A program made the position numbers and the translations under genes. Source: a bacterium (lineage in GTDB: Bacteria; Patescibacteriota; Minisyncoccia; UBA6257; WO2-44-18). Taken from it: a DNA stretch of 64,000 nucleotides. Shown in pieces: positions 1 to 64,000 of the stretch. Location: contig JAUSKF010000006.1 in NCBI GenBank assembly GCA_030646995.1, positions 8,624 through 72,623 of the forward strand, read 5' to 3'. The notes beneath the pieces are model-generated. The model was not told the origin of the DNA and did not search any database. It saw only the letters and a program-made list of their open reading frames with translations. Position 1 is the first letter of the stretch. Each line of letters begins with the position of its first letter.

Positions 1-1
1 A

Positions 2-115
2 TGGTGGTTTGCGTTGCGTCCCTCAAACACGGAAAATCTTTTGCGTTTAGTGATGGAAGCGAAAAACGAAGAAGTTTTGCGGTCAAAACTTGCGGAGATT
101 AAAGAGCTTCTATAG
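2..115 (+). CDS. 3' end of an upstream ORF cut by the window edge (…LVMEAKNEEVLRSKLAEIKELL*)
   Basis: Frame 2 is open from the window edge to a TAG at 113-115. It is too short to classify. A GAGGAGG Shine-Dalgarno sequence for the next gene follows. Confidence 0.15.
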   Translation, partial: WWFALRPSNTENLLRLVMEAKNEEVLRSKLAEIKELL

Positions 116-149
116 GATTTGATTAGCAACTTTATAGCGAGGAGGCGGA

Positions 150-935
150 ATGCAGATCCTATATGGCCACGCCGTAGTTAAAGGAGTCATCGACTATTTG
201 CGGGCGTCTCCAAAGCGAAATAAGCAGCTTGCGATTATTGTTCCCGTGAATGATGACGCGGCTAGCGATGGATTTGTCGCGGAAGTTAATAACTTTGCTT
301 CCAATTTGGCGATTTCTACCAGAACCCTTTTCAAGACGATTAATGCTACGACAGAAGAGTTGATTGCTGATTTGGATCGGTTATCAGCCGATAAGGACGT
401 TGGCGGCGTGGTTTTGGTTTTGCCTTTGCCGAAGAATATTGATCGTGAAAAAGTTCTTTTGGCGATTCCGATCCGGAAGGACGTTGATGTGCTCAATCCC
501 GGAAATAAGGTTAGTGAGCCACCGGCCGTTCGGACTGTTTCGGAGATTTGGAAAGAATTTAATGATGGCTATCATCCGCGAAATGGCCCACCAAAGAAGG
601 TAGCAGTTGTCGGGCGCGGCTTGTTGATTGGGGCGCCCATCGCTAAGTATTTGCGTATGTGGGGGCATAGCGTTGAAGTTTATAACAGCAAAACCTCGCT
701 GGATGGCTTGAGAGACGCAGACGTTGTGATTCTCGGCGCCGGAGTTCCCAAATTGGTTTCTCCTTCAATACTCAAAGCCGGGGCGCATGTAATCGATTTC
801 GGCTATCCGGGAGATTTCGATTCAAAACATCCCGAAGCAGGAAAGGTCGGAATATATGTACCGGCCCGAGGCGGTACCGGGACGATCCTGACCGTTTCGA
901 TGTTCTACAACTTTTACCTTCTGAATAGCTGGTAG
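150..935 (+). CDS. FolD-like methylene-THF dehydrogenase/cyclohydrolase paralog, divergent and possibly non-catalytic
   Basis: FolD-like architecture: VGGVVLVLPLPKNI (canonical DGILVQLPLP), KDVD, Rossmann VVGRGLLIGAPIAKYL, C-terminal GGTGTILTVSMFYNFY. The canonical S-x-x-Y-x-x-x-K catalytic stretch is FVAEV with no Lys. It is paralogous to the ORF at 31867..32646. A GAGGAGG Shine-Dalgarno sequence lies 7 nt upstream. Confidence 0.55.
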   Translation: MQILYGHAVVKGVIDYLRASPKRNKQLAIIVPVNDDAASDGFVAEVNNFASNLAISTRTLFKTINATTEELIADLDRLSADKDVGGVVLVLPLPKNIDREKVLLAIPIRKDVDVLNPGNKVSEPPAVRTVSEIWKEFNDGYHPRNGPPKKVAVVGRGLLIGAPIAKYLRMWGHSVEVYNSKTSLDGLRDADVVILGAGVPKLVSPSILKAGAHVIDFGYPGDFDSKHPEAGKVGIYVPARGGTGTILTVSMFYNFYLLNSW

Positions 936-994
936 CGAATTGACAGGACCGTCAAGGTAGGTTATTATCTTGACGGTCTTTTTTTAAGGAGAAA

Positions 995-1456
995 GTGATG
1001 ATTCGCTTGGTCACGGCAGTGCTGATGGCGCTCGTGGTGGTCTCGTGCGTCGGTTGCGGTGGCATGAATTGGAGCGTGACTCCATATGCCGGAGTTAGCG
1101 GCAATACGGATGATGAGTATTATCAGGGAATGGGCTGGCAAGCAGGAGTTTCCGTCACGCTTTATAGCGGGAGGTACCCGGCGCCTCCGGCAGTAATCCA
1201 GCCGGCTCCGGTCTATCGAAACGAGACCAAGGTGGAGAACAATGTTTCCAGCTCGTCCTCAAGTTCTTCGAGCTCGAATAGCTCGGCGACACAGAGTCAG
1301 ACGCAAAATCAGGAGCAGTCGCAGAGCCAGTCCCAGAGCCAGAATCAGGATCAGAGTCAGTCTGGTGGTGGTGAGGGAGGCGATGATGATGACCACGGTC
1401 ACGGCCATGACGATGAGCATGGTGGCCATGGTCATGATGACGACCATCCCGATTAG
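995..1456 (+). CDS. Small lipoprotein with Ser/Gln-rich low-complexity region and His/Asp-rich (HGHGHDDEHGGHGHDDDH) C-terminal tail
   Basis: N-terminal signal peptide with lipobox-like VVSC/VGC. The coding DNA has TCN/AGC and CAG-AGC microrepeats at 1255..1375. The His-rich tail suggests metal binding. A hairpin terminator follows directly. Confidence 0.45.
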   Translation: MMIRLVTAVLMALVVVSCVGCGGMNWSVTPYAGVSGNTDDEYYQGMGWQAGVSVTLYSGRYPAPPAVIQPAPVYRNETKVENNVSSSSSSSSSSNSSATQSQTQNQEQSQSQSQSQNQDQSQSGGGEGGDDDDHGHGHDDEHGGHGHDDDHPD

Positions 1457-1461
1457 CCGGA

Positions 1462-1490
1462 AGCCCCGCAGTACGCGGGGCTTTTTTATT
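1462..1490. terminator. Rho-independent terminator (8-bp GC stem AGCCCCGC/GCGGGGCT plus T-run)
   Basis: AGCCCCGCagtacGCGGGGCTTTTTTATTTG seen directly. It sits between the convergent genes at 995..1456 and 1502..2092. Confidence 0.65.
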
Positions 1491-1501
1491 TGTGAATAAT
1501 A

Positions 1502-2092
1502 CTAGAAAAGAGTTGCCGGCAGGGATTCTTCTTGCCAGTTGAATTCGGCCTTCGATAATTCTTCTGTGTATTTTTTCGGGACCATTAGGTGTTTTTGTTT
1601 TTTTGCCAAGTCGTACAATTCTTTGGTGATTTTCACGTCGTTGAGGCAATAGCTGGCGAGCTCATCCATTTTTCCTTCTTTGTATAGCCGGATAGCCTCC
1701 AAGCCAGAGGAATGTGTTTTTCCGATTCCTAGGTTAGTTTTGGCCAGCATGTCCAGGCTGATCCGGTGGCCGAGAGCCAACTCGATCTCATCCAGCAGGT
1801 CCAGCCGGGGGAGGGCCATAATATTGAACTTGCAATGCTTGGCAAGCACCGGAAGATCGAAGCGGTTGATGCTAAATCCAATAATCAGTCCGGCTTTTTG
1901 AATCAAGACAGCGAGTTTGTCTAATTCATTTTCAAAAAAAGAAAGATATTTATCTTGGTTGTAGGAATAAACTCCTACAAAGGAGACCTCCAATTTATCG
2001 ATATTACTTTGCCCGCCTACGTCGGCGAAGCTATTTTTAGTTTCGATATCTATGACCAATTTATCCATTTTATACGTGTTTATCCGCAACAT
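1502..2092 (-). CDS. DEDD-family 3'-5' exonuclease (DnaQ/RNase D-like, DEDDy type)
   Basis: Exo I motif LVIDIETKN, Exo II FSINRFDLPVL, Exo III YCLNDV. Confidence 0.5.
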   Translation of the reverse strand: MLRINTYKMDKLVIDIETKNSFADVGGQSNIDKLEVSFVGVYSYNQDKYLSFFENELDKLAVLIQKAGLIIGFSINRFDLPVLAKHCKFNIMALPRLDLLDEIELALGHRISLDMLAKTNLGIGKTHSSGLEAIRLYKEGKMDELASYCLNDVKITKELYDLAKKQKHLMVPKKYTEELSKAEFNWQEESLPATLF

Positions 2093-2555
2093 TTGAAGCG
2101 GCGTAGCTCTCCGGTTTGGTTTTCGCTTCGAAATTGTGGGCGCGGATCATTCCAACTAATTCCTGGATCATTACTTTCGTAGCCCCATTTTGTCCGATAT
2201 CAACGTGGATCTCGAAATCAAACTTTGGCGCGTCTTTAAAAGCCGCCAAGGATTCCGAGAACTGATTCGCGGAATCAAGCGAGATAAGCACCTCTCTGGT
2301 GATGCGGTCGCGAAGAGAATGAAATTTTATCGGCTCTCCGCTTCGAGTCCAAAAATAACGGGCGCCTTTGCCGATGCGGTGCACTACGATAGCAGTAACG
2401 AAGTCGGCTTTTTGTTCGATGTTGGCTTGAGAGTCCGTGCCAATCGTTACCCGGTATTCGGAGAGCCGATCATCTTTCATAAAATCAATAATTTGCTGAA
2501 CCACTTGTTCAGCCGTAATTGAAAATGGGAGACTGCTATTGAAGTATTTACTCAT
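2070..2555 (-). CDS. DUF458 (YkuK-like) predicted RNase H-like fold protein
   Basis: From memory it resembles the Bacillus YkuK family: TIGTDSQ, FVTAIVVHR, EIHVDIGQNG, KPESYAASNVADK. It overlaps the exonuclease gene by 23 nt. Confidence 0.4.
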   Translation of the reverse strand: MSKYFNSSLPFSITAEQVVQQIIDFMKDDRLSEYRVTIGTDSQANIEQKADFVTAIVVHRIGKGARYFWTRSGEPIKFHSLRDRITREVLISLDSANQFSESLAAFKDAPKFDFEIHVDIGQNGATKVMIQELVGMIRAHNFEAKTKPESYAASNVADKHV

Positions 2556-2598
2556 TGGTTATAAAATACCCTTTCTTGCCTGTTTTGGCAAGTATAAT

Positions 2599-3816
2599 AT
2601 GAAGATGAAAGAAGTTTATCTTGATTATGCGGCCTCTACTCCCGTAGATCCCAGAGTTGAGGAGGCAATGAAGCCATATTTAGGGGGAGTTTTTGGTAAC
2701 CCTCATTCTATGCATCGCTTTGGTCAGAAGGCTTCTCGGGCGGTTTTCGAGTCGCGTAAGGCCATTGCCGAATCTATCGGAGCTCATTACGAAGACATTA
2801 TCTTTACCGGATCGGCTACCGAAGCAAATAATTTGGCAATTCGCGGGTTAGTGAGCGGAGTATTGGCATCTCGTAAATTTTCTAAGCCAAGAATTATTAC
2901 TCTAGCAATTGAGCACGAGTCGATTTTGAGTACCTGCCAAGCCTTGTCGCTGAATGTAGAGACGATTTTTATTCCAGTCGACAAAAATGGCTTTGTGAAT
3001 TTGAAAAAGTTCAAAGAGGCGTTGAACGATCAGACGGTCTTAGTTTCGATAATGCACGCTAATAACGAAGTTGGGACAATCCAGCCGATTGCCGCCATAG
3101 CGGCAGAAATTAGAAATTGGAAATTGGAAATTAAGAGCGACTTGTTCCCTATTTTCCATACTGACGCCGCGCAGTCTTTCCAATATCTAGACTGTCAGGT
3201 AGAAAATTTGGGAGTGGATTTGATGACCTTGTCGGCTCATAAGATTTACGGCCCTAAAGGAATTGGGCTATTGTATGCTGGAAAAAATGCCCGCGAGATA
3301 ATGAAGCCGGTAATTACAGGAGCCGGCCAGGAAGGAGGTTTGCGTTCCGGCACGGACAACGTTCCGTATATAGTGGCCTTTGCGAAAGCCGTGGAGATTG
3401 CCGATAAGTTGCGGGAAAAAGAATCAAGGCGAATCGGAGAATTAAGGGATTATTTTTGGGTGAAGCTGGAAAAAGCGCTTGGCTTGAAGAAGGTGGTATT
3501 AAACGGAGTAATGCGAGACCGATTGCCTAATAATTTAAATCTTTATTTTCTAAAGCAAAAAGCTCACGATTTGTTAATTAAGTTGGATTTATTGGGTATT
3601 GCGGTTTCGCCGGGAGCGGCCTGTTCGGCGAGAGTTGCTAAAGCGTCTTATGTTTTGGAGGAGCTGGGCTTTTCGGAGGCGCGCGCTTCTGGAAGCTTGC
3701 GGTTCAGCCTCGGAAGACAGACCAGCAAGGATGACATTGATTACGTAATTTCTGCTACGTGTACCAGCCTTATAAAAACTAAGCGGGATGGTATAATTAA
3801 AGTATTGGATAGGTAG
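2599..3816 (+). CDS. iscS: Cysteine desulfurase (IscS/NifS type, class V aminotransferase)
   Basis: EVYLDYAASTP, GSATEANNLAI, HTDAAQS, SAHKIYGPKGIGLLY (PLP Lys), GTDNVPYIV, AACSA. The start was moved to the in-frame ATG at 2599, because the track's 2539 start adds a non-homologous leader. Confidence 0.85.
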   Translation: MKMKEVYLDYAASTPVDPRVEEAMKPYLGGVFGNPHSMHRFGQKASRAVFESRKAIAESIGAHYEDIIFTGSATEANNLAIRGLVSGVLASRKFSKPRIITLAIEHESILSTCQALSLNVETIFIPVDKNGFVNLKKFKEALNDQTVLVSIMHANNEVGTIQPIAAIAAEIRNWKLEIKSDLFPIFHTDAAQSFQYLDCQVENLGVDLMTLSAHKIYGPKGIGLLYAGKNAREIMKPVITGAGQEGGLRSGTDNVPYIVAFAKAVEIADKLREKESRRIGELRDYFWVKLEKALGLKKVVLNGVMRDRLPNNLNLYFLKQKAHDLLIKLDLLGIAVSPGAACSARVAKASYVLEELGFSEARASGSLRFSLGRQTSKDDIDYVISATCTSLIKTKRDGIIKVLDR

Positions 3817-3822
3817 CAGTTC

Positions 3823-3851
3823 TTGAAAATTAGTATTTTTATTGATATAAT
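3823..3851 (+). promoter_or_regulatory. Sigma70-type promoter for clpB: TTGAAA -17- TGaTATAAT (extended -10)
   Basis: -35 TTGAAA at 3823-3828. Extended -10 TGaTATAAT at 3843-3851. This is 15 nt upstream of the clpB ATG, so the leader is short. Confidence 0.45.
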
Positions 3852-3865
3852 CCGTTAAAATCAAA

Positions 3866-6481
3866 ATGCCTTCTTTTAATAGATTCACTATCCGAGCCCA
3901 AGAGGCTCTCCAAAATGCTCAAGAGTTAGCCGCTAAGAGAAGTCACGGCGAATTCCGCGTTTTGCATCTTTTGCATACTCTCTTGCAAGACGAGCAAACT
4001 CTCGTCAGGCCAATGCTGATTAAGGCAGGTTTGAATGTGGAAAACTTTTTGCGTTCAGTGGAGGCGGAAATGAAGAAAATGCCAAAGATTTTCACCGCTT
4101 CCAATGTCGGTCAGCTCTATCTTTCTCCGGAATTAATGCAGGTCTTGGAGCGGGCCGGAAAGATCGCTATTTCTCAAAAAGATGAATATATCTCCTGCGA
4201 GCATTTGCTTTTGGGTATTTTTGATTCTTCTTCTTCGGCGCAAAAAATGCTTGAGAAATTCGGTTTGAAAAGGGATTTGGCTTTCCGTGCGCTTGCGCAG
4301 CTACGTGGCTCTACTCGTATTACCGATGAAACGCCGGAAAGTAAGTTCCAAGTTTTGGAAAAATACGCAGTTAATCTCACTGATCGGGCTCGAGATGGTA
4401 AGTTGGATCCGGTAATTGGCCGACAGGAAGAGTTGCGCCGTTTAATTCAAGTTTTGAGTCGGAGAACCAAGAATAATCCCGTGTTAATAGGAGAGTCGGG
4501 TGTGGGTAAGACCGCAATCGTTGAGGGATTAGCCCAGAGGATTGTTTCCGGTGATGTGCCGGAGACTCTGAAGGATAAGGAGATTATTATGTTGGATTTG
4601 GGTTCATTAATCGCCGGAACTAAGTTCCGTGGTGAGTTTGAAGATCGTTTGAAGGCCTTCGTGAAGGAAATCCAGAACTCTGCCGGCCGGTTAATCCTGT
4701 TTATTGATGAGATACACATGATAGTAGGAGCCGGCGCCGCAGAAGGGGCAATTGATGCTTCTAATCTTCTCAAGCCACCGCTCGCCCGTGGTGAGTTGCA
4801 TGCAATCGGCGCCACTACTATTCGGGAATATCAGCGTCATATTGAAAAAGACCCGGCTTTAGAGCGCCGGTTTCAGCCGATTATGGTTGAAGAGCCGAAC
4901 ACGGAAGATGCGGTTTCTATTTTGCGTGGCTTAAAAGAAAAATATGAGATGCATCATGGGTTGCAGATTAGCGACGAGGCTATTAGAGCGGCTGTGAATC
5001 TTTCTGCTCGATATATCACAGATCGCTTTTTGCCCGACAAAGCGGTGGATTTGATTGACGAAGCCGCTGCGGCGCGACGTCTGGAAACCGAAAGTCTGCC
5101 GATTGAATTGGATAAGATTCGTAGAGAGATTACCCGCCGAGAAATTGAGCGTTCAGCGCTTTCTCAAGAGAGTTCGGTTAAAAATAAGAGTCGGATGAAG
5201 ACTATCGACGGTGAGGTGGGTAAGTTGAAGGAAAAGAACGATGATCTATCGGCCTCTTGGCATGCGGAAAAAATTACTTTTGAAAATTTACATAATCTAA
5301 GGAAAAAAATTGAAGATTTGAAACGACAGGCTGAATTAGCCGAGCGAGAGGGCGATTTGGAGGGAGTTGCGCAAATTGTTTATGGAAGCTTGCCGCAGGC
5401 CGAGAAAGATTATAAGAGCTTCACGAAAAAACACGCTAAATCGTCCGGATTCATCAAAGAGAAGGTGGATGCCGAAGATATTGCTGCGGTGGTGGCTCGG
5501 TGGACGGGCATTCCGGTGAGTCGGATGTTGGAATCTGAGGCAAAAAAATTGATAAGAATTGAAGAGGCTTTACAGGGTCGGGTTATCGGGCAGGGAGCTG
5601 CCGTTAAGGCCGTGGCTAGCTCCTTGCGGCGTGCCCGCGCAGGGCTTTCCGATGAAAATCGCCCTCTCGGCTCATTTATGTTCTTGGGGCCGACCGGAGT
5701 CGGAAAAACTGAACTCGCTAAAGCCCTAGCGGAGTTTATGTTTAACGATGAAAAGTCCCTAATTCGCATAGATATGTCTGAATATATGGAGAAACATTCG
5801 GTTGCGCGTTTAATCGGATCGCCGCCGGGATATGTTGGTTTCGAGGATGGCGGGCAGCTGACTGAATTAGTGCGGCATCGGCCATATAGTCTGATTTTGT
5901 TTGATGAGATAGAAAAAGCGCATCCGGAGGTGTTTAATATTCTGCTACAAATTTTGGATAACGGACGGTTAACGGACAGCAAGGGCCGAGTAATTAACTT
6001 TAAAAATTCCATTATTTTACTTACCTCCAACGTGGGCAGTCATTACTTCAAGGCAATGTCGAACATAGGGTTTTCTTCTTCTGGAGACTCCGCTCACGAG
6101 TCTCAAGAGGAGGGATTACGCTCTAAAGTCAGCGAATCTTTAAAGCGGACTTTTAAACCGGAATTTCTGAATCGTTTAGATGAAACAATTATTTTTAATA
6201 CCTTAACAAAAAAAGAGATTGAGCAGATTGTTGATTTGCAGATTGATCAGGTGAAAGAAAGGCTAAAAGAGCGCAGTATCATCATTAATGTAGACGTGGC
6301 TGCTAAAAAGTATATAGTTGAGAACGGATTTGACCCGGAATACGGAGCTAGGCCGATTAGACGGTTAATACAAAAAACTATTCTCGATAAGCTTGCCGAC
6401 AAGATAATCGGCGGGGAAATTAAAGATGGTGACAAAGTTAAAATCGGTTTTTCTAAGTCCTCAATCAGCGTTAGCGTTTAA
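3866..6481 (+). CDS. clpB: ATP-dependent chaperone ClpB (two AAA+ modules plus coiled-coil middle domain)
   Basis: N-terminal Clp repeats; Walker [19 protein letters not shown] and [15 protein letters not shown]; a long M-domain; 871 aa, typical for ClpB. Confidence 0.9.
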
Positions 6482-7136
6482 GGCGGCTGTTTTCGCCGGT
6501 TTTTTTGCTTTGGCAAAACTAGGCGATTTCAGCCTATTTTCGTTATCTGTATTTTTTGTGGCTGCCTGGGTTTTATACACCCGACCATTTTTTAGGACGT
6601 TTGAGATGGCCGGAACTTTTGTTGTGTTATTGGCTAGCTCAATTGTATTTAGCCACACATTTACTGATTCGATTGATTTCCTGTTCGCAATTGTATATTT
6701 CTCGGCGCTCTTCTATATACTGGTGGGAATTAAGGATTTAGTCCTGATTAACAGAGATGGTTGGAGGGTATTTTTGAACTTCGCTTTGGCCTATCCGGCC
6801 TTTCTTATGTACTTTTACTACAATCAAGGTCATTTTTGGTGGAAATTGCCCTTATTGTTCGCAGTCCTCTTGTTTTTATCCAAGGATTTTCTCAAGAAGA
6901 GGATTGTCTTCTGGTTGGTCGCATTTTTAGGTTCACAAATTGCCTGGGCTGCCGATTTTTTACCAATCGGCTTCGTTAGCTCTGCTAATTTAGCGATTCT
7001 CTTCTATGCTACGGCCGTGTCCTATTGCGACCAGTATTTACGGGAAGGCCTGACTAAAAGACACATTCTTGCGTCTTTTAGTATTTTTCTTGTTCTTTTA
7101 GTCGCTATTTTCGCCTTCTCCTCCTGGGGATTTTAG
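6426..7136 (+). CDS. Multi-pass integral membrane protein of unknown function
   Basis: Five or more hydrophobic helices. The start is ambiguous. The ATG at 6426 has a GGGGAA Shine-Dalgarno sequence but overlaps the clpB 3' end by 56 nt. An alternative ATG at 6606 has an AGGA Shine-Dalgarno sequence. Confidence 0.4.
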   Translation: MVTKLKSVFLSPQSALAFKAAVFAGFFALAKLGDFSLFSLSVFFVAAWVLYTRPFFRTFEMAGTFVVLLASSIVFSHTFTDSIDFLFAIVYFSALFYILVGIKDLVLINRDGWRVFLNFALAYPAFLMYFYYNQGHFWWKLPLLFAVLLFLSKDFLKKRIVFWLVAFLGSQIAWAADFLPIGFVSSANLAILFYATAVSYCDQYLREGLTKRHILASFSIFLVLLVAIFAFSSWGF

Positions 7137-7943
7137 GTATTCCCTGAACTCGGGCCCGAAGTCCTTATGCTTCAAGCCAAAATATACCTGCGCTTTTAAA
7201 ATCCCGATTTTGGATCCCGCATCAAACCTTTTACCAGGGAACTCCCAGGCATAAATTGAGCCTCCTTTAGACACATAGCTTCTTAGCGCGTCTGCTAGGG
7301 GGATTTCTTTGCCCGTGTATGGGTATAATTTTTCTAATTCTTCGAAAATCTCCGGAGTTAAAAGGTATCTGCCGATAATTGCCAGATTTGACGGCGCCTG
7401 GCCTTGGGCGGGTTTTTCCACAATATCCTCGATTAGTCGTAGGTCCTCATACTGCCCATCGGGCGCCACCTTAACCATGCCGTAGCTGGAGGCCAGCTCC
7501 GGAGGGACCGATTCTACCACTACTATCGGGGCATTAGCCTTTTTGAACTGGTCTACTAAGTTCTTTAGAGGCGGAATTTTGTCAGCCAGCAGGTCGTCGC
7601 CGAAACAAACCAAAAAGGGCTCATTTTTTATGAATTGGCGAGCCAGATATACCGCGTCGCCGTTTCCGGCCAGTTTTTCTTGTATAACGAAATCAAATTT
7701 TATTCCCAGCGTTTTCCAGCTGGGATCTTTTTCCAAATGGGTGATGTATTTTTTGAACTCCGGTTGATTTGGCCCGGTCACCAAAATAATATGATTGATT
7801 CCGGCGGCTACGATTTCGTCTATGACATAGTGAATAATCGGTCGGTCTACAATCCCAATCATTCCCTTTGGTTGATGTAGAGTCAGGGGCATTACTCGGG
7901 TCCCTAATCCGGCAACCGGCAAGATGGCTTTTTTGACTTCCAT
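7098..7943 (-). CDS. galU: UTP--glucose-1-phosphate uridylyltransferase
   Basis: KAILPVAGLGTRVMPLT...PKGMIGIVDRPIIHYVIDE is the classic GalU N-terminus. Its stop overlaps the end of the previous gene. Confidence 0.85.
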   Translation of the reverse strand: MEVKKAILPVAGLGTRVMPLTLHQPKGMIGIVDRPIIHYVIDEIVAAGINHIILVTGPNQPEFKKYITHLEKDPSWKTLGIKFDFVIQEKLAGNGDAVYLARQFIKNEPFLVCFGDDLLADKIPPLKNLVDQFKKANAPIVVVESVPPELASSYGMVKVAPDGQYEDLRLIEDIVEKPAQGQAPSNLAIIGRYLLTPEIFEELEKLYPYTGKEIPLADALRSYVSKGGSIYAWEFPGKRFDAGSKIGILKAQVYFGLKHKDFGPEFREYLKSPGGEGENSD

Positions 7944-7969
7944 ATTTGGGAAGTATAGAATAATTTCTA

Positions 7970-8611
7970 ATGTTTGTTAATCAAAAATCTACCGAAATCT
8001 GTTATGCCTTATTGCGGGTGGCGGCGCAGATTCGTCGTCAGCAACTAAAGCAGAACCTTGAGAAGTTGGCTTTCAGGTTTCTGGAAGCCGCCACCTCGGA
8101 GGATTTTGACTTGGCGTTGAAAACATCATCTTCTATTGATGCGATGCTGAAGATTGGTCAATCTCTCTATGAAATCGAACCGGTTAACTCTAAGGTTATT
8201 TCTGGCGAGCTTGAAGCGGTTAACGCGGCAATGCGGCAATCATTGGGCATAGATGGATTGCCGAATCTAGACAGGATTTTTGAAAAGGCGAATAATGCGG
8301 CAAGCTATTCGGCAAAAACTTTTGCCGATATACGGCCATCTGCCGGATTGCCGGATTCTTTGCCTGTTTCTGAAAATAATAACGGCAATAGCAATGGATT
8401 CTCGGCAACAATCCGGCAATCGGCAATTTTGGATAAGATTCGGCAATCCGGCAACAACCAGGCAGCACTTAAAGATATCATTGCCGCATTCCCGGAAATC
8501 AGTGAGCGGACTATGAGATATGACCTCCAAAAGCTATGTCTCCAAGGCTTAATAGAGCGTGTCGGTAGTGGTGGTCCGGGTAGCTACTATTCGGTCAAAA
8601 ATGGGGCGTAA
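7970..8611 (+). CDS. Hypothetical protein with C-terminal winged-HTH (DeoR / Fic-C-terminal-like ISERTMRYDLQKLCLQGLIERVGSG)
   Basis: The C-terminal 45 aa match the S-E-R-T-x-R-x-D-L wHTH pattern. The N-terminal domain is helical. The coding DNA at 8220-8500 carries CGGCAA microrepeats. It is transcribed divergently from galU. Confidence 0.35.
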   Translation: MFVNQKSTEICYALLRVAAQIRRQQLKQNLEKLAFRFLEAATSEDFDLALKTSSSIDAMLKIGQSLYEIEPVNSKVISGELEAVNAAMRQSLGIDGLPNLDRIFEKANNAASYSAKTFADIRPSAGLPDSLPVSENNNGNSNGFSATIRQSAILDKIRQSGNNQAALKDIIAAFPEISERTMRYDLQKLCLQGLIERVGSGGPGSYYSVKNGA

Positions 8612-8788
8612 TAAAACGAAAATAGCCTCGTTATATCTAGGTAATGACTTTGTGTGAGGCTGGGTCATTTACGAAGGCTTTTAATGTTTAAATATTTCAA
8701 TATTTAAATGTTGTAGCCCTTACCAGCCCTCCCACATCGGGAGAGTTTTTTTATTCCTCACAAGTAAAAAACTCCCAGTAATTACTTA

Positions 8789-8826
8789 AGACCTATAGGT
8801 CCTATAAGACTTATAAGTCCTATGTC
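8789..8826. repeat. Four tandem ~9-bp units (AGACCTATAGG / TCCTATAAG / ACTTATAAG / TCCTATGTC) including the palindrome GACCTATAGGTC
   Basis: Seen directly about 135 bp upstream of the 1250-aa surface protein gene. A GCGCGCactaGCGCG hairpin follows at 8874..8889. Confidence 0.5.
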
Positions 8827-8959
8827 AGCTTGAAACAAAGAAAAGATTGATTTTCGGTCCGTGGTCGATTCTTGCGCGCACTAGCGCGTCGGAAGGAACA
8901 GGAAACGATCTTTTAGTCAGTAATAAAAACAATTAAGTTAAAGGTAAAATAAATTAAAC

Positions 8960-11900
8960 ATGGGAAATATAACAAAGAAATTTGCTTCGATTGCCATTTC
9001 GGTGGCGACCGTCGCATCACTTTCGGGCTTCTCAATGTTGGTACCTGTCGCTCACGCGCAGACCAGCTTGCAAGCTCAAATCGATGCTTTGTTAGCTCAG
9101 ATTGCTGCGCTACAATCCCAGTTAGCTAGTTCGAGCCCTGTTAGCACCGCCCTCTGCTCTTTCACCCGAGACCTCACCTTGGGAGTAAGAGGAGATGATG
9201 TAATGTGCTTACAGAAATACTTGAATAGCACTGGACATAAAGTATCAACCAGTGGACCAGGTTCCATTGGAAACGAAACATCCTACTTCGGTGCATTGAC
9301 CGCTTCGGCTGTTGCCAAATGGCAGGCCGCTAACGGCGTTGCTCCGGCTGCTGGATATTTTGGACGCATCTCTCGAGCTAAATATGCATCATTGGCTGTC
9401 GTGGCCCCAGCTCCGGCCCCGGCTCCAGTTCCTGGCACTCCGGCCCCAGTTCCTTCTGGTTCTGGATTGACAGTCACATTAGCTTCCGATCAACCGTCCA
9501 ACGGCTTATTCGGCGAATCATTTGCTAGCCGCCCATTCACGAAACTCACGTTGCGTGCTTCGGCTGATGGCGATGTAACCGTTAAAGCTATGGTTGTTGA
9601 AAGGACTGGTCAGGGTAGTGATGCCGCCTTCTCTGGCGTTATCGCTACTGATGAATCAGGTCTCCGTCTTGGTCCGTCCAAAACTTTTGGTTCTGACCAC
9701 AGACTACGCTTGACCGAGAAAGTTGTTGTTAAAGCGGGTCAAACCAGGACCATCGTCTTGGCTGGTGATTCCGATAGCGATCAAAATGACTACAATGGTC
9801 AATTGGTTAGCTTGAGCTTAGTCGGTGTAGAAACCGAAGGAGCTACCGCCGTTAACGCTTCATTCCCGATGACTGGCGCGACTCACACAGTAAATAGCAC
9901 GTTGGCGATCGGTAGCATGACTATCGCTCGCGGCGCTTTCGATCCAGGCTCCGGCTTGACGAAAGAAATCGGAACCGTGGGATATACCTTCTCCGGTTTG
10001 CGGTTGAATGCCGGCACTAACGAAGATGTTTTGGTAAAAGCAATTCAGTGGAACCAATCCGGTTCGGCTGGTTTGGCTGATTTGACCAACGTCAAAGTTG
10101 TGCTTGACGGTACTACTTATGACGTCACCAGCACCGATGGCAAAGACTATGTTGCCAAATTCGGAGCCGGTTTGAAGATTGAAAAAGGTTTGAGCAAGGA
10201 AGTTTACATTAAAGGCGATGTTGCTGGCGGTTCCGCCCGTACCGTTGACTTTGACCTCTTCCGCTACTCTGACATTCAAGTTGTCGGCTTAACCTATGGC
10301 TACGCTTTGTTGCCATCGGGTACAGAAATCGCAGCTGATAACGATGATGACGGCGAAATACAAGACGCCGAGCCTCGTTTTGACGCTTATCAGGTTCACA
10401 TTGGCGCAGGCAGTATCAGCGCTCAAAACGCGCCGACTGTCGGATCCCAGAACGTTGCCGTCAACCTTTCCAACCAGCCTTTGGGTGGTTTGTTGATAGA
10501 CGTTAAGGGTGAAGATGTCACTGTCGCTGCGATGAACTTTGACTTGAGCATCATTGAGTCAACGTCTCAAACCGATGTTGATACCAATGACATCACCAAT
10601 ATCACTTTGGTTGATGAAAACGGAAAGGTAGTTGCGGGTCCGGTTGACGCTGTGGCTGGTGGCAATAATGCTATCCGCTTCTCCGACACCGTTACCTTCA
10701 AGCCTGGCCGTATGGTTTATACCTTGAAAGGTAAAGTCGGAACCGATGTTGGAACCAACGATACAATCGCTGCTTCCACCACTCCAAACTCTGATTGGAC
10801 CACTGTTCGTGGTGTAACCTCCGCGGTAACCATCACCCCAACCCCATCGAGCGCTGTTACTATGAGCACGATGACGGTGAAGGCTGCTTCTTTGAGCATT
10901 ACTTTGTCGTCCGATACCCAGCAGGGCGTTGCTAGCTCTACCGCGCAAACCGTGGTTTCCGGCACCTCTGGATATACGTTCACACAGTATGTGTTAGATG
11001 CTAGCGGTTCTGGTGAAGATCTTCGCATTAATGCTATGCAGTTGTTGTTAACCTTCAGCTCGGCTAACGCCGCTGATGATTTGACCAATTGCCAATTATT
11101 CGATGGCGCTACCGCGTTAAACACCGGAGGCAACATCGTCAATCCGAGCAACAGCGATTCTACCGGTGCAGCTAAGACCTTCAGCTTTGACTCGAGCTTA
11201 ATCGTTGCAAAAGGCACCGTTAAGACCTTGTCTATGAAGTGCAACTTAGTTTCCGGCGCTGCCTCTGGACATTATTGGAATTGGGGTATTGCTGATGCAG
11301 ATGCTTCCATCAACTCCACCGGTATGACCTCAGGTCAAACCGTTGACGGTTCGGATGCAATCACCGCTGATAACGGCCGCATCGTAATTGCCGCGACTTC
11401 CGGAACATTGTCTTTGGTATTGGATGCTTCGAGCCCGTCTCTAAAATGGGCCCAATCCGGTTCCACTGATAACATCTTGGCAGTCTTCCGCTTGAACGCT
11501 ACCAATGAATCGGTTCGCGTAGACACTCTTGGCTTGCAGTTAGCTACTTCTACCAATTCTTCTGCTGTAAACGGTTCCAGCACTCCGAGCGACTTAACTA
11601 AAGTCACTTTGTGGGTTGGCGCCTTGAAAGTTGGTGAAGTTGTCTTCACTGCCAGCGATTATGCTACCGCCACCCTTTCCGGAGTAACTGTTCCGAAAGA
11701 TGGTCAGGTGCTGATTACCGCTAAAGGCGATATCGGCAACATCGGCACTGGTTTGTCGGCTCGTCCGGGCCACTTGGTCAACGTCAATTATGACGCTTCC
11801 AATAGCTCCGATGAATCAAACCTTGGTGCAATTGGTGTAGGTCTTTCTTCCGGCACTACTATTAGCGCTGGTGGATCTGACACTGGTTCCAATGGCGCTA

Positions 11901-12712
11901 GAATCGCTCGGGCTATCCCGACGGTGTCTAAAGAAGCCTTGGCTTCTAACACGTTCTCCAATTCCTCCAATCAGGCACTGTACCGATTTAAGGTTACAGC
12001 TCCGTCTGGTGGTAATGGTGTGAGCTTGTACAAGATGACCTTTGCGATTGCTACTAGCACCCTTAGCTCTCAAGAGACTGATGGTCAAAAAGTAGCTTCG
12101 ACTTATAGGGTGACCAACTTCGATCTGTATTGCTATGAGAATGCAGCTTTCTCGGTTGCTTCTTGCAATACGTTTGATAACTCTGGTCTCTTGAACCAGG
12201 GAGGTTTGGCCAATGCTTCGCACGACAAGTTGGGTCTTAACAACACCAATGAAGGTGCATATAGCTCCTCTTCCCCGAGCGTTAGCGTTCGCTTCAACCC
12301 GACTGACACTACACAGGGTTCTACTGCTGAAGCTATTAGATTGGCTGCTGGTGAAACCAAATACTTCGTCTTACAGGCGGACGTAACTGGTGGAACCAAC
12401 ACCCCGTCTATCACTGTTAGAATGGATGGCGATGCAACTTTCGCTTCGCTGAACGATTCTACTGACTTCGGCGCGGATGCAACTGGTGAAGATAAAGACT
12501 TCACCAATGGTCACGACAACTGGTCCACGGGTCGTTATGTCTTCGCAACCACGGCTTCTATTGTGGATGCGTGGGATAATGATGACTTCATCTGGTCCGG
12601 TAACTCTACCAACACCTCGCAGGGCATTTCGTCTTACGATTGGTTCAACGGATTCTTAGTTCCGGGCCTGTCTAACTCCGACAACGGCGCCACCGAAGTG
12701 TTAACTCTCTAA
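8960..12712 (+). CDS. Large secreted cell-surface protein (candidate S-layer / wall protein): signal peptide, coiled coil, peptidoglycan-binding domain, Pro/Ala linker, ~1050-aa Thr/Ser/Gly/Ala-rich beta-type region
   Basis: Signal peptide ending AHA/QT. PG_binding_1-like motif LTLGVRGDDVMCLQKYLN...GYFGALTASAVAKWQAANGV. APAPAPAPVPGTPAPVP linker. Almost Cys-free and acidic. Codon usage is clearly shifted to C/T-ending codons relative to its neighbours. A strong terminator lies downstream. Confidence 0.8.
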   Translation: MGNITKKFASIAISVATVASLSGFSMLVPVAHAQTSLQAQIDALLAQIAALQSQLASSSPVSTALCSFTRDLTLGVRGDDVMCLQKYLNSTGHKVSTSGPGSIGNETSYFGALTASAVAKWQAANGVAPAAGYFGRISRAKYASLAVVAPAPAPAPVPGTPAPVPSGSGLTVTLASDQPSNGLFGESFASRPFTKLTLRASADGDVTVKAMVVERTGQGSDAAFSGVIATDESGLRLGPSKTFGSDHRLRLTEKVVVKAGQTRTIVLAGDSDSDQNDYNGQLVSLSLVGVETEGATAVNASFPMTGATHTVNSTLAIGSMTIARGAFDPGSGLTKEIGTVGYTFSGLRLNAGTNEDVLVKAIQWNQSGSAGLADLTNVKVVLDGTTYDVTSTDGKDYVAKFGAGLKIEKGLSKEVYIKGDVAGGSARTVDFDLFRYSDIQVVGLTYGYALLPSGTEIAADNDDDGEIQDAEPRFDAYQVHIGAGSISAQNAPTVGSQNVAVNLSNQPLGGLLIDVKGEDVTVAAMNFDLSIIESTSQTDVDTNDITNITLVDENGKVVAGPVDAVAGGNNAIRFSDTVTFKPGRMVYTLKGKVGTDVGTNDTIAASTTPNSDWTTVRGVTSAVTITPTPSSAVTMSTMTVKAASLSITLSSDTQQGVASSTAQTVVSGTSGYTFTQYVLDASGSGEDLRINAMQLLLTFSSANAADDLTNCQLFDGATALNTGGNIVNPSNSDSTGAAKTFSFDSSLIVAKGTVKTLSMKCNLVSGAASGHYWNWGIADADASINSTGMTSGQTVDGSDAITADNGRIVIAATSGTLSLVLDASSPSLKWAQSGSTDNILAVFRLNATNESVRVDTLGLQLATSTNSSAVNGSSTPSDLTKVTLWVGALKVGEVVFTASDYATATLSGVTVPKDGQVLITAKGDIGNIGTGLSARPGHLVNVNYDASNSSDESNLGAIGVGLSSGTTISAGGSDTGSNGARIARAIPTVSKEALASNTFSNSSNQALYRFKVTAPSGGNGVSLYKMTFAIATSTLSSQETDGQKVASTYRVTNFDLYCYENAAFSVASCNTFDNSGLLNQGGLANASHDKLGLNNTNEGAYSSSSPSVSVRFNPTDTTQGSTAEAIRLAAGETKYFVLQADVTGGTNTPSITVRMDGDATFASLNDSTDFGADATGEDKDFTNGHDNWSTGRYVFATTASIVDAWDNDDFIWSGNSTNTSQGISSYDWFNGFLVPGLSNSDNGATEVLTL

Positions 12713-12740
12713 CGGGACTTGAGACCCGCTTAGTGAATCA

Positions 12741-12768
12741 AAACCCCCCGCAAGGGGGGTTTTGATTT
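12741..12768 (+). terminator. Rho-independent terminator AAACCCCCCgcaaGGGGGGTTTTGATTT
   Basis: 6-bp G/C stem with a GCAA loop and a T-run, 29 nt after the stop of the surface protein gene. Confidence 0.75.
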
Positions 12769-12826
12769 GGGGAAGAAGGGTTGGAAATTAGATTAAAATC
12801 TGTTAGAATTCCAGTAATCTAAGATC

Positions 12827-13621
12827 ATGAAGAAAATCTTATTAACTTTAGGAGGACTAGTTGTAATCGGTGCGTCTACCGCCGTTTTTTATTCTAATTA
12901 TTACAAACCGAAAGGCGATGTGGTTACTCCGACGCAAGGTCAGAGCGATGACGGCATCGTTCTAGCAACCAGCTCTCCAGAAAAGCCGGCCGAGAAGCCG
13001 ATTGTTATTGATAGTACTCCGAAGTACAAAGGGCAGGATTTAAATTTTTTGGCTTCCCCAAAAGAGCTTTCCGGTTATCCGAAAGAATTCGTGGAGGCGC
13101 AGCAAAAGAAATTACTCGGAATTATTAAGTTGGTGAATGAAAACCCTAAAGATGAGACTAACTGGATAGACGTCGGGTTGGTGAAAAAAGTTTTTAATAA
13201 TTATATCGGCGCTCGTGATGTTTGGGAATATGCCAAACTGCTAAATCCGAATGCCTCAATGTCTTACAGTAATCTTGGCAAGCTTTATTCGGGATATTTA
13301 TCAGATAATAAAAAAGCGGAAGAAAATTTTTTGGCCGCCTTGAAACTAGACCCCGGAATAAGCGATGGCTATCTCGCTTTAGCCGAGTTTTACCGTGATT
13401 TTTATAAGGAAAAATTTGACCAAGTGGATGACGTTTTGCTCGCAGGAATTAAGGTTGTGCCATTGGATCTCAATTTGCATCTCCAGCTGGCCTTTTACTA
13501 TAAAAACATCGGAGATAAAGAAAATGCGATAAAGTATTTTGAGAAGTTTTTGAAGCTTCCTGACCTGACCGGAGCTCAACAAAAAGCCATTGAAGAAGAA
13601 GTGGTTGCTCTTAAGAGTTAA
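12827..13621 (+). CDS. N-terminally membrane-anchored protein with TPR-like helical repeats
   Basis: One N-terminal TM helix (ILLTLGGLVVIGASTAVFY). The rest is helical-repeat-like (…KAEENFLAALKLDP…NAIKYFEKFLKL). Its 3' end overlaps the convergent GT4 gene by 11 nt. Confidence 0.45.
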   Translation: MKKILLTLGGLVVIGASTAVFYSNYYKPKGDVVTPTQGQSDDGIVLATSSPEKPAEKPIVIDSTPKYKGQDLNFLASPKELSGYPKEFVEAQQKKLLGIIKLVNENPKDETNWIDVGLVKKVFNNYIGARDVWEYAKLLNPNASMSYSNLGKLYSGYLSDNKKAEENFLAALKLDPGISDGYLALAEFYRDFYKEKFDQVDDVLLAGIKVVPLDLNLHLQLAFYYKNIGDKENAIKYFEKFLKLPDLTGAQQKAIEEEVVALKS

Positions 13622-14738
13622 GATAGATCTTTTCTGTAGCGGCCACCATCAACTCTAAGTTTAGAGATTCTTTCAGGAAGGTATTCCCCTTTTGCGCTAA
13701 TTGCTCCGCCACCTCTTTATTGTTGATTAGGTGCTCGATGGCTCGGGCCAATTCGCCTGGCATATTGGGTTGCATCACCAGGCCGCGATCTGTGGCTATC
13801 TCGGTCATACCGCCTACTCGCGTGGTGATTACCGGCAGTCCGGCGGCCATAGCCTCAAGGAGGGTGTAGGGCAGACCTTCTTTGATTGACGACAGTAGGA
13901 AGATATCGAAGGCTTTCATATATGGCGCGGCCGGAGCAACGCCATTGACGATGTAGAATTTATTTTCCAGGCCCAGTTTTTTTATTCTGGAGAGCAAGCG
14001 GTCTTTCAGTGGCCCGTCGCCGATTATAAAAAATTGTACATTTTCGTTTTTTACTAAAGCAGCGGCATCAACGAAGTCGCGGTAGCTTTTTTCTATGACT
14101 AGCCGGCCGATTGAGCCGACCCAAATTGAGTTTGTGAGTTGATGAGTTGATAGGTTTAATCCGGCCAGAGTTGTCAGCGCCTTGCGGGAGGTTTTTTTAT
14201 CAAAAAATTTAAGGTTTTCCCAGTCCAAGCCATTATAAATGGTCACCAGTTTATTTAATGGAGCAATCTTATTTTGGATCGCCAAGCTTCTGTCATATTC
14301 GGATACGTTGATTATGACATCCTGATACCGGGCGGCCATTCTATGTATTAAAGTGAAAAGCTTTCTTTTTAAGTACCCCAAGGAGTTATCCGGATTAAAA
14401 ACCCATCCATGAGCGGTAAATACTACTTTGGGGACGCCGCTTAGTTTGGCGGCGATTGCTCCCACCACGCCGGCCTTTGAGCTGTTGAGGTGTACTACAT
14501 CCGGCTTTTCTTTTTTGAAGAAAAAGAACAATTCCGCAATTGCCAGCCAGTCATTGATGAATAAAAGGTGCGGCCAAAAAGAATTGGAGAGGAAGAAAAT
14601 CCCCTTTTTCCCTCCGGTAACTACCCTCACCTCAAATTTATCTTTATTTAAGTTGTCGGCGAGATCTTGGACGTATTTTTGCGCTCCGCCAACGTCTTCT
14701 TTGGTGATTAAATATAATACTTTCGTTCTCATATTCAC
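13611..14738 (-). CDS. GT4-family glycosyltransferase (GT-B, retaining)
   Basis: EGLPYTLLEAMAAGLPVITTRVGG E-x7-E motif and a GT4-like N-terminus (VGGAQKYVQDLA). Confidence 0.8.
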   Translation of the reverse strand: MNMRTKVLYLITKEDVGGAQKYVQDLADNLNKDKFEVRVVTGGKKGIFFLSNSFWPHLLFINDWLAIAELFFFFKKEKPDVVHLNSSKAGVVGAIAAKLSGVPKVVFTAHGWVFNPDNSLGYLKRKLFTLIHRMAARYQDVIINVSEYDRSLAIQNKIAPLNKLVTIYNGLDWENLKFFDKKTSRKALTTLAGLNLSTHQLTNSIWVGSIGRLVIEKSYRDFVDAAALVKNENVQFFIIGDGPLKDRLLSRIKKLGLENKFYIVNGVAPAAPYMKAFDIFLLSSIKEGLPYTLLEAMAAGLPVITTRVGGMTEIATDRGLVMQPNMPGELARAIEHLINNKEVAEQLAQKGNTFLKESLNLELMVAATEKIYLNS

Positions 14739-14776
14739 TCTTTAATTTTACCAATTTATAAGATAATATAAGACCA

Positions 14777-17032
14777 ATGTCAAAGCCCTGCGTTGCCGTC
14801 TTCAGTTTAGCTTACCACCCTTTTGTGGGGGGCGCGGAAATAGCAGTCAAGGAGATTATTTCCCGTAACCCTGCCAGTGACTTTGTGATTCTCACAAAGA
14901 AGTTTGATCGAGCTTGGCCGTCGGCGGAGTCCTCCGATAATTGCTCTATTTTGCGTCTTGGGCGGGGCGAAATTTCACCCCGCAGTTATTATGGCGGATT
15001 TTTCGGTAAGATTTTTTATATTTTCCAAGCGGTTCGAGTTGCCGAAAAGATTCACCGCTCCCAGCCATTTTCGGCTATTTGGGGAATGATGGCTTCCTAT
15101 GCCGGCATTGCCGCTTTAATATTTAAGTTGCGACACCCAAGCGTGCCCTTTTTGCTTACTTTGCAGGAAGGCGACTCCGAAGCGCATATTTTGAGAAAAG
15201 TAGGAATTTTTTATCCATTTTGGAGAAAGATATTTAAAAAGGCGGATAGCATACAAGTTATAAGTAGGTATTTGGCGAATTTTGCTAGGCGCCACGGAGC
15301 TATTTGCCCGATTGAGGTGATCCCGAACGGAGTGGATTTGTCTGATTATGGGACCGATAGGACTTATGAGTCTTATAAGACCAATACATCTAATGAGCCT
15401 TATGTGATCATCACCACTTCCCGATTAGTTCATAAGAACGGAGTAGATATTTTGATTGCTTCGTTGCCGTTGCTACATACTACTAACTACAAGCTACTAA
15501 TTTTAGGCGACGGCCCGGATAAAGAAAAATTAAAGGACCTGGCCATTCAGTTGGGTGTTTCCGATAAGATAGAGTTCCTTGGCCACGTCGAACCCGATCT
15601 CATTCCTTCCTACTTGCTACAAGCTACTATCTTCGTCCGCGCCTCTCGCTCGGAGGGCTTGGGAAACTCATTTCTTGAGGCGATGGCCGCCGGGTTGCCT
15701 GTAATTGGAACTCCGGTCGGCGGCATCCCGGATTTTTTGAAGGATGGAGAAACGGGCATTTTCTGCCGAGTGGACGATCCGAAGGATTTAGCGAGAAAGA
15801 TCAACCTCTTGATAGAGAATAAGGATTTATACAAAAAGATTTCGGAGTCGGGGCGGGTTTTGGTCGCCAAAAATTATTCTTGGGATGAAATATCTTCAAA
15901 AATGAGCTTAATTTTCCAATCCCTTAATACTAAATACTTGCTACTTACTACTCGTTTGTTGATTGCGACTGGAATATACCCCCCGGACATCGGAGGGCCG
16001 GCGACCTATACGGTGCTTATGGAGAAAGAGCTGCCAAAGCGTGGCTTTGCAGTGGATCATTTGGCCTTCACGGATTATCGGAAGAAGCCCAAGGTAATTC
16101 GCCATTTCCTATATTTATGGGATTGCTGGAGGAAGGCGAAAAATTTTGATGCGATTTACGCGCAAGATCCGGTAAGTGTTGGCTTGCCTGCGTTAATCGC
16201 CGCCCGACTTCGCGGCAAAAAGTTTTTCATCCGCGTCGCCGGAGATTATGCTTGGGAGCAATCGGCCCAGCGTTTTGGCGTAAAAGAGACGATAGACGAG
16301 TTCCAAAATAAGAAATATGGCTTCCGGGTCGGAGTGTTGCGGGCAATCCAGCGCTTTGTTGTTGGTCGCGCTGATTTAGTTATTACGCCGAGCAATTATT
16401 TCAGGAAACTTGTCGGCGGCTGGATAAAAAATCCGGAGAAAGTAAAAACTATCTATAACGGAATTGAGCTAGAAAGAATTCAGAAAACAAATCTACAAAA
16501 CTCGAACGCCAAACTTATTGCTTCCACCGGACGCCTAGTCCCCTGGAAGGGCTTTGATGTATTAATAGAATTGATGAAAGAAGAGGATCTAAAAGATTGG
16601 TCCCTTCGAATATACGGCGATGGCCCGGACAAACAAAAACTGCAGAATCTGATATCCAAAAATGATCTTCAAGACAGAGTTTTATTAGTAGGGGCGCAGG
16701 ATAGAAAAACTTTACTTAGCGATGCCGAAGCCGCCTCAATATTTGTGTTGAATACCACTTTCGAGAGTTTTTCTTTTCAGGTCGTTGAAGAGATGTATCG
16801 AGGTGTTCCCGTTGTTACTACCAATATTGGCAGCCTGCCTGAATTGATTGAAAACAATAAAGAGGGCATATTGGTTGAGCCAAACAATAAGGGTCAGATA
16901 TTGGATGCTATAAAGAAAATTTCCCAAGATGAAGCTTTTCGGGAATTGATTGTTAAAAATGCCCAGGAGAAAGCCCAACAATTTTCTATAACCAGAACTG
17001 TCGATAATCTAGTAAAATTAATAAGCAATTAA
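14777..17032 (+). CDS. Tandem double GT4 glycosyltransferase (two complete GT-B modules fused, 751 aa)
   Basis: Module 1 EGLGNSFLEAMAAGLPVIGTPVGG; module 2 starts LLIATGIYPPDIGGPATY and carries FQVVEEMYRGVPVVTTNIGS. There is no stop between the modules. Confidence 0.8.
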   Translation: MSKPCVAVFSLAYHPFVGGAEIAVKEIISRNPASDFVILTKKFDRAWPSAESSDNCSILRLGRGEISPRSYYGGFFGKIFYIFQAVRVAEKIHRSQPFSAIWGMMASYAGIAALIFKLRHPSVPFLLTLQEGDSEAHILRKVGIFYPFWRKIFKKADSIQVISRYLANFARRHGAICPIEVIPNGVDLSDYGTDRTYESYKTNTSNEPYVIITTSRLVHKNGVDILIASLPLLHTTNYKLLILGDGPDKEKLKDLAIQLGVSDKIEFLGHVEPDLIPSYLLQATIFVRASRSEGLGNSFLEAMAAGLPVIGTPVGGIPDFLKDGETGIFCRVDDPKDLARKINLLIENKDLYKKISESGRVLVAKNYSWDEISSKMSLIFQSLNTKYLLLTTRLLIATGIYPPDIGGPATYTVLMEKELPKRGFAVDHLAFTDYRKKPKVIRHFLYLWDCWRKAKNFDAIYAQDPVSVGLPALIAARLRGKKFFIRVAGDYAWEQSAQRFGVKETIDEFQNKKYGFRVGVLRAIQRFVVGRADLVITPSNYFRKLVGGWIKNPEKVKTIYNGIELERIQKTNLQNSNAKLIASTGRLVPWKGFDVLIELMKEEDLKDWSLRIYGDGPDKQKLQNLISKNDLQDRVLLVGAQDRKTLLSDAEAASIFVLNTTFESFSFQVVEEMYRGVPVVTTNIGSLPELIENNKEGILVEPNNKGQILDAIKKISQDEAFRELIVKNAQEKAQQFSITRTVDNLVKLISN

Positions 17033-17034
17033 AT

Positions 17035-17673
17035 ATGGATGTACAAGTAAATAAAACTCATTACTTCCGCAAAAAATACGACGACCTTGATCGGTTTATT
17101 TCCTATTTCTATCAGGTCGATCTATCGCAGGAAGCGATCAGTAAAGAAGCGAAGGTTTTGGAGATTGGAAAAGGAAACGGGTTTTATTCTGACTATATGA
17201 AAAAACTCGGGTATCAGGTTTCGACCTGTGATTTTGATAAGGATCTTAGCCCAGATGTGGTGGCCGATATCCGCAAACTTCCTTTCCCGGATAACAGTTT
17301 TGATCTGGTGACGGCGTTTGAGGTTCTTGAGCATCTTCCTTTTGAGGACGTTGAGGTCGCATTAGCTGAATTAAAAAGAGTTTCCAGCGGCAAGGTTCTT
17401 ATTTCTGTTCCATATAAATCTACTTATTTTGAGATGGTTTTAAAGTTTCCCTTTGTTCGCACGATTCTTCGCCGGATGTTTTTGGATATACACTTCCGGA
17501 TTCCGCTGGTTTTCGGCGGCATCAAGGTTTCCGGCCAGCATTATTGGGAAGTAGATTTGTTTAAAACCCCTTTGCGAAAAGTTCGGAAGGTAATCCGGAA
17601 ATTCTTTGCGATTGAGAAAGAGGTCAGCCCGGTGCTGGATCATTATCACCGATTCTTCGTTCTGAAAAAATAA
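17035..17673 (+). CDS. Class I SAM-dependent methyltransferase
   Basis: Motif I VLEIGKGNGF, post-I acidic D, FDLVTAFEVLEHL. Confidence 0.7.
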   Translation: MDVQVNKTHYFRKKYDDLDRFISYFYQVDLSQEAISKEAKVLEIGKGNGFYSDYMKKLGYQVSTCDFDKDLSPDVVADIRKLPFPDNSFDLVTAFEVLEHLPFEDVEVALAELKRVSSGKVLISVPYKSTYFEMVLKFPFVRTILRRMFLDIHFRIPLVFGGIKVSGQHYWEVDLFKTPLRKVRKVIRKFFAIEKEVSPVLDHYHRFFVLKK

Positions 17674-18731
17674 TGAAGGTTTTACTACTATCAACCGATA
17701 GTCAGATATTCAACGAAGCGAGCCAAGTGCGCGCTCGAATTTTAGAATACGGGAAATTGTTTGAGGAGTTGCATGTCATCGTTTACACAAAACCAGGGTA
17801 TAAAGAAAAAATAATCGGCAATGTTCATCTCTGGCCAACGAATAATAAATTCCGGGTGGGATACCAAAGAGCCGTGTTCGGCTATGTTCGCAAAAATTGC
17901 AAAAAGGGCAGTGATTGGACCGTTTCGTCGCAGGACCCTTTTGAGGCGGGTTGGGTGGGATATAAGTTAAAATCTTTTTTAGGGGCCCATTTCCAGATCC
18001 AGATTCATACGGATTTTTTAAGCCCATTTTTTGCCAAGGAGTCCTGGAGGCATCGTACCCGGGTTTTATTGGCGAAGTGGCTGGTTAAAAAGGCAGACCG
18101 AATCCGGGTAGTTTCAGAACGTATTAAAAAATCTTTAATTGCCTTGGACGCCGATTTAGAAAGGAAAATTGTAGTCCTGCCTATTTTTGTGGACAGGGAA
18201 GTTTTTCATTTAGCTATCTCCGAGAGCCGAGAAATAAATGTCGTTGGTCCGGATGACGTCTTGGTGCTGACCGTGGCGCGGAAAGGCCCGGAAAAGAATA
18301 TAGATTTAGCAAATAGTATAATTGGGGAGCTAAAGAGCAGAGGCAACAAAGTGAAGTGGCTTCATATTGGATATAAAGCCAGCGACAAGGAGCCTGAGTG
18401 GCTCGTTCAATTTATAGAAAATCCGAAATCCATAGCTTCCTTCTATAAAATGGCCGACCTGTTTTTATTGACCTCAAATTACGAAGGGTACGGAATGGCC
18501 GCCGTTGAAGCAGCGGCTGCGGGCGTACCGGTAGTAATGACTGATGTTGGCGTAGCTTTGGGCGCAACATTTCCCGTTGGCGACAAAGAAAGAGCGGTCG
18601 CGATAATTGAGGAATTAATTCAGAGCCCGGAGAAGCGACGGCAATTAGTGGAAAAACAAAACGAATTTTTCAAGAATTGGCCGACCAAGGAGCAATACTT
18701 GGAGCAATTTAAAAAAAGTCTAACTTTTTAA
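17673..18731 (+). CDS. GT4-family glycosyltransferase
   Basis: NYEGYGMAAVEAAAAGVPVVMTDVG E-x7-E region. Confidence 0.7.
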   Translation: MKVLLLSTDSQIFNEASQVRARILEYGKLFEELHVIVYTKPGYKEKIIGNVHLWPTNNKFRVGYQRAVFGYVRKNCKKGSDWTVSSQDPFEAGWVGYKLKSFLGAHFQIQIHTDFLSPFFAKESWRHRTRVLLAKWLVKKADRIRVVSERIKKSLIALDADLERKIVVLPIFVDREVFHLAISESREINVVGPDDVLVLTVARKGPEKNIDLANSIIGELKSRGNKVKWLHIGYKASDKEPEWLVQFIENPKSIASFYKMADLFLLTSNYEGYGMAAVEAAAAGVPVVMTDVGVALGATFPVGDKERAVAIIEELIQSPEKRRQLVEKQNEFFKNWPTKEQYLEQFKKSLTF

Positions 18732-18733
18732 AC

Positions 18734-19837
18734 ATGCGCCTATTATTTATTACTCAAAAAGTTGATAAGAACGATGACGTGCTTGGCGTCTATCACCGTT
18801 GGATAGAGAAGCTTGCCGCAAAAACCGAAAAAATAAATGTTATCTGTTTGTATAAAGGAAAAGTGGAGATGCCCGGCAATGTAGTGGTCCATTCTCTGGG
18901 CAAAGAGCTGACGGGGCATAATCGTTTCCGATATCTTGGGAACTTTTTCCGGTTAGTTTGGAAATTGCGTTCGGAGTATGATGTTGTCTTTGTCCACATG
19001 AACCCGGAGTATGTGATTCTGGCGGGGTGGCTCTGGCGGATGTTGGGCAAGCGCGTGGTTCTTTGGTATGCCCACTATTTATCCAACTTGAAATTGCGGA
19101 TTGCCGCCATATTCCCGAATATTATCGTCACCTCTACTCGTCGAGCCTTTCCTTATGCCAGTAAAAAATTAATAGTGTTGCAGCAGGGCATAGATACGGG
19201 AAATTTTTCTTCGCTTCCTCGGCCCGTGTCCTCCGAAGGAGGATCCGCCTCCGGCGGAAAGGACGCCGCAGTTGTTAAGTTTTTGTTTTTGGGTCGGATC
19301 GCTCCGGTAAAGAAGCTGGAGGTATTGGTCCGCGCGATACAGTTGGCTTCCCAGAGAATTAACGCGCGATTGTCGGTGGTGGGATCGCCGACGGCCGGCA
19401 AGCCGGTGGAGGCGGAATATTTAAGGGAGGTTCAGAAATTAGTTTCCGGGTTGGGCCTGTCGGGCCGGATAGGTTTTGAAAAGCCGGTTGCTAATATTCT
19501 CACTCCGGAGATTTATCGGAAGCATGATATTTTCGTGAACCTGACCGTGACCGGAAGCTTTGATAAAAGCACTCTGGAAGCGATGGCGTGTGGATCTCCG
19601 ATTTTGGTAAGCAACTTGGCCTTTCGGGATGTTCTGCCTGAAGATTTACAGAGCTTATTGATGTTCCAAGAGGGCGATCATCGGGATTTAGCCGAGCAAA
19701 TGGTCAAATTAGCTGCTTTGTCGGCTCAAGATAGGGAGGCAATAGGGGGCCGGTTGCGTGATATTATAGTTGAGAAGCACGGACTAGATGGTTTGGTGGA
19801 TAAATTGTATAGTGCCCTTTCAGCCAATGATAATTAA
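18734..19837 (+). CDS. GT4-family glycosyltransferase
   Basis: FDKSTLEAMACGSPILVSN; GRIAPVKKLEVLV; a Gly/Ser linker between lobes. Confidence 0.75.
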   Translation: MRLLFITQKVDKNDDVLGVYHRWIEKLAAKTEKINVICLYKGKVEMPGNVVVHSLGKELTGHNRFRYLGNFFRLVWKLRSEYDVVFVHMNPEYVILAGWLWRMLGKRVVLWYAHYLSNLKLRIAAIFPNIIVTSTRRAFPYASKKLIVLQQGIDTGNFSSLPRPVSSEGGSASGGKDAAVVKFLFLGRIAPVKKLEVLVRAIQLASQRINARLSVVGSPTAGKPVEAEYLREVQKLVSGLGLSGRIGFEKPVANILTPEIYRKHDIFVNLTVTGSFDKSTLEAMACGSPILVSNLAFRDVLPEDLQSLLMFQEGDHRDLAEQMVKLAALSAQDREAIGGRLRDIIVEKHGLDGLVDKLYSALSANDN

Positions 19838-21224
19838 TGCTTCGGACCAGAAACACTCCTTGTTGCACTACTTCTTTAAGGGCGAGGCCCTGAAGAGGTT
19901 TTTTGATACGCTGGCGACCGGCATCGGGTTAATCAATTCCTACTTCATCATCAGCACTCTCTCCGTTTTCCACTTCGGTTTGTATCAGTTAGTACTATCT
20001 TTCATAGCCATACTGGACGGCTTCAGTTTGGATGTGATGGATGGAGTGGTAGTGGTAGATATGCGTAGTTATCTTAATAAAGGTTTGAGGGGAGCCGCTA
20101 AAAAACTTTATTTGGCGTATATAAAGTTGAAACTTGGAATCTCTATCATGATGGCGGTCGGCGCTTTTTTCCTTTCCGGCATAATTGCCAAGTCTTATAG
20201 CGAGGACATCGGACTGCTGATAAAGATCGCCAGCTTGCTGCTGATATTCAGATCCCTTCAATCATTGGAGTCGTTGATTCTGAAAGTGATAATGAACTTT
20301 ACTTATTGGAGTTATCCGGCCGTGCGCGAGGTCGCCAAGTTGGGTCTTATTATATTTTTGTTGGTTACGAGTGGAAGTTTTTCAATAGTTCAACTGCTGA
20401 CCGCCCACGTTATAGCCGATGGCGTGGCGGTGCTGTTTCTGACCTTGGTTTTGTTTTGGAGGAATTTTTATAAGGTATTTCACGGGGTCGTTAGCGATGC
20501 CGAGAACCACTTGTGGGGGGTAATCAAAACATATGGCCATTGGACGGTTTTGCGTTATGTTTTTTCCAAGATCAGCAAAAATGTCACACCCTGGTTCTTG
20601 AAGTTCTTTATTAACACAGAGGCGGTCGCTTTTTATTCGTTAGCGATCAATCTCATAGCCTTTATCGAGAATCTATTTCCTCTGGATGGGCTTTCCCCGA
20701 TCCTGGCTCTTAAGTCGGACAATCGGGGGGAAATTAGCTTTATCTTCAAGAGGGCGGTTAAGTACGCTTTTTGGTTGGGAATGATTCTAATGGTAGTGAG
20801 TTTTATCTTCGTGCCTCCGGTGGTGACGTTTATTTTCCCCAAGTATCAGCCGGCCATGCCCATCTTCAAGGTAATGATTTTGGCTTTGCCTATTTTCGGA
20901 TTCTATAAGATTCTTAAGGCTACTTTGACGGTTTTGAAAGAGCAGAGAGTGCTAACGATGCGTCTACTGAACGAATCATTGATGGTGCCGCTGGGTTTGA
21001 CTATCTTCCTGCCAATCTTTAAATTGGCGGGAGCTGGCGCGGCATACGCTATGGCTTACGTAGAAAGAGTTTGGTTCTTTTATTCCCAGCTGATTAAGAA
21101 ATATCCGGAATTTCGGATTAAGATTCGGCAGTTCTTCAAGATTGATGAATATGACCGCGAAATTTTTCGTCGTACGATCCGGCGTCCTTTGCAGGCGATT
21201 AAAGAATTGCGAAAAAATAAATAA
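19827..21224 (+). CDS. Polysaccharide biosynthesis/export membrane protein (Wzx/MOP flippase-like, about 12 TM helices)
   Basis: Roughly 465-aa multi-pass protein with a Wzx-like N-terminus (LKRFFDTLATGIGLINSYFI). The start is set to the internal ATG at 19827 (MIINAS), which overlaps the upstream GT4 by 11 nt. Confidence 0.5.
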   Translation: MIINASDQKHSLLHYFFKGEALKRFFDTLATGIGLINSYFIISTLSVFHFGLYQLVLSFIAILDGFSLDVMDGVVVVDMRSYLNKGLRGAAKKLYLAYIKLKLGISIMMAVGAFFLSGIIAKSYSEDIGLLIKIASLLLIFRSLQSLESLILKVIMNFTYWSYPAVREVAKLGLIIFLLVTSGSFSIVQLLTAHVIADGVAVLFLTLVLFWRNFYKVFHGVVSDAENHLWGVIKTYGHWTVLRYVFSKISKNVTPWFLKFFINTEAVAFYSLAINLIAFIENLFPLDGLSPILALKSDNRGEISFIFKRAVKYAFWLGMILMVVSFIFVPPVVTFIFPKYQPAMPIFKVMILALPIFGFYKILKATLTVLKEQRVLTMRLLNESLMVPLGLTIFLPIFKLAGAGAAYAMAYVERVWFFYSQLIKKYPEFRIKIRQFFKIDEYDREIFRRTIRRPLQAIKELRKNK

Positions 21225-22570
21225 TGCAAACCAAAACCGTTTTTATATCCTGTTTTTTTAATCTGGTGGCGCGCAATGTTTTGGAAACCAGTTTTTTTCA
21301 AAAATTGCGCAGCCGTACCGATTTGAAGATTGTTCTTCTTGCTCCGCAGGGCAAAGGAGATTTTTTTCGTAAGGAATTTGGTGGATCGAATGTGGCGGTG
21401 GAGGAGGTGCCGACGCGTCCGATGTCCAAACCTGGTCTTTTGTTTCACTTGTTGGCGTGGAATTTATTAAGAACAAAGAGCAAGGAGATACACCGCTTTG
21501 TTCAGTTAGGAAAGGACCGTAATTATGCGCGATATTTTTTCACGTCGGCCATGAATTGGTTTGGTGGTCGGCCGCTTATTCGCCGAGCGTTTCGTTATTT
21601 CGATGCCTTTATGCCTAGCGGTGGCTTTGACTATCTTTTTGATCGTTATCGGCCAGATTTGGTGTTTGCCACAGATATTCAAGATCTACGTGTGCAGGAG
21701 TTAAGCGATACCGCGCTTATCCGGGCCGCTCGGCGACGGGGAGTGAACAGCGTGGGTATGTCGCGCTCGTGGGACAGCATGACCACTAAGGGGTTGCTGC
21801 GCACCCTGCCCGATTTGTTAGTAGTTCAAACAGACAATATCAAAAGCCAGGCAGTCGCCTACCACAGCGTCCCCGCTGATCGTGTGGTCGTAGTCGGCGT
21901 GCCACACTATGATTCCTATATAACCGGTACTCGGACATCCCGAGAAGATTTTTTCAAAAGGATCGGGTTGGATCCGGCTAAAAAACTTATATTTTTTGCC
22001 CCACCCAGCGATATTTGGACCGGCGACAAGTCTTTGAACCCATTTTTATTCAAAACGATCGCTTCCATTGGGGAGCAAGTGGTCGCCCGCTTTCCTATAT
22101 TTGGAGAGTTGGACCTAGGGGATTTCGCGCGACCCGCTAATATGGTTTTTGACCGACCAACCAACTCGGATAATTTAGCGGAGGCTTTATTAGCGAAAAA
22201 AGACGATGCCCACTTTGCTAATCTTCTCTACCACAGCGATGTAGTAGTTACTGGGCCGTCGAGTGTGATCTTAGATGCTTCTCTATTCAATAAGCCAACG
22301 ATCTTGATCGGTTTTGATGGAGAAAAAATAAAGCCCTATTGGCAAAGATTGAGTCGATATTATGATTACGAACACCAGGATGCGGCGATCAGGTTAGGCG
22401 AGCTTAGGGTCGCCAAAAGCCGGGGAGAGCTGGTAGAGTATATAAAAGAAGGTCTTAGTCAGCCTAAGCGCGGAGAAGAGGGTCGTCGACGGTTAGCAAA
22501 TAGTTTCTGCCAGGATTTAGACGGAAGATCCGGGGAGCGTTTGGCGGCAGCGATCACTGATAATCTATGA
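21224..22570 (+). CDS. TagB/TagF-like (CDP-glycerol glycerophosphotransferase family, PF04464-like) polyol-/glycosyl-phosphate transferase, paralog 1
   Basis: C-terminal TagF-like signatures VVTGPSSVILDASLFNKPTILIGFDGE (compare ITDYSSVFFDYALLDKPIIFF) and terminal DGRSGERLAAAI. One of five paralogs in the window. Confidence 0.5.
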   Translation: MQTKTVFISCFFNLVARNVLETSFFQKLRSRTDLKIVLLAPQGKGDFFRKEFGGSNVAVEEVPTRPMSKPGLLFHLLAWNLLRTKSKEIHRFVQLGKDRNYARYFFTSAMNWFGGRPLIRRAFRYFDAFMPSGGFDYLFDRYRPDLVFATDIQDLRVQELSDTALIRAARRRGVNSVGMSRSWDSMTTKGLLRTLPDLLVVQTDNIKSQAVAYHSVPADRVVVVGVPHYDSYITGTRTSREDFFKRIGLDPAKKLIFFAPPSDIWTGDKSLNPFLFKTIASIGEQVVARFPIFGELDLGDFARPANMVFDRPTNSDNLAEALLAKKDDAHFANLLYHSDVVVTGPSSVILDASLFNKPTILIGFDGEKIKPYWQRLSRYYDYEHQDAAIRLGELRVAKSRGELVEYIKEGLSQPKRGEEGRRRLANSFCQDLDGRSGERLAAAITDNL

Positions 22571-23256
22571 AATATTTGAGCCCCGAAGATATAAAGAATT
22601 CTCCAGATGAGTTGATGGCGCTACAACAGCACGCTAGCTGGGATATCCGTAGTGGCCGGGCTTTAAGCTTGGTCCAGCGGTATGTCCCCGATAAAGATGG
22701 AGCGATTTTGGATTGCGCCTCTGCTAGCGGCGGATTTTTGTTACAGTTGGCGAAAAACGGCTATTCCAACGTCAACGGATTGGATATTGACGACTATCGC
22801 CAGCCGGAAGCGAAGAAATTTAATTTCAAAACAGGCGATGTTTGTCTGCAACCGATACCTTGGCCGGACCATTCCTTTGACGCAGTAGTTTCTTTGCAGA
22901 CCATAGAGCATTTGGAGAATCCATATTATTTTGTTCGTGAGGTAAGTCGGGTTTTAAAGCCCGGCGGTATTTTTACTGTTTCTATGCCGAATCCATTTCA
23001 TATTTTAAATCGCCTGCTCTTTTTATCCCGCGGCAATCTATATCATTGGCTGGAAAGTGACAATCACATCACCTTTTTTACTAAAGCGACTTTTAAAAAG
23101 GCATTTTTGAATAATTTTAAATTGTTGGAGATGGGTTATTCCAAGCCGGAGTTTAAGTACCACATCTTCAGCCGCCTACGAGCTTTTTGGAAGATTTTGC
23201 CCGCAAATCAGTGGTTTGGCCGCTATACTTATTTTGTATTGAAGAACAAGGAATAA
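22567..23256 (+). CDS. Class I SAM-dependent methyltransferase
   Basis: Motif I ILDCASASGGF, DAVVSLQTIEHLENP, LKPGGIFTVSMPN. Confidence 0.65.
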   Translation: MKYLSPEDIKNSPDELMALQQHASWDIRSGRALSLVQRYVPDKDGAILDCASASGGFLLQLAKNGYSNVNGLDIDDYRQPEAKKFNFKTGDVCLQPIPWPDHSFDAVVSLQTIEHLENPYYFVREVSRVLKPGGIFTVSMPNPFHILNRLLFLSRGNLYHWLESDNHITFFTKATFKKAFLNNFKLLEMGYSKPEFKYHIFSRLRAFWKILPANQWFGRYTYFVLKNKE

Positions 23257-23269
23257 GATTTCAGGATGA

Positions 23270-23299
23270 TTGACTGATCCGCCTCTTTATCTTAAATTG
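23270..23299 (+). promoter_or_regulatory. Candidate promoter TTGACT -18- TAAATT
   Basis: Hexamers only. It lies upstream of the NeuC-like gene, which has an AAGGAAA Shine-Dalgarno sequence at 23328-23334 and a TTG start. Confidence 0.2.
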
Positions 23300-23340
23300 T
23301 GGCTAGTTGTTTTATATCAGTTTTTTAAAGGAAATCAAAA

Positions 23341-24498
23341 TTGCGCAGAAAAATTTGTGTGTTCTCCGGTAAGCGCGGTGGATTCGGGGCTTATCTGAAC
23401 TTGATGCGTTTAATCGAGAATGATCCTGATCTAGAATTGCAGATCATTTTGAGCGATATGCACGCTTCCGATAAATTCGGAGCGACCGCAAAAGAGGTGA
23501 AAGGATTTTTCCCTAACGTAGATATGGAAGTGGTTCCGATGAATTCCTCCAGCTCAGATTCTCCGGTGGCTCGCGCAACGAATCTTGGTGCCTGCCTAGA
23601 AGGCTTGGCTCCGGCGCTCGAGCGTCTTAAGCCGAATATTCTGATGGTGCACGGAGATCGCGGAGAACATTTGATGGCAGCATTTGCAGCTCTCAATCTT
23701 GGCATCCCCGTTACTCACACCCAAGGAGGCGAGACTTCCGGAAACATCGATGATGTTCAGCGTCATGCGATTACCAAGTTGGCACATTTGCATTTTCCGG
23801 AAACAGAGAAGGCAGCCCAGAAGATCCGCGCACTTGGAGAAGATGATTGGAGAATCCGAGTTGTCGGGTCTTTGTATATCGATCGGATCGTGGGAAAGCA
23901 GTACTCCGATGTCGGTGAGATGAAGAAGCGTTATGATGCGCCCGGTGAGTACGTTCTCGTGTTGTATCATCCCGACACCTTTCTTACCCCTGCCGAGAAT
24001 CGACAAGTGATGACGGACATCCTGGTTGCGGTTATGCACGTATGGAGGATTAGGACGATCGTCGTTCATCCTTGCTCTGATCCCGGTCATGAGGAAGTGA
24101 TTAGCACAATCAACGCCGCGAAAAAAGAAGACGTTTTTGACCACCTTCGGGTTTACAAGAACATCGATAACTTAGACTTCTTGGGGTTGATGGCCGGTGC
24201 CAGTGCCCTGATTGGAAATTCTTCCGCCGCCTTGGTCGAGGCTCCTTATTTTCATCTGCCGGCAGTCAATGTCGGAGATCGGCAGCGAGGGCGTGATCAC
24301 GAGCTGAACATCATCAACTCCGCAACGGAAATAAATTCCATCGTGAACGCCGTGGGTAAGGCGATCAACCCCTCTGGCGATTTGCGGGATATTTTGAAGA
24401 GTTGTGGGCAGAGATTGGGCGATGGGCATGCCTCCGAAAAGATTTTTGCGGCTCTGAAAGCAGTAGAGATCAACGAAAAACTTTTGCGTAAAAGTTAA
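23341..24498 (+). CDS. UDP-N-acetylglucosamine 2-epimerase, hydrolysing type (NeuC/LegG-like)
   Basis: RKICVFSGKRGGFG...DPDLELQIILSDMH (compare NeuC ILCITGTRADFG...HPDLELHLIVTGMH); HGDRGEHLMAAFAALNLGIPVTHTQGGE. TTG start with a good Shine-Dalgarno sequence, and an in-frame TAA 12 nt upstream. Confidence 0.7.
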   Translation: MRRKICVFSGKRGGFGAYLNLMRLIENDPDLELQIILSDMHASDKFGATAKEVKGFFPNVDMEVVPMNSSSSDSPVARATNLGACLEGLAPALERLKPNILMVHGDRGEHLMAAFAALNLGIPVTHTQGGETSGNIDDVQRHAITKLAHLHFPETEKAAQKIRALGEDDWRIRVVGSLYIDRIVGKQYSDVGEMKKRYDAPGEYVLVLYHPDTFLTPAENRQVMTDILVAVMHVWRIRTIVVHPCSDPGHEEVISTINAAKKEDVFDHLRVYKNIDNLDFLGLMAGASALIGNSSAALVEAPYFHLPAVNVGDRQRGRDHELNIINSATEINSIVNAVGKAINPSGDLRDILKSCGQRLGDGHASEKIFAALKAVEINEKLLRKS

Positions 24499-24523
24499 CC
24501 CGGCTAGAAAGGCCGGGTTTTTA
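24499..24523 (+). terminator. Rho-independent terminator CCCGGCtagaaagGCCGGGTTTTT
   Basis: Starts immediately after the stop codon. Confidence 0.6.
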
Positions 24524-24570
24524 ATTTGTTGTAAAATAATGCGTGCGCAGTTATATTGAGATTGGTTTAC

Positions 24571-25284
24571 ATGATAAATTATGAACATAGTGCCGTTGCG
24601 ATTATTCCTGCTCGTGGCGGATCCAAGGGGCTACCGGGCAAGAATACTAAGTTATTAGCCGGAAAGCCGCTGATCGCCTACAGCATTGAAGCAGCCAAAA
24701 AAAGCCGGTTCGTTAGTCGGGTAATCGTCACCACCGACGATCCAAAGATAGCGGAAGTTGCCAAGGCCGCGGGTGCCGAAGTCCCCTTTTTGCGTCCGGC
24801 GGAGATAGCCCAAGACAGCACCCCGATGTTGCCGGTGGTCCGCCATACCCTAGAATGGTTACAGCAAAATGAAAATTTTGCGCCGGAATTTGTGTTGATG
24901 ATCCAGCCGACTTCTCCATTCGTGAAAACTGAGCAGATAGATGCTCTATTCGAACTTTTGGTTTCCAAAGGAGCTGATTCAGGAATTACTACTATCGAAT
25001 TGCCGCGCCCATTCCATCCATATCACGTGCGCCATCTCACCGAGAGCGGGTATTTAGAATTTGATCAACCGGAATTACATTATCAGCACCCGACTAGGCA
25101 ATCCGATCCGAAACGCTACGCCTTCGCGAGCGTTTATTGGTTCAATCGTGACCTTTTTCTGAAAGAAAATAAAATTGAACCGGGTAAAAGAGTAGGTTTA
25201 CCGGTGGACCCGGCAACCGCGCACGATATCAACAATGCTTTTGATTGGGAAATAGCGGAAGTCCTGGTTAAGAAATACGGCTAG
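24571..25284 (+). CDS. Acylneuraminate/nonulosonate cytidylyltransferase family (NeuA/LegF/PseF/KdsB-like, CTP_transf_3)
   Basis: AIIPARGGSKGLPGKN...VIVTTDDPKIAEVAKAAGAEVPFLRP is a near-textbook NeuA N-terminus. The ATG at 24571 is chosen over the TTG at 24556. Confidence 0.75.
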   Translation: MINYEHSAVAIIPARGGSKGLPGKNTKLLAGKPLIAYSIEAAKKSRFVSRVIVTTDDPKIAEVAKAAGAEVPFLRPAEIAQDSTPMLPVVRHTLEWLQQNENFAPEFVLMIQPTSPFVKTEQIDALFELLVSKGADSGITTIELPRPFHPYHVRHLTESGYLEFDQPELHYQHPTRQSDPKRYAFASVYWFNRDLFLKENKIEPGKRVGLPVDPATAHDINNAFDWEIAEVLVKKYG

Positions 25285-25294
25285 AGCCATATTT

Positions 25295-26191
25295 ATGGAA
25301 CCCACAAAAGAGCAGTATATAATTGTTGCCTATCACTATGTAAGGGATCCGGATCCCAAATGGACCGGTATTCATTCTTGCTCAATTCGCGAATTTGATC
25401 GGCAGATCAAGCTTCTGTCGGAGCAATTCAAGATTGTTTCCGTTTCCGAAGTGGCCGAAGCGGCCCGACAGGCACGGGCTGGGAAGTTTTGCGCAATAAC
25501 TTTTGACGATGGACTTTTGGATAATTATCAGAATGCTCTGCCTGTATTGGAAAAATATGGAGCGAAGGCCACCTTTTTTATAATCACCTCGGTTTTTGAC
25601 GGTGGAGTGCCTCTTACTCACAAACTGCATGCTCTTTTCTCTCAGGCTTCTGCCGGCGAGTTGATCGATATTTTTAATCAGTGGGCAGCTGGTCGCTATT
25701 CGATTCCAAAAGACAAACGATTGGATCAGCGCCGCGTGCACGGTGATATCCTGACCAATAATTTTAAGGAAACGATGGTGATGTTGGATGAGGATACCCG
25801 TAAGAATTTTTTAGATTTTTGTTTTCAAAAGTTCCGTATCAATGAGCCTCTCCTTAATAAGCAGTTGTTTATGACTCGAGAGCAGGTAGTAGATATGAAG
25901 CGACGCGGTATGATCATTGGCAGTCATTCTCATAGCCATCATTCTTTTGAGTCCTTAAAGGCACCAGAGGCGGAAGATGATGTGTTTAGATCTAATGAGA
26001 GCTTAACGAAATTATTGGGGCGGACGCCTGATGTATTTTGCTACCCGCACGGACGCCATTCCAAGGTGACGCCCGTGATTCTGCAACAAGCCGGTTTTTC
26101 TTATGCGGTAGTCATCGAGCGCCGCGCGGTTTCTAAGAACGACGATTCATTTTTACTTCCTCGTTACGACGCTAATGATCTACGCGCTTAG
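25295..26191 (+). CDS. Polysaccharide deacetylase (NodB-homology / CE4 family), paralog A
   Basis: FCAITFDDGLLDNY, His-rich GSHSHSHH, CYPHGR; paralogous to the ORF at 42172..43113. Confidence 0.7.
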   Translation: MEPTKEQYIIVAYHYVRDPDPKWTGIHSCSIREFDRQIKLLSEQFKIVSVSEVAEAARQARAGKFCAITFDDGLLDNYQNALPVLEKYGAKATFFIITSVFDGGVPLTHKLHALFSQASAGELIDIFNQWAAGRYSIPKDKRLDQRRVHGDILTNNFKETMVMLDEDTRKNFLDFCFQKFRINEPLLNKQLFMTREQVVDMKRRGMIIGSHSHSHHSFESLKAPEAEDDVFRSNESLTKLLGRTPDVFCYPHGRHSKVTPVILQQAGFSYAVVIERRAVSKNDDSFLLPRYDANDLRA

Positions 26192-26255
26192 TTTTGACTA
26201 TCCCACGTATTTTATTGCATACTACCCCTAGTTGTTTAACAAGAGAGGAGTAGAT

Positions 26256-28343
26256 ATGGCGAGCGATGAGGTTGTTAAACCAAAGCTTGTTTATCTTAGC
26301 GATCTTACGCATACCTACCAGACAGTCGCTCTGAATACGGTTCCCTTTTCTGTTGCCGGATTGGTGTCTTACGCAAAGGCTAAACTCAAAGATTCGCAAG
26401 GTTTTCGGTTCCGCATTTTTAAGTATCCGGAAAAATTGATCACTGCTCTGCTGGAAGCCCCGCCTGATATCTTGTGTTTCAGCAATTACGTCTGGAACCT
26501 GGACCTGGGATATAGCATTGCCGAGCAGGTCAAGAAGGACCATCCGGAGGTCATCGTGATCTTCGGTGGCCCGAACTATCCCACCGATTTCAGCGAACAG
26601 GAGAAATTTCTTGCGGACCATCCGGCGATCGATTTTTATGCCTACAAAGAAGGTGAGATCGGTTTTACGGAACTGCTGGAAAGCCTAGCCACTAAGAATT
26701 TTGATGTTGCTATGGTTAAGGCTCTGAAGCCGCGCAGTTTTCATTACCTACTCGCCGGAGCTTTGGAAGTCGGCTTCTTGGCCGACCGCATCAAAGATTT
26801 GGAGGACATTCCTTCGCCATACCTGACTGGCGAGCTGGATGAGTTTTTCGACGCAACGCTAATCCCGATGATTCAGACTAATCGTGGCTGCCCGTTCACC
26901 TGCACTTTTTGCGTTGAGGGCTTGGGCTACTACAATAAGGTTAATAAGCGTTCGGTGGATACGGTGCGCAAAGAGTTGGAGTACATCGCCGGTCACAAGC
27001 ACCCCAACATCCACGATCTGCATATCGTCGATTCCAATTTCGGAATGTATAAGGAAGACGAGGCGATCGCCGATGCTATCGCGGGAGTACAGGAAAGTCA
27101 CGGCTGGCCGCAATATATCCATGTGGCTACCGGGAAAAACCAAAAGGAGCGCGTTTTGAGGGTTGCGAAGACCATCAACGGCGCTTTGCGGCTGGCCGGT
27201 TCGGTCCAGTCGCTATCGGAAAAAGTTCTCGAGAATATCAAGCGGGGGAATATCTCCGCTGATCAGCTGATGGATCTCGCTCACAAGGCAAAAGAGCTTG
27301 GTAGCAATACCTATTCCGAGATCATCGTGGCTCTGCCCGGTGAGACCAAGGAATCACACTTCGAAACGATCGGTACAATCGTCAACGCCAAATTCAATTG
27401 GGTTAGGATCTATACCCTGATGATGTTGTCGGGCGTGGAGATGTCCAATAATGAAACTCGCAAGAAGTATGAGATGCAGACCCGCTATCGGGTATTGCCT
27501 CGCTGCTTCGGATCATACAAGTTCGGCAACGAATTACTATTGAGCGCCGAGGTGGAAGAGGTTTGTGTGGCGACCAAAGATATGTCGTTTGAAGATTATC
27601 TTGATTGCCGCCTATTCCATCTGACGGTGGAGATTTTCTACAACGACAGCGTCTCTTCCGAGCTGGTGGAATTCCTGAACCTGTTCGGTATCTCGGTTTT
27701 CGACTGGCTGAAGCACATCCATGATCAACGTGATAGTTTCCCCGAACCGCTGAAGAAGATCTACCAGAATTTCTCGAGGTTGAGCCATGAAGAGCTTTGG
27801 GATTCCAAAGAACAGCTTTTGAAATTCACCAAAGACGAGCAGGTAATTCAGAAATACCTAACCGGAGAATACGGCAGCAACCTAATCTTTACCCACAAAG
27901 CGATGGCGATGACCGAAGCCCTGGAGGAGGTGTTGGCCGTTGCTTTCATCAGCGCCCGCTCCATTTTGGGTGGCACGCGACCGGAAACTCTAGGCGAATA
28001 TTCCGATTACCTTTCTAACTTGCAGGTTTACAGTGAGCTGAAGAAGAGAAGTCTCTTTGACGACAAGCTCCTGTCCGGGCCTGGAAATAGTCCGGAATTC
28101 AGCCGCTTGCTCTTCTTTGATTTTTTGGGTCTGGAAAATCAGGGATTCCGGGTTCTGCCCGACAACTTCCGCAAGCCGAACGGAGTGCTGGCAAGCTTCG
28201 TCCATACGGACGATCAGAGGAAGATCATCAAAGACAGTCTGGACCTATATGGCCGGAATATCATCGGCATTGCCCGAGTTCTGAGCAAGGTCCACGTTAC
28301 CAAGATTTACCGTATGTTGGTTCAGAATGATATCGTCGATTAA
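26256..28343 (+). CDS. Cobalamin-binding (class B) radical SAM enzyme, large (about 695 aa)
   Basis: N-terminal B12-binding-like Rossmann (ILCFSNYVWNLD...VIVIFGGPN), radical SAM cluster motif NRGCPFTCTFC (CxxxCxxC), and a long C-terminal extension. The start is moved to the ATG at 26256 (MASDEVV). Confidence 0.7.
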   Translation: MASDEVVKPKLVYLSDLTHTYQTVALNTVPFSVAGLVSYAKAKLKDSQGFRFRIFKYPEKLITALLEAPPDILCFSNYVWNLDLGYSIAEQVKKDHPEVIVIFGGPNYPTDFSEQEKFLADHPAIDFYAYKEGEIGFTELLESLATKNFDVAMVKALKPRSFHYLLAGALEVGFLADRIKDLEDIPSPYLTGELDEFFDATLIPMIQTNRGCPFTCTFCVEGLGYYNKVNKRSVDTVRKELEYIAGHKHPNIHDLHIVDSNFGMYKEDEAIADAIAGVQESHGWPQYIHVATGKNQKERVLRVAKTINGALRLAGSVQSLSEKVLENIKRGNISADQLMDLAHKAKELGSNTYSEIIVALPGETKESHFETIGTIVNAKFNWVRIYTLMMLSGVEMSNNETRKKYEMQTRYRVLPRCFGSYKFGNELLLSAEVEEVCVATKDMSFEDYLDCRLFHLTVEIFYNDSVSSELVEFLNLFGISVFDWLKHIHDQRDSFPEPLKKIYQNFSRLSHEELWDSKEQLLKFTKDEQVIQKYLTGEYGSNLIFTHKAMAMTEALEEVLAVAFISARSILGGTRPETLGEYSDYLSNLQVYSELKKRSLFDDKLLSGPGNSPEFSRLLFFDFLGLENQGFRVLPDNFRKPNGVLASFVHTDDQRKIIKDSLDLYGRNIIGIARVLSKVHVTKIYRMLVQNDIVD

Positions 28344-28345
28344 CT

Positions 28346-28377
28346 AAAAGAGCCCTTTACTGGGCTCTTTTTTTACA
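28346..28377 (+). terminator. Rho-independent terminator AAAGAGCCCtttactGGGCTCTTTTTTT
   Basis: Seen directly, 3 nt after the stop. Confidence 0.65.
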
Positions 28378-28383
28378 GTATGC

Positions 28384-28409
28384 TGGAGGCAGAATTTTGA
28401 CAGCCTCCA
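28384..28409 (+). promoter_or_regulatory. 7-bp hairpin (TGGAGGC...GCCTCCA) with TTGACA in its loop, immediately upstream of the AAGGAG Shine-Dalgarno sequence of the SQD1-like gene
   Basis: Seen directly. Its function as a 5'-UTR structure or promoter element is unknown. Confidence 0.3.
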
Positions 28410-28421
28410 AAAGGAGAAAAA

Positions 28422-29576
28422 ATGAAGAAGATCTTGGTGTTGGGGATTGACGGATATCTCGGTTGGCCGACTGCGATGCGTTTTTCTCAGTTGGGTTATG
28501 AAGTGGCCGGCGTAGATAATATGGCGAAGCGTGGCTGGGAGGACGAAGTCGGCGCCAAGCCCTTGTGGCCGGTGCCGACCTTGCAAAAGCGAGTCCGGGT
28601 CTGGGAAAAAGTTTCCGGCAAAAAGATTCGGGTATTTGTTGGGGATATCACGGGCGGACGTTTCATCTACAAAGTTTTTGAAGATTTCCGTCCGGACGTA
28701 GTTATTCATTATGCCGAACAGCCTTCGGCGCCGTATTCCATGAAGAATCGTCAGCATGCCGTTTTCACTCAGGAGAACAACGTCTCAGGTACGCTGAACG
28801 TGATTCATGCAATGATGAGTTTTTGCCCCAAAGCGCACCTGGTTAAGCTGGGTACGATGGGTGAGTATGGAACTCCGAACATCGACATTGAAGAAGGCTG
28901 GCTGGACATTGAGCACAACGGTCGTAAGGATCGGATGATGTTTCCGAAGCGGCCGGGATCTTTCTATCACCTGAGTAAGGTGCACGACAGTCACAACATT
29001 GAATTTTGCTGTCGGGTCTGGGGTTTGAGGGCGACCGATCTTAACCAGGGAGTGGTTTATGGTATCGCAACCGACGAAACGGAACTCCACCCGGAATTGC
29101 TCACCAGTTTTCATTACGATAGCGATTTCGGGACTGCCCTGAATCGCTTCTGCGTTGAAGCAGTGGCGGGAGTTCCTTTGACCGTTTACGGAAATGGTGG
29201 CCAGAAGCGCGGATTTTTGAATATCCGTGATACGCTCCAGTGCGTCCAGATCGCTACGGAGAATCCAGCCGAATCCGGAGAGTTTCGGGTATTCAATCAG
29301 TTCACGGAAGTATTTTCTGTGACGGAGCTGGCTAAGTTGGTTCAGAGTGGCGCAAAGGAGCTGGGTTTGTCGGTGAAGATCGCCAACCTGCCCAACCCTC
29401 GCGTCGAAAGTGAGGCGCATCACTATAATCCGAAAAACGATTCGCTTCTGAAGCTCGGATTGCAGCCGAATATGCTTTCTGGAGAGTTGGTTGACTCCAT
29501 GCTCCGGAAGATCCAAGACGCCCGGGAATTGATTGATCTCGAGGTCATTCATCCTAAGACGAAGTGGAAACGTTAA
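28422..29576 (+). CDS. sqdB: UDP-sulfoquinovose synthase (SQD1/SqdB/Agl3 family)
   Basis: Near-identical blocks to plant/cyanobacterial SQD1 from memory: LVKLGTMGEYGTPNIDIEEG, FYHLSKVHDSHNI, ATDLNQGVVYG, GTALNRFCVEA, YGNGGQKRGFLNIRDTLQCVQIA, EFRVFNQFTEVFSVTELA. It is a monocistronic unit flanked by terminators. Confidence 0.85.
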   Translation: MKKILVLGIDGYLGWPTAMRFSQLGYEVAGVDNMAKRGWEDEVGAKPLWPVPTLQKRVRVWEKVSGKKIRVFVGDITGGRFIYKVFEDFRPDVVIHYAEQPSAPYSMKNRQHAVFTQENNVSGTLNVIHAMMSFCPKAHLVKLGTMGEYGTPNIDIEEGWLDIEHNGRKDRMMFPKRPGSFYHLSKVHDSHNIEFCCRVWGLRATDLNQGVVYGIATDETELHPELLTSFHYDSDFGTALNRFCVEAVAGVPLTVYGNGGQKRGFLNIRDTLQCVQIATENPAESGEFRVFNQFTEVFSVTELAKLVQSGAKELGLSVKIANLPNPRVESEAHHYNPKNDSLLKLGLQPNMLSGELVDSMLRKIQDARELIDLEVIHPKTKWKR

Positions 29577-29580
29577 AATC

Positions 29581-29610
29581 AGCTCCGCATTAATGCGGAG
29601 CTTTTTATTT
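29581..29610 (+). terminator. Rho-independent terminator (perfect 22-bp palindrome AGCTCCGCATTAATGCGGAGCT plus T-run)
   Basis: Seen directly, 5 nt after the sqdB-like stop. Confidence 0.7.
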
Positions 29611-29671
29611 CTTAAATTGCCAAACCGGCTTTAAATTGTTAATTTATGGTTATAACTTCCGTCTATCAGAT

Positions 29672-30634
29672 ATGTTGAATATTCTATTAGCAGAAAAAGT
29701 TTTCAGCCCTGATGCCAAGAAGATCCTAGCCAAAAAAGGCAGGGTTGTGGATTTTGTTTCTCGCCGGGAATTTATGAAAAATCTATCGAAGGCCGATGTT
29801 TTAGTGAATGCCTTAGAGATAAAGCTGGATAAGAATATCTTGCAAAAGGCGATCCGGTTGAAGCTGATAGGTAGCCGCACCACCCAGCTTCGCTATATTG
29901 ATTTGGACGAATGCAAAAAACGAGGAATTGAAGTAGTAAATATCAAGGCCGACTCACCGGTATTGCAGATTACCCCGTCCACCGCCGAAGAGGCGATGGC
30001 TCTGATTTTTTCCGTCCTCCGTCATATTCCTTGGGCGTTCGATTCAATTAAAAATGGCCAATGGGATCGGAAAAAATATGAAGGCCGCGAACTTTATGAA
30101 AAAACAGTCGGTCTAATCGGCTTTGGACGCTTAGGAAAGATGGTAGCAAAATTCTGCCAGGCTTTTGGCGCGATAGTGATTGCTTGCGACCCTAATATAA
30201 CCGCTAAGGCTATGCAAAAATCTAAAGTAAGAAAGGTTCCTATGAAAGAGTTGCTTAAAAAAGCTGATATTATTTCTCTGCATTCTGTTTATAATGACGC
30301 TACCTTCGGGATGTTAAAGGAGGAACATTTTCGATCCATGCGGCCGACGGCGATTTTTATCAATACTGCCAGAGGAGAGATAACTGATGAAAAGGCTTTG
30401 CTGAAAGCCCTAAGGCAAAATTGGATCGCCGGATCAGGGATTGATACTTTGGCCGGAGAAATGCCCGACGGCAGACATCTGATAGGTAATCCGCTAGTGG
30501 ATTATGCGCGGAAGAATAATAATTTGATTATCCTTCCACACCTGGGGGGATCCACTAAAGAGGCGACCGAGAGAACCCAGGTCTACATAAGCGAGCTTGT
30601 AGCCCGGGAGTTAAAAGGCGCTAAATATGAATAA
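29672..30634 (+). CDS. D-isomer-specific 2-hydroxyacid dehydrogenase (SerA-like 3-phosphoglycerate/glycerate dehydrogenase)
   Basis: NAD-binding GLIGFGRLGKMVA, catalytic R/E/H context (FINTARGEITDE, HLGGST). It sits upstream of glyA. Start at the ATG at 29672 (MLNILLAEKVF). Confidence 0.65.
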   Translation: MLNILLAEKVFSPDAKKILAKKGRVVDFVSRREFMKNLSKADVLVNALEIKLDKNILQKAIRLKLIGSRTTQLRYIDLDECKKRGIEVVNIKADSPVLQITPSTAEEAMALIFSVLRHIPWAFDSIKNGQWDRKKYEGRELYEKTVGLIGFGRLGKMVAKFCQAFGAIVIACDPNITAKAMQKSKVRKVPMKELLKKADIISLHSVYNDATFGMLKEEHFRSMRPTAIFINTARGEITDEKALLKALRQNWIAGSGIDTLAGEMPDGRHLIGNPLVDYARKNNNLIILPHLGGSTKEATERTQVYISELVARELKGAKYE

Positions 30635-31865
30635 AGATCATCAATTAGGAAAATTAGTTAAAGCCGAGATCAAGAGACAGGAGGAAACCTTGGATCTTAT
30701 CCCGTCCGAAAATTACGCCTCTCCGGAAATTCTAGAATTGCTGGGTTCGCCCCTCACTAATAAATATTCCGAGGGTTATCCGGGCAAGCGCTATTATCCG
30801 GGCAATGTTTTTTATGATGAGATAGAGCGGCTGGCTCAAAAGAGGGCGTTGGAGGTCTTTACTCTGGACCAGAATGAGTGGGCGGTGAACGTACAGCCAT
30901 ATTCCGGATCCCCCGCCAATCTGGCGATCTATTCGGCCCTGATGGAGTTCGGCGATACCCTGCTTGGTTTAAAGTTAGACGCGGGTGGTCATCTCACTCA
31001 TGGGCATAAGGTTAATTTTTCCGGCAAGGCCTACAAGGTTGTTCATTATGGAGTTTCCGAAAAAACGGGATTAATAGACTACGATCAATTGGAAAAGTTG
31101 GCGCGGGAGAATAAGCCCAAGGTAATCGTTTCCGGTTTAACTGCATATCCTCGGGAGATTGATTTTAAAAGGATTGGCGCAGTGGCCAAATCGGTTGGCG
31201 CTTATCACCTGGCGGACATTTCTCATATTGCCGGATTAGTTTTGGCCGGCTTGCACCAATCCCCATTTGATTATGCCGACGTGGTGATGACCACCACTCA
31301 TAAGGCCCTCCGTGGGCCGAGAGGAGCAGTAATCTTTTCGAGAAAATTCCCAATTACTAATTCCCAATTACTAATTTCTGAAGCAATCGATAAGGCGGTT
31401 TTTCCGGGGATGCAGGGCGGGCCCCACAACAACTCCACGGCCGCCCGCGCTTTGATGTTTTGGGAGGCTGGCCAGCCATCGTTCAAAAAATATCAGGAGC
31501 AGACTCTGAAGAACTCTAAAAAACTGGCGGAATCGTTGATGAAATTGGGTTTTAAATTGCTGACCAATGGCACCGACAATCATTTGATGGTAGTAGATTT
31601 GAAGAATTTTAATTTGGATGGAAAGATAGCCGAGCAGATGTTGGAAGCTAATAATATTAATGCTAATCGCAATTCTATTCCCGGAGATCTTTCGCCTCTG
31701 AAGCCGAGCGGTATTCGTATAGGCACTCCAGCGGTTACGACTCGTGGAATGAAGGAGCGAGAAATGGAATTAATCGCTGATTTTATTTATCGGGTATTAG
31801 TTAAAAAGGAAGACGTGGGCGCAGAGGCCAAGAAGCTTTGCAAAAAGTTCCCGCTCCCTTATTAA
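30627..31865 (+). CDS. glyA: Serine hydroxymethyltransferase
   Basis: DLIPSENY, VQPYSGSPAN, TTTHKALRGPRGAVIF, AVFPGMQGGPHNN. It contains a perfect 14-bp tandem duplication at 31347..31374. Confidence 0.9.
   Translation: MNKDHQLGKLVKAEIKRQEETLDLIPSENYASPEILELLGSPLTNKYSEGYPGKRYYPGNVFYDEIERLAQKRALEVFTLDQNEWAVNVQPYSGSPANLAIYSALMEFGDTLLGLKLDAGGHLTHGHKVNFSGKAYKVVHYGVSEKTGLIDYDQLEKLARENKPKVIVSGLTAYPREIDFKRIGAVAKSVGAYHLADISHIAGLVLAGLHQSPFDYADVVMTTTHKALRGPRGAVIFSRKFPITNSQLLISEAIDKAVFPGMQGGPHNNSTAARALMFWEAGQPSFKKYQEQTLKNSKKLAESLMKLGFKLLTNGTDNHLMVVDLKNFNLDGKIAEQMLEANNINANRNSIPGDLSPLKPSGIRIGTPAVTTRGMKEREMELIADFIYRVLVKKEDVGAEAKKLCKKFPLPY
31347..31374 (+). repeat. Perfect 14-bp tandem direct repeat (TTCCCAATTACTAA x2) inside glyA coding sequence
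   Basis: Seen directly. It encodes PITN|SQLL inside the variable loop between the PLP-Lys region and the FPGMQGGP motif. Confidence 0.6.
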
Positions 31866-31866
31866 A

Positions 31867-32646
31867 ATGATTATTAACGGCAAAGAAATAGCCGCTAAAG
31901 TTTTGGCGGAGTTGAAATCTCGACCACGGCCCTTGAAAAGCTTAGTGGCTGTTTTGGTTGGAGATGATGCCGCTTCTTTGAGTTTTTTAAAACAGAAAGA
32001 AAAGATTGCGAAGGAGTTAGAGGTGCCATTTACGTTGGAGAGAATTGCTGAAGAGACCAACGAAGAAGATTTAAAAGAAAGGATTGAAGAGATTTGCTCC
32101 GACAAGGGGGTGGGTGGAGTGATTGTGCAATTGCCGTTGCCGGAAAAATTTAATCGCAGCGAGGTTTTGTCGGCGATTGCGCCGGAAAAAGACGTTGATG
32201 GCTTAGTCGGCGCCGCCTTGCCGCCTGCGGCTTTAACCGTTAAAGAAATTTTGAATAATTTGAGTTTTGATTTGGAGGGAAAGACAGTCGGAGTAGTCGG
32301 CAAAGGATTTTTAGTCGGTGCACCGATTGCGAAGTGGCTGGCCGGAAAATGCGGGGAGGTGATAGTTTTCGATAGCAAAAGTGATTTATCCGGACTAAAA
32401 AAGGCCGACTTAGTGATAACTGGCACCGGAAGGGCCGGCTTGATCAAGCCGGAAATGTTAAAAGTTGGCGCGGGAGTAATTGATTTTGGTTTTGGAATGG
32501 TGGACGGGAAGATTCGTGGCGACCTCGACACTTTTAACTTTGAACTTTTAACTTTAAACTTGTCTTTTTATACCCCGACTCCCGGAGGCACGGGCCCAAT
32601 CTTAGTTGCAGAATTGTTTCGGAACTTTTACGATCTGAATAAGTAA
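31867..32646 (+). CDS. folD: Bifunctional methylene-THF dehydrogenase / methenyl-THF cyclohydrolase (FolD), divergent
   Basis: IINGKEIA, VLVGDDAAS, catalytic-region Lys retained (ASLSFLKQKEK), VGGVIVQLPLPEKF, KDVDG, VVGKGFLVGAPIA, PGGTGPILVAELFRNFY. Confidence 0.7.
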   Translation: MIINGKEIAAKVLAELKSRPRPLKSLVAVLVGDDAASLSFLKQKEKIAKELEVPFTLERIAEETNEEDLKERIEEICSDKGVGGVIVQLPLPEKFNRSEVLSAIAPEKDVDGLVGAALPPAALTVKEILNNLSFDLEGKTVGVVGKGFLVGAPIAKWLAGKCGEVIVFDSKSDLSGLKKADLVITGTGRAGLIKPEMLKVGAGVIDFGFGMVDGKIRGDLDTFNFELLTLNLSFYTPTPGGTGPILVAELFRNFYDLNK

Positions 32647-33674
32647 TGCGTATATTATTTTTTAACCACAGTATCAGTCCTTATTCCGGAGTAGGGCGAT
32701 TTTATATTTATTTAACCTCCGCCCTGAAGCACATAATTCCCGACCTATCTATAAAGGTGGCTACCTCCGAAGATTTAATTTCTCGGAGTAAATTTAAGTT
32801 ATTGTGGAATTTCCCGAAAATTTTGAAAATGGCTAGGCAGAGCGATATACTCCATGCCCTTGATGGCTGGCCCTACGGCTTTGTTGCCGCGGTCTGCGCC
32901 AAATTGTTGAATAAAAAATTAGTGATTACTGCGGTTGGCACTGGAGGAGTGAAGCCGCTATATAATTTTTGGCAGCGCCCATTATTGCGCTGGGCCTACC
33001 GATTCGCCGATCAGTTAGTATCTGTCAGCAATCAGACAAAAAAAGAAATTCTTAAAGTAGTTCCCGGATTGGAGATTGAGGTGATTAATCACGGAGTTTC
33101 TCCGGGACGCTATCAATCCTCTTCGGAGAGTTTTAAAGAGTTCCAGCCGTATATTTTGAGCGTTGGAGCCTGGAAGCCGCGCAAGGGGCTGGAGACATCA
33201 ATTCAGGCATTCAATGAATTACGGAAAAATTTCCCCAAGCTCAACTACTTAATTTTGAGTAATCCGCCGGAGGAAGTTAAAAAGAAATATAATCAGGTGA
33301 ATTTTTTAAGTGGACTCTCCGAGAAGCAATTAATTGCTTTATATCAGAATGCGGAATTATTTATTTTACTTCCCCAAGACGATAAAAAAGATATTGAAGG
33401 TTTCGGATTGGCTTATTTAGAGGCCGCCGCCGCCGGCTTGCCGGTGATTGGCGCTAGAGATACCAGTGCCGAAGACGCGATGTTGGACGGCAAGAGCGGA
33501 TTTTTGGTTGACGGGAAAGACGCGGGAGAGGCCTCTTATAAGATGCTAGAAATCCTCAACGATCCTGCCTTGCGCTCAAAGATGTCTGAAGAGTCCAAGA
33601 AATTTGCTCAACTAATGACTTGGGAAAAAGCGGCTAGCTCTTATTCGCGACTCTACTCTTCTGCCACTCAATAG
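32646..33674 (+). CDS. GT4-family glycosyltransferase
   Basis: EGFGLAYLEAAAAGLPVIGARDTSAEDAM. Confidence 0.75.
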   Translation: MRILFFNHSISPYSGVGRFYIYLTSALKHIIPDLSIKVATSEDLISRSKFKLLWNFPKILKMARQSDILHALDGWPYGFVAAVCAKLLNKKLVITAVGTGGVKPLYNFWQRPLLRWAYRFADQLVSVSNQTKKEILKVVPGLEIEVINHGVSPGRYQSSSESFKEFQPYILSVGAWKPRKGLETSIQAFNELRKNFPKLNYLILSNPPEEVKKKYNQVNFLSGLSEKQLIALYQNAELFILLPQDDKKDIEGFGLAYLEAAAAGLPVIGARDTSAEDAMLDGKSGFLVDGKDAGEASYKMLEILNDPALRSKMSEESKKFAQLMTWEKAASSYSRLYSSATQ

Positions 33675-34620
33675 TCCTCTTTAATCCCTTTTCGAATTTT
33701 ACTTTCGGGTCATAGCCAAGCCATTCTTGAGCTTTGGAAATATCTGCGTAGGAATGTTTGATATCTCCGGCGCGAGATGGGCGGTTCTCCAGTTCCAGTT
33801 TTTTTCCGGAATATTTTTCTATCAATTCGCGGACCTGGTTCACGCTGGTTTTGTCGCCACAGGCGATATTGAAAACTTCTCCGCCGAGCGGTTTCGGATA
33901 TTGCATTGCCAAAATATTCGCTTCAACAACATTGTCGATATAGCAGAAATCCCGCGACTGTTCGCCGTCCCCTTCTATGAATAAATGTTTTTTGCTGTCC
34001 GGTTGGTAAATTGCCTCCAGCCATCCGGAAATGACACTGGCGTAAGGCGAGTCGCCGTATTGGCCTGGGCCGAAAACATTGAAGTATCTCAAAACTACGG
34101 TATCCAGGCCATAAAGCTCGCTGAATATTCTGCAAAGCGGTTCGCCTGCGTATTTCTGAAAAGCATACGGTGATTTTGGATTCGGGGCATTTTCCGATTC
34201 TTTTGTCGGGAGCTTGGCCGCTCCGCCATATACGGAGGATGAGGAGGAATAGATGAAGCGTTTTGCTTTGTGATCTTTTGCCGCTTCAAGGAGGGCAACC
34301 GTGCCTACCACGTTATTTTCGGTCGTCTCCCGGGGGTGCTCCACCGAATAAGCTACGCGAGGGATGGCGGCGAAATGGAAAACATATTCCGGCTTGTGTT
34401 TCCGGAAGATCTGCTCCAGTAGGTTTTTGTCTAGCACCGATCCTTCATAGAAAGTGACGTTCGGATCAATGGCCGAGCGACGCCCGGTGGCAAAGTTATC
34501 TACGCCAACCACCGCTGTTCCCGGGAATCTTTCTCGGAACTGGTTCACAAAATTACTCCCGATAAATCCGGCGCAACCCGTTACCAATATAGCTTTCGGC
34601 CCTTCTTTCACATCTTCCAT
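33634..34620 (-). CDS. NAD-dependent nucleotide-sugar epimerase/dehydratase (extended SDR; UDP-hexose/GlcNAc 4-epimerase-like)
   Basis: GCAGFIGSNFV, catalytic S...YAFQK. Its 3' end overlaps the convergent GT4 gene by 41 nt. Confidence 0.7.
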   Translation of the reverse strand: MEDVKEGPKAILVTGCAGFIGSNFVNQFRERFPGTAVVGVDNFATGRRSAIDPNVTFYEGSVLDKNLLEQIFRKHKPEYVFHFAAIPRVAYSVEHPRETTENNVVGTVALLEAAKDHKAKRFIYSSSSSVYGGAAKLPTKESENAPNPKSPYAFQKYAGEPLCRIFSELYGLDTVVLRYFNVFGPGQYGDSPYASVISGWLEAIYQPDSKKHLFIEGDGEQSRDFCYIDNVVEANILAMQYPKPLGGEVFNIACGDKTSVNQVRELIEKYSGKKLELENRPSRAGDIKHSYADISKAQEWLGYDPKVKFEKGLKRTIEWQKSRVANKS

Positions 34621-34733
34621 ATATGGTCATTCTATAAGCGGCGTCGGTTTTAATCAATTGCTAAAACTAACTATTTTGGGTATAGTGTGCTTGGAACTTT
34701 CACATTTCATTTACACAAAAAGGAGACTCAAAG

Positions 34734-36023
34734 ATGTCTGACGGAGTCAAGAAAACGGTTGGCGAACTCCGCAAGGAAGCGGTGGCCACCCACGATGAAC
34801 GCTCTGAAAAGATCTTCAATTGGGCCAAGGAGCATGGGGGCGTGCACCACCGGGTAAGTCGCTATAAGACCAGGGCAACTCCGGAAAACGTGCAGAAACT
34901 GATCGATTTGATCTCCGGCGCGCTGGAGGCCAGCGTCCGACCGGATGCTTCTATTCTGATTTCGGTGATGGCCTACCTTCAGAAGTATGATCCTACCAAT
35001 ACTGATGAAGCGGGGCGGGACACCGGTGGTTTCTCCCTTGCTCTAAGCGAGATTGACGTCGCATTGACGCATCTCGATGACAGCCAAGAGAAAGCGCTCC
35101 GTTACCTGGCATATCGCTACAAATCCAAAATGTATCCGGATGAGAGCCGAGTCGTGGATTTCCCGACTATTCTTTATGTTGAATCGGCGTTGGCCTGCAA
35201 TCTGATGTGCACGATGTGCTATCAGTCGGATAAGAAACTTGTCGAAGTGATAAGATCTACAGAAAAGAAGGTAATGGATTGGGATCTTTATCAGAAAGTG
35301 ATCGATGAGGGCGCGGAAAACGGCCTTTGCGCGGTTGTATTTGCCGGCAGGGGCGAGCCTACGCTGAATAAAAACTTCACCCAGATGCTCCGGTACGCCG
35401 ACGATAAGGGAGTCCTGGACATCAAGATCAATACCAACGCCACTAGACTCACGGAGCAGATGGTTCGCGATTGGCTTTCCATCGGCGCTCCTCTGACTGT
35501 GGTTTTCTCGGTAGACGCCGCCGACAAAGAAGGCTTCGAGGCAATCCGCCTTGGCGCTAACTTCGACGAGGTGATTGCCAACATCAAGATGTTTGACCGG
35601 ATCCGCTCGGAAGAATTTCCGGACTCTCCGGTCCGCACCCGCATCTCGATGACTCTTTTTCAGGATAGTCAGGATCCGGAAGCGGCGAGAAATTTGTGGG
35701 GTAGTCTGGTTGATGAGTTTACCGCCAAGAACGCTCGTGGCGAGCAGTCCGGCAGTATTTATCAGACCGGCATTGGCGGCCAGCCCAAGAATCTGAATCC
35801 CGGTAAGAAGTGTCGAGTACTCTTCGACCGCCTGTATATCTGGTGTGATGGCAAGGTGAATCCTTGCGAGGATGATTACTTGAGCACGCTTCAACTCGGC
35901 AATGCCTACACGCACACACTGAAGTCTCTTTGGGGTTCCAAGGAGATGAACACGATGCGGATCCGGCATATGACCGGCTGTAAGAACAAGATCAGCCCGT
36001 GCAACGGCTGCAACGGATACTAA
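34734..36023 (+). CDS. Radical SAM enzyme with C-terminal SPASM/twitch Cys-rich domain and a ~140-aa N-terminal extension
   Basis: CNLMCTMC (CxxxCxxC) at residues ~155-162, glycine-rich GRGEPTL, C-terminal Cys cluster CRVLFDRLYIWCDGKVNPCED...CKNKISPCNGCNGY. AAAGGAG Shine-Dalgarno sequence. Confidence 0.7.
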   Translation: MSDGVKKTVGELRKEAVATHDERSEKIFNWAKEHGGVHHRVSRYKTRATPENVQKLIDLISGALEASVRPDASILISVMAYLQKYDPTNTDEAGRDTGGFSLALSEIDVALTHLDDSQEKALRYLAYRYKSKMYPDESRVVDFPTILYVESALACNLMCTMCYQSDKKLVEVIRSTEKKVMDWDLYQKVIDEGAENGLCAVVFAGRGEPTLNKNFTQMLRYADDKGVLDIKINTNATRLTEQMVRDWLSIGAPLTVVFSVDAADKEGFEAIRLGANFDEVIANIKMFDRIRSEEFPDSPVRTRISMTLFQDSQDPEAARNLWGSLVDEFTAKNARGEQSGSIYQTGIGGQPKNLNPGKKCRVLFDRLYIWCDGKVNPCEDDYLSTLQLGNAYTHTLKSLWGSKEMNTMRIRHMTGCKNKISPCNGCNGY

Positions 36024-36033
36024 AGGAGAAAAC

Positions 36034-36999
36034 ATGAAAAACAAAGTTTACCTAGCTGGTCTGGGAAACTTCGGGAAGAAGATCGGGGAGTATCTCGAAA
36101 AGATGGGCAAGAACGTTTGCGTTCTGCCGAAAGACTTGGCGGCGCAGACCGAGGCCCTCAAAGATCCCGAAGTGGAAGCCCTGTTTGTAGTCACTCCCAA
36201 CGATCGGCATTATGAATTGCTGGATAAAGCCTTGAAGGGAGGGCGGCACCACATTTTTGTGGAAAAGCCGATCACGTCTTCTTGGGGGGATGCTTTGCAG
36301 CTTCGCGATCTAGCGAAAGCAAACAGGAACATTTTGATGGTTGGTCACAACCAGCGGCGTGAAGCAGTTTTCCGGAAAGCAAAAGAAATTTTGGATTCCG
36401 GAAGGATCGGCAAGGTTGTCAGTGCGTACTTCAACTACTCTCACGGCGCGGCGTTCAATATCTCGCCGGATAATTGGCGAGCGCAGATCAAGCGGCATCG
36501 TGAAGGCCCGTTGATCACTCTTGGTAGTCATAGCATTGATACCCTGCATTATCTTCTGGGCCCGGTGAAATTGGTCACGGCGTTCATTCAGAATTTGACC
36601 GGCAAGATCGAGGCACCGGATGCGAATGCGGTGACGATGTTGATGGAAAACGGAGCAACTGTTTTTTTGCAGGCGGATTACAATATCCCCAGCGAGAAGA
36701 TCTGCTTGATCCACGGGACGGAAGGAGTAATCGGGATTAACCGCGACAAGATTCACCTGCGGATCGGCCGGGACGTTGATCGGAAACCTTCCGAGTATGA
36801 AGAGATCCCGGTCGCTCACGTGGATACGATTGAAGAAGAGCTGGAAGAGTTCTTTGCGGCGATTGAAGGCAGGGCCACCGTGGAGACTGGTTTTTCCGAA
36901 GCCTTCAACGTGATGGCCGTGATAGATAGTTGTTTTCATAGCGATAGACATCGCCCACTGCTTTCTGTGGCTGATGAATCGCCCGGCTACTTTTCTTAG
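36034..36999 (+). CDS. Gfo/Idh/MocA-family NAD(P)-dependent oxidoreductase (sugar/cyclitol dehydrogenase-like)
   Basis: N-terminal Rossmann KVYLAGLGNFGKK, HIFVEKP motif, C-terminal alpha/beta domain. Forms a two-gene unit with the radical SAM/SPASM gene, and a terminator follows. Confidence 0.7.
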   Translation: MKNKVYLAGLGNFGKKIGEYLEKMGKNVCVLPKDLAAQTEALKDPEVEALFVVTPNDRHYELLDKALKGGRHHIFVEKPITSSWGDALQLRDLAKANRNILMVGHNQRREAVFRKAKEILDSGRIGKVVSAYFNYSHGAAFNISPDNWRAQIKRHREGPLITLGSHSIDTLHYLLGPVKLVTAFIQNLTGKIEAPDANAVTMLMENGATVFLQADYNIPSEKICLIHGTEGVIGINRDKIHLRIGRDVDRKPSEYEEIPVAHVDTIEEELEEFFAAIEGRATVETGFSEAFNVMAVIDSCFHSDRHRPLLSVADESPGYFS

Positions 37000-37001
37000 A
37001 T

Positions 37002-37028
37002 GAGCCCCTTGTAAGGGGCTCTTTTTTA
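37002..37028 (+). terminator. Rho-independent terminator GAGCCCCTtgtaAGGGGCTCTTTTTT
   Basis: Seen directly, 3 nt after the stop. Confidence 0.7.
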
Positions 37029-37044
37029 ACTTAATAATTAGGGA

Positions 37045-38364
37045 ATGCGAACCATCTTTTTATTCGTGGATAAGCCGACTTTCATAGGGGACCTGTTGGA
37101 CACCTCTTATCTGCCTTACCTAGCCTCCAAATATAAGGTGATAGTTTTTACTCGCAAAGTAGACCAGCGGGAGGCGGCGGCGCGCGGTTACCACCAGTCG
37201 CCAAATATTACTTATATGAAATGGCAGATCGAGAACAATCGTCTGCTGGGAGCGATGAAGTTTTTCCGATTTTCCTGCATACGGGAATTCGATTATCTGA
37301 TTACCACAAAATATATACGCAATCGCCGCGGTGAAGATGGAAATAGTTCTCTATTAAGAATTGCCTCTTGGCCCTTAGCCTGGTTGTTCACCTCAAAGTT
37401 TTTTAATTTCATTGAGCGTTTGCTGATGAGGCGTTCGGCCAAGTTTTCCGAATATTGCCGGACTTATCAGCCATCACTGGTCATCACCGCCACCCCCGGT
37501 TTGAATAATTTTGAGGCGGAAGCGGTTTGGCTCGCTAAAAAAGCCGGCCTGCCTACGGTAGCGGTCGATTGCGCTTGGGACAACCTCACTACCCGTGTTA
37601 CCCGCGTTCGTCCCACTGACTATTTTTTTGCCTGGCATGAGCCGATGCGTCAGGAGGCGATAAGGATACACGGCCTTTCTCCGGAACGAGTGCAGGTTAC
37701 CGGACCTTTGCGTTTTGATTATTACTTCACCAAGGAGCCTCAGCAGCCAACCAAGGAAGAGTTTTTGCAATCGTGCGGGCTGGATCCGAAGCTGCCGGCC
37801 ATTTTATATACCACGCAAAAATCCCATCTTTTTGAGGATGATTTTTTAAGGAATCTTATCCAGATGCGTAATGAGCAGCAGATCCCATATGCCAGCATCT
37901 TTATCAGAGTGCACCCACTGGCAAAGCCGGGCCGTTTTCAGGAATTTGAAAAGTTGAAAGATATTTTTGTTGATAGGCCGACAGAAGTTATGTCGTCTGC
38001 CGATCTACGTCATTTAAAATACTCGCTTATGTATGCCGACCTGAATATTAACTATTCCTCCACCATTTCTTTGGAGGCGATGGCTTTTGATAAGCCGGTG
38101 ATAAATTATTTCGAGCCCAGCCTGAAAAGTTTTGAGTTGAATCATTATAAGCCCTTGTTGGATATGAAAGCGTTAAAGTTGGTTTATGACACCAAAAATG
38201 AGCTGGCCAAAGCCATCCGCGATTATTTAGAAGATCCGAGTATTGATCGGGAAGCCCGCAATAAGGTTTTGAATATCTATTTCCCGTTCCGGGACGGCCT
38301 GTGTTATAAGAGGAATGTAGATTTCCTAGAGGAAATTGCAAATTATGGAAATAAGAAAGATTAA
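37045..38364 (+). CDS. TagB/TagF-like polyol-/glycosyl-phosphate transferase, paralog 2
   Basis: LVITATPGLNNFEAEAVWLAKKAGLPTVAVDCAWDNLTTR; C-terminal INYSSTISLEAMAFDKPVINYFEP. Homologous to the ORFs at 21224, 39444, 40809 and 53823. Confidence 0.5.
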   Translation: MRTIFLFVDKPTFIGDLLDTSYLPYLASKYKVIVFTRKVDQREAAARGYHQSPNITYMKWQIENNRLLGAMKFFRFSCIREFDYLITTKYIRNRRGEDGNSSLLRIASWPLAWLFTSKFFNFIERLLMRRSAKFSEYCRTYQPSLVITATPGLNNFEAEAVWLAKKAGLPTVAVDCAWDNLTTRVTRVRPTDYFFAWHEPMRQEAIRIHGLSPERVQVTGPLRFDYYFTKEPQQPTKEEFLQSCGLDPKLPAILYTTQKSHLFEDDFLRNLIQMRNEQQIPYASIFIRVHPLAKPGRFQEFEKLKDIFVDRPTEVMSSADLRHLKYSLMYADLNINYSSTISLEAMAFDKPVINYFEPSLKSFELNHYKPLLDMKALKLVYDTKNELAKAIRDYLEDPSIDREARNKVLNIYFPFRDGLCYKRNVDFLEEIANYGNKKD

Positions 38365-39439
38365 AAAATCAGAGCTTGGCAAAGTTATGGAATTCAACCG
38401 GAAGGAATATCCGGCTGGCCATATTTTGCAGAACGAAACTTACTACAATTGGCAGTTTGATAATGTTTTCAATCCGGAATCGGACAGTTATACCTCCCTC
38501 GGCCTTTTTAATGATGCGGGAGAGTTGGTCGGCACTAATGGATTATTCCCTGCCCCAATCACTTTTTTAAGCAAAAGTCTCCCGTGTATTTGGTTCGCCA
38601 ATTTGATCGTTCGTGAAGATCTACGTAGTTTGGGATATGGCTATCTTCTGATGGAGAAAAGTGTATCGATGGCGGATATGGCGGTAGACCACAATATAAA
38701 TGCTGCGGCGTGGCCTCTTTTTATTAAATCTGGCTGGCAAGGCGGAGATATTGAGCGGTATTTGGGAATTATTAATCCGGAAGGGGCCGAGAGAGTGATT
38801 GGTCAGAGTAATTTAGGGTTGAAGGTCTTGAGTTCTCTGCCGACTAATGATTCCGGTTTGAATTTTGAGTCAGTTTCCAAATTTGATTCGGAAGTGGATG
38901 CTTTGTGGGAAAGCGTCTCGCAGCGTTATCCAATTTCTATAGAGCGAAGTAGTAAATATCTCAATTGGAGATATGCCGAGCATCCGATGACGAAATATCA
39001 CATTTTTTCGGCCAACGCTGGAAACGAAATGAAAGGATTTATTGTGTTGCGCATAGATGAGATCACCGAAGGACCGGAACGAAAGCCGTCGGGAGTTAAG
39101 ATCGGCAGGATAATTGATTGGGTGGCTGACTCGAGCGCAGAAGAATTTATTTTGTTGCAGGCAATCGAGTGGTGCCGGGATCAAAAAGTGGATTTTATTG
39201 ATTATTTCACTACTGAGAATTTTCACGCCGAAAGTCTGAAGAAGTTGGGTTTCGTGAATGATAGGGAAGAGCCTTATTCTTTGATGCCAACCCTCCTGAA
39301 CCCGATCGACCGAGTTAAAAGGACGCGACATAATTTTGCCTTTAAGATTTCTAATCCTGAAAGATTAGATTCCAAGGCGCAAGATTTGGGTAATTGGTAT
39401 GCAGTTAAAGGTTGTGGCGACCAGGATCGGCCATATTAA
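38345..39439 (+). CDS. Acyltransferase of the GNAT fold, FemAB-like tandem architecture (tentative)
   Basis: About 365 aa, in two roughly 170-aa halves with GNAT-like beta-strand/helix patterns (…GYGYLLMEKSV…; …KGFIVLRIDE…). Weak call from sequence alone. Confidence 0.3.
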   Translation: MEIRKIKKSELGKVMEFNRKEYPAGHILQNETYYNWQFDNVFNPESDSYTSLGLFNDAGELVGTNGLFPAPITFLSKSLPCIWFANLIVREDLRSLGYGYLLMEKSVSMADMAVDHNINAAAWPLFIKSGWQGGDIERYLGIINPEGAERVIGQSNLGLKVLSSLPTNDSGLNFESVSKFDSEVDALWESVSQRYPISIERSSKYLNWRYAEHPMTKYHIFSANAGNEMKGFIVLRIDEITEGPERKPSGVKIGRIIDWVADSSAEEFILLQAIEWCRDQKVDFIDYFTTENFHAESLKKLGFVNDREEPYSLMPTLLNPIDRVKRTRHNFAFKISNPERLDSKAQDLGNWYAVKGCGDQDRPY

Positions 39440-39443
39440 AAAG

Positions 39444-40799
39444 ATGAAAACGATTTTTCTAACTAGTTTTAATCCGTTTATCGCGCGCAACATTCTGGCT
39501 ACGGATGTTTTGCGGATTTTGAAGGAATGCAGCGATTTGAAGATCGTAGTTTTTGTGCCAGATTATAAAATTGATTGGTTTAAGAAGAATTTTTCCGGAC
39601 TGAATGTGGTTTTTGAAGGCATTATGTCGCAAAAGATTTCCCGCACCGATGTTATTTTTACCTACCTTGCCAGCTCTCTTTTAGACAGTAAGACCTTGGC
39701 CATTCATAAGAGAGAAGAATTGGCGAAGGATCATAATTATTTTAAATTCGCAGCCTCTTGGGCGCTCAGGAAAATCATTGGCCGCGCAAAAACCTTTCGC
39801 TGGTTAGTTCGATTGCTGGATAGTAAATTTTCTTTCAGATTGGAGTTGAAAAAATATTTTGATAGTTATAAGCCAGATCTTTTGTTTGCGACTGATGTTT
39901 ATCACAATGACGATGTCCATTTTCTATTGGAGGCCCAGCGGCGCTGTGTCTCTACGATCGGAATGATCCGTTCTTGGGATAATATTACTAACAAGGGAAT
40001 TTTCCGGGCCAAGCCCGATCAGTTGATTGTGCACAATGAAACCATTCGGGATGAGGCGGTCCAATTCAATGATTTCAATTCTGAGAAAATTTTTGTTTCC
40101 GGCATCCCTCAATATGATGACTTCGTTAAAGGGCAGAGGATGGAGCGAGCGGAATTTTTCGCCAAGCTCGGGCTGGATCCAGCGAAGAAACTTATTATGT
40201 ATTCTCCGTTTGGAGGTCGTTTTTATAAATATGACGGAGAAATATTAGAAATTTTAAAGGAGTTAGGTGAGCAAGTTCTGGTGCGCATGCCCCCAAACGA
40301 CAAGACTGAATTGATAGGCTTCCAGCCAACAAAACTTTTTTATATTGATCAGTCTGGTCACAAATTCCAAAAAGATACTTTGCGTGATGTGGAATTAAAC
40401 CAGCAGGATATGCGTTGGCTCGGAGATTCCTTGTATCATACCGATGTGCTGGTCGCCTGCGGGGCAAGTATCGCTATTGATGCCGCGCTATTCAACAAGC
40501 CGTCCGTATTCATTTATTTTGATGGCTTAGAAGAAGATTTGCCGTACATGAAGAGTGCTCGCCGATGGCTAGATTTTGACCATGCGAGAAAGCTTCGGGA
40601 TCTCGGCGGATCAGTGTCGGCGATGAGTAAAAAGGAATTACTGGAATTCGTCGGGTCTTTTTTGAGGAATCCGGCCAAGGATCAAGAGAAGAGGAGGGCT
40701 CTAGCCGAAAAGCAGTGCTGGAAGTTGGACGGAAGATCGGGCCATCGGATTGCCGAATTTATTTTAGCCAGAATTGACCTTCAGCGTTTCGGAGGATAG
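39444..40799 (+). CDS. TagB/TagF-like polyol-/glycosyl-phosphate transferase, paralog 3
   Basis: MKTIFLTSFNPFIARNIL N-terminus shared with the paralogs; LVACGASIAIDAALFNKPSVFIYFDGLEEDLPY; terminal LDGRSGHRIAEFI. The start is moved to the ATG at 39444. Confidence 0.5.
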   Translation: MKTIFLTSFNPFIARNILATDVLRILKECSDLKIVVFVPDYKIDWFKKNFSGLNVVFEGIMSQKISRTDVIFTYLASSLLDSKTLAIHKREELAKDHNYFKFAASWALRKIIGRAKTFRWLVRLLDSKFSFRLELKKYFDSYKPDLLFATDVYHNDDVHFLLEAQRRCVSTIGMIRSWDNITNKGIFRAKPDQLIVHNETIRDEAVQFNDFNSEKIFVSGIPQYDDFVKGQRMERAEFFAKLGLDPAKKLIMYSPFGGRFYKYDGEILEILKELGEQVLVRMPPNDKTELIGFQPTKLFYIDQSGHKFQKDTLRDVELNQQDMRWLGDSLYHTDVLVACGASIAIDAALFNKPSVFIYFDGLEEDLPYMKSARRWLDFDHARKLRDLGGSVSAMSKKELLEFVGSFLRNPAKDQEKRRALAEKQCWKLDGRSGHRIAEFILARIDLQRFGG

Positions 40800-40808
40800 A
40801 TTGAATGA

Positions 40809-42161
40809 ATGAAGACAGTCTTTTTAGCGGTGCCGCACGCGGTATTTTCCTCGGACCTTTTACGGACAAAATATATAGAGTATTTGGCTCAGAAATATAA
40901 AGTAGTGGTTTTGAGCGAAATGTTTGATGCCGCCGAGGCTAAGGAGCGAGGATATTTCCAGTCTTCAAATGTTGCATACATAAAGCGTGATATAGAGAAT
41001 CCGCGTTTTTGGGGCCGAATGAAATTTTTGCGCGTTGCCCTAATCAATGAGTTTGATTACTTAATTTCGATCAAGCATTTTTATAAGCGCCCCAACTATG
41101 CCAATAACTGGAAGAGAAGGGTGGTTCGCATGATTGGTTTGCCGTTCAAATATTTTTTGACCGCTGATTTTTTTACAAAATGGGAATTAAAATACTGCCC
41201 CATCTCCCCCCAATTCAATTCTTTACTTTCGGAGTATAAACCGGATCTACTGATTACCGCTACGCCGGGCTTTTCTCCTCTAGAGGCGGAATTAGTTGTT
41301 TTAGCGAAGCGCTCCGGCTTGCCGTCGGTAGCGGTTAACTTTAGCTGGGATAACCTGACTATGAATTCCAAGCATATCCGCAAAACCGATTGGTTGATCG
41401 CTTGGAATGAGGTGATGCGGCAAGAAGCTATTAATATACATAAATATTCTCCTGAAAAAGTTTCTGTGTCGGGTACTTTGAGATTTGACCCATATTTTGA
41501 TGACTCCGACGCTGTGATCGGAGCAGGTAAAGAAGAGCCAACGCGGAAAACTTTTTTGGAGTCCAAGGGATTGAACCCAGAGAATAAAACCGTTTTTCAC
41601 ACTACGGTTACTAAGGCTTACCCGTTCCAGAAAAAATATATTAATGATCTGATCAAATTGAGGGATTCCAAAAAAATCCCCTACGTTAATTTCTTGATCC
41701 GAATCCATCCCTTGGATTTGATAGAGAACTATTCGGAATTCAAGAATATTCCCGATCTTTGCTTGGAAAGGTCCGGTCAAAATGTAGAAATGAGCTATAC
41801 CGACCTGCTGAACCTTAAATATTCTTTGAAATATACCGATCTGAACATCAATTATGCTTCTACGATCACCATTGAGGCCTGTATTTTCGATAAGCCGGTC
41901 ATCAACATTGGCTATTTGGATCGCTTCGCCTTGGCCTATGAGTTCAACCATTATCAACCAATTTATGAAAGTGGAGCGATAAAGTTAGCGAAGACTGACG
42001 AGGACTTACCGATCCTTATTAATCAATACTTAGAGCATCCGGAATCAGGAAGGGAGCAGCGGTTAGCAATCGTGGATAAGTATGTACAATTCACTGATGG
42101 TTTATCATATAAACGTAGCGTAGACGCGCTAAGCGCAATATTTAAATATTTAAATATTTAA
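40809..42161 (+). CDS. TagB/TagF-like polyol-/glycosyl-phosphate transferase, paralog 4
   Basis: MKTVFLAVPH…; LLITATPGFSPLEAELVVLAKRSGLPSVAVNFSWDNLT; INYASTITIEACIFDKPVINIGY. Confidence 0.5.
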   Translation: MKTVFLAVPHAVFSSDLLRTKYIEYLAQKYKVVVLSEMFDAAEAKERGYFQSSNVAYIKRDIENPRFWGRMKFLRVALINEFDYLISIKHFYKRPNYANNWKRRVVRMIGLPFKYFLTADFFTKWELKYCPISPQFNSLLSEYKPDLLITATPGFSPLEAELVVLAKRSGLPSVAVNFSWDNLTMNSKHIRKTDWLIAWNEVMRQEAINIHKYSPEKVSVSGTLRFDPYFDDSDAVIGAGKEEPTRKTFLESKGLNPENKTVFHTTVTKAYPFQKKYINDLIKLRDSKKIPYVNFLIRIHPLDLIENYSEFKNIPDLCLERSGQNVEMSYTDLLNLKYSLKYTDLNINYASTITIEACIFDKPVINIGYLDRFALAYEFNHYQPIYESGAIKLAKTDEDLPILINQYLEHPESGREQRLAIVDKYVQFTDGLSYKRSVDALSAIFKYLNI

Positions 42162-42171
42162 ACTTAAAAAT

Positions 42172-43113
42172 ATGTCTGATTTATCGAAAGATAAATATAT
42201 CATTGTTAACTACCACTACGTGGAAGATCCGCGCCCTAAGTCGGCGGGAATTTCTCCCTGTTCGATTGCTGAGTTTGATCGTCAGATCAGTTATTTGTCA
42301 AAGAATTTTAAAATAGTCAACTTGGGAGAGATTTATCAGGCCGCGGTTTCCGGTAAGGAGGGGAAGTTTTGTGCTATTACTTTCGATGATGGCCTGAAAG
42401 ACAATTATGTTAATGCTTTTCCAATCCTCCAGAAATATCAGGCAACGGCTACTTTCTTTATCATTACCTCTGTATTCGAGCATCGTCTACCCGCAGCTCA
42501 CAAGATCCATATTTTACTTTCTAGATTTACCGCTGATCAGATTATCGATCTTTTCCATACTTTCATAGGTGAGTTTTATCCAGACCTAAAAAACCAATAT
42601 ATCATTCCCAAGGACCGTCGTTTAACAGAGCGTAGGATGCATGAAGGAGTAGCAATGGCTAATTTCAAAGAAACAATGATCGCCTTGCCGGAAGATGTGC
42701 GGAGTCAGTTTTTGCGTTATGGATTTAAGATTAATAAATTGAACGAGGAAAAAATCAGTAGCCATTTATTTTTAAATCGAGAAGAAATCAAGGCTTTGCT
42801 GGATGGGGGCATGCAAATCGGTTCGCACTCCCATGGTCATTATTCTATGTCAGGAGACGATGAATCTTTTTTGCGAAAAGACGTAAAACTTTCCAAAGAA
42901 ATTTTATCAGGGATCATCGGCGCTTATCCCAAATGGTTTTCCTATCCGCATGGGCGTTCTAGCGCGGTGGCCGAACGGGTTCTGCGAGAGGAGGGTTTTG
43001 ATTTAGCGGTGACTATTCAGCGGAAAAAAATAGAGAGCACCGATAGTCCGTTGACGATCCCTCGGTATGATACGATAGATATAAAAGAGTATTTGGATGA
43101 GCAAAAGATTTAG
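42172..43113 (+). CDS. Polysaccharide deacetylase (NodB-homology / CE4), paralog B
   Basis: FCAITFDDGLKDNY, GSHSHGHY, SYPHGR; paralogous to the ORF at 25295..26191. Confidence 0.7.
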   Translation: MSDLSKDKYIIVNYHYVEDPRPKSAGISPCSIAEFDRQISYLSKNFKIVNLGEIYQAAVSGKEGKFCAITFDDGLKDNYVNAFPILQKYQATATFFIITSVFEHRLPAAHKIHILLSRFTADQIIDLFHTFIGEFYPDLKNQYIIPKDRRLTERRMHEGVAMANFKETMIALPEDVRSQFLRYGFKINKLNEEKISSHLFLNREEIKALLDGGMQIGSHSHGHYSMSGDDESFLRKDVKLSKEILSGIIGAYPKWFSYPHGRSSAVAERVLREEGFDLAVTIQRKKIESTDSPLTIPRYDTIDIKEYLDEQKI

Positions 43114-44929
43114 TTTTTTAATTCTGGGTTTGGCAGTGTTAGTTGGGGTGCTTTATCTAGCACCTCAACTCCTAATCAAGCGCGCTGTGGAAAATTCCGG
43201 TCGTACTTTCGTATTGGCTCAATTCAACCAGCTGCATGATGGGGGAGAAGTCTATTTCCAGTTTGCTCGCGAGGCCGCTGAAGGCCATATTCCGCCTGCC
43301 GATCTTTATTTTGACCAGCAGCTCCCCAATATTTATCCGCCTCTTCCACCGGTGATTTTGTCGGTATTGATCCGAATATTCGGAGACGTGACCGGGGCTT
43401 ATTTGGCCGCGTTGTTTATTTTTCCGGCGATTACCTTTCTGTTCTTCTTTTGGTTGGGCTGGATTGTTTTTGATCGCAATAAGCTTTGGTCGGTTTTTAT
43501 GGCTTTGACTGGAATTCTAACTCCTATATTTTTAGTAACCTCGCAAATATTTTTAGGCCCTTCATATTTTGCAAATATCGTATTGAAGAATTTTTATCCC
43601 GGCATCCAGACCCTGCTACCGCTTTTATTCTTCTCCCGGGTTGATCACCCCCTGATTACCAGCTTAATTTACCTTCCGGCCATCGCTTCGTTGTTGATCT
43701 TTTGGAAAAGACCGAGCGCCAAGACGGCGGTTTTAACCGGGTTTGTTTCCGGGCTGCTTTTCTACACCTACTTTCACTTCTGGGCCTATTGGGTGGTGGT
43801 GGGCGGGTTGTTGTTGGTAGCGTCACTACTCTTGTGGCGCCATGAAAAAGCTTTGATAAAAAATTTCCTTGGACTGATCGGCGTTTTTATTGTGATAAGT
43901 ATCCCATATGTAGTTAATCAGTTTCGGTTAAGTCGGTTGCCGGGGTATGACGAGTTTATTAAGCGGGTGGGGGTGGATTTTGGACACGGTGTCGGTTGGC
44001 AGTGGTGGCCATATTATTTGATTTACGCCGGAATGGCGATTTTGATTTACGCGGTTCTTTGGAAGAAAGAGAATGAAAAAAAACGAGCGGTTTTTTACTG
44101 GGTGGCGTTGTTGTCCGGAGTGGTGGCGTTGAATGTTCAGGTGATTACAGGATTCGTACCGCATCCAGATCATTGGTCTAGAGCCGTAGATCCAATCTTG
44201 GCATTGATGATATTTGAGATCATTTATCATCTAGCGAAGAGAGCTTCGGCTCGTTATCCAAATTTCAAAAAGGCGTTGCCGATAGCACTCGCTTTGCTGA
44301 TGGTTCTACTTGTGGCGAAAAAGGCGGTGAACGTGGCCGGCTTTGTGAGGCCTGACCCGGAGTCGCTGGTTCAGTACGCGATGCCGGAGGATTTGTTGGA
44401 ATCTTGGCGATGGATGGATGAAAACCTGAAAGAACCAAAGATTATTTCGCCTTCTATCATCACGACTATTTATTCCACGGCATTCAGTTCGGCGCGGCCG
44501 TTTTTGCCATCAGGTGGCGTTATCCCAATAACCAACGAAAAACTGGAAGACCTTTTTTTGATTGCCAATAAAGTTTTTGGAGTGAGTGTGGATGTAGTGG
44601 AGAAGCGATTAAGAGGGGGCGTGGGATTAGATTGTAAATATCTTTGCGATTGGAACCCTGCGCTCGTGAACATCGAGGGAGCTTCAGGGTTTCTGTACTC
44701 CTCTTATTTTAAGCACCTGACGGGCTCTAAGGCGGTACCGGAAGAAAAGATTGCCGAACTTTCTCGTAAGTATCGGAAAATTCGAGCTGATTGGGATAAC
44801 TTGGGGGCGAATTATGTCTATTATGGGCCGCTCGAGAGGCAATTTTCCACAATTGATCCAAAGAAAGATTCTCGGTTGGAATTGGTTTATAAAAATACCT
44901 CGGTAGAGATTTATAAAATTAAGCGCTAG
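43097..44929 (+). CDS. Large polytopic membrane protein, GT-C-like (ArnT/PMT-like lipid-linked-sugar transferase candidate)
   Basis: About 14 TM helices. Homologous to the C-terminal 600 aa of the GT2 fusion at 61116..63629 (HEKALIKNFLGL versus HDKALIKNFLIL; YVYYGPLERQF versus YVYYGPWEKQF). Confidence 0.5.
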   Translation: MSKRFSFLILGLAVLVGVLYLAPQLLIKRAVENSGRTFVLAQFNQLHDGGEVYFQFAREAAEGHIPPADLYFDQQLPNIYPPLPPVILSVLIRIFGDVTGAYLAALFIFPAITFLFFFWLGWIVFDRNKLWSVFMALTGILTPIFLVTSQIFLGPSYFANIVLKNFYPGIQTLLPLLFFSRVDHPLITSLIYLPAIASLLIFWKRPSAKTAVLTGFVSGLLFYTYFHFWAYWVVVGGLLLVASLLLWRHEKALIKNFLGLIGVFIVISIPYVVNQFRLSRLPGYDEFIKRVGVDFGHGVGWQWWPYYLIYAGMAILIYAVLWKKENEKKRAVFYWVALLSGVVALNVQVITGFVPHPDHWSRAVDPILALMIFEIIYHLAKRASARYPNFKKALPIALALLMVLLVAKKAVNVAGFVRPDPESLVQYAMPEDLLESWRWMDENLKEPKIISPSIITTIYSTAFSSARPFLPSGGVIPITNEKLEDLFLIANKVFGVSVDVVEKRLRGGVGLDCKYLCDWNPALVNIEGASGFLYSSYFKHLTGSKAVPEEKIAELSRKYRKIRADWDNLGANYVYYGPLERQFSTIDPKKDSRLELVYKNTSVEIYKIKR

Positions 44930-44945
44930 AAGATCTTTGCGTAGG

Positions 44946-44975
44946 TTGATTTTTTTGGGCTAAATGGTCTAGTAT
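44946..44975 (+). promoter_or_regulatory. Candidate promoter TTGATT -18- TAGTAT, ending 8 nt before the rfbF ATG (leaderless-type)
   Basis: Hexamers only; no Shine-Dalgarno sequence upstream of the ATG. Confidence 0.2.
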
Positions 44976-44982
44976 TCAGGGT

Positions 44983-45786
44983 ATGAAAGTAGTTATCTTG
45001 TGCGGCGGGAAAGGAATGCGGCTCCGCGAGGAAACCGAGCACAAACCTAAGCCATTAGTAACTATCGGCGAGATGCCGATTCTTTGGCATATTATGAAAA
45101 CCTACGCCCACTATGGGTTCAGGGATTTTGTGCTTTGCCTGGGTTATAAAGGCGAAATGATTAAGGATTATTTTCTTGGCCTTGATGAAGCGGCCAACGA
45201 TTTCACCCTGAAGCTTGGTTCCGGACCGAAAGTGATTACTCATCACAACAAGCGTGGTTTGGCGGATGACTGGAATATCACCTTCGTGAATACCGGCCTG
45301 AATTCCAATACCGGCTCCCGCCTCGCTAAAATAAAAGATTTCATTGGCAATGACGAAGAGTTTTTGTTGACCTACGGCGATGGCGTCGCGGACATTGATA
45401 TCAACGCTGCGGTGGCCTACCACAAGCAGAAGGGGAAGGTGGCTACACTTTCCGGAGTGAATTGGATTAATCCTTTTGGTGTCATTGAGCCGCAAGATGG
45501 ATTAGTGGCGGCCTTCAAAGAGAAGCCCCGCTCCAAGGCCTTCATCAACGGCGGATTTTATATATTAAACAAGAAAGTTTTTGACTACGTGAAAAAAGAC
45601 GAGGACTGCATTTTGGAAAAAGAACCGATGGAAAAATTATCGCGGGAAGGTCAGTTGGCAATCTATGAGCATCACGGATTCTGGTACTGTGTAGATACGA
45701 TGAAGCACTTAGAAGATTTGAATGTGATGTATGCCTCCGGTAATCGTCCGTGGATGGTTTGGGAAAATAAAACGACCGAAGTTTAA
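44983..45786 (+). CDS. rfbF: Glucose-1-phosphate cytidylyltransferase
   Basis: MKVVILCGGKGMRLREET..KPKPLVTIGEMPILWHIMK...FLLTYGDGVADIDI...INGGFYILN...HHGFWYCVDT closely matches RfbF/DdhA. Confidence 0.8.
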   Translation: MKVVILCGGKGMRLREETEHKPKPLVTIGEMPILWHIMKTYAHYGFRDFVLCLGYKGEMIKDYFLGLDEAANDFTLKLGSGPKVITHHNKRGLADDWNITFVNTGLNSNTGSRLAKIKDFIGNDEEFLLTYGDGVADIDINAAVAYHKQKGKVATLSGVNWINPFGVIEPQDGLVAAFKEKPRSKAFINGGFYILNKKVFDYVKKDEDCILEKEPMEKLSREGQLAIYEHHGFWYCVDTMKHLEDLNVMYASGNRPWMVWENKTTEV

Positions 45787-45803
45787 ACTTCGGTCGTTTT
45801 ATT
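45766..45803. terminator. Perfect 38-bp palindrome (AAAACGACCGAAGTTTAAACTTCGGTCGTTTT core), a bidirectional terminator shared by convergent genes whose stop codons overlap at its centre
   Basis: Seen directly. The GTTTAAAC centre supplies TAA on both strands, and both genes end with the peptide NKTTEV. Confidence 0.7.
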
Positions 45804-46847
45804 CCAGTAGAGTTTTTCGTCAATCTCCTTCTTGTCTTTCAGGTGATTGATTTGCTTAAGACGAATGAAATGCCGCTGTTCTAAGGGTTTTTCCGGTAAT
45901 CCATGTTTTTGGAAATCATCCCGTAGTTCTTCCGCCGCTTTTTTCAGGTCCCATTTAAATTTGAAATCTGGAAGTATTTTCTGCAGTTTTTGGAAAGACA
46001 CTCGATAACTGCGGGAATCTTTATCGGGCTTGTCCGATAGGGAAATTTTGGCCTTTGGGAAGACTCCTTGAACTATCTGCGCTATTTCTTTGACTTGATA
46101 GTTTTCTTTATCCTGGCCGCAATTAATCGCTTCTCCGCGCACTTTTTCTTCCGGAGTCTCCAGAAAGGCCACGAATAGCCGAGCGATATCTTCTGCGTGA
46201 ATCATCGGCCTCCACGGAGTTCCGTCGCTCAAGATTTTCACCTCGCCAGCCGAGAAGGCATTGGCGGCGAAATTATTCAGCACTATGTCTAGGCGAAGCT
46301 TGCTGGAAGAGCCATAGGCGGTGGCGTTACGGAGGATTATCGGGCAGAATTTTTCATCGGCCATTCCTTTTAATACTTTTTCAAATTCTACTTTTGATAT
46401 TGCATAAGCTGTTCGTGGGTCGGTGGGCGTTTCTTCGTCCACTGGTTTTTCTCCGCCGAGAGCTCCATAGATACTACAAGAAGAAGAGAAGAGGAATTTT
46501 TTTACGCCTGATTCTTTGGCGAGCTTGGCGAGCCGGATGGAGCCGTTGAGGTTGATGTCCATTGTGAGCTGGGAGTCTAGTGCTCCCATCGGATCGTTAG
46601 AGAGGGCGGCCAGATGGCAGATGGCATCTACGCTGGAGAGGTCGCTTTCATTGATATCCCGCACGTCTTTTTTAATGGCGGTAAAATTGGCGGTCTTTTT
46701 GAAAACGCATTCCGGGTCGTCAAAATAGCCGGCATCCACGCCGAGCACTTCGTATCCTTTTTCCTGCAATAACGGCACCAGCAGAGAGCCAATATAGCCA
46801 TTACTGCCGGTTACCAGCACCTTTTTTAGCTTATCCATATAGCGCAA
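45783..46847 (-). CDS. NAD-dependent nucleotide-sugar epimerase/dehydratase (extended SDR)
   Basis: VLVTGSNGYIGS, catalytic S…YAISK. Convergent with rfbF; 354 aa. Confidence 0.7.
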   Translation of the reverse strand: MRYMDKLKKVLVTGSNGYIGSLLVPLLQEKGYEVLGVDAGYFDDPECVFKKTANFTAIKKDVRDINESDLSSVDAICHLAALSNDPMGALDSQLTMDINLNGSIRLAKLAKESGVKKFLFSSSCSIYGALGGEKPVDEETPTDPRTAYAISKVEFEKVLKGMADEKFCPIILRNATAYGSSSKLRLDIVLNNFAANAFSAGEVKILSDGTPWRPMIHAEDIARLFVAFLETPEEKVRGEAINCGQDKENYQVKEIAQIVQGVFPKAKISLSDKPDKDSRSYRVSFQKLQKILPDFKFKWDLKKAAEELRDDFQKHGLPEKPLEQRHFIRLKQINHLKDKKEIDEKLYWNKTTEV

Positions 46848-46875
46848 TGATTATGAAACAAAAACTGGAAAATAT

Positions 46876-46900
46876 AAAGCCCCGATTTTGTCGGGGCTTT
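46876..46900 (-). terminator. Hairpin terminator AAAGCCCCGAttttgTCGGGGCTTT
   Basis: Immediately downstream (on the minus strand) of the stop of the DUF218-like gene. Confidence 0.5.
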
Positions 46901-46904
46901 GTTT

Positions 46905-47576
46905 TTACATTTCGTCGCGAATTCTAAGATATTCAAACATCTCGGGGATGGTGGCGTTTGGAGTGAAGTCGACGCCGTCCTTTTGAGCGTACTTCACGAT
47001 TCGGTCGTATTCACCCTGTACGTGGTCTACGAGCGTCCCGTCCATCGTTCCGCCACCGAGTAGCGGTTTCGCGAGCGGTTTGCTCCAATCCACTACGTGG
47101 AAAGTGCGATTGTACGCCTTCACGAAGATGCCCAACTTTTTCATCGAGGCGATGATTTGCAGGAAACAGCGGAGTTGGTGATGTGGAGCAGTAACGATTG
47201 TCACTGCTCTAAGATCTTGATCGTGCATCATCTTCAGCAAAGTTTCCGATTCGGCAGCGGTGTGATCGGCTCCTGCGATTATGCTGATGTCATCACGCCT
47301 AACTCCACAGCGCTCTAGTTCATCGGTAAATACTTCTAGGCCGGGATAGGCGAGGCCGCGCAAGCTGCAGACTAGATGCGAATGGCCGTTCAAGAAAATA
47401 TTCTTCGTCATCTTCTCTTTGTAGAACCGACCGATTGTGATTGCGGCCTCTCGGTTGTGTGCGGTGCTGGTGGTCGGGCTCCCATGCCAGAACAGACAGT
47501 CGGTTTTCTTCTCCTTGTCCATGAGGACCATCAGCACGGCCTTCATCATTTCGGCGCTTGTCGGCTCCCACTTCAC
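46905..47576 (-). CDS. DUF218 (YdcF/ElyC/SanA-like) domain protein
   Basis: AVTIVTAPHHQLR matches the DUF218 T-x-x-x-H-x-x-R signature; Rossmann-like; about 220 aa. Confidence 0.45.
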   Translation of the reverse strand: MKWEPTSAEMMKAVLMVLMDKEKKTDCLFWHGSPTTSTAHNREAAITIGRFYKEKMTKNIFLNGHSHLVCSLRGLAYPGLEVFTDELERCGVRRDDISIIAGADHTAAESETLLKMMHDQDLRAVTIVTAPHHQLRCFLQIIASMKKLGIFVKAYNRTFHVVDWSKPLAKPLLGGGTMDGTLVDHVQGEYDRIVKYAQKDGVDFTPNATIPEMFEYLRIRDEM

Positions 47577-47676
47577 GGGCCACCTCCTTTGTTGGGGTTC
47601 TGTGGGAAATAATAAATCAAAAAACCAGTAATGTCAAGGTTGAAAGAAAGCCGATTTTATCGTAAAATATCGGAGT

Positions 47677-48630
47677 ATGTTAAGTGAACCGAAAGCGGTT
47701 TTAGTGACCGGGGCGACCGGTTTTGTGGGTTCTCATTTGGTGCAGAGATTGACCAATGAGGGATATCAGACCCATATCTTATTGAGAACAAAGTCCGATC
47801 CGTGGAGGATAGCGGACATTTTGCCGAAACTGAAAGCGCATAATGTGGACCTGACTGATAGAGAAGGATTAGTAAAACTGATGGAAGAGGTGAGGCCGAA
47901 CTTTATATTCCATTTGGCAACCGCCGGGGTTTATGGAGGGAAGTCTTTACCTGATCAAGATCTTTTGAAAATAAATTTGGGCGGATTCTTAAATTTGGTG
48001 GAGGCAACTAATGATCTCGAATATTCTTTGTTCGTTAACACTGGAAGTTCAAGTGAATACGGTCCCAAAAATGAAGCGATGAAAGAGGGTGATGTGTGTC
48101 AACCTTCAAATATGTATGGGATCACCAAGTTGGCCGCCACTTTATACGGCCAGGCAGTCGCTGCGACCCACAAAAAGCCGATCGTGACTTTGCGGCTTTT
48201 CTCTCCGTTCGGCTCGCACGACGATGCCAAGCGTTTTATGGCGATTGCTGTAAGCGGGGGAATAAAAAATGAGGAATTGATCCTTAGTAACCCCACAGCT
48301 GTGCGCGACTTTATTTATATTGACGATGTGATTGATGCCTATCTACAATGTATGAGCAAAGCGGAAGCGCTTCGCGGCCAGGTGCTCAATATCGGCAGTG
48401 GCATAGAGATTGGCATTCCGTCCCTGTGCGAGAAGCTAAAAGAAATAGGCAAGTTTACCAACACTATCCGTAAGGAGCCGGGTCAGCCGAGGCTGGGAGA
48501 GTCTCCGAGTTGGCAGGCGGACATCACGAAAGCCAAAAAGTTGTTGGGGTGGCAACCCAAGCGTTCGCTGGAAGAGGGGCTGGAAAAGACTATTACTTGG
48601 TTTAGGGAGAATCTTAAATCTTATGAATAA
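47677..48630 (+). CDS. NAD-dependent nucleotide-sugar epimerase/dehydratase (extended SDR)
   Basis: VLVTGATGFVGSHLV, S…YGITK catalytic motif. First gene of the 16-kb co-directional operon. Confidence 0.7.
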   Translation: MLSEPKAVLVTGATGFVGSHLVQRLTNEGYQTHILLRTKSDPWRIADILPKLKAHNVDLTDREGLVKLMEEVRPNFIFHLATAGVYGGKSLPDQDLLKINLGGFLNLVEATNDLEYSLFVNTGSSSEYGPKNEAMKEGDVCQPSNMYGITKLAATLYGQAVAATHKKPIVTLRLFSPFGSHDDAKRFMAIAVSGGIKNEELILSNPTAVRDFIYIDDVIDAYLQCMSKAEALRGQVLNIGSGIEIGIPSLCEKLKEIGKFTNTIRKEPGQPRLGESPSWQADITKAKKLLGWQPKRSLEEGLEKTITWFRENLKSYE

Positions 48631-49573
48631 CCATCTGACACAAAAGAAAATTTCCGTAGTGATTGCCTGCTACAACGAGGAGGCAAACATCCGGACCTTA
48701 TACGACCGGCTGATTAACGTTTTTAAAGACATCACCCCTCACTACGAATTTATCTACGTTGATAACAACAGCACTGATAGTTCGCCGCAGATCTATAAAG
48801 AGCTGGCGGCGCAGGACAAATCCGTTTCCGCCATATTAATGGCCAGGAATTTCGGAACTTCCGATTCTTCTTTTTCGGCCGGTACCGAATATGCCTCCGG
48901 CGACGCCGTGATCTGGATAGACGGTGACATCCAAGATCCTCCGGAGTTGATAAAAGAATTCGTGCAGAAATGGTTGGAAGGCAATGATGTTGTTTATGGC
49001 ATCCGGGCGAAGCGCGATGCCAGCTTGGTAATGAAGCTAGGTTCTAAGTTGTTCTATCGTGTCTTTAACAAAATGTCTTATATCCATATGCCGGTGGACG
49101 CGGGAGATTTCGGCTTGATGGACCGAAAGGTGGTGGACGTCTTCAATCAGCTGCCGGAGCGCGACCGGTTCGTGCGTGGATTACGGGCTTGGGTAGGCTT
49201 TAAGCAGACCGGAATACCGTACAAGCGAGCCGACCGCCAAGCAGGAGTGAGTACGCAAAAGATTTCGCGTTATTTTTACACCTTCCGCAAAGGAATCTTC
49301 TCCTTTTCTTATTACCCACTTTCCCTGATCACTTATCTGGCTGTTTTCGCTTTCTTTATTTTGGTGGCGGCAGGAATTATTTACCCGATTTGGTCCATTA
49401 TTGATCCCGCGCCTTCCGGATTCCTGACAATCTTAATGATTGTTTTGTTTATCGGCAGTGTGCAAATGATTTCTCTGGCAATCTTGGGCGAATATCTTGG
49501 AAGAATTTTTGAAGAAGTGAAGGGTCGGCCGAAGTATGTAATTCGGGAGATTATTAACGATAAAAGAAAATAA
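48623..49573 (+). CDS. GT2 polyprenyl-phosphate glycosyltransferase (ArnC/GtrB/DPM1-like) with C-terminal TM helices
   Basis: ISVVIACYNEEANI, YVDNNSTDSS, WIDGDIQDPPE (DxD region), two C-terminal TM helices. Confidence 0.75.
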   Translation: MNNHLTQKKISVVIACYNEEANIRTLYDRLINVFKDITPHYEFIYVDNNSTDSSPQIYKELAAQDKSVSAILMARNFGTSDSSFSAGTEYASGDAVIWIDGDIQDPPELIKEFVQKWLEGNDVVYGIRAKRDASLVMKLGSKLFYRVFNKMSYIHMPVDAGDFGLMDRKVVDVFNQLPERDRFVRGLRAWVGFKQTGIPYKRADRQAGVSTQKISRYFYTFRKGIFSFSYYPLSLITYLAVFAFFILVAAGIIYPIWSIIDPAPSGFLTILMIVLFIGSVQMISLAILGEYLGRIFEEVKGRPKYVIREIINDKRK

Positions 49574-51351
49574 TGAAGTTATCCGACTATTTAATTGAAT
49601 ATCTACGCGACCAAGGGGTGAAGGATGTTTTTTTGGTAACCGGAGGAGCGGTGGCGCACATCGTGGACTCTTTTCGAAACATAAAGGGCATTGATTATGT
49701 GTGCACCCAACACGAACAGCCGGCGGCGATGGCGGCAGAGGCTTACGCGCGTGTTACCGGAAATATTGGAGTGGCGATGGCGACCAGTGGGCCGGGAGCG
49801 ACTAATTTAATTACCGGAATGTGTTGCGCTTGGTTTGATTCTATCCCGACGGTTTATATCACGGGGCAGGTCAATCGCGGAGAGTCAAAAGGAAAGAGCG
49901 GAGCGCGGCAGGTCGGTTTCCAGGAAACCGACATTGTCAGCATGGTGAAGCCAATCACTAAGTACGCAGTATTAGTGGATGATCATTTGAAAATAAAATA
50001 TTACTTAGACAAAGCTTTTTATATGGCCAAAGAAGGCCGGCCCGGACCGGTTCTGATTGATGTGCCGATGGATGTCCAGCGGCAGGAAATTGACCCAGCG
50101 AAACTCAGGGGTTTTAACGCGCCGAAAGAAAAAACTGTGGATGCGGTTTTAAAAAAGAAAATTAAATCCGCCTTGGCATTGGTTGCGAAATCCCAGCGCC
50201 CGGTAATCCTTGCGGGTGGGGGAATTAAGTTAGCTAAGGGCAATGCTGAGCTTTTGGAATTCATTAAGAAAACCGGCTTCCCGGTAGTTACCTCTTGGAG
50301 CGGATTTGACCTAGTGCCGCACAACCATAAAATGTTGGTAGGGCAATTCGGAGTTTATGGAAACCGAGGAGCTAACTTTGCCGTGCAAAATGCTGATTTG
50401 ATAATTAGCGTGGGTTCTCGTTTGGATACAAGGCAAACCGGCGGCCGTCCGGCTACTTTTGCCAGAGAGGCAAAAAAAATTGTTGTGGACATTGATCAGT
50501 CTGAGCTGGATAAGCGCCGAGGTCTGACTCCTGATGTTGAGATTTGCGCCGACGCTAAGTTATTTTTGAAAGAGATGAATCAATCTCTTAAAGATATAAA
50601 AATTCCCAAGATTGATTCATGGCTGAAAAAGGCGGCTGAATGGAAAGTGAAATATCCTACAGTTCTCCCTGAATATGAAAAGCAAAAGGGCAGCGTTAAT
50701 TCCTATGTTTTCGCTAAAACTCTTTCCGAAGAAGCCGCGGCGAATTCAATCGTCCTTCCCGATGACGGAGGCAACCTTACTTGGACAATGCAGTCTTGGC
50801 AGCTGAAAGAAGGCCAGATGCTTTTTTCGGCCTTCGGGAATTCTCCGATGGGTTATTCTTTCCCGGCGGCGATTGGCGCTTCTTATGCCGCCGACCACAA
50901 ACGTCCGGTGATTTGTATCATCGGTGACGGCAGTTTCCAGATGAATATTCACGAACTGCAAACCGTTGCTCACTATAAGATTCCAATCAAGATATTTATT
51001 TTGAATAATCACTCTTACGGAATCATCAAGCAATTCCAGGATATGTATTTTGGTGGCCGACACGAGGCTTCTTCCTCGGACAAAGGCTATAGCTGTCCGG
51101 ATTTTATTAAAGTTGCTCAAGCATACGGGCTAAAGACTGTTTCTATTAATAATCATCAGGAGTTACGGAAAAAGATTAAGGAGGTGCTGGCCTCTAAGGA
51201 GGCAGTTCTATGTGATGTGTTGTTGGATGAAGGGCAAAAGTTGATGCCGAAATTGGAATTCGGAAAATCGATTGAAGACTTGATGCCTTATTTGCCGCGC
51301 GAGGAGTTTAAGAAAAATATGATCGTGAAGCCGTTGGACGAACCAAGATAA
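49573..51351 (+). CDS. Thiamine-pyrophosphate-dependent enzyme, acetolactate-synthase-like (YerE/IlvB family)
   Basis: TPP_enzyme N/M/C architecture; TPP-binding GDGSFQMNIHELQT with NN…; about 590 aa. Confidence 0.75.
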   Translation: MKLSDYLIEYLRDQGVKDVFLVTGGAVAHIVDSFRNIKGIDYVCTQHEQPAAMAAEAYARVTGNIGVAMATSGPGATNLITGMCCAWFDSIPTVYITGQVNRGESKGKSGARQVGFQETDIVSMVKPITKYAVLVDDHLKIKYYLDKAFYMAKEGRPGPVLIDVPMDVQRQEIDPAKLRGFNAPKEKTVDAVLKKKIKSALALVAKSQRPVILAGGGIKLAKGNAELLEFIKKTGFPVVTSWSGFDLVPHNHKMLVGQFGVYGNRGANFAVQNADLIISVGSRLDTRQTGGRPATFAREAKKIVVDIDQSELDKRRGLTPDVEICADAKLFLKEMNQSLKDIKIPKIDSWLKKAAEWKVKYPTVLPEYEKQKGSVNSYVFAKTLSEEAAANSIVLPDDGGNLTWTMQSWQLKEGQMLFSAFGNSPMGYSFPAAIGASYAADHKRPVICIIGDGSFQMNIHELQTVAHYKIPIKIFILNNHSYGIIKQFQDMYFGGRHEASSSDKGYSCPDFIKVAQAYGLKTVSINNHQELRKKIKEVLASKEAVLCDVLLDEGQKLMPKLEFGKSIEDLMPYLPREEFKKNMIVKPLDEPR

Positions 51352-52517
51352 TGGAGCATCAATTTTCTAAAGACGCAAAAAATTTAGTTGGCAGCCCGAT
51401 GTTCAAAATGATGGCGCGGGTGCAGGAGCTGGAAAAGTCCGGCAAGAAGATCATCCATTTTGAAATAGGCGATCCCGATTTTTCCACGCCTCAGCGTATT
51501 ACCGATGCGGCAATCGATGCTTTGAAGGCCGGAGAAACTCACTATGTGAATTCTTCCGGTATGGCCCAGCTACGCGATGCTATCTGCGATTCCACCGAAA
51601 AAGATCTGGGTTGGAGGCCGGAGCGTGAGCAGGTCGTCGTTGCCCCAGCGATTTCTTTTATTTATTTTACCGTCCGGGCGTTGGTTAATCCCGGTGAAGA
51701 AGTGATTGTAGCAGAGCCGGGCTATTCTTCATATTTTTCTACTTTTGACTTCATCGGCGTAAAGGCCGTCACCGTTCCGGTATTTGAAAAGAATAATTTT
51801 CGGCTAGCGGCGGCCGATCTGGAAAAAGCGATTACTCCAAAAACTCGGTTGGTAATTCTCACTTCTCCTAGTAATCCGACCGGGGCGATGATGACCAAGG
51901 AGAATTTGACGGCCATCTACAAGCTGGCGGAGAAGCATAATTTTTATATCTTGAGCGACGAGGTTTATAAAAAAATGACTTACGACTTGCCCTTTAGCTC
52001 CATTTCGGCCAACGACCGTTGCCAGGAACGGGTGATTATTTTGGATGGATTTTCAAAGGCTTATGCAATGACTGGCTGGCGTCTGGGTTATTCTATTGCT
52101 CCGAAGCCAATCGCTGAAAAATTAGGATTAATGATTCAGACGGTCATTTCCAATGTGCCCCCATTTATTCAATTGGCAGGCGTTGAGGCCCTTTCCGGAG
52201 ATCAGAGCAGTATAAAAGTGATGATGGATGAGTATCGAAAGAGAAAGGATGTGATGATTAAAGGATTTAATGAATTGCCTGGAGTTTCCTGCATAGATCC
52301 CGATGGAGCTTTTTATGCATTTCCGAATATTCAGAAAACCGGAATGACCAGCAAAGAATTTGCGGAATTTATTTTAGAAAAGGCCAACGTTGCGCTGTTG
52401 CCCGGCACTGATTTTGGGCCGCACGGCGAGGGATATTTACGTGTTACCTTTGCCACCTCTTTGTCTAATATTGAAGAAGGGCTTCGCCGGATGAAAGAAG
52501 CGCTGTCAAAAAAATAA
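51351..52517 (+). CDS. PLP-dependent aminotransferase, class I/II (AspB-like)
   Basis: IHFEIGDPDF, SPSNPTG, PLP-Lys SKAYAMTGWRLGY. Confidence 0.7.
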   Translation: MEHQFSKDAKNLVGSPMFKMMARVQELEKSGKKIIHFEIGDPDFSTPQRITDAAIDALKAGETHYVNSSGMAQLRDAICDSTEKDLGWRPEREQVVVAPAISFIYFTVRALVNPGEEVIVAEPGYSSYFSTFDFIGVKAVTVPVFEKNNFRLAAADLEKAITPKTRLVILTSPSNPTGAMMTKENLTAIYKLAEKHNFYILSDEVYKKMTYDLPFSSISANDRCQERVIILDGFSKAYAMTGWRLGYSIAPKPIAEKLGLMIQTVISNVPPFIQLAGVEALSGDQSSIKVMMDEYRKRKDVMIKGFNELPGVSCIDPDGAFYAFPNIQKTGMTSKEFAEFILEKANVALLPGTDFGPHGEGYLRVTFATSLSNIEEGLRRMKEALSKK

Positions 52518-52518
52518 A

Positions 52519-53823
52519 ATGGATAAAGAAATAGCGGGTTTCATAAAAAAGTATTACCAGAAGAACTTCGCGGGGAAGAAATTCGTTCCCGGCGAAACAC
52601 ATATTCCCGCTTCGGGAAAATCTTTTGATTATCAGGAGATGGTTTTGATGACGGAAGCCGTTTTGGATGGTTGGTGGACCGAGGGACGGTTCGCGGCGGC
52701 TTTTGAGAAGCAGTTGGCCGAATTCGTAGGCGTCAAACATTGCGTTACCACCAATTCCGGATCTTCGGCCAATCTTCTGGCTATTTCCGCGCTGACTTCT
52801 TATCATCTGGGCGAACGACGCTTGAAACCGGGAGATGAAGTGATTACTTTGGCAGCCGGATTCCCAACCACTATTAATCCGATAATTCTTCATCAAGCCA
52901 TCCCGGTTTTCGTGGATATTGATCTCGCGACTGCCAACGTGGATATTGGAAAATTAGAGAAAGCTTTCTCTAAAAAAACTAAAGCTGTGTTCCTTCCTCA
53001 CCATCTCGGCAATCCATTTAACGTGGCAGCCGTTCAGAAGCTTTGCAAAAAACATAAAGCCTGGCTGATAGAGGATTGTTGCGATGCTCTGGGGGCGAAA
53101 TTCGGTGGGAAGCGCGTCGGCAGCTTCGGCGACTTGTCCACCTTCAGTTTTTATGCCGCACACCACATAACCAGCGGAGAAGGAGGAGCGATAATGACCA
53201 ATGATGAGCGGCTGGCCGCCATCGTGCGTTCATTCCGTGATTGGGGTCGGGAATATTGGTTCAAGACTGGCGAGGATATCCGACGCAACAAAGGCCTGGG
53301 AACGGTTAAGCACAGCAAGCTTCCGGCTGATTACGATGATAAATTTATCTTCTCCGAGATCGGCTACAACCTGCGCCTGACCGATATGCAGGCCGCGCTG
53401 GGTTTAGTTCAACTCGGAAAGATCGGAGAGTTCGCGAAACGTCGGGAAAGCAATTTCCAATATTTGTATAAGTTGATGAGCCCGTATAAAAAGTTCTTTA
53501 TTTTGCCGGGCATGGAAAAATCCGCAGCGCCTTCTTGGTTTGGATTTTTAATGACCCTGAAGCCGGATTGCCCATTTACTCGTAAGGAATTCGTGGATTA
53601 TTTGCACAAACACAACGTTGGTACCCGTATGTTCCTCGCCGGCAACGTTATCAAGCAGCCGTACTTCCAGATATATAAGGTAAAGTTTAAAGCTGGGAAT
53701 CTTGCCAGCACGGATTACGTTTTGAGTAATTCCGTTTGGGTCGGAGTCCATCAGGCGATTGATAATGAGAGGAGGGAATATATGGGGAAAGTCTTGAAGT
53801 CGTTTTTGGCGAAGTATAAATAA
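52519..53823 (+). CDS. DegT/DnrJ/EryC1/StrS-family PLP/PMP enzyme, RfbH/DdhC-like (CDP-4-keto-6-deoxyglucose 3-dehydratase-like)
   Basis: KKFVPGETHIPASGKSFDYQEMVLMTEAVLDGWWTEGRF…VKHCVTTNSGSSANLLAISALTS matches the RfbH N-terminus; 434 aa, which is the RfbH size class. Confidence 0.7.
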   Translation: MDKEIAGFIKKYYQKNFAGKKFVPGETHIPASGKSFDYQEMVLMTEAVLDGWWTEGRFAAAFEKQLAEFVGVKHCVTTNSGSSANLLAISALTSYHLGERRLKPGDEVITLAAGFPTTINPIILHQAIPVFVDIDLATANVDIGKLEKAFSKKTKAVFLPHHLGNPFNVAAVQKLCKKHKAWLIEDCCDALGAKFGGKRVGSFGDLSTFSFYAAHHITSGEGGAIMTNDERLAAIVRSFRDWGREYWFKTGEDIRRNKGLGTVKHSKLPADYDDKFIFSEIGYNLRLTDMQAALGLVQLGKIGEFAKRRESNFQYLYKLMSPYKKFFILPGMEKSAAPSWFGFLMTLKPDCPFTRKEFVDYLHKHNVGTRMFLAGNVIKQPYFQIYKVKFKAGNLASTDYVLSNSVWVGVHQAIDNERREYMGKVLKSFLAKYK

Positions 53824-55172
53824 TGACAAAGACCATTTTTATTACGATCTTCCAAGGAGTGGAGGCGCGTAATATTCTCCGAACCGATATATATAAGGAA
53901 TTGGTTGGTCGTCCGGATGTTCGGCTGGTTCTTTTTACCGACAGTGAAGAGAAAAGGAATTATTATCAAAAGGAATTTAACGGTCCGAACGTGATCTATG
54001 AGGTCGTTGGGGAATATCACGCTCGCGGCATTCAGAAATTTTTTGGTGCAGCCAAATTCAATCTAATTAATACTGCCACGGTTGATATTAAAAGAGATAT
54101 CCTGTTTTTCAAAGAACATAGTTATCTGAAATTTTATCGGCGGTGGCTGATCAATCGGCTGTTCGCGCGCAATTTTGTTCGCCGGATAGTTCGCTGGTTG
54201 GACTGGCGGTTGGTTTCTGACCAGTTTTTTAAAAAGTATTTTGATCAATACGATCCGGATCTAGTCCTATCAGCACATCTTTTTGGTGGCACAGAGACCG
54301 CAGTGATTCGGGAGGCGCGCCGTCGTGGAGTTGTCAGCGTCGGATTGATCAATTCCTGGGATAAACTGACCGCCAGAGCAATGATCCGTTTGCTTCCGGA
54401 TTGGATGATTGTTCATAACGATTCAGTGAAAAAAGATGCGATTATTTATGCCGATATGCCAGCTGGTCGCATCTTCGTTTCCGGCATACCCCACTTCGAT
54501 CGGTATAAGACCGGGACCAGGGCTCCGCGCGATCGCTTTTTGCAAGAGATCGGCCTTGACCCCGATAAAAAAACCATTTTGTATCTTCCAGTCGGTCGCG
54601 CCGCCAGTGATGATGATGCCGATATGATGAAATTTTTTGCCGATCTGTTATCGGATAAACGTTTGAAATTTCCGACTCAGCTGATTTTTCGATTCCCGCC
54701 TAATGATGAGATTGTCGCGGAGGGAAAATTTCCAAATGGTGTAGTTATTCAAACACCGGGACGAAGATTCTCTTTGAAACGTGGATCGGATTGGGATATG
54801 AATGAGGACGATTTCCGGATCCTAGCCGACACAATTACTAGCAGTGATGTCGTGGTCGGGTATCCTTCAACGATGATGATAGATGCGGCGATTTTTGATA
54901 AGCCGGTGATTAACATTGCATATGAGCGGCGCCCGCATCCCCGAAATTTCATCCTCTGGGCTTACGAGGTGGATCACTATCGGTCCGTGCTCAATACCGG
55001 CGCCGTCCGGTTGGTTAAGAATGACGATGAATTAATTGATCAGCTGAATGCTTATTTTGCGGATCCTTCATCGGATCGTGAGGGGCGCCGTCGTTTAGTC
55101 GCGGAGCAATGCGGCGCACAGGACGGTAAGGCGGGAAAGCGGGTGGCGGATTTTTTGCTAAACCGTATTTAA
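53823..55172 (+). CDS. TagB/TagF-like polyol-/glycosyl-phosphate transferase, paralog 5
   Basis: MTKTIFITIFQGVEARNIL; VVGYPSTMMIDAAIFDKPVINIAYE; terminal QDGKAGKRVADFLLNRI. Confidence 0.5.
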   Translation: MTKTIFITIFQGVEARNILRTDIYKELVGRPDVRLVLFTDSEEKRNYYQKEFNGPNVIYEVVGEYHARGIQKFFGAAKFNLINTATVDIKRDILFFKEHSYLKFYRRWLINRLFARNFVRRIVRWLDWRLVSDQFFKKYFDQYDPDLVLSAHLFGGTETAVIREARRRGVVSVGLINSWDKLTARAMIRLLPDWMIVHNDSVKKDAIIYADMPAGRIFVSGIPHFDRYKTGTRAPRDRFLQEIGLDPDKKTILYLPVGRAASDDDADMMKFFADLLSDKRLKFPTQLIFRFPPNDEIVAEGKFPNGVVIQTPGRRFSLKRGSDWDMNEDDFRILADTITSSDVVVGYPSTMMIDAAIFDKPVINIAYERRPHPRNFILWAYEVDHYRSVLNTGAVRLVKNDDELIDQLNAYFADPSSDREGRRRLVAEQCGAQDGKAGKRVADFLLNRI

Positions 55173-55190
55173 AACGATACTATTAAACCA

Positions 55191-55667
55191 ATGATCTCAT
55201 TTGAAATATTAAGGAAATACAGTGACCGGGATCGAGCTGATATTAATCGGCTCCTTCCTCAAATTGCCGAAAAACCTCATTTGTTATCAAAGAAAGAATT
55301 CCAGAAAGTTTTGAACGAGAAGGACAATTGCAATCTGGTGGTGGCCAGAGACAGCATTAAGAAAAGGATCGCGGGGATGGCTGCCGTCACTTTTGCTCGA
55401 GTCCCTACTGGTCTTTTGGCGATGGTTGAGGACGTGGTAGTGGATTCCGATTATCGTGGAATGGGTATTGGAGCTAAGCTGACCGAAAAGTTGATCGCCT
55501 TAGCGAAGAAAAGGATGGCGAAGCACATCAGTCTTACGACTAATCCGGCGCGCGAAGCTGCCAACGCCATGTATAAGAAAATGGGGTTTTTTTTGAAGGA
55601 AACTAATTATTACCGCATCAACTTGCACCTACCAAAGCCCAACCTTAAGAGGGGTAAGAATCTATAG
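55191..55667 (+). CDS. GNAT-family N-acetyltransferase
   Basis: Motif A VVVDSDYRGMGIGAKL; 158 aa. Confidence 0.65.
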   Translation: MISFEILRKYSDRDRADINRLLPQIAEKPHLLSKKEFQKVLNEKDNCNLVVARDSIKKRIAGMAAVTFARVPTGLLAMVEDVVVDSDYRGMGIGAKLTEKLIALAKKRMAKHISLTTNPAREAANAMYKKMGFFLKETNYYRINLHLPKPNLKRGKNL

Positions 55668-55717
55668 GGTGTATTGGATTTTTCCTGATTTTGTTGCATA
55701 GTCTTAGGGAAATTATG

Positions 55718-55939
55718 GAGTATATAAAGCTCAAGCGGCGCAAGGACAACCTGATTATCCTGCGTTATCCCGACGGCCACGAAGTGGTCAGCTTGGTAAG
55801 TGAAGTTCAGCATCCCGTGATTCGGGAAGCCTTGGAGTCTCGGAGCTTTCGTGGCGGGCTGGATTTGGTGGCCAGTTCCGCAATCGCCAAGCGAGAAGAT
55901 GTCCTGCAGGCATTGGATCGCGAATCGTTAACCTCTTAA
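55718..55939 (+). CDS. Small hypothetical protein (74 aa)
   Basis: An ORF with no recognisable motif, between the GNAT and acpS genes. Kept only because the operon is tightly packed. Confidence 0.15.
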   Translation, partial: EYIKLKRRKDNLIILRYPDGHEVVSLVSEVQHPVIREALESRSFRGGLDLVASSAIAKREDVLQALDRESLTS

Positions 55940-55943
55940 AAAA

Positions 55944-56291
55944 ATGGAAAAAATTTTGGGTATCGGTGTGGATCTTGCAGAGGTCGGGAGGTTTCGGAAA
56001 ATGCCGTTTAAGCGGCATTCCGATTTCTATAAAAAAATTTTTACCGCGTCGGAGATAAAGTATTGTTTATCGAAAGAAAATCCTTATCCGCACTTCGCCG
56101 CTCGCTTTGCCGCCAAAGAAGCGGTGCTTAAGTGTATTCAAGGTACTATTTATAAAATTTTGGATGTGGAGATTTTCAATGATAAAAATGGAGCTCCGAG
56201 TGTTAAAGTTAAAAAGCAGCGAGGAAGATTTTTGGTTTCGCTTTCGCACACCAAAGATCACGCTATTGCCACAGCAATATGGTTAAATTAA
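55944..56291 (+). CDS. acpS: Holo-[acyl-carrier-protein] synthase (4'-phosphopantetheinyl transferase, AcpS type)
   Basis: ILGIGVDLAEV, RFAAKEAVLKCIQ, SLSHTKDHAIATAI. Confidence 0.7.
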   Translation: MEKILGIGVDLAEVGRFRKMPFKRHSDFYKKIFTASEIKYCLSKENPYPHFAARFAAKEAVLKCIQGTIYKILDVEIFNDKNGAPSVKVKKQRGRFLVSLSHTKDHAIATAIWLN

Positions 56292-57757
56292 TTCAAGAAT
56301 ATTTTTCCGCATCAGCCGAGAAATTTCCGGATAAGATTGCGGTTAACTGGAAAGATCAAAATATTACTTTTGCGGAATTAGAGAGCCGGAGTAATCAGCT
56401 GGCTTTCGCTCTCAAAGGATTAGGGGTGAAGCGAGGAGATCGCATAGCTTTTTGTCTTCAAAAATCTCCCAAAGCAATTCAAGTAATTCTCGGAATTTTG
56501 AAGGTAGATGCGGCCTATGTACCTTTGAATCCCAGAGCTCCGGAAGCAAGGATCGCGCAAATGATTAACGACGCGCAGCCATCGGTTGTGATTTGCGAAC
56601 GGGCTACTAAGGCTTTGGTGAAAAGTGGCAAGGTTTTTGATTTGGACGAAAAGGCAGAAATGCTAGCAGATATGCCGGTCAGTGCGATGCATTGCAAAAA
56701 TACCTCCGTTGATCTTGCCTACATCCTTTACACTTCCGGCTCTACTGGTATTCCTAAGGGCGTAATGATTACGCATGGCAATATTATCAACGCAACCGAT
56801 TGGGCAGTAGAAGAATTTGGTATTAGCGAAAAAGATAGGATGTCTCAGCATCCGCCGTTGCACTTTGACCTCTCCACTTTTGATCTTTATTGCGCTTTTA
56901 AGGCAGGAGCGACTTTGTATTTGGTGCCGGAGGAGTTATCCTTATTCCCGGGCCAGCTTCTGAAATTTATTGAAGAGAGTAAATTAACTATTTGGAATTC
57001 TGTGCCATCAGTTTTAGTTTATCTTTGGAACTCGGGTTTAATTAAAGAGGATCGTTTATCACTGGTACGGAAATTTTTCTTCAATGGCGAAGGATTTCCG
57101 ACCCGATTTTTGGCCGAGTGGATGAAAACTTTTCCGAAAAAAGAATTCGTGAATATGTATGGGCCGACCGAGACGACCGTTCAGTGTACTTTCTATCGGA
57201 TACCAGAGGCGCCGACCGATCTGACCAAGTTGGTGCCTATCGGCAAGGCCTGTCGCAATGTGGAAGTTTTTCTTGTGGATGGAGAATTGTGTGTTGCCGG
57301 CGACGGCGTGGGGCTGGGGTATTGGAATAACCCCGAAAAGACAGCAGTCTCATTTGTGGATATTACGGGCAAGGGGCGAGTCTATAAAACCGGAGATTCG
57401 GGTCGGTTACTTCCGGATGGCAACTATGAATTTATCGGGCGGAAGGATTTTCAGGTAAAAATAATGGGCAATCGGATAGAATTGGGCGATGTGGAGGCGG
57501 CTTTGTTAGCTTTGCCATATATCGAAGACGCTGCAGCGGTTGCGATAGACGCGTCCGCAACAGGAGGGCAGGAGCTTATCGGTTTTGTGAAGTTGAAAGA
57601 AGCGAAGGAGGAATTGATGATCAAAATAGATTTGGCAAAACTTATTCCGCAATATATGGTTCCGGCAAAGATAGTAGTGCGTCCTCTTTTGCCCCGTACC
57701 AGCACCGGGAAGGTGGATCGTAATGCTTTAAAATCAGACTATGGAGATAAAAAATAA
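56279..57757 (+). CDS. Stand-alone adenylation (AMP-binding) enzyme, DltA-like carrier-protein ligase
   Basis: A3 YILYTSGSTGIPKGV, A5 YGPTETTV, A7 YKTGDSGRL, A8 GRKDFQVKIMGNRIELGDVE, A10 PRTSTGKVDRNAL. About 490 aa with no condensation domain. Confidence 0.75.
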   Translation: MVKLIQEYFSASAEKFPDKIAVNWKDQNITFAELESRSNQLAFALKGLGVKRGDRIAFCLQKSPKAIQVILGILKVDAAYVPLNPRAPEARIAQMINDAQPSVVICERATKALVKSGKVFDLDEKAEMLADMPVSAMHCKNTSVDLAYILYTSGSTGIPKGVMITHGNIINATDWAVEEFGISEKDRMSQHPPLHFDLSTFDLYCAFKAGATLYLVPEELSLFPGQLLKFIEESKLTIWNSVPSVLVYLWNSGLIKEDRLSLVRKFFFNGEGFPTRFLAEWMKTFPKKEFVNMYGPTETTVQCTFYRIPEAPTDLTKLVPIGKACRNVEVFLVDGELCVAGDGVGLGYWNNPEKTAVSFVDITGKGRVYKTGDSGRLLPDGNYEFIGRKDFQVKIMGNRIELGDVEAALLALPYIEDAAAVAIDASATGGQELIGFVKLKEAKEELMIKIDLAKLIPQYMVPAKIVVRPLLPRTSTGKVDRNALKSDYGDKK

Positions 57758-57962
57758 AGTTCGGGAATTTCTTAAAACAGAAACTCAAAAAGAAATTACC
57801 AACGATTCGGAGAATCTGATTACTTCCGGAGTGCTCGATTCTTTTTCGATGATTAAATTGATTACTTTTATTGAGAGCGAGCTAAAGATCAAGGTGGATA
57901 TGGAAAAATTATCTGCGGAAAATTTTAATTCCATCGAGAAGATAGATGAATTTCTTCGGTAA
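57741..57962 (+). CDS. Acyl/aminoacyl carrier protein (DltC-like)
   Basis: 73 aa with GVLDSFSMIKLITFIE; the Ser in the LDS motif is the phosphopantetheine attachment site. Overlaps the adenylating enzyme gene by 17 nt. Confidence 0.6.
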   Translation: MEIKNKVREFLKTETQKEITNDSENLITSGVLDSFSMIKLITFIESELKIKVDMEKLSAENFNSIEKIDEFLR

Positions 57963-58004
57963 ATAGGCTTGCCAAAAGCAGTAAATTCTCGTATATTTTT
58001 TATT

Positions 58005-59012
58005 ATGAAAAAGGCGCTTATTACTGGAATCGCCGGCCAAGACGGAAGCCATTTGGCAGAGCTTTTACTCGGAAAGGGATATGAGGTTCACGGAGTCATC
58101 CGACGTTCTTCCAGCTTCAATACCGCCCGCATCGCCCATCTTTTTAGCGATATTCATGAGCCCAACCAACGGCTCCATCTCCACTATGGAGATCTCTCTG
58201 ATGCGGCGATGATTCGTAAAATTATTTATAAGATATCCCCGGATGAGATATATAATTTGGGCGCTCAATCGCATGTGCGGGTGTCGTTCGATATTCCGGA
58301 GTACACCGCTGACATTACCGGTTTGGGCGCGCTTCGGGTTTTGGATGCAATTAAGGATTTTCAGGAACACACAGGCAAGAAAGTAAAATATTATCAGGCA
58401 TCTTCTTCGGAGATGTTTGGGGCTGCTGTTCCGCCGCAGAATGAAGAAACGCCGTTTTGGCCAAGAAGTCCGTATGGCGTGGCCAAGACCTTCGCCTATT
58501 ATACAACTAAGAATTATCGGGAGGCCTACGGAATTTTCGCAGTGAACGGAATTTTATTTAATCATGAAGGTCCGCGCCGTGGAGAGACGTTTGTGACCCG
58601 GAAAATTTCCCGAGGAGTTGCCAGAATTAAAGCCGGATTGGATAAGAAAATTTATCTGGGATATTTAGATTCGCGGAGAGATTGGGGGTATGCTCCGGAA
58701 TACGTAGAGGCCATGTGGATGATGCTTCAGCAGGACAAGCCGGAGGATTATGTTATCGGTACCGGAGAATCCCATTCAATTCGGGACTTTTTGGATGTTG
58801 CGTTCGCTCATGCCGGATTAGGAGATTGGAAGCCCTATGTGGAAATCGATCCTCGCTACCATCGTCCAGCGGAGGTAGAGAATCTGGTCGCCGATACTCG
58901 GAAGGCCAAAGAAAAACTCGGATGGGTCGCCAAGACTAAATTCCATGATTTAGTGAAGATAATGGTGGACGCTGACATTAAAGCGATATGCCCAGACAAA
59001 TTAGAAAAATAG
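58005..59012 (+). CDS. gmd: GDP-mannose 4,6-dehydratase
   Basis: [34 protein letters not shown], catalytic [18 protein letters not shown]. Start at the ATG at 58005. Confidence 0.85.
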
Positions 59013-60190
59013 GGGTTGGCACGGTGAAGATATCGCCGCTTGCCAAAAAATACGTCAACGAAGCTTTGGATAATCACAGGCTTTCTTATGGGCCGTTTTT
59101 ACGCAGATTTGAAAATGAATTCGCTAAGTTGCATGCGAGAAAATATGCGATCAGTTGCAATAGTGGCACCGGAGCCTTGCAGATCGCAATCGGGGCCTTG
59201 AAAGAAGTTCACAATTGGAAAGATGGAGACGAGGTGATCGTGCCGGCGCTGACTTTTATCGCCACTTCTAATGTGGTTATTCAAAATGGACTGAAGCCGA
59301 TCTTCGTGGATATCGATCCAGTTACCTATAATATCGACCCTTCGAAAATAGAGGAGAAGATCACCAAGCGCACCCGGGCGATCATGCCGGTCCATCTTTT
59401 CGGTCTTTCTTCCGATATGGAAGCCGTGATGAAGATTGCAAAGAAATATAAATTGAAAGTAGTGGAGGATTCTTGTGAGTCCATGTTCGCTGATCATAAG
59501 GGAATGCCTGTGGGTTCTCGGGGAGATATTTCCTGCTTCTCTACTTATGCCGCCCATCTTGTGGTCACCGGCGTCGGCGGTTTGTCGCTGACCAACAATC
59601 CGAAGTACGCCGTGGTGATGAAAAGCATGATGAATCATGGCCGTGATTCTATTTATATGAATATTGACGACGATGATAAGCTGACTGACGATCGATCAAT
59701 TTTTAAAATGGCCGACCGGCGTTTTTCTTTCGTTAGAATGGGTTACAGCCTTCGCCTAACAGAGCTGGAGGGCGCGCTTGGCGTTGCGGAGCTGGAAAAT
59801 CGGCACAGTAATCTGAAAAATCGTTCGATTAACGCCGACTACTTACTCAAAGGACTCTCGAAATTTTCCAATTTGATCCAGCTTCCTTCCTGGCCGAAGC
59901 ATTCCGAACACGCCTTTATGATGTTCCCGATAGTGGTGAAGGATAAGCAAATCAGCAGGGATAAGTTGATTACTTATCTAGAAAAGAACGGTGTTGAGAC
60001 GCGCTACATGCTTCCTTTGTTGAATCAGCCCTATTACAAAAAGATCTTTGGTGATATCGAGAAAAATTATCCGGTGGCCCAATGGATCAATAATAATGGT
60101 TTTTATATCGGTTGCCATCAGAATCTTTCCCGCAAAGATCTGGATTACGTCATCGAAGTTTTCTCTGATTTTCTTAAAAAATGGATCTAA
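58988..60190 (+). CDS. DegT/DnrJ/EryC1/StrS-family sugar aminotransferase (GDP-perosamine synthetase-like)
   Basis: [26 protein letters not shown]; sits immediately after gmd. Confidence 0.75.
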
Positions 60191-61116
60191 GTAAAAAAAA
60201 TATACTTATTACCGGCGGAGCCGGTTTTTTGGGCCGTAGGGTTTTTGACAAGTTGGTTGAGCGCGGCGTGCCGGCTGAGAAGATTTCCGTTACTCGGTCA
60301 AAAGAGTACGATCTGCGTGATGCCGCGGCCTGCAAAGAGGTCGTTAAGGGGAGGGATATCGTTATTCATCTGGCGGCCATCGTCGGCGGTATCGGCTACA
60401 ATCGTAAGCATCCCGGAGTGGCATTTTACGACAATGCGGCGATGGGGATGAATATTTTGGAGGCCTTTCGGTTGGCGGGTGGAGAAAAATTTGTGGGAGT
60501 TGGCAGTGTCTGCTCCTATCCGAAGTTTGCCCCGGTACCTTTTCAGGAAAAAGATCTATGGAACGGTTATCCGGAGGAAACCAATGCTTCTTATGGTCTC
60601 GCTAAGAAAATGATGTTAGTGCAATCGCAAGCCTATCGGCAAGAATATGGGACTAATGCCGTCCACCTTTTAATGGTGAATCTCTATGGCCCCGGTGACA
60701 ATTTTGACCCGGAGAATTCTCATGTAGTCCCGGCTCTGATTCGAAAGGTGGCGGAGGCAAAAAAGGAGGGTCGCCCATTCATAGAAGCTTGGGGCACCGG
60801 CTCTGCCACCCGTGAGTTTCTATACGTTGATGATGCTGCCGAAGCGATTGTGCTGGCGGCAGAAAAATATGACAAAGGTGAGCCAGTAAATATCGGCTCC
60901 GGTCAGGAGATGAGCATTAAAGACCTGATGGTTACTATCTGTCGGTTGATGGATTATAATGGAGAAATCCGTTGGGATAGTTCTAGGCCCGATGGCCAAC
61001 CTCGCCGCTGTTTGGATGTCGGTTTAGCTGAAAAAGAATTTGGTTTTCGGGCCAAGACTTCCATGGAAGAGGGGTTTCGTAAAACTATTAATTGGTTTTT
61101 GGAAAATCATAAATAA
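60181..61116 (+). CDS. fcl: GDP-L-fucose synthase-like 3,5-epimerase/4-reductase (Fcl/WcaG family)
   Basis: ILITGGAGFLGRRV, SVCSYPKFAPVPFQE, YGLAKKM, NLYGPGDNFDPENSHVVPALIRK. Confidence 0.8.
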   Translation: MDLSKKNILITGGAGFLGRRVFDKLVERGVPAEKISVTRSKEYDLRDAAACKEVVKGRDIVIHLAAIVGGIGYNRKHPGVAFYDNAAMGMNILEAFRLAGGEKFVGVGSVCSYPKFAPVPFQEKDLWNGYPEETNASYGLAKKMMLVQSQAYRQEYGTNAVHLLMVNLYGPGDNFDPENSHVVPALIRKVAEAKKEGRPFIEAWGTGSATREFLYVDDAAEAIVLAAEKYDKGEPVNIGSGQEMSIKDLMVTICRLMDYNGEIRWDSSRPDGQPRRCLDVGLAEKEFGFRAKTSMEEGFRKTINWFLENHK

Positions 61117-63629
61117 TGAAATTAGCGCTCTGCTTTTTAACTTATAACGAAGCGGAATGTTTGAAGAAAATTTTACCTGGCCTCGATACTTCAATGTTCG
61201 ATGAGGTTTTTGCTGTTGATGGCGGTTCTACCGATGGCACTTTGGATATCTACCAGCAGAAGAATATCCGGGTTATTCCGCAGAAGTCTCGGGGTCGTGG
61301 CGAGGCGTTTAAGTTGGCGGAAAAATCTACCGACGCGGATGCTGTCGTGTATTTTAGCCCGGACGGCAATGAAGACTCGGCCGATTTTCCTAAATTTAGA
61401 ATTTTGTTGGAGCAAGGAGCGGACATCGTGATTGCCTCTAGGATGATGAGGGGGGCTATAAATGAAGAAGATATTTCCTGGTGGCGGCCGCGCAAGTGGG
61501 TAAACAATGCCTTTAATTTGGCTGCCAATATTTTATGGAATCGTTCGGGAAAATATATTACCGACTCTATCAACGGTTTCCGGGCTCTGCGTCGGGGAAT
61601 TATTGAGAGGCTTGGTCAGGACGCCATCGGATACACTATTGAATATCAAAATACGATTCGGGCAATGAAAGCCGGTTTGAAGATCGTGGAATTTCCGACT
61701 CATGAAGGTCAGCGCCTTGCCGGTGGAACCCAGGCGCAGTCCTTGAAAGTTGGGCTGCAATTCGTCAAATGTCTTTTTCGGGAAATCGGATTAAGTTTTT
61801 CAAAAAATAGGTTCCTTTTGTTACTAGCTGCGAGCGCGGTTTTTGTTGGGTTGGTTTATGTTCTCCCGCCACTTCTAATCGAGAGAAAAATATTGAGTCA
61901 GGGGGATTCTTTTTTATTAGTCCAGCCGGAAACTTATCGGGATGAGTTTTTCAGCTATGTTCCGCGTGATCGGGAGGTTTTCGACGGGCACTTCCCGGCG
62001 GCGGGCCCCTACGCGAACGATAATCCGCAAACGCTGATGAATCAGTTCCCGCCATTGATATTCTCCGCCTTCATTTATTTGTTTGGCGGTAATGTAGAGT
62101 CCGGATATCTTGCTTTGCAATTTGTTTTTTCCGCCCTGGCTTTTTTGTTATTTTTTTCCCTAGGATCGGCAATGATGAAGTCGCGGTTGTGGGGAGTTCT
62201 GCTGGGTTTTATTGGAGTTTTCACCTATCTTGCCCAACAGATATTTTATTATGCTTATCGCAATCCGCTTGCTATCTACTTCAATAATTTCATTCCGTTC
62301 GTCCGGACGCCGATCTCGAAAATGCCGCTTGCGCGTATTGAAGACCCGCTGATCACCCTCCCTGTTTTTCTAGCCGTGCTTATCGCCTTCTATTCTTTTT
62401 GGAATAAACCCAGACGTTCTACTGCGATTATTACCGCCCTGCTTTCTGGATTGCTGGCCTACACCTATCTTCATCATTGGCTTATGATGATGGTCATCAT
62501 CGGATCAGTTTTTATTCTGGTTCTGCTGACGCGTCGCCACGACAAGGCCTTGATCAAAAATTTCTTGATTTTATTCTCCGTCGCTGGGGTAGTAGTTTTG
62601 CCATATTTGATAAATAATTTTTCTTTCCTGGCCACCCATGGAAAAGACTTTGCTTTGCGTTTGGGATTGGAGCAGGGCCGAGGTCATATTTGGCAGATGA
62701 TCTTTGAAACCCCGATCGTTTTCGACCATATCATCTACTCAATCCTTTTCGCCGTAGTTTATCTGGTTTATTTCCGCTGGCGCCCTGATAGAAAAAAAGG
62801 GCTTTTTATGGCCGGCCTTACCTTATCAATGTTCTTGGTTTGGCAGATACCGTTGATTTTGGGATCTTTTCCTCAGATCTCGCATTTTATAAAATCGGTA
62901 AGTTTAGTAGCTTTGTTGATCATCGTAAATCTCATTTATGACGTGCTGGTTGGATTGGGTAAACGGGGAAGATTGGCGGCCTTGGCGTTGGGTATTTCTT
63001 TAATCGCTGGCCTAGCAGGCAAAAAATTAGTGAATACTTTGATATTCATCAACCCGCCCGCAGGCATCGTGAAAGAGTATAGTTTTCCTAAAGAAATGTT
63101 GGATTCCTGGAGTTGGATAGATGCTAATTTGGGCAAAGAGCCGAAGATCGTTTCTTCATCTTTAGTGACCTCGCTTTATCTTGCCGGTAACACCAAGGCG
63201 CGCCCTTATCTTCCGACCGGATTTATTTCGGCTTTACCAACGACCGAATTGGAGAAAAGATTTATGTTGGTGAATAAATTATTTGGAGTTACTCCGGAGA
63301 TGTTGAGTCGGAGGATAAAAGATTTTGACGATGATTTTAGTGACATCTGCGCCGGAGAAGAGTGCTTTAAGGCCTCGCATTTTAATTTTACAAAAAACCG
63401 ATGGTACTTGGCTGAGCATGGTTGGTATATGACAGAGATGGCTTCTAGTCCGGAAAAGGCGATTGCGGGGTACCGGAAAATGAAGGCCTCTTGGAAAGAC
63501 ACTAACGCTGACTATGTTTATTATGGCCCCTGGGAAAAACAGTTTGGCGCTGCCCGTCTTTCGAGCGACCCCAATCTTAAGCAGGTCTTCAAAAATTCTT
63601 TGGTAGAGATATATCAGATCCAGAGATAG
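61116..63629 (+). CDS. Fusion protein: N-terminal GT2 (DPM1/ArnC-like polyprenyl-phosphate glycosyltransferase) plus C-terminal ~600-aa GT-C-like polytopic membrane domain
   Basis: GT2 domain KLALCFLTYNEAECL…FAVDGGSTDGT…; multi-TM C-terminal domain homologous to the ORF at 43097..44929. 837 aa. Confidence 0.7.
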   Translation: MKLALCFLTYNEAECLKKILPGLDTSMFDEVFAVDGGSTDGTLDIYQQKNIRVIPQKSRGRGEAFKLAEKSTDADAVVYFSPDGNEDSADFPKFRILLEQGADIVIASRMMRGAINEEDISWWRPRKWVNNAFNLAANILWNRSGKYITDSINGFRALRRGIIERLGQDAIGYTIEYQNTIRAMKAGLKIVEFPTHEGQRLAGGTQAQSLKVGLQFVKCLFREIGLSFSKNRFLLLLAASAVFVGLVYVLPPLLIERKILSQGDSFLLVQPETYRDEFFSYVPRDREVFDGHFPAAGPYANDNPQTLMNQFPPLIFSAFIYLFGGNVESGYLALQFVFSALAFLLFFSLGSAMMKSRLWGVLLGFIGVFTYLAQQIFYYAYRNPLAIYFNNFIPFVRTPISKMPLARIEDPLITLPVFLAVLIAFYSFWNKPRRSTAIITALLSGLLAYTYLHHWLMMMVIIGSVFILVLLTRRHDKALIKNFLILFSVAGVVVLPYLINNFSFLATHGKDFALRLGLEQGRGHIWQMIFETPIVFDHIIYSILFAVVYLVYFRWRPDRKKGLFMAGLTLSMFLVWQIPLILGSFPQISHFIKSVSLVALLIIVNLIYDVLVGLGKRGRLAALALGISLIAGLAGKKLVNTLIFINPPAGIVKEYSFPKEMLDSWSWIDANLGKEPKIVSSSLVTSLYLAGNTKARPYLPTGFISALPTTELEKRFMLVNKLFGVTPEMLSRRIKDFDDDFSDICAGEECFKASHFNFTKNRWYLAEHGWYMTEMASSPEKAIAGYRKMKASWKDTNADYVYYGPWEKQFGAARLSSDPNLKQVFKNSLVEIYQIQR

Positions 63630-63674
63630 CTTCTTGATTCACTAGTGATTCTATGATTAAATCTTTGTATTATG

Positions 63675-64000
63675 GAAAAAGTTGGGTGCGAGGTCTGCGC
63701 TTTTCGTAATCCCAGGGCGACGGTCACGGCTTTGATTTTGAAAGATAAAAAAGTTCTTTTGGCGAAGCGCACACAGGAACCCTTCTTGGGCTGGTGGGAT
63801 CTAATAGGCGGGTATATGAGTGAGCAAGAAGTTCCTGAGGACGCCCTGCGAAGAGAAATCAAGGAAGAGTTGTCTATAGATTGTGGTAAAATGGAACTTG
63901 TCGGATTTTTCCCCGGTTACGCGGAATGGAAGGGGGTAAGTAATCCGATTCTTTCTATCGTATATCGAACTGATTTATCTGATCAGAAAATTAATTTAAG
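63675..64000 (+). CDS. NUDIX hydrolase (5' part; continues beyond the window)
   Basis: Nudix box GGYMSEQEVPEDALRREIKEELS (GX5EX7REUXEEXGU); N-terminal CEVC zinc-ribbon-like Cys pair; no stop before the window end. Confidence 0.6.

Follow-up and report, generated by a model that had tools for sequence, protein, structure and literature searches.

The 64-kb stretch of DNA analysed in this study (hereafter the window) contains a large surface-glycan island, inside which lies an intact ATG-initiated open reading frame for a protein of 384 amino acids (Table 1). By its sequence the gene is a member of the SQD1/SqdB/Agl3 family, and its product is best explained as a predicted functional, NAD-dependent extended short-chain dehydrogenase of the SQD1 family. 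Both the placing of the gene in such an island and the Patescibacteria-like nature of the host, as proposed in the preliminary description of this DNA, were upheld; for the host, Patescibacteria MAGs supply the nearest homologues and share the gene order of the island as a whole.

Table 1. Genes and sequence features of the window discussed in the text
Position	Strand	Feature	Details
7098-7943	-	GalU-like UTP-glucose-1-phosphate uridylyltransferase, possible UDP-glucose supply	TIGR01099, 228 bits (cutoff 327)
21224-22570	+	TagB/BFO_1060-like GT-B transferase, candidate transferase for a CMP-activated acidic sugar	
23341-24498	+	NeuC-type UDP-hydrolysing UDP-GlcNAc 2-epimerase	TIGR03568, 307.6 bits (cutoff 235.9); wecB model, 77.5
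24556-25284	+	PseF/NeuA-like cytidylyltransferase (CTP_transf_3)	PseF model, 162.5 bits (cutoff 205.7)
26232-28343	+	B12-binding radical SAM protein, KedN5-like C-methyltransferase	
28346-28374	+	Intrinsic-terminator-like hairpin ending the B12-radical SAM gene	10-bp stem (28346-28371) and U-run
28384-28409	+	Second hairpin, between terminator and Shine-Dalgarno sequence	7-bp stem, 12-nt loop
28413-28416	+	Shine-Dalgarno sequence	GGAG, 5 nt before ATG; from sequence
28422-29576	+	SQD1/SqdB-family extended SDR, Pro101 type; predicted sulfite-dependent UDP-6-sulfo-6-deoxy-hexose synthase	SQD1 match, 505 bits, 56% identical; TM 0.88 to 1qrr
29581-29612	+	Intrinsic-terminator-like hairpin 3' of the gene	9-bp stem with 6 GC pairs (29581-29602) and T-run
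29636-30634	+	PGDH-like D-2-hydroxyacid dehydrogenase	
37045-38364		TagB/BFO_1060-like paralogue	
39399-40799		TagB/BFO_1060-like paralogue	
40809-42161		TagB/BFO_1060-like paralogue	
53823-55172		TagB/BFO_1060-like paralogue	

The gene is flanked by terminators and has its own Shine-Dalgarno sequence, as had been described. The 81-nt upstream spacer has a folding energy of -27.9 kcal/mol (z=-3.8), and in the downstream hairpin (z=-4.5) the stem is directly followed by UUUUUAUUU. In a sister genome (L001), which encodes a 92%-identical homologue, the upstream and downstream hairpins are kept at the same places with changed stem bases, a similar fold occurs at the site of the second hairpin, and the Shine-Dalgarno sequence is likewise retained. 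The further claim of an insulated monocistronic unit was supported by the terminators but not by a scan of positions 27500-30500 for sigma70-like promoters, which gave 0 sites against 3.4 expected, nor by the relatives L002, L068 and L085, in which the SqdB gene is translationally coupled to its neighbours. Monocistronic transcription of the window gene is plausible, and the insulated layout is specific to the lineage of the window.

For all five TagB-like proteins of the window the best NCBIfam match is NF046086 (42-80 bits, cutoff 200), the family of which is defined by a nonulosonic acid (NulO) transferase of Tannerella (PMC5420450). They thus resemble Tannerella forsythia Tanf_01245/BFO_1060 (PMC5420450), also in their NulO-type gene context, but only at these low scores, and they may equally be teichoic-acid-type polyol-phosphate transferases. 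The galU gene that had been named as a source of UDP-glucose was located, but it is 20 kb off, outside the island, and is GalU-like at a score below the cutoff; the NTP-transferase within the island, at 44983, was rejected as GalU, being glucose-1-phosphate cytidylyltransferase-like. Instead of the seven GT4 domains reported earlier, six GT4 units were counted in five proteins, one of them a tandem double, together with two GT2 proteins. Homologues of the window GT4s were found solely in the window's own lineage, and the best of them scored 41 bits (cutoff 575) with the model for the archaeal sulfoquinovosyl-related Agl16.

A NeuB-type synthase was absent from the 64-kb window in a six-frame hmmsearch in which the positive control, L004, scored 519 bits, and the same type of search found no NeuB-type gene within 10 kb in the closest relatives (L001, L002, L006, L007 and L084). 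CysH, TauE and other sulfite sources were likewise absent from the window. The TPP enzyme at 49573 was rejected as an Xsc-type sulfite source, since it scored 481 bits with the acetolactate synthase model and 266 bits with that of Xsc (cutoff 620).

Family assignment and active-site residues

A phmmer search of the PDB sequences identified Arabidopsis SQD1 (1qrr) as the best match of the window protein (505 bits, E=1.8e-150), and the two align without gaps over residues 1-384 at 56% identity. The runner-up family was CDP-tyvelose 2-epimerase (41 bits), and PDB GalE chains, matching the N-terminal domain alone, reached about 25 bits. The top NCBIfam model was NF041015 (UDP-sulfoquinovose synthase), ahead by more than 430 bits, while the GalE models gave 25-36 bits against cutoffs of 262-394 (35.7 against 262 for TIGR01179). 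In the AlphaFold model of the protein (pLDDT 81, pTM 0.85, residues 145-180 at low confidence) Foldseek recognised the SQD1 fold with its family-specific insertions, with a TM of 0.88 to 1qrr, 1i24 and 1i2b, compared with only 0.57-0.68 for GalE and dehydratase structures; those of GalE type gave about 0.65. The earlier assignment to SQD1/SqdB rather than to plain epimerases was therefore confirmed, and agrees with NF041015 as best model but not with its equivalog cutoff, which was missed (475 bits against 575). Because of this miss, the identical protein is named just 'NAD-dependent epimerase/dehydratase family protein' by NCBI (PGAP).

The NAD motif GxxGxxG is present (G8, G11 and G14), the catalytic triad Thr145/Tyr182/Lys186 (YxxxK) is kept, and H96, M146, E148, Y149, H183, N208 and Q209 are also conserved; the roles of the triad and other catalytic residues in SQD1 and Agl3 have been described (PMC4388408). 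The blocks GTMGEYGTP, SFYHLSKVHDSHN, TDLNQGVVYG and FGTALNRFC are common to the window protein and SQD1, and His183, which adjoins the catalytic Tyr, and the remaining pocket motifs are the same in both, position 101 excepted. Unlike the plant enzyme, the window protein is bacterial and has no transit peptide. Agl3 of Sulfolobus acidocaldarius is a UDP-sulfoquinovose synthase for an N-glycan (PMC4388408), and its residues H95, M145, E147, Y148, Y182 and K186 (Agl3 numbering) are all retained; mutation of the first four impairs its activity (PMC4388408).

The exception is the EQRSAP motif, which reads EQPSAP in the window protein, so that Arg101 is replaced by Pro101. Arg101 occurs in SQD1, in Agl3, where an R101A mutant is inactive (PMC4388408), and in the sqdBDC-type proteins checked, the SqdB of S. 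meliloti and of Marinovum; these two belong to the same family, come from non-plant hosts and are 39-40% identical to the window protein. Of 80 related loci covering this position, 70 have proline, as do 119 of the best 120 matches, and it is the majority state of the family (80/104 scorable representatives of clusters at 50% identity). Position 101 aligns with K84 of GalE; in GalE enzymes the residue at that place, which differs according to specificity for Glc or GlcNAc, lies against O2/O3 of the hexose and the pyrophosphate of NAD (PMC6668579). By this homology, position 101 would face O2/O3 and NAD, away from C6. A literature search found no assay of any Pro101-type enzyme. The catalytic residues expected from the preliminary description were thus found at T145, M146, E148, Y149, Y182, H183 and K186 but not at Arg101, and a function identical to that of SQD1 appears likely, not certain, because of this substitution and the missed NF041015 cutoff. 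The idea of a gatekeeper corresponding to GalE Y299 was dropped, as SQD1 and most of the clade share one motif, HYY, at this place, where the window protein has an idiosyncratic HHY.

Gene neighbourhood in relatives and sulfite sources

Conservation of the gene neighbourhood was scored in 58 loci that remained after deduplication and had 5 kb or more on either side of the gene, and a locus was called a module locus if at least two of the genes for NeuC-like, CTP_transf_3 and NeuB proteins lay within 7 kb of SqdB. High-GC actinobacterial loci (clusters 8, 13 and 27), in which antisense frames win in greedy ORF calling, were for that reason counted by BLAST against all ORFs and not from gene maps. 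The module was present in 25 of the 58 loci, 18 of which hold all three genes; two further loci have a single one and 31 none. Module loci occur in Patescibacteria, Actinomycetota, Deltaproteobacteria, SAR11 and Verrucomicrobia, and NeuB is found in 18/25 of them as well as in four of the five short-flank loci that carry module genes.

The order of the genes is NeuB-NeuC-SqdB-CTP in SAR11 (L068), SDR-SqdB-NeuB-NeuC in Verrucomicrobia (L069), NeuB-NeuC-2Hacid-CTP-SqdB-B12rSAM in Deltaproteobacteria (L043 and L057), SqdB-CTP-2Hacid-NeuB-X-NeuC in Gaiellaceae (L085) and CTP-NeuC-SDR-(CysH)-SqdB-NeuB in Kaiserbacteria, and in several operons the stop and start codons of SqdB and module genes overlap. 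Several genes of the window belong to the same set: its NeuC-type gene is an orthologue of copies adjoining SqdB in other phyla, its cytidylyltransferase of SqdB-linked copies, and its PGDH-like gene of genes inside SqdB-CTP-NeuB operons (13 of the 25 module loci), while the B12-radical SAM gene also adjoins SqdB in Deltaproteobacteria and in L084. TagB/BFO_1060-like transferases are likewise conserved next to the SqdB-like gene across phyla.

Neighbour-joining trees, built without support values, were used for NeuB, NeuC and CTP_transf_3. In loci with two or three NulO gene sets, the SqdB-proximal NeuB and CTP_transf_3 form cross-phylum clades of their own, apart from the distal copies, and for NeuC-like proteins the separation is just partial. 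The NeuC-like and CTP_transf_3 proteins of the window group with the SqdB-proximal copies of other phyla. The SqdB-linked NeuB falls below two cutoffs, with 256 bits for the NeuB model (400) and 191 for PseI (340). The arrangement is best explained as a horizontally mobile module of an SqdB-like, a NeuC-type and a PseF/NeuA-like gene, usually with a dedicated NeuB, to which a PGDH-like dehydrogenase, a B12-radical SAM methyltransferase, TagB/BFO_1060-like transferases and CysH are often added.

No GT4 or GT8 gene was conserved beside the gene across 79 loci, and the earlier suggestion that a GT4 enzyme of the window acts as an SqdX-like partner found no support in these neighbourhoods; the conserved partners are the NeuC-type, PseF-like, NeuB and TagB/BFO_1060-like genes. 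In having such neighbours and no evident linked sulfolipid glycosyltransferase of the SQD2/SqdX type, the window gene differs from SQD1. It differs likewise from sqdBDC, in which sqdB is also followed by dedicated partner genes, here encoding a GT8 glycogenin-like SqdD and an SDR, SqdC, that serve sulfolipid. The sqdD/sqdC layout was found solely with Arg101-type alphaproteobacterial genes. Several module loci hold a DPM-synthase-like GT2, which could use UDP-sulfoquinovose directly. Outside the module, a membrane GT2 gene follows many of the Pro101-type genes and NulO genes are lacking, and direct transfer of sulfoquinovose is therefore probable in part of the Pro101 clade.

A predicted source of sulfite lies beside the gene in other members of the clade. 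CysH lies directly upstream of the SqdB homologue in L004, L023, L024, L067, L031 and L086, and adjoins Pro101-type genes in at least six species of Patescibacteria; the linked CysH is bona fide by NF002537 (183.6 bits, cutoff 154). The L004 locus also holds a TauE-family gene, and in L015 a weaker match to the PAPS reductase family was found about 2.4 kb downstream of the SqdB homologue.

Proposed pathway and alternative readings

The linkage to sialic-acid-type rather than sulfolipid genes suggests an undescribed sulfonated acidic surface sugar. The best reading of the window gene, to which we give a probability of about 0.5, is a synthase that depends on sulfite to make a UDP-6-sulfo-hexose, from which a CMP-activated, sialic-acid-like sugar of the surface would be formed. 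Judged from its homologues SQD1 and Agl3, the enzyme would oxidise C4 of a UDP-hexose, eliminate water to give a 4-keto-5,6-ene, add sulfite at C6 and reduce C4 again, yielding a UDP-6-sulfo-6-deoxy-hexose. This first product of the pathway would probably be the GlcNAc form, because NeuC-type enzymes need the 2-acetamido group. In a second step the NeuC-like enzyme would free and epimerise the sulfonated sugar; NeuB would then lengthen it with PEP, giving a 9-deoxy-9-sulfo nonulosonic acid (step 3), which would be activated with CMP (step 4) and attached to a surface glycopolymer by the TagB-like transferases (step 5). The family, the fold, the catalytic residues, the gene linkage and the orthology of the NeuC-like and cytidylyltransferase genes of the window to the module copies are observed; we infer the use of sulfite, the sugar substrate and the order of the steps. 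Because NeuB is missing from the 64 kb, certainty is lowest for steps 3 to 5 in the window organism. At positions 36, 40, 47, 80, 229 and 231 the window protein differs from the actinobacterial group, but these residues are common to the module-less Sulfuricella group, so that they provide no sequence signature for a GlcNAc substrate; no substitutions were found that split module-linked from unlinked Pro101 proteins.

The scheme resembles the NeuC-NeuB-NeuA route in that the window has a hydrolysing epimerase above its cutoff and a PseF-like cytidylyltransferase, to which related loci add NeuB, and differs from it in the absence of NeuB from the window. As in Leg/Pse synthesis, an SDR would modify C4/C6 of the UDP-sugar ahead of the epimerase; here, however, the SDR is SQD1-like, with predicted addition of sulfite, and not a 4,6-dehydratase, and an aminotransferase and acetyltransferase are not conserved in the module. 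With Agl3 the window protein would share the making of a sulfo-sugar for a surface glycan and not for a photosynthetic lipid, but in Sulfolobus the sulfoquinovose is transferred directly, and the context in the window differs. More tentatively, a widespread mobile pathway to an undescribed 9-deoxy-9-sulfo sialic-acid-type sugar may exist, composed of sulfite from CysH, a Pro101 enzyme acting on UDP-GlcNAc, the NeuC-like enzyme, NeuB, CMP activation and TagB-like transfer. The sugar would then be carried on the envelopes of Patescibacteria, Gaiellales and other Actinomycetota, Desulfobacterota-type bacteria, SAR11 and Verrucomicrobia, with the window as a NeuB-less version, an extension for which the odds are somewhat poor.

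The main rival, which we consider rather unlikely, is the canonical use of the enzyme that the preliminary description put forward: UDP-sulfoquinovose would be made from UDP-glucose and sulfite and transferred directly to a glycolipid or surface glycan by a GT4 or GT2 enzyme of the island, on the pattern of SQDG synthesis or of the Sulfolobus N-glycan, and the NeuC and cytidylyltransferase genes would serve a separate sugar. The window protein is indeed closer to SQD1 (56%) than alphaproteobacterial SqdB is (44%), the window offers a GalU-like gene and GT4 and GT2 proteins, and both the missing NeuB and the membrane GT2 genes after unlinked Pro101-type genes fit direct transfer. Against this, the clade conserves no glycosyltransferase, GT4 or other, beside the gene, the GT4s of the window are confined to its lineage and match Agl16 poorly, and in several phyla the gene is interleaved, with overlapping codons, among those for NeuC, NeuB and the cytidylyltransferase, the latter two being dedicated paralogues where so linked. 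The linkage could also mean that two donors, UDP-sulfoquinovose and CMP-NulO, serve one glycan, which would count against the pathway through a sulfonated nonulosonic acid.

It is improbable that the Pro101 branch has kept the SQD1 scaffold with a changed chemistry that lacks sulfite addition, for instance by stopping at the 4-keto-5,6-ene or reducing it, so that a 6-deoxy or 5,6-ene sugar would be made towards a 9-deoxy nonulosonic acid, or by adding another nucleophile. The loss of an arginine that is essential in Agl3, the score under the equivalog cutoff and the absence of a sulfite-forming enzyme from the window would all be accommodated by such a change, and 9-deoxy NulOs are common in bacteria. 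Agl3 deprived of sulfite also releases UDP-glucose-5,6-ene (PMC4388408). However, a Pro101-type gene has CysH immediately upstream in at least six species of Patescibacteria, the pocket of SQD1 is otherwise kept motif for motif, His183 included, the GalE homology places position 101 toward O2/O3 and NAD and not C6, and proline is the family majority. A plain UDP-glucose 4-epimerase or a decayed gene, for which only the generic PGAP name could speak, is refuted by the GalE scores, the gapless SQD1 alignment of an intact frame and the Foldseek fold match, and in the sister genome the gene is also conserved at 92% and still has its Shine-Dalgarno sequence and terminators; the probability of this reading is negligible.

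Occurrence and significance

Sulfoquinovose is usually associated with photosynthetic membranes, the Sulfolobus N-glycan being an exception. The bulk of SQD1-family sequence diversity nevertheless belongs to the Pro101 branch of non-phototrophs, and a coherent part of that branch is tied to sialic-acid-type operons and to a sulfite-producing reductase. The literature search returned nothing relevant that joins sulfoquinovose to Patescibacteria or links UDP-sulfoquinovose synthase or sulfoquinovose to nonulosonic acids, or sqdB to neuB, and nothing relevant on sulfoquinovosamine. If the pathway proposed here is correct, it would reveal surface sugars of a new, strongly acidic class that combine a C-sulfonate with a carboxylate, add a new sink and source to the organosulfonate cycle, including that of abundant marine SAR11 and of groundwater candidate-phylum bacteria, and provide a concrete function for the CysH genes of otherwise reduced Patescibacteria genomes.

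Homologues of the window protein gave at least 8000 matches, and those listed form at least 564 clusters at 50% identity with E<=1e-30. With the clade so widespread in non-photosynthetic bacteria, the earlier statement that such a gene would be unusual in a non-phototroph was too strong. Close relatives occur in Actinomycetota, Desulfobacterota-type lineages, Sulfuricella, SAR11 and others, and the JGI label on close relatives of the window protein is UDP-sulfoquinovose synthase.

Family membership and position 101

Against PDB sequences, the window protein matched Arabidopsis SQD1 without gaps over residues 1-384 (505 bits); the next match reached 41 bits, and GalE scored about 25 bits. Its AlphaFold model (pLDDT 81) superposed on 1QRR, 1I24 and 1I2B at TM 0.88, against 0.57-0.68 for epimerases and dehydratases. 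As the protein did not cluster with plain epimerases, its placement in the SQD1/SqdB family by the preliminary description stands. No other NCBIfam model came close to that for UDP-sulfoquinovose synthase, whose 475 bits nevertheless fall under the curated cutoff of 575. This explains why the identical MAG protein is named 'NAD-dependent epimerase/dehydratase family protein' at NCBI; close relatives are labelled UDP-sulfoquinovose synthase at JGI.

The expected catalytic residues are in place with one exception. The protein has the SDR triad T145/Y182/K186, His183 and the equivalents of H95, M145, E147, Y148, Y182 and K186 (Agl3 numbering), residues whose replacement by alanine cripples Sulfolobus Agl3 (PMC4388408). 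The exception is position 101, on which the other refuting condition of the preliminary description, missing residues, turns: the window has EQPSAP and SQD1 has EQRSAP; the R101A mutant of Agl3, in which the primer sequence gives the motif AEQRSAP, is inactive (PMC4388408). Pro101 is no oddity of the window gene, being found in 70 of the 80 related loci covering this position, in 119/120 best database matches and, among 104 scorable representatives of clusters at 50% identity, in 80 (Arg in 20). All experimentally supported enzymes checked were of the minority Arg type, and no assayed Pro-type enzyme was found; sqdB of S. meliloti and Marinovum, from sqdB-sqdD-sqdC-type operons, reads EQRAAP.

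HMMER alignment placed Pro101 at Lys84 of E. coli GalE. The equivalent residue in GalE structures binds the NAD pyrophosphate through its side chain and hydrogen-bonds hexose O2 and O3 through its main chain; it and two other pocket residues differ between Glc- and GlcNAc-specific groups (PMC6668579). By homology, position 101 would lie toward the C2/C3 side of the sugar and not C6, the site of sulfite addition, so that Pro101 would more likely bear on recognition of the cofactor or the sugar than on the chemistry with sulfite.

Gene organisation of the island

Features of the window around the SqdB gene (window positions; single numbers as reported)
Feature	Position	Strand	Remarks
GalU-like gene	7098-7943	-	outside island, other strand
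GT4	13611	-	upstream of SqdB
GT4, tandem double	14777		upstream
GT4s	17673 and 18734		upstream
Flippase-like gene			upstream
TagB/TagF-like GT-B, five paralogues	21224-22570, 37045-38364, 39399-40799, 40809-42161, 53823-55172		first upstream, four downstream
Methyltransferase			upstream
NeuC-type UDP-hydrolysing 2-epimerase	23341		TIGR03568, 307.6 (cutoff 235.9, exceeded)
PseF-like cytidylyltransferase	24556		upstream
Polysaccharide deacetylase			upstream
B12-binding radical SAM protein	26232-28343		KedN5-like C-methyltransferase, 700 aa; directly upstream
Upstream hairpin	28346-28374		10-bp stem, then U-run; in 78-nt spacer to preceding gene
Second hairpin	28384-28409		7-bp stem, 12-nt loop; between upstream terminator and Shine-Dalgarno
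SqdB ORF	28422-29576	+	ATG start, 384 aa
Downstream hairpin	29581-29612		9-bp GC-rich stem and T-run; 3' of SqdB
PGDH-like D-2-hydroxyacid dehydrogenase	29636-30634		downstream; overlaps SHMT start
SHMT and FolD	30627-32646		inside island, downstream
GT4	32646		downstream
Further SDRs, SPASM radical SAM protein, CDP-glucose-type and aminosugar genes			downstream
Glucose-1-phosphate cytidylyltransferase-like gene	44983-45786		island's own nucleotidyltransferase; 292 (cutoff 300)
Acetolactate-synthase-like TPP enzyme, class I/II and DegT aminotransferases	49573-53823		together; TPP enzyme 481 bits, under cutoff

The island is syntenic with that of three Patescibacteria MAGs (L002, L006, L007), sharing a 1250-aa PG-binding protein, GT4s, flippase, NeuC-like, SqdB, SHMT and FolD, and the closest SqdB homologues (67-72%) come from Patescibacteria-type MAGs, in agreement with the Patescibacteria-like host proposed earlier. 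The SHMT/FolD placement is kept in these loci and in L001, a 92% identical relative; the window carries another FolD paralogue, a divergent one, at its left end (150-935).

The preliminary description regarded SqdB as an insulated monocistronic unit. A Shine-Dalgarno-type GGAG lies 5 nt 5' of the ATG, and both spacers were much more stably folded than their shuffled controls (z=-3.8 upstream, z=-4.5 downstream). The same hairpin arrangement occurs in L001 with changed stem bases, including one like the second hairpin, whose loop in the window includes TTGACA; in more distant relatives SqdB is translationally coupled to neighbouring genes. Insulation of SqdB is thus genuine, though confined to this lineage; a scan for sigma70-like promoters around SqdB detected none.

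All five TagB-like proteins had as best NCBIfam match NF046086, the Tannerella NulO (nonulosonic acid) transferase family, weakly (42-80 bits, cutoff 200), and two also matched TIGR04396, 'surface carbohydrate biosynthesis protein', far under cutoff. This BFO_1060 family, of TagB-like GT-B type, is genetically validated (PMC5420450). The nucleotidyltransferase at 44983 points to putative CDP-hexose chemistry, and the genes from 49573 may form a branched-chain or unusual aminosugar route; a sulfite-releasing Xsc reading of the TPP enzyme was rejected.

A conserved module beside SqdB

Related loci were collected by scanning one genome per GTDB species (76 loci) and by exact-protein look-up. NeuC-like, cytidylyltransferase (CTP_transf_3) and NeuB genes were scored within 7 kb of SqdB in 58 deduplicated loci with at least 5 kb on either side. 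The counts were bimodal: 25 loci had at least two module genes (18 of them all three), 2 had one and 31 had none. Module carriers included Kaiser-, Uhr-, Falkow-, Vogel- and Parcubacteria and, beyond Patescibacteria, Gaiellales, other Actinomycetota, Syntrophaceae, Desulfarculales, Desulfobacca, Pelagibacteraceae and Verrucomicrobia.

SqdB sits within the module operons, in which the stop codon of one gene often overlaps the start codon of the next, in the orders NeuB-NeuC-SqdB-CTP (L068, SAR11; CTP, cytidylyltransferase), SDR-SqdB-NeuB-NeuC (L069), NeuB-NeuC-2Hacid-CTP-SqdB-B12rSAM (L043, L057), SqdB-CTP-2Hacid-NeuB-X-NeuC (L085) and CTP-NeuC-SDR-(CysH)-SqdB-NeuB (L019, L024). The PGDH-like dehydrogenase (2Hacid) occurs in 13/25 module loci (e.g. 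L085 11892-12854, L043, L057, L028, L021). The B12-binding radical SAM gene (B12rSAM) directly adjoins SqdB in Patescibacteria and several Deltaproteobacteria (window, L025, L042, L043, L057, L084), which suggests C-methylation of the sulfo-sugar or its product.

In several loci there are two or three sets of NulO genes. Neighbour-joining trees put the SqdB-proximal NeuB and cytidylyltransferase copies in clades of their own across phyla, separate from distal copies of the same loci, while NeuC-like copies separated only partly; the window's NeuC-like protein and cytidylyltransferase grouped among the proximal copies. The linked NeuB scored under both NeuB and PseI cutoffs and is thus a distinct synthase subfamily. 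A Syntrophaceae MAG and a deltaproteobacterial MAG each carry two SqdB paralogues within one NulO-type locus (L021, 3399-4565 and 8856-10037; L057, 9941-11179 and 14397-15542), 50-64% identical to the window protein and both Pro101.

Predicted product and sulfite source

The window protein is very probably an active SQD1-type enzyme, predicted to use sulfite in forming a UDP-6-sulfo-6-deoxy-hexose. This product would enter the NeuC/NeuB/cytidylyltransferase route, yielding a CMP-activated sulfonated nonulosonic acid that TagB-like transferases would place on a surface polymer; we give this reading a probability of about 0.5 overall, and consider the NulO route likely for the clade and less so for the window. 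NeuC-type enzymes work via 2-acetamidoglucal, so that the route requires the substrate in its GlcNAc form. No NeuB-type gene turned up in the 64-kb window or its five closest relatives when all six frames were searched with HMMs alongside a positive control; all 6 module loci without NeuB belong to one sub-lineage, the window's. Either NeuB lies elsewhere in the genome or the lineage ends the pathway differently. The main rival, that a glycosyltransferase of the island uses UDP-sulfoquinovose directly, the way SQDG and the N-glycan of Sulfolobus are made, is less probable. Unlike the module loci, Pro101 genes of actinobacterial and Sulfuricella type have no NulO genes.

That the Pro101 branch no longer adds sulfite is improbable. 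The best independent evidence for continued sulfite use by Pro101-type enzymes is CysH directly upstream of SqdB in six loci (L004, L023, L024, L067, L031, L086); that of L004 exceeds the phosphoadenylyl-sulfate reductase equivalog cutoff (183.6 vs 154). This is unexpected, since Patescibacteria genomes are generally regarded as lacking sulfate assimilation. L004 also has a TauE-family membrane protein gene, and L015 a weaker PAPS-reductase-family match about 2.4 kb downstream of SqdB; neither CysH nor TauE was found in the 64-kb window. CysH-type PAPS/APS reductases beside SqdB were seen in Uhr-, Vogel-, Kaiser- and Parcubacteria (L004 9283-13033; L086 9299-11269).

Within the literature library searched, no paper combined 'sulfoquinovose' or 'UDP-sulfoquinovose synthase' with 'nonulosonic', and the few that bring together sulfoquinovose and Patescibacteria, or sqdB and neuB, draw no connection between the pathways. 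The window gene is a new member of a known family, set apart as a variant by Pro101 and by the NulO-type module conserved around it; from it a new sugar is predicted, and this can be tested.

Downstream of actinobacterial Pro101 genes and alphaproteobacterial L064 there is often a membrane GT2. Such a membrane-anchored GT2 directly after a non-NulO Pro101 SqdB (L077 11178-12230, L064 11151-12209 and others; cluster c7, 22 loci) resembles polyprenyl-phosphate sugar synthases, a hint that sulfoquinovose may be donated from a lipid carrier in Actinomycetota and some Alphaproteobacteria. In the window, a GNAT, a 115-aa small ORF and an AMP-binding (adenylate-forming) enzyme at 55944-57757 may serve to acylate or aminoacylate the glycan; L084 has a similar AMP-binding gene.

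What the first reader, a model, noticed from the sequence alone, without database searches (positions are those of the whole stretch)
34734..36999. Two-gene module: radical SAM/SPASM enzyme with a 140-aa N-terminal extension, plus a Gfo/Idh/MocA oxidoreductase
SPASM/twitch radical SAM enzymes are best known for peptide maturation (PqqE, MftC), anaerobic sulfatase maturation and the aminocyclitol dehydrogenase BtrN. Here one sits in a carbohydrate locus, translationally coupled to an NAD(P)-dependent sugar/cyclitol dehydrogenase and closed by its own terminator. There is no precursor-peptide-like small ORF nearby. The pairing suggests radical-mediated oxidation or epimerisation of a sugar or cyclitol that ends up in the surface glycan. 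The N-terminal extension is uncharacterised.
Basis: partly seen in the sequence, partly recalled or inferred. Interest (0 to 1): 0.7.

Follow-up and report, generated by a model that had tools for sequence, protein, structure and literature searches.

The report
Radical-SAM plus ketoreductase sugar-tailoring gene pair
Two adjacent genes encode an iron-sulfur "radical SAM" enzyme related to the sugar-oxidising enzyme BtrN and an NAD(P)-dependent sugar oxidoreductase; the same pair sits in cell-surface sugar (sialic-acid-like) gene clusters of very different microbes, and no member appears to have been studied experimentally.

Summary
ORFs 34734-36023 (429 aa) and 36034-36999 (321 aa) are real genes. 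Each has its own Shine-Dalgarno site, they are 10 nt apart, and a strong hairpin plus T-run follows at 37002-37027.

The first protein is a radical SAM enzyme. It has only four conserved C-terminal cysteines, so it carries a BtrN-type Twitch domain with one auxiliary cluster, not a full SPASM domain. A family profile finds BtrN as the closest solved structure (E 1.9e-15). The 145-aa N-terminal extension is all-helical, matches no known fold, and is not an RRE. No precursor peptide is present.

The second protein is a Gfo/Idh/MocA oxidoreductase with an intact EKP-Lys/His dyad.

The pairing is conserved. In 60 of 81 non-redundant loci (CPR, SAR11, Thaumarchaeota, Cyanobacteria, Chloroflexota and others) the oxidoreductase gene is immediately adjacent. 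Where it is missing, an SDR reductase or an aminotransferase often takes its place. Neighbours are dominated by CMP-sugar cytidylyltransferases, NeuB synthases and TagB/BFO_1060-like nonulosonic-acid transferases.

My best reading is that the radical enzyme makes a keto sugar on a nonulosonic-acid-type intermediate and the partner reduces it, giving an epimer or a deoxy sugar. The chemistry is inferred, not shown. I rate it a new variant of a known kind, of moderate to high interest.

The parts
34658..34686 (+). Sigma-70-like promoter candidate (TTGCTA-17-TATAGT) in the divergent intergenic region upstream of the rSAM gene
   Evidence: This is weak evidence: the number of promoter-like hits in the region does not exceed that in shuffled sequence.
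34721..34725 (+). Shine-Dalgarno AGGAG, 8 nt before the rSAM ATG
   Evidence: Read directly from the sequence.
34734..36023 (+). Twitch-type radical SAM enzyme gene (429 aa)
34734..35168 (+). N-terminal helical extension (aa 1-145). About the first 45 aa are specific to the CPR clade. The last two helices (aa 104-137: E106, Y124, R128, Y129) are conserved family-wide.
35196..35219 (+). CX3CX2C radical-SAM cluster motif (C155, C159, C162)
   Evidence: Invariant in 42/42 sequences.
35799..36020 (+). Twitch domain (aa 356-429) with four invariant Cys (C360, C378 preceded by G373-x4, C423, C426). The protein ends 3 residues after the CX2C.
   Evidence: All four Cys align with the BtrN auxiliary-cluster ligands in the profile-PDB alignment.
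36024..36028 (+). Shine-Dalgarno AGGAG for the oxidoreductase gene, directly after the rSAM stop codon
36034..36999 (+). Gfo/Idh/MocA NAD(P)-dependent oxidoreductase gene (321 aa). G9-x-G11-xx-G14 dinucleotide loop; E77-K78-P79 and H166 catalytic dyad.
   Evidence: E77/K78 and H166 are invariant in 56/56 partner proteins.
37002..37027 (+). Intrinsic terminator (GAGCCCCTTGTAAGGGGCTC + TTTTTT) closing the two-gene unit
37045..42161 (+). Context: three TagB/BFO_1060-like putative nonulosonic-acid transferases (37045-38364, 39399-40799, 40809-42161) and a GNAT-domain protein (38336-39439), directly downstream
   Evidence: BFO_1060 is the T. forsythia orthologue of the Pse/Leg-derivative transferases (PMC5420450). 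The same rSAM-GFO-TagB order occurs in L004, L008 and L010.
23341..25284 (+). Context: NeuC-type hydrolysing UDP-GlcNAc 2-epimerase (23341-24498) and PseF-like CMP-sugar cytidylyltransferase (24556-25284)
   Evidence: TIGR03568 307.6 bits against cut-off 235.9; PseF 162.5 bits, below cut-off 205.7.

Best explanation
The two genes form a self-contained sugar-tailoring cassette in a surface-glycan locus.

Step 1. The radical SAM enzyme cleaves SAM reductively at its CX3CX2C [4Fe-4S] cluster. The 5'-deoxyadenosyl radical abstracts the hydrogen from a carbinol carbon of a nonulosonic-acid-type sugar, most likely the CMP-activated form or its immediate precursor. The resulting ketyl radical loses an electron to the single, fully Cys-ligated Twitch cluster, giving a keto sugar. 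This is BtrN/SpeY-type dehydrogenation.

Step 2. The Gfo/Idh/MocA partner uses NAD(P)H and its Lys/His dyad to reduce that ketone from the opposite face.

The net result is an irreversible inversion of one unactivated stereocentre, in effect a 'split epimerase'. The modified CMP-sugar is then used by the adjacent TagB/BFO_1060-like transferases.

Shown: gene structure, domain architecture, cysteine pattern, closest structural relatives, and conservation of the pairing and of the neighbourhood.

Inferred: substrate identity, the position attacked, the order of the two enzymes, and the stereochemical outcome.
For: 1. Architecture. Exactly seven invariant Cys: three for the SAM cluster and four with BtrN spacing (C-x17-C, about 45 residues, CxxC). 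The family profile hits BtrN best in the PDB (E 1.9e-15), with both the core and the Twitch domain aligned and all four Cys matched.

3. No further invariant Cys exists that could act as the H-atom donor of single-enzyme rSAM epimerases. A separate reductase is therefore expected.

4. Partner. It is a Gfo/Idh/MocA protein with invariant EKP Lys and His166 in 56/56 partners. Its nearest solved relatives are NADPH-dependent oxidoreductases/ketoreductases such as 1,5-anhydrofructose reductase.

5. Linkage. The oxidoreductase gene lies immediately downstream in 56 and immediately upstream in 4 of 81 non-redundant loci from many phyla. Pairwise divergence of the two proteins is correlated (r = 0.72, Mantel p <= 5e-4).

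6. Partner replacement. In clades lacking the Gfo partner, the adjacent gene is often an adh_short SDR (L058, L078, L085) or an aminotransferase (L001/L028, L074, L075, L062). All of these are carbonyl-processing enzymes, which argues that the rSAM product is a carbonyl.

7. Context. Within +-8 kb, CTP_transf_3 occurs in 40 of 81 loci and NeuB in 28, with adh_short, DegT, KdsC-like HAD and SIS also recurring. The window itself has NeuC, a PseF-like gene and five BFO_1060-like genes. Shorter relatives sit in the same context.

8. Precedent. The Gfo/Idh/MocA enzyme ElaA and the SDR ElaC are proposed, from homology, crystal structures and docking, to epimerise C8 of CMP-legionaminic acid through a CMP-8-keto intermediate (PMC13656337).
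Against: - No activity data exist for any family member.
- No NeuB is present in this 64-kb window, so the nonulosonic-acid assignment for this particular locus rests on NeuC, the PseF-like gene, the BFO_1060-like genes and related loci.
- Spending a SAM to oxidise an alcohol that a NAD-dependent enzyme such as ElaA can oxidise needs a rationale. Irreversibility is only my inference.
- Several loci carry the rSAM, the Gfo partner and an adh_short SDR together. Three such enzymes are more than a simple oxidise-then-reduce scheme needs.
- The order of action is unknown; the Gfo enzyme might act first.
Confidence: 0.35

Rival explanations
1. Radical deoxygenation by AprD4/AprD3-type logic. After H-abstraction, the substrate radical eliminates a neighbouring hydroxyl, for example on the C7-C9 glycerol side chain of a Kdn/Neu-type sugar. 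The resulting deoxy-keto sugar is reduced by the Gfo/Idh/MocA partner with NAD(P)H. The net result is a deoxy sugar made after, not before, chain assembly.
For: - An rSAM dehydratase paired with an NADPH reductase is an established two-enzyme unit (AprD4/AprD3; PMC5461906).
- Dehydrating an unactivated diol truly requires radical chemistry, which would explain why an rSAM is used.
- Several loci hold only NeuB, a KdsC-like HAD phosphatase, CMP-transferase, rSAM and Gfo partner, sometimes with SIS, and no 4,6-dehydratase or aminotransferase (L083, L057, L080). The product there would otherwise be a fully hydroxylated Kdn-like sugar.
- Replacement of the partner by an SDR or an aminotransferase fits equally well.
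Against: - From my own knowledge, not tested here: a fully Cys-ligated Twitch cluster is typical of the dehydrogenases BtrN and SpeY and of anSME.
- The closest profile match is the dehydrogenase BtrN.
Confidence: 0.25
2. Reverse order or different chemistry. The Gfo/Idh/MocA enzyme first oxidises a hydroxyl with NAD(P)+, as ElaA does. The rSAM then acts on the keto sugar or at another position, for example by radical rearrangement, C-C cleavage/decarboxylation or ring chemistry.
For: - ElaA, a 323-aa Gfo/Idh/MocA enzyme with a K91/H181 dyad, is proposed as the oxidising half of the CMP-Leg C8 epimerase. The partner here has the equivalent K78/H166 and a similar size.
- Loci carrying the rSAM, the Gfo partner and an adh_short SDR together would suit a three-step route.
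- BlsE, deposited as a cytosylglucuronate decarboxylase, is a close structural neighbour.
Against: - Replacement of the Gfo partner by aminotransferases is harder to explain if the partner supplies the substrate rather than consuming a carbonyl product.
- In four loci the gene order is Gfo-rSAM but in 56 it is rSAM-Gfo. Gene order is weak evidence either way.
Confidence: 0.15
3. Same redox logic but a different substrate class. The module acts on an NDP-hexose, a hexose phosphate or a cyclitol unrelated to nonulosonic acids. The NeuB/CMP-transferase neighbours would then reflect only shared residence in glycan islands.
For: - This window has no NeuB but does have CDP-glucose and GDP-mannose pathway genes.
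- The Gfo partner's best NCBIfam hits, all far below cut-off, are levoglucosan, inositol and UDP-GlcNAc 3-dehydrogenases.
- BtrN's own substrate is an aminocyclitol.
Against: - The CTP_transf_3 and NeuB association holds across CPR, SAR11, Thaumarchaeota, Planctomycetota and even the shorter subfamily.
- No inositol-pathway genes recur.
Confidence: 0.15
4. Peptide or protein maturase (RiPP or anSME-like).
For: SuiB, ChlB, SkfB and anSME are among the top structural matches. Many NCBIfam peptide-maturase models give weak hits.
Against: - All those NCBIfam scores are far below cut-off.
- There is no small ORF and no sulfatase gene.
- Only one auxiliary cluster is predicted.
- The 81 loci are overwhelmingly carbohydrate loci.
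Confidence: 0.03

Closest known systems
BtrN (butirosin 2-deoxy-scyllo-inosamine dehydrogenase; PDB 4M7T/4M7S)
   Different: Identity is only about 21%. BtrN has 250 aa and no N-terminal domain, whereas this protein has a 145-aa helical extension with family-wide conserved residues. BtrN sits in an aminoglycoside cluster and its product is transaminated. Here the setting is a surface-glycan locus and the fixed partner is a Gfo/Idh/MocA reductase.
ElaA/ElaB/ElaC of Acinetobacter baumannii KL49 (proposed CMP-legionaminic acid C8 epimerisation)
   Same: A Gfo/Idh/MocA enzyme with a Lys/His dyad acts on a CMP-nonulosonic acid through a keto intermediate. A second redox enzyme completes the inversion, and a CTP_transf_3 cytidylyltransferase lies in the same locus (PMC13656337).
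   Different: The Ela system has no radical SAM enzyme. Oxidation is NAD(P)+-dependent and reduction is done by an SDR. I could not compare the window protein with ElaA directly because no ElaA sequence was available.
AprD4/AprD3 (apramycin C3' deoxygenation)
   Same: A radical SAM enzyme that makes a keto sugar is paired with a dedicated NAD(P)H reductase (PMC5461906).
SpeY, HygY and NeoN (twitch rSAM sugar dehydrogenase and epimerases of aminoglycoside pathways)
   Different: From my own knowledge, the single-enzyme epimerases use an extra Cys as H-donor. No such invariant Cys exists here. No sequences of HygY or NeoN were available for a direct test.
NCBIfam NF033640 'N_Twi_rSAM' (twitch domain-containing radical SAM protein with an N-terminal region)
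   Same: Second-best NCBIfam hit. It also models an rSAM with about 100 residues ahead of the core and a Twitch domain.
   Different: The score of 83 bits is far below the 170-bit cut-off, so this protein is not a member.

Membership tests
Radical SAM superfamily | CX3CX2C motif for the SAM-binding [4Fe-4S] cluster within a partial TIM barrel | tested here: met
Radical SAM superfamily | Reductive cleavage of SAM to 5'-deoxyadenosyl radical | not testable with these tools
   Requires anaerobic biochemistry.
SPASM subgroup (two auxiliary clusters) | Seven-Cys motif CX9-15GX4C ... CX2CX5CX3C ... C | tested here: not met
   Only C360, C378, C423 and C426 are conserved, and the protein ends three residues after the CX2C. 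The Pfam SPASM model still scores above cut-off (39.4 against 21.5). It aligns across residues 360-427, which hold all four of these Cys.
Twitch subgroup (BtrN type, one auxiliary cluster) | C ... GX4C ... CX2C, with four Cys available for one [4Fe-4S] cluster | tested here: met
   C360-x12-G373-x4-C378-x44-C423-x2-C426 are all invariant and align one-to-one with the BtrN Twitch cysteines. Cluster content itself was not measured.
BtrN orthologue (DOIA dehydrogenase) | Close sequence relationship and a 2-deoxystreptamine pathway context | tested here: not met
   Identity is about 21%, the single-sequence E-value is only 1e-3, the protein has an extra N-terminal domain, and none of the 81 loci contains aminoglycoside genes.
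RiPP maturase with RRE | N-terminal PqqD-like RRE (winged helix with a three-stranded sheet) and an adjacent precursor peptide | tested here: not met
NCBIfam NF033640 N_Twi_rSAM / TIGR04317 W_rSAM_matur | Score at or above the curated cut-off | tested here: not met
   83 bits against 170, and 85.4 bits against 380.
Gfo/Idh/MocA oxidoreductases | [quoted passage not shown] | tested here: met
   PF01408 57 bits, PF22725 85.9 bits and PF02894 66.7 bits, all above cut-off. G9, E77, K78 and H166 are invariant in 56 partners. The best PDB hit is 3DB2, a putative NADPH-dependent oxidoreductase (E 1.5e-27).
ElaA-type CMP-nonulosonic acid dehydrogenase | Sequence relationship to ElaA and activity on a CMP-nonulosonic acid | not tested
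   No ElaA sequence was available. Only shared fold family, shared dyad, similar length and locus context (CMP-transferase, nonulosonic-acid-type transferases) support the analogy.
AprD4/AprD3-type deoxygenation pair | An rSAM 1,2-diol dehydratase homologous to AprD4 plus an NADPH reductase | tested here: inconclusive

The most novel reading that the evidence does not exclude
The cassette is a post-assembly radical deoxygenation or inversion system for nine-carbon sialic-acid-like sugars. It would act on the CMP-activated sugar, and it would be shared by the ocean's most abundant microbes (SAR11, Thaumarchaeota, Prochlorococcus) and by CPR bacteria. If so, it creates nonulosonic-acid structures, such as side-chain deoxy or epi forms, that cannot be predicted from the canonical NDP-hexose 4,6-dehydratase routes. 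It would also be the first radical SAM enzyme assigned to nonulosonic-acid biosynthesis.
Probability: 0.3. Interest if true: 0.8.

Novelty: new variant of a known kind. Interest (0 to 1): 0.6.

Why it matters
The characterised twitch radical SAM sugar enzymes I know of (BtrN, SpeY, HygY, NeoN; own knowledge) come from antibiotic pathways of actinomycetes and bacilli. This finding describes a large uncharacterised family: 3262 cluster representatives at 50% identity score E <= 1e-30, and relatives occur in 266 species genomes.

The family is locked to a ketoreductase partner and embedded in cell-surface glycan islands. Those islands belong to SAR11, ammonia-oxidising archaea, picocyanobacteria and CPR bacteria. 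From my own knowledge, not tested here, their surface glycans are thought to matter for interactions with phages and grazers, and their chemistry is almost unknown.

Assigning the reaction would add a new tailoring step to nonulosonic-acid biosynthesis and improve structure prediction from sequence. It would also provide a new enzyme pair for making rare sialic-acid analogues.

Tried and rejected
- Literature. Six full-text searches found no paper describing this family or pairing: radical SAM with nonulosonic, legionaminic, NeuB or twitch/epimerase, and a broader search on nonulosonic-acid terms. 'NeuB' mostly matched unrelated words. The AprD4/AprD3 primary paper (PMC4943880) is not held.
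- The window protein itself is not indexed for contig look-up, so I could not inspect the rest of the 169-kb contig for NeuB.
- The afdb50 fold library was unavailable.
- Apparent long fusion ORFs (L027, L077, L071) show only rSAM and SPASM domains. They are probably over-extended ORF calls and were uninformative.
- Source annotations for ten relatives carry no functional name.
- RiPP/RRE reading: rejected, as set out under the rival explanations.
- A role for the Gfo partner as electron donor to the Fe-S clusters: rejected on general grounds (own knowledge), because the family has no flavin or Fe-S cofactor.
- Single-enzyme epimerase (NeoN/HygY type): considered unlikely because no eighth invariant Cys exists.
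Full report
**Observation**

The window contains two same-strand ORFs at exactly the reported coordinates: 34734-36023 (429 aa) and 36034-36999 (321 aa). Each is preceded by AGGAG at a canonical distance. The two genes are 10 nt apart. The second Shine-Dalgarno site directly follows the first gene's stop codon. An 8-bp, GC-rich hairpin followed by TTTTTT lies 2 nt after the second stop codon (37002-37027).

Upstream is a 113-nt divergent intergenic region shared with an SDR epimerase gene on the minus strand. It contains no credible small ORF. The two genes have the highest G+C in the locus: 0.527 and 0.511, against 0.459 for the window.

The pair therefore looks like a compact bicistronic unit. 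'Translationally coupled' is plausible but not proven. In homologous loci the gap ranges from -53 to +17 nt, where negative values are upper bounds from longest-ORF calls.

**The radical SAM protein**

Pfam finds Radical_SAM (residues 154-287) and SPASM (360-427). All NCBIfam hits are far below their cut-offs. The best are the tungsten-cofactor maturase model and NF033640, 'twitch domain-containing radical SAM protein'.

A 42-sequence alignment spanning 74-31% identity shows exactly seven invariant cysteines:
- C155, C159 and C162 form the SAM cluster motif.
- C360, C378 (preceded by G373-x4), C423 and C426 lie in the C-terminal domain.
- The protein ends three residues after the CX2C.

This is the half-SPASM 'Twitch' pattern, which predicts one auxiliary cluster, not the seven-Cys SPASM motif.

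A profile of the alignment finds BtrN as the best solved relative (E 1.9e-15). Both the core and the Twitch domain align, and all four Cys match. SuiB, CteB, anSME, DesII, Tes, SkfB, BlsE and MoaA follow.

**The N-terminal extension**

The first 45 or so residues are specific to the CPR clade. The last two helices carry family-wide conserved residues (E106, Y124, R128, Y129) and probably cap the active site. That last point is inference.

**The partner**

The 321-aa protein has all three Gfo/Idh/MocA Pfam domains above cut-off. Its closest solved relatives are a putative NADPH-dependent oxidoreductase (3DB2, E 1.5e-27), 3E18, 1,5-anhydrofructose reductase and scyllo-inositol dehydrogenases. 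Across 56 partner proteins, G9, E77, K78 (the EKP motif) and H166 are invariant. The enzyme is therefore a catalytically competent NAD(P)-dependent sugar oxidoreductase.

**Conservation of the pair**

The window protein is identical to one from a public 'bacterium' MAG contig of 169 kb. The closest relatives are Patescibacteria (CPR). A scan of one genome per species found relatives in 266 genomes, and 79 loci were fetched. They come from:
- CPR groups (Saccharibacteria, Parcubacteria, Yanofskybacteria, Harrisonbacteria);
- SAR11/Pelagibacter and other Alphaproteobacteria;
- Nitrosopumilus and Nitrosopelagicus;
- marine Cyanobacteria;
- Chloroflexota, Elusimicrobiota, Omnitrophota and Planctomycetota;
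- Altiarchaeales and Bacillus.

The family has 3262 representatives at 50% identity with E <= 1e-30.

Among 81 non-redundant loci:
- a Gfo/Idh/MocA gene lies immediately downstream on the same strand in 56;
- it lies immediately upstream in 4;
- 12 loci lack one;
- 5 are too short to tell.

Divergence of the two proteins is correlated (r = 0.72, Mantel p <= 5e-4). Shared organismal history contributes to this correlation.

On a neighbour-joining tree, most of the loci without a Gfo partner fall in one clade. In several of them the adjacent gene is an adh_short SDR (L058, L078, L085). Elsewhere it is a class I/II aminotransferase (L001/L028 Bacillus, L074, L075) or a DegT aminotransferase (L062). 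These are all enzymes that act on a carbonyl.

**Neighbourhood**

Within +-8 kb of the family, the recurring genes are:

| Gene family | Loci (of 81) |
|---|---|
| CTP_transf_3 cytidylyltransferase | 40 |
| Extended SDR | 29 |
| NeuB synthase | 28 |
| adh_short | 20 |
| TagB-like Glyphos_transf | 18 |
| DegT | 16 |
| UDP-sugar dehydrogenase | 13 |
| 2-hydroxyacid dehydrogenase | 12 |
| KdsC-like HAD phosphatase | 7 |
| SIS isomerase | 6 |

HisH/HisF-type genes of the kind that, from my own knowledge, are linked to acetamidino-group formation also occur. Two shorter relatives (347 and 360 aa) sit in the same context. In one the rSAM gene is followed by a Gfo gene and two DegT genes. In the other it is followed by carbamoyltransferase, CTP_transf_3 and NeuB genes.

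In the window itself, the genes upstream of the pair are:
- a NeuC-type hydrolysing 2-epimerase, above the curated cut-off;
- a PseF-like cytidylyltransferase;
- a deacetylase;
- a B12-radical SAM methyltransferase-like protein;
- an SQD1-like SDR;
- a PGDH-like dehydrogenase, SHMT and FolD;
- a GT4 glycosyltransferase.

Directly downstream of the pair are three TagB/BFO_1060-like proteins and a GNAT. BFO_1060 is the Tannerella forsythia orthologue of the genetically implicated pseudaminic/legionaminic-acid-derivative transferases, which are TagB-like (PMC5420450). The order rSAM, Gfo, TagB-like is kept in L004, L008 and L010. No NeuB, KdsC-like or SIS gene is present in the 64 kb, so the synthase must lie elsewhere if the sugar is a nonulosonic acid.

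**Mechanism**

Four lines of evidence point the same way:
1. The enzyme has a BtrN-like Twitch architecture.
2. It has no eighth conserved Cys that could return a hydrogen atom.
3. It is obligately linked to a ketoreductase-type enzyme.
4. That enzyme is replaced in other clades by SDR reductases or aminotransferases.

Together these suggest that the radical SAM enzyme generates a carbonyl on the sugar and the partner consumes it.

Two outcomes fit. In the first, dehydrogenation is followed by reduction from the other face, giving irreversible epimerisation. In the second, radical-triggered loss of a neighbouring hydroxyl is followed by reduction, giving deoxygenation as in AprD4/AprD3 (PMC5461906).

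A close functional precedent for the partner is ElaA. It is a 323-aa Gfo/Idh/MocA enzyme with a K91/H181 dyad. It is proposed to oxidise C8 of CMP-legionaminic acid to the 8-keto form, which the SDR ElaC then reduces to the 8-epimer (PMC13656337). EpaA/EpaB do the analogous job on pseudaminic acid (PMC12053666). This precedent also keeps alive the rival in which the Gfo enzyme acts first.

I rank the readings as follows:
- epimerisation through an rSAM-made ketone, about 0.35;
- deoxygenation, about 0.25;
- reverse order or other radical chemistry, about 0.15;
- a non-nonulosonic substrate, about 0.15;
- a peptide maturase, about 0.03.

**Comparison and novelty**

The protein belongs to the radical SAM superfamily and to the Twitch subgroup. 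It is not a SPASM protein in the strict sense, not a BtrN orthologue, not a member of any curated NCBIfam family, and not an RRE-containing maturase.

It probably works like BtrN/SpeY or AprD4 combined with a dedicated reductase. Unlike them, it sits in primary surface-glycan biosynthesis and carries a new N-terminal domain. Full-text searches found no description of the family or of any radical SAM enzyme in nonulosonic-acid biosynthesis. The searched library is incomplete, so this is absence of evidence only.

I classify it as a new variant of a known kind. Interest is 0.6: a specialist would find the breadth and fixity of the pairing notable, and the hypothesis is directly testable in vitro.

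Noticed in passing
window 26232-28343: A second radical SAM enzyme lies in the same locus. It is a 703-aa B12-binding rSAM resembling KedN5-type C-methyltransferases (180 bits, cut-off 700). It sits next to the module in the CPR loci L004, L008 and L010, which suggests a C-methylated sugar.
   Followed up: partly
window 28422-29576: An SDR scores 475 bits against the UDP-sulfoquinovose synthase model (cut-off 575). It may be a sulfo-sugar or SQD1-like enzyme in a CPR glycan locus, and it is conserved in L004, L008 and L010.
   Followed up: no
window 29636-32646: A PGDH-like 2-hydroxyacid dehydrogenase, serine hydroxymethyltransferase and FolD are embedded, with overlapping or abutting ORFs, inside the glycan operon. 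L008 has the same order. They may supply a glyceroyl, seryl or one-carbon substituent for the sugar.
   Followed up: no
window 21224-22570, 37045-38364, 39399-40799, 40809-42161, 53823-55172: There are five paralogous TagB/BFO_1060-like (Glyphos_transf) proteins in one locus. This is unusual redundancy of putative nonulosonic-acid or alditol-phosphate transferases.
   Followed up: partly
window 23341-25284 and whole window: A NeuC-type hydrolysing 2-epimerase (above the curated cut-off) and a PseF-like CMP-transferase are present, but no NeuB, KdsC-like HAD or SIS gene occurs anywhere in the 64 kb (tblastn).
   Followed up: yes
window 34734-36999: The two module genes have the highest G+C in the locus (0.527 and 0.511, against 0.459 for the window and 0.41-0.45 for the genes downstream). 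This hints that the pair moves as a cassette.
   Followed up: partly
L054 7761-11848; L011 3997-8639: The module is duplicated in some genomes. A Pelagibacteraceae locus has rSAM-Gfo-rSAM-Gfo in tandem. A CPR locus has two rSAM copies (56-59% identical to the window protein) separated by a Gfo gene and a deacetylase gene.
   Followed up: no
window 43097-44929: A 610-aa ORF has no Pfam or NCBIfam hit. It is conserved in the related loci L006 and L008.
   Followed up: no
window 49573-57757: The downstream block holds a three-domain TPP enzyme, a class I/II aminotransferase, a DegT aminotransferase, a TagB-like protein, a GNAT and an AMP-binding (acyl-adenylate) enzyme. The same aminotransferase family sits next to a split transketolase in L006, and next to the rSAM gene in Bacillus (L001).
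   Followed up: no
L001 5659-16776 (Bacillus pseudomycoides): A culturable host carries a 38%-identical family member. Its gene overlaps an aminotransferase gene and lies within a cluster of NeuB, a CTP_transf_3/AP_endonuc_2 fusion, adh_short, SIS, PhyH and ATP-grasp genes, next to an NRPS gene. This is a practical entry point for genetics.
   Followed up: partly

Follow-up and report, generated by a model that had tools for sequence, protein, structure and literature searches.

A perfect 38-bp palindrome that holds the stop codons of two convergent genes is probably a bidirectional terminator

Results

In the 64-kb stretch of DNA analysed here (the window), which probably comes from an uncultured bacterium of the candidate phyla radiation, two convergent genes stop inside one perfect 38-bp palindrome. 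Judged from its anatomy and its conservation in relatives, this palindrome is probably a bidirectional intrinsic (Rho-independent) terminator serving two convergent transcription units. It is most likely an ordinary two-way terminator of a known class that is oddly placed, and not a new mechanism. The features of the locus are as follows:

44983–45786, plus strand: RfbF-like, glucose-1-phosphate cytidylyltransferase-like gene (ORF of 267 aa)
45760–45762, plus strand: TGG, codon of W260, the last family-conserved RfbF residue (PWxVW), placed by the end of the TIGR02623 profile and by homologue C-termini
45766–45803, both strands: perfect 38-bp palindrome, read as the whole of the putative bidirectional terminator with the A and T tracts included; boundaries kept in five lineages
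45766–45772: AATAAAA, A-tract in the plus-strand RNA; its complement TTTTATT is the U-tract of the minus-strand (SDR) transcript; invariant in 5/5 lineages
45773–45782, plus strand: CGACCGAAGT, 5′ arm of the core stem
45783–45786: TTAA loop, holding both stop codons
45787–45796, plus strand: ACTTCGGTCG, 3′ arm of the core stem
45797–45803: TTTTATT, U-tract for the plus-strand (RfbF) transcript; invariant in 5/5 lineages
45804–45806, minus strand: TGG (CCA on the plus strand), codon of the SDR protein's final family-conserved Trp (...LYW), placed by homologue C-termini
45783–46847, minus strand: SDR-family NAD-dependent epimerase/dehydratase gene (ORF of 354 aa from a TTG start)

The segment 45766–45803 reads AATAAAACGACCGAAGTTTAAACTTCGGTCGTTTTATT and is its own reverse complement, with a 19-nt arm on each side. 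The centre lies between 45784 and 45785, and the symmetry is lost at 45765/45804. The perfect palindrome reported in the initial annotation is thus confirmed at 38 bp, the 32-nt string quoted there being its inner part. No other zero-loop palindrome in the window is as long; the runner-up has 11-nt arms. By chance, 2.4e-7 palindromes with arms of at least 19 nt are expected in 64 kb, and 30 shuffles gave arms of at most 10 nt. The perfect dyad symmetry, which includes the centre, would also suit an element acting at the DNA level, be it a target of a dimeric protein or of restriction type, a site of recombination, or one member of a REP, MITE or paired-uptake-sequence repeat family. The centre GTTTAAAC is a known 8-bp restriction site. 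We find such an element barely credible, as the palindrome matches only itself in the window with up to three mismatches allowed, and the stem and centre sequences differ between lineages while pairing is kept. Membership in a REP, MITE or paired-uptake-sequence family was rejected, since the 64-kb window holds no second copy.

The RfbF-like gene is the final one in a long series of plus-strand genes. Residues 1–260 of its product match the full TIGR02623 profile (1–255 of 255) with 292 bits, the cutoff being 300.25. The product also matches PDB entry 1tzf (E = 2.7e-71), whose last residue aligns with E261, and it is identical to the NCBI protein MDO8467190.1, named glucose-1-phosphate cytidylyltransferase. 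The SDR protein matches PF01370 (Epimerase) over residues 10–244 (2.5e-48), and no equivalog profile reached its cutoff with this protein. In the NCBI annotation it is 351 aa long and starts at the Met at position 4.

The RfbF-like ORF ends with TGG GAA AAT AAA ACG ACC GAA GTT TAA, and the palindrome's left half supplies the codons for its residues 262–267 (NKTTEV). The SDR ORF ends with TGG AAT AAA ACG ACC GAA GTT TAA, and its final six residues, also NKTTEV, come from the right half. The plus-strand TAA occupies 45784–45786, and the minus-strand TAA is the complement of 45783–45785. The ORF ends therefore agree with the earlier description, in which both genes stop inside the palindrome, its centre supplies TAA on both strands, and both proteins end in NKTTEV. 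Reading a palindrome from either side in one register inevitably yields identical peptides, so the shared tail is not a finding independent of the symmetry. Both ORFs lack an earlier in-frame stop and hence enter the hairpin. They overlap by 4 bp, TTAA (45783–45786), which comprises parts of the stop codons and, from each of the final Val codons, a single base. The term "dual-coding" used for this arrangement is a misnomer: each arm encodes the tail of one protein only, and just the 4-bp TTAA is read on both strands. To speak of compaction is fair, as there is no untranslated DNA between the two genes.

Both tails lie past the normal C-termini of their families. The RfbF family usually ends in ...VWE, the TIGR02623 profile ends at W260, and 1tzf ends at the position of E261. 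The SDR family usually ends in ...LYW plus one to three residues, with exactly one residue past the conserved Trp in 66 of 120 homologues. The conserved Trp codon of the SDR gene directly adjoins the palindrome.

The core of the palindrome, a GC-rich stem of 10 bp closing a 4-nt loop, folds at −14.9 kcal/mol, equally on both strands (ViennaRNA). The full fold reaches −25.8 kcal/mol on the plus strand and −25.3 kcal/mol on the minus strand (z = −6.3 and −7.5, respectively). None of the shuffled sequences folds as well as the full palindrome; the folding energy had been proposed earlier as a check. Past the stem, the plus-strand tail TTTTATTCC has six T among its first eight bases and the minus-strand tail TTTTATTTTCC has seven; here TTTTATT runs on as TTTTATTTTCCC. 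An A-tract, a hairpin and a T-tract are the accepted signature of bidirectional terminators (PMC1852404, PMC12207403, PMC4824070). The palindrome has a GC-rich stem-loop and a U-tract on both strands and lies at the 3′ ends of two convergent units, the units being deduced from gene orientation only. A location downstream of the gene's stop codon is usual for terminators, if not strictly defining, and this is not the case here, where both stops are in the loop. The automated terminator scan of the window did not list the hairpin, because the stem was extended into the A and T tracts and no T-tail was left; the core stem was then re-analysed by hand and with ViennaRNA. Rfam searches at a permissive E-value gave only sub-threshold matches, the best being HrrF with 35.3 bits against a threshold of 77. 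They are all to sRNA models and end at the hairpin on both strands; these matches appear to reflect the terminator modules of the sRNA models.

About nine other terminators are present in the window (−11 to −22 kcal/mol), and the core of the palindrome is within their range. The other strong hairpins start −2 to +21 nt from stop codons, and the terminator of the gene at 23341–24498 overlaps its own stop codon by 2 nt. This spacing suggests that termination in this genome generally tolerates nearby stops. Another convergent pair, 995–1456 (plus strand) and 1502–2092 (minus strand), has one common intergenic hairpin of the same design at approximately 1459–1485.

A hairpin occurs at the same place in five related lineages. 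Six of its 17 pairs have changed on both sides, all of them within the 10-pair core stem, and there are no one-sided changes and no G–U pairs among the 17. This count covers five lineages that are related to one another; L061–L063 were excluded from it because their right side is a fold-back of the left. Paired cells make up 97.6%, versus 39–51% in slid controls, and none of the five lineages shows a change in the 7-nt A and T tracts. Perfect 38-bp palindromes with differing stem sequences are found in three lineages and imperfect centres in two (L002 and L004). Depending on the lineage the centre reads GTTTAAAC, GGCCTAGGCC, GGTCTAGACC or GGCTTAATCC, and pairing is kept. The SDR gene enters the loop in all five, with TAA, TAG, TAA, TAG and TAA as the respective loop stops. 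The earlier claim of a bidirectional terminator is supported by the full anatomy and by the compensatory changes in five lineages, and termination itself is deduced from the sequence.

The loop is palindromic as well, TTAA versus CTAG being a mirrored double change between lineages. RNA pairing cannot explain this change, which counts against the terminator reading. It would fit a palindrome kept mainly by mutation, that is, by template switching from arm to arm (quasipalindrome correction), with the hairpin acting at most as a 3′ stabiliser of the mRNA. The mirror also reaches the loop where the RfbF gene of those lineages ignores the loop stop, and all changes are mirrored in Watson–Crick fashion with zero G–U intermediates, whereas terminators of Bacillus cereus most often evolve through G–U intermediates (PMC5381666). 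This explanation is nevertheless very unlikely. Invariant A and T tracts beside a variable stem are the pattern expected of a terminator, and the absence of G–U states is equally expected if both strands must fold, because both must then pair. The imperfect centres of L002 and L004 mean that homogenisation is incomplete, and the design of the palindrome matches other terminators in the genome. Template switching and selection for a terminator are not mutually exclusive.

The tails encoded by the arms vary among the relatives (NKTTEV, NKITEA and NKISEV) with the pairing preserved. Their identity is 4/6, versus 85–90% for the rest of the protein. Retention of both the palindrome and the NKTTEV tails in orthologues had been put forward as a check; the hairpin is indeed kept in the five lineages, but the tails differ and are absent from RfbF in four of six lineages. 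Because pairing is kept while the encoded tail changes, the comparison points to selection on structure and not on the peptide. The tails are likely to be passengers without a function of their own. Identical tails on two enzymes of one pathway, and the N, K and E kept in the SDR tails of the clade, could be taken to mean that NKTTEV is a sorting, degradation or interaction tag and that the palindrome serves to give both enzymes the same C-terminus. This is the least probable of the explanations considered here. The identity is forced by symmetry, the conserved N and K correspond to the invariant A-tract AAT AAA, and the residues change whenever the stem changes. Furthermore, the tail is absent outside the clade in both families and, within it, from the RfbF proteins of four of the six lineages.

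In those four lineages RfbF stops before the stem, either in the A-tract or ahead of it, with VWEK*, VWEKK* (twice) or VWDRNNKA*; it enters the loop in the other two only (the window and L004). The RfbF-like gene of the window skips the stop in the A-tract through a one-base difference, an A4 run at 45764–45767 instead of A5. Over-extension of one ORF, with true C-termini lying upstream in the orthologues, had been named as the finding that would speak against the shared ending. For RfbF the orthologues do mostly end upstream of the stem, and for SDR they enter the loop in five of five lineages. The RfbF tail is a real property of the sequence and does not come from an over-extended annotation; it is, however, peculiar to this lineage.

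A single extra A in the window would give ...VWEK*, which is exactly the end of RfbF in L061. The read-through of RfbF could thus stem from a one-base homopolymer error (A4 for A5), or the junction from a mis-join at the palindrome, where six of the public contigs examined either break (L001, L003 and L064) or fold back (L061–L063). We consider an artefact highly improbable, given that the convergence of the SDR and RfbF genes is syntenic in the independent assemblies L002, L004, L008, L010 and L011, that RfbF of L004 enters the loop independently, and that a run of four A is short for a homopolymer error.

The more distant orthologous pairs (L005–L010, L021–L025 and L060) keep the two genes and have no hairpin between them. 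The genes overlap directly by 4 bp or by about 33 nt, or are separated by a 16-nt spacer or an inserted NUDIX gene; in L010 the same pair overlaps by CTAG without a hairpin. These pairs added nothing to the covariation count, but they show that the hairpin is confined to the close clade. A profile search of genome and metagenome contigs with the SDR alignment found only one further member of this clade, L011, whose sequence matches that of L003 at every position of the 890 nt compared. A survey of 376 kb for hairpins with a stem of 8 bp or more that hold the stops of two convergent ORFs, each 100 codons or longer, turned up no locus other than this one and its orthologues.

Discussion

We propose that in either transcript the 10-bp GC-rich stem and its 4-nt loop would form directly before UUUUAUU, each strand's A-tract doubling as the U-tract of the other. 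The element fits exactly between the last conserved Trp codons of RfbF and SDR. Because neither gene has a stop codon before the palindrome, ribosomes would read six codons into one arm and end at the TAA that the palindromic TTAA loop provides on both strands, and the identical NKTTEV tails would be a by-product of the symmetry. The RNA 3′ end of the RfbF transcript is predicted at approximately 45803–45805, 17–19 nt past the stop codon, from the 7–9 nt in vitro spacing quoted in PMC12207403. The SDR transcript is predicted to end at approximately 45764–45766. If the loop stop were lost, the next in-frame stop would be reached 7 codons on in RfbF and 36 codons on in SDR, in both cases past the predicted RNA 3′ end. 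The loop stop is probably kept because its loss would leave the mRNA without any stop codon.

For the hairpin to form, the RNA polymerase would have to be far enough ahead of the first ribosome. In E. coli, a ribosome cuts the efficiency of a terminator 5 bp from the stop codon from approximately 90% to less than 10%, and full efficiency needs more than 27 nt from the stop codon (PMC4824070). Were transcription and translation tightly coupled in this organism, no position of the stop would be less favourable to termination than the loop. The strong repression of terminators by E. coli ribosomes at a stop a few bases away (PMC4824070) also raises the possibility of a translation-gated terminator, in which a ribosome at or near the loop stop melts or blocks the hairpin and translation thereby sets the antisense read-through. 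The loop stop is present in every SDR orthologue of the clade, and RfbF and SDR are both sugar-nucleotide enzymes of one cluster. If true, the translation efficiency of each gene would set the antisense reach of its transcript into the partner, and the element would be a minimal reciprocal control of two sugar-nucleotide enzymes of one pathway in a very compact genome. We regard such gating as quite unlikely, because RfbF enters the loop in so few lineages that the symmetric arrangement is not conserved, and because the positions of the other terminators relative to stop codons suggest a general tolerance.

As a bidirectional intrinsic terminator, the palindrome resembles known examples in its GC-rich stem-loop with complementary A and T tracts between convergent 3′ ends. 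The stems of such terminators evolve by compensatory changes and under tighter constraint than those of one-way terminators (PMC1852404, PMC12207403, PMC5381666). Unlike them, it is not intergenic: both stops are in the loop and both arms are translated, and the predicted 17–19 nt from stop codon to 3′ end compare with medians of 37–91 nt in bacteria surveyed by Term-seq. The hairpin starts before the stop codon, as in terminators that reach back into the 3′ end of the preceding coding sequence, but here the whole 5′ arm overlaps, and does so on both strands at once. The ORFs share exactly TTAA, as in the known 4-bp tail-to-tail overlaps (TTAA/CTAG); here, however, these 4 bp form the loop of a strong hairpin, and each ORF is extended by six codons to reach it. 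Ju et al. 2019 are described, in a preprint (bioRxiv 10.1101/2022.10.23.513370), as reporting collision-assisted bidirectional termination at hairpin pause sites of convergent E. coli genes. According to the same text, the transcripts of the convergent genes have overlapping 3′ ends there, set by a hairpin element that lies between the genes, which is also predicted here; the E. coli sites are characterised in it as unlike intrinsic terminators, whereas the palindrome has canonical U-tracts on both strands. REP elements and Neisseria paired uptake sequences, which are able to serve as terminators, likewise place a palindromic hairpin at a convergent junction (PMC1852404), but the present palindrome occurs once in the window and lacks sequence conservation across lineages. 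Nothing specific on a stop codon in the terminator loop on both strands was found in the open-access literature.

The locus offers a natural example of what appears to be hairpin selection overriding protein sequence. With each tail encoded by one arm of the same terminator, the two protein tails would have to evolve as mirror images. For annotation, this advises caution, as such C-terminal extensions are probably not functional motifs. Caution is also advised for assembly: perfect palindromes longer than the assembler k-mer break contigs or fold them back, so that metagenome assemblies probably under-represent such sites. If the terminator works although its loop holds the stop codons, the RNA polymerase of this candidate-phyla-radiation lineage must usually outrun the first ribosome by a good distance, as it does in Bacillus; this would be a testable statement for organisms without genetics.

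Palindrome and ends of the two ORFs

The sequence 45766-45803, AATAAAACGACCGAAGTTTAAACTTCGGTCGTTTTATT, is identical to its own reverse complement; it has 19-nt arms, and its symmetry breaks at 45765/45804. No other palindrome in the window comes close in length, the arms of the runner-up being 11 nt. Its chance expectation at the window base composition is 2.4e-7, and in shuffled controls (n=30) palindrome arms never exceeded 10 nt. The second-longest palindromic arms belong to an AT-only tandem/palindromic stretch, AATATTTAAATATTTAAATATT (42137-42162), at the junction of the genes 40809-42161 and 42172-43113.

The + ORF 44983-45786 (RfbF) ends with TGG GAA AAT AAA ACG ACC GAA GTT TAA and the - ORF 45783-46847 (SDR) with TGG AAT AAA ACG ACC GAA GTT TAA. 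The C-terminus of both proteins is NKTTEV, and the central TTAA supplies both stop codons, giving an ORF overlap of 4 bp. The sequence and the ORF ends thus fully confirm the palindrome, the shared tail and the two enclosed stops described in the initial annotation. The label "dual-coding" used there does not apply in its usual sense: the left arm codes for the RfbF tail only, the right arm for the SDR tail only, and TTAA is the only stretch read on both strands. The common tail is not a second observation, because the two strands of a palindrome, when read in one register, necessarily encode one and the same peptide.

The RfbF gene matches the whole profile (1-255) of TIGR02623, the glucose-1-phosphate cytidylyltransferase equivalog, with the match ending at W260; its score of 292 bits is slightly below the 300.25 cutoff. 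The final residue of the solved Salmonella enzyme (1tzf, C-terminus ...PWKTWE) aligns to E261, and 95 of 120 RfbF homologues have 0-3 residues beyond the last Trp. The SDR gene encodes an epimerase/dehydratase (PF01370 match). Its homologues have the C-terminus ...LYW, with exactly one residue beyond that Trp in 66/120. Both NKTTEV tails are therefore extensions past the family C-termini. The 38-bp palindrome and a single GAA codon together take up exactly the gap between the terminal Trp codons, 45760-45762 and 45804-45806. The two proteins, from a metagenome-assembled bacterial genome, are MDO8467190.1 and MDO8467191.1 in NCBI.

The genes lie in a large cluster for glycan or cell-envelope biosynthesis (~33600-52500 and 7098-7943) with three SDR epimerase/dehydratase genes, two NTP-transferase genes and GT4 glycosyltransferases. 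The cluster also encodes a 610-aa multi-pass membrane protein (43097-44929), which adjoins rfbF in the relatives' loci L004, L005 and L008, and a 223-aa protein (46905-47576), neither with a Pfam match.

Terminator-like anatomy

The element consists of the following parts:

45766-45772, A-tract AATAAAA
45773-45782, 10-bp stem arm CGACCGAAGT
45783-45786, loop TTAA
45787-45796, stem arm ACTTCGGTCG
45797-45803, T-tract TTTTATT

An A-tract, a hairpin and a T-tract are the signature of a bidirectional intrinsic terminator (PMC1852404; PMC12207403; PMC4824070). The core stem-loop folds with -14.9 kcal/mol, and of the 8 bases after it 6 are T on the + strand and 7 on the - strand. RNA folding, proposed as a check in the initial annotation, gave about -25 kcal/mol for the whole element (z-scores -6.3 and -7.5). 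A consensus terminator scan did not list the site because the stem was extended through the A and T tracts, leaving no tail. An Rfam search of both strands gave no match near threshold; only sRNA models appeared, far sub-threshold. These matches stop at the hairpin on both strands, so the terminator modules of the models were apparently matched. We consider it most likely that the hairpin is a bidirectional terminator with passenger tails.

Hairpin in relatives

In the genome collection the nearest species representative is L011 (SDR 89% identical), labelled uncultured Candidatus Saccharibacteria; more distant matches are Patescibacteria. Within the close clade (SDR 82-100% identical), a hairpin with identical outer boundaries occupies this place in five independent lineages, and in three of the five it is a perfect 38-bp palindrome of differing sequence.

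Stem/loop/stem sequences (inside the invariant AATAAAA and TTTTATT tracts) and RfbF C-termini (each followed by the stop) in the window and relatives' contigs
Window: CGACCGAAGT / TTAA / ACTTCGGTCG; RfbF VWE-NKTTEV
L011 (= L003): TATCCGAGGT / CTAG / ACCTCGGATA; RfbF VWEKK
L001 + L064 (two contigs from the same sample, merged over a 22-nt overlap): TAACAGAGGC / CTAG / GCCTCTGTTA; RfbF (L064) VWDRNNKA
L002: TAACCGAGG / CTTAAT / CCTCGGTTA; RfbF VWEKK, 14 nt upstream of the A-tract
L004: TATCCGAG / GTTTAAAA / CTCGGATA; RfbF VWEKNSTSNKISEF
L061-L063: RfbF VWEK

Across the five lineages 97.6% of cells are paired, versus 39-51% with the partners slid 1-3 columns. Two-sided changes occur at 6 of 17 pairs, with no one-sided changes and no G-U pairs, and all 14 positions of the A- and T-tracts are invariant. 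A G-U pair on one strand is a C-A mismatch on the other. A terminator working in two directions would be predicted to have a stem that varies but always pairs, and U-tracts that are invariant on both strands, as seen here. A sequence-specific DNA site or repeated element was rejected, as no other copies were found in the window and the sequence is not conserved across lineages.

The palindrome may be kept perfect in part by arm-to-arm template switching, which would complement terminator function. In favor of template switching, palindromy extends through the 4-nt loop in three lineages (window 45783-45786; L011 895-898; L001 about 2346-2349), the TTAA/CTAG difference is a mirrored double change at sites unable to pair in RNA, and in L011 and L001 + L064 the need for an RfbF-strand stop cannot explain the loop mirror. 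However, the TTAA/CTAG change could be chance because both changes are silent for SDR, and the invariant U-tracts argue against template switching as a replacement for the terminator.

In more distant relatives (SDR 61-66%, RfbF 70-79%) the convergent gene pair is kept and the hairpin was not found, so the hairpin was acquired in the close clade. The SDR/RfbF overlap is CTAG in L010 and ~33 nt in L060; a 16-nt spacer separates the two genes in L008, and a NUDIX gene lies between them in L005-L007. This NUDIX-like gene (L005-L007 and L021, one more distant lineage; 168 aa) shares 4 bp with the SDR stop and ~40 nt with the RfbF 3' end.

The public short-read contigs L001 (end 2358), L003 (end 5101) and L064 (end 3829) terminate inside the perfect palindrome. 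L061-L063 fold back at it (last 39-47 nt), their right flank being the reverse complement of the left. Perfect palindromes this long break assemblies or make chimeras, so metagenome data probably under-represent such sites. A mis-join in the window was rejected given the synteny of the gene pair in independent assemblies.

Tails as probable passengers

The SDR runs into the loop and stops there in 5/5 lineages. Its close-clade tails are NKTTEV, NKITEA (twice) and NKISEV (twice), with 4/6 identity to the window versus 85-90% for the remainder of the protein; N and K are conserved because the invariant A-tract reads AAT AAA. Of the palindrome and NKTTEV tails that the initial annotation proposed to follow in relatives, the hairpin is thus retained, but the peptide is not. 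RfbF runs into the loop in only two of six lineages, the window and L004; the remaining four have an RfbF stop already at the A-tract or ahead of it. One reading frame of AATAAAA includes a TAA, and a one-base difference between the window (TGGGAAAAT) and L061 (TGGGAAAAAT) shifts this TAA out of frame in the window. Orthologues ending upstream had been named as a sign of an over-extended ORF. Most relatives' RfbF proteins do end upstream, but in the window the ORF meets no stop before the loop and is no annotation error. A homopolymer error at the A4 run could also lie behind the RfbF read-in; this is unlikely, and L004 independently shows the same read-in.

Functional tails were rejected: the tails lie beyond the family C-termini and vary in the clade, the RfbF tail is present in 2/6 lineages, and N/K reflect the A-tract. 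Judged from these comparisons, both tails are passengers, and the two-sided read-in is a lineage-specific accident atop a conserved structure. A regulatory terminator gated by translation is possible but unsupported, as the symmetric geometry is not conserved.

Other hairpins and convergent pairs in the window

On a heuristic gene map (55 genes, ~97% of the window), strong hairpins (dG -14 kcal/mol or lower) are located at about ten other gene ends, starting -2 to +21 nt relative to the stop codon and mostly with T-tails. The design of the focal hairpin is standard for this genome; among the strong hairpins in the window it alone has stop codons inside the loop. Its "normal" counterpart is a textbook bidirectional terminator at 1459-1485, GGAAGCCCCGC-AGTAC-GCGGGGCTTTT (other strand with AAATAAAAAA), in the 45-nt spacer of the convergent genes 995-1456 (+) and 1502-2092 (-). 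The ORF 995-1456 has a strongly acidic, His-rich, low-complexity C-terminal tail ending in GGGEGGDDDDHGHGHDDEHGGHGHDDDHPD. Two other convergent pairs lack a hairpin and overlap directly, 12827-13621/13611-14738 by 11 nt and 32646-33674/33634-34620 by 41 nt.

Three further hairpins were noted:

7053-7082, - strand, A-tract/stem/T-tract hairpin ACTAAAAGACACA-TTCT-TGCGTCTTTTAGT, -15.2 kcal/mol, 15 nt downstream of the stop of the second NTP-transferase gene (7098-7943, -)
29581-29602, 22-bp perfect palindrome AGCTCCGCA-TTAA-TGCGGAGCT, then TTTTATTTC, 4 nt past the stop of gene 28422-29576; another TTAA-loop terminator
46874-46902, - strand, terminator-like hairpin AAAGCCCCGA-CAAAA-TCGGGGCTTT, 4 nt past the stop of the 223-aa gene

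The first also lies inside the 3' end of the convergent + ORF 6426-7136 (236 aa, no Pfam match, hydrophobic C-terminus). If this ORF is real, the hairpin is another terminator inside its partner's coding sequence and would truncate the partner mRNA. The third overlaps a promoter-like site (46878-46850) immediately upstream of the SDR start, and SDR therefore looks like a single-gene transcription unit between two hairpins.

Proposed mechanism

There is precedent for bidirectional intrinsic terminators, for terminators overlapping a gene end and for convergent 4-bp overlaps at TTAA/CTAG. The focal site combines all three in an extreme geometry and appears to be an unusually placed case of a known terminator class. 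Within the 376 kb of DNA examined the same geometry was found at the orthologous locus only, and a description of one terminator loop that holds the stop codons of two convergent genes was not found in an incomplete search of the open-access literature.

Each transcript would end in its own U-tract, about 17-19 nt beyond the stop codon; this predicted RNA end is based on the 7-9 nt spacing after the stem as quoted in PMC12207403. Loss of the loop stop would leave RfbF with its next in-frame stop 7 codons downstream (45808, past the predicted RNA end) and SDR with one 36 codons downstream. The mRNAs would then have no stop codon, a simple reason for the loop stop being kept in every lineage. 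With 17-19 nt of mRNA beyond the A site, the mRNA channel of the ribosome should be full, and normal release would accordingly be expected in place of ribosome rescue. The main difficulty, by analogy with E. coli, would be repression of the terminator by ribosomes at the nearby stop. In that organism a stop codon 5 bp from the terminator cuts efficiency from ~90% to <10%, and full efficiency requires >27 nt (PMC4824070). A terminator with the stop in its loop would be workable only if the first ribosome usually trails RNA polymerase. Such a lag has been argued for B. subtilis from short stop-to-terminator distances (PMC12207403), and the short stop-to-hairpin distances elsewhere in the window would suggest a similar ribosome lag here.
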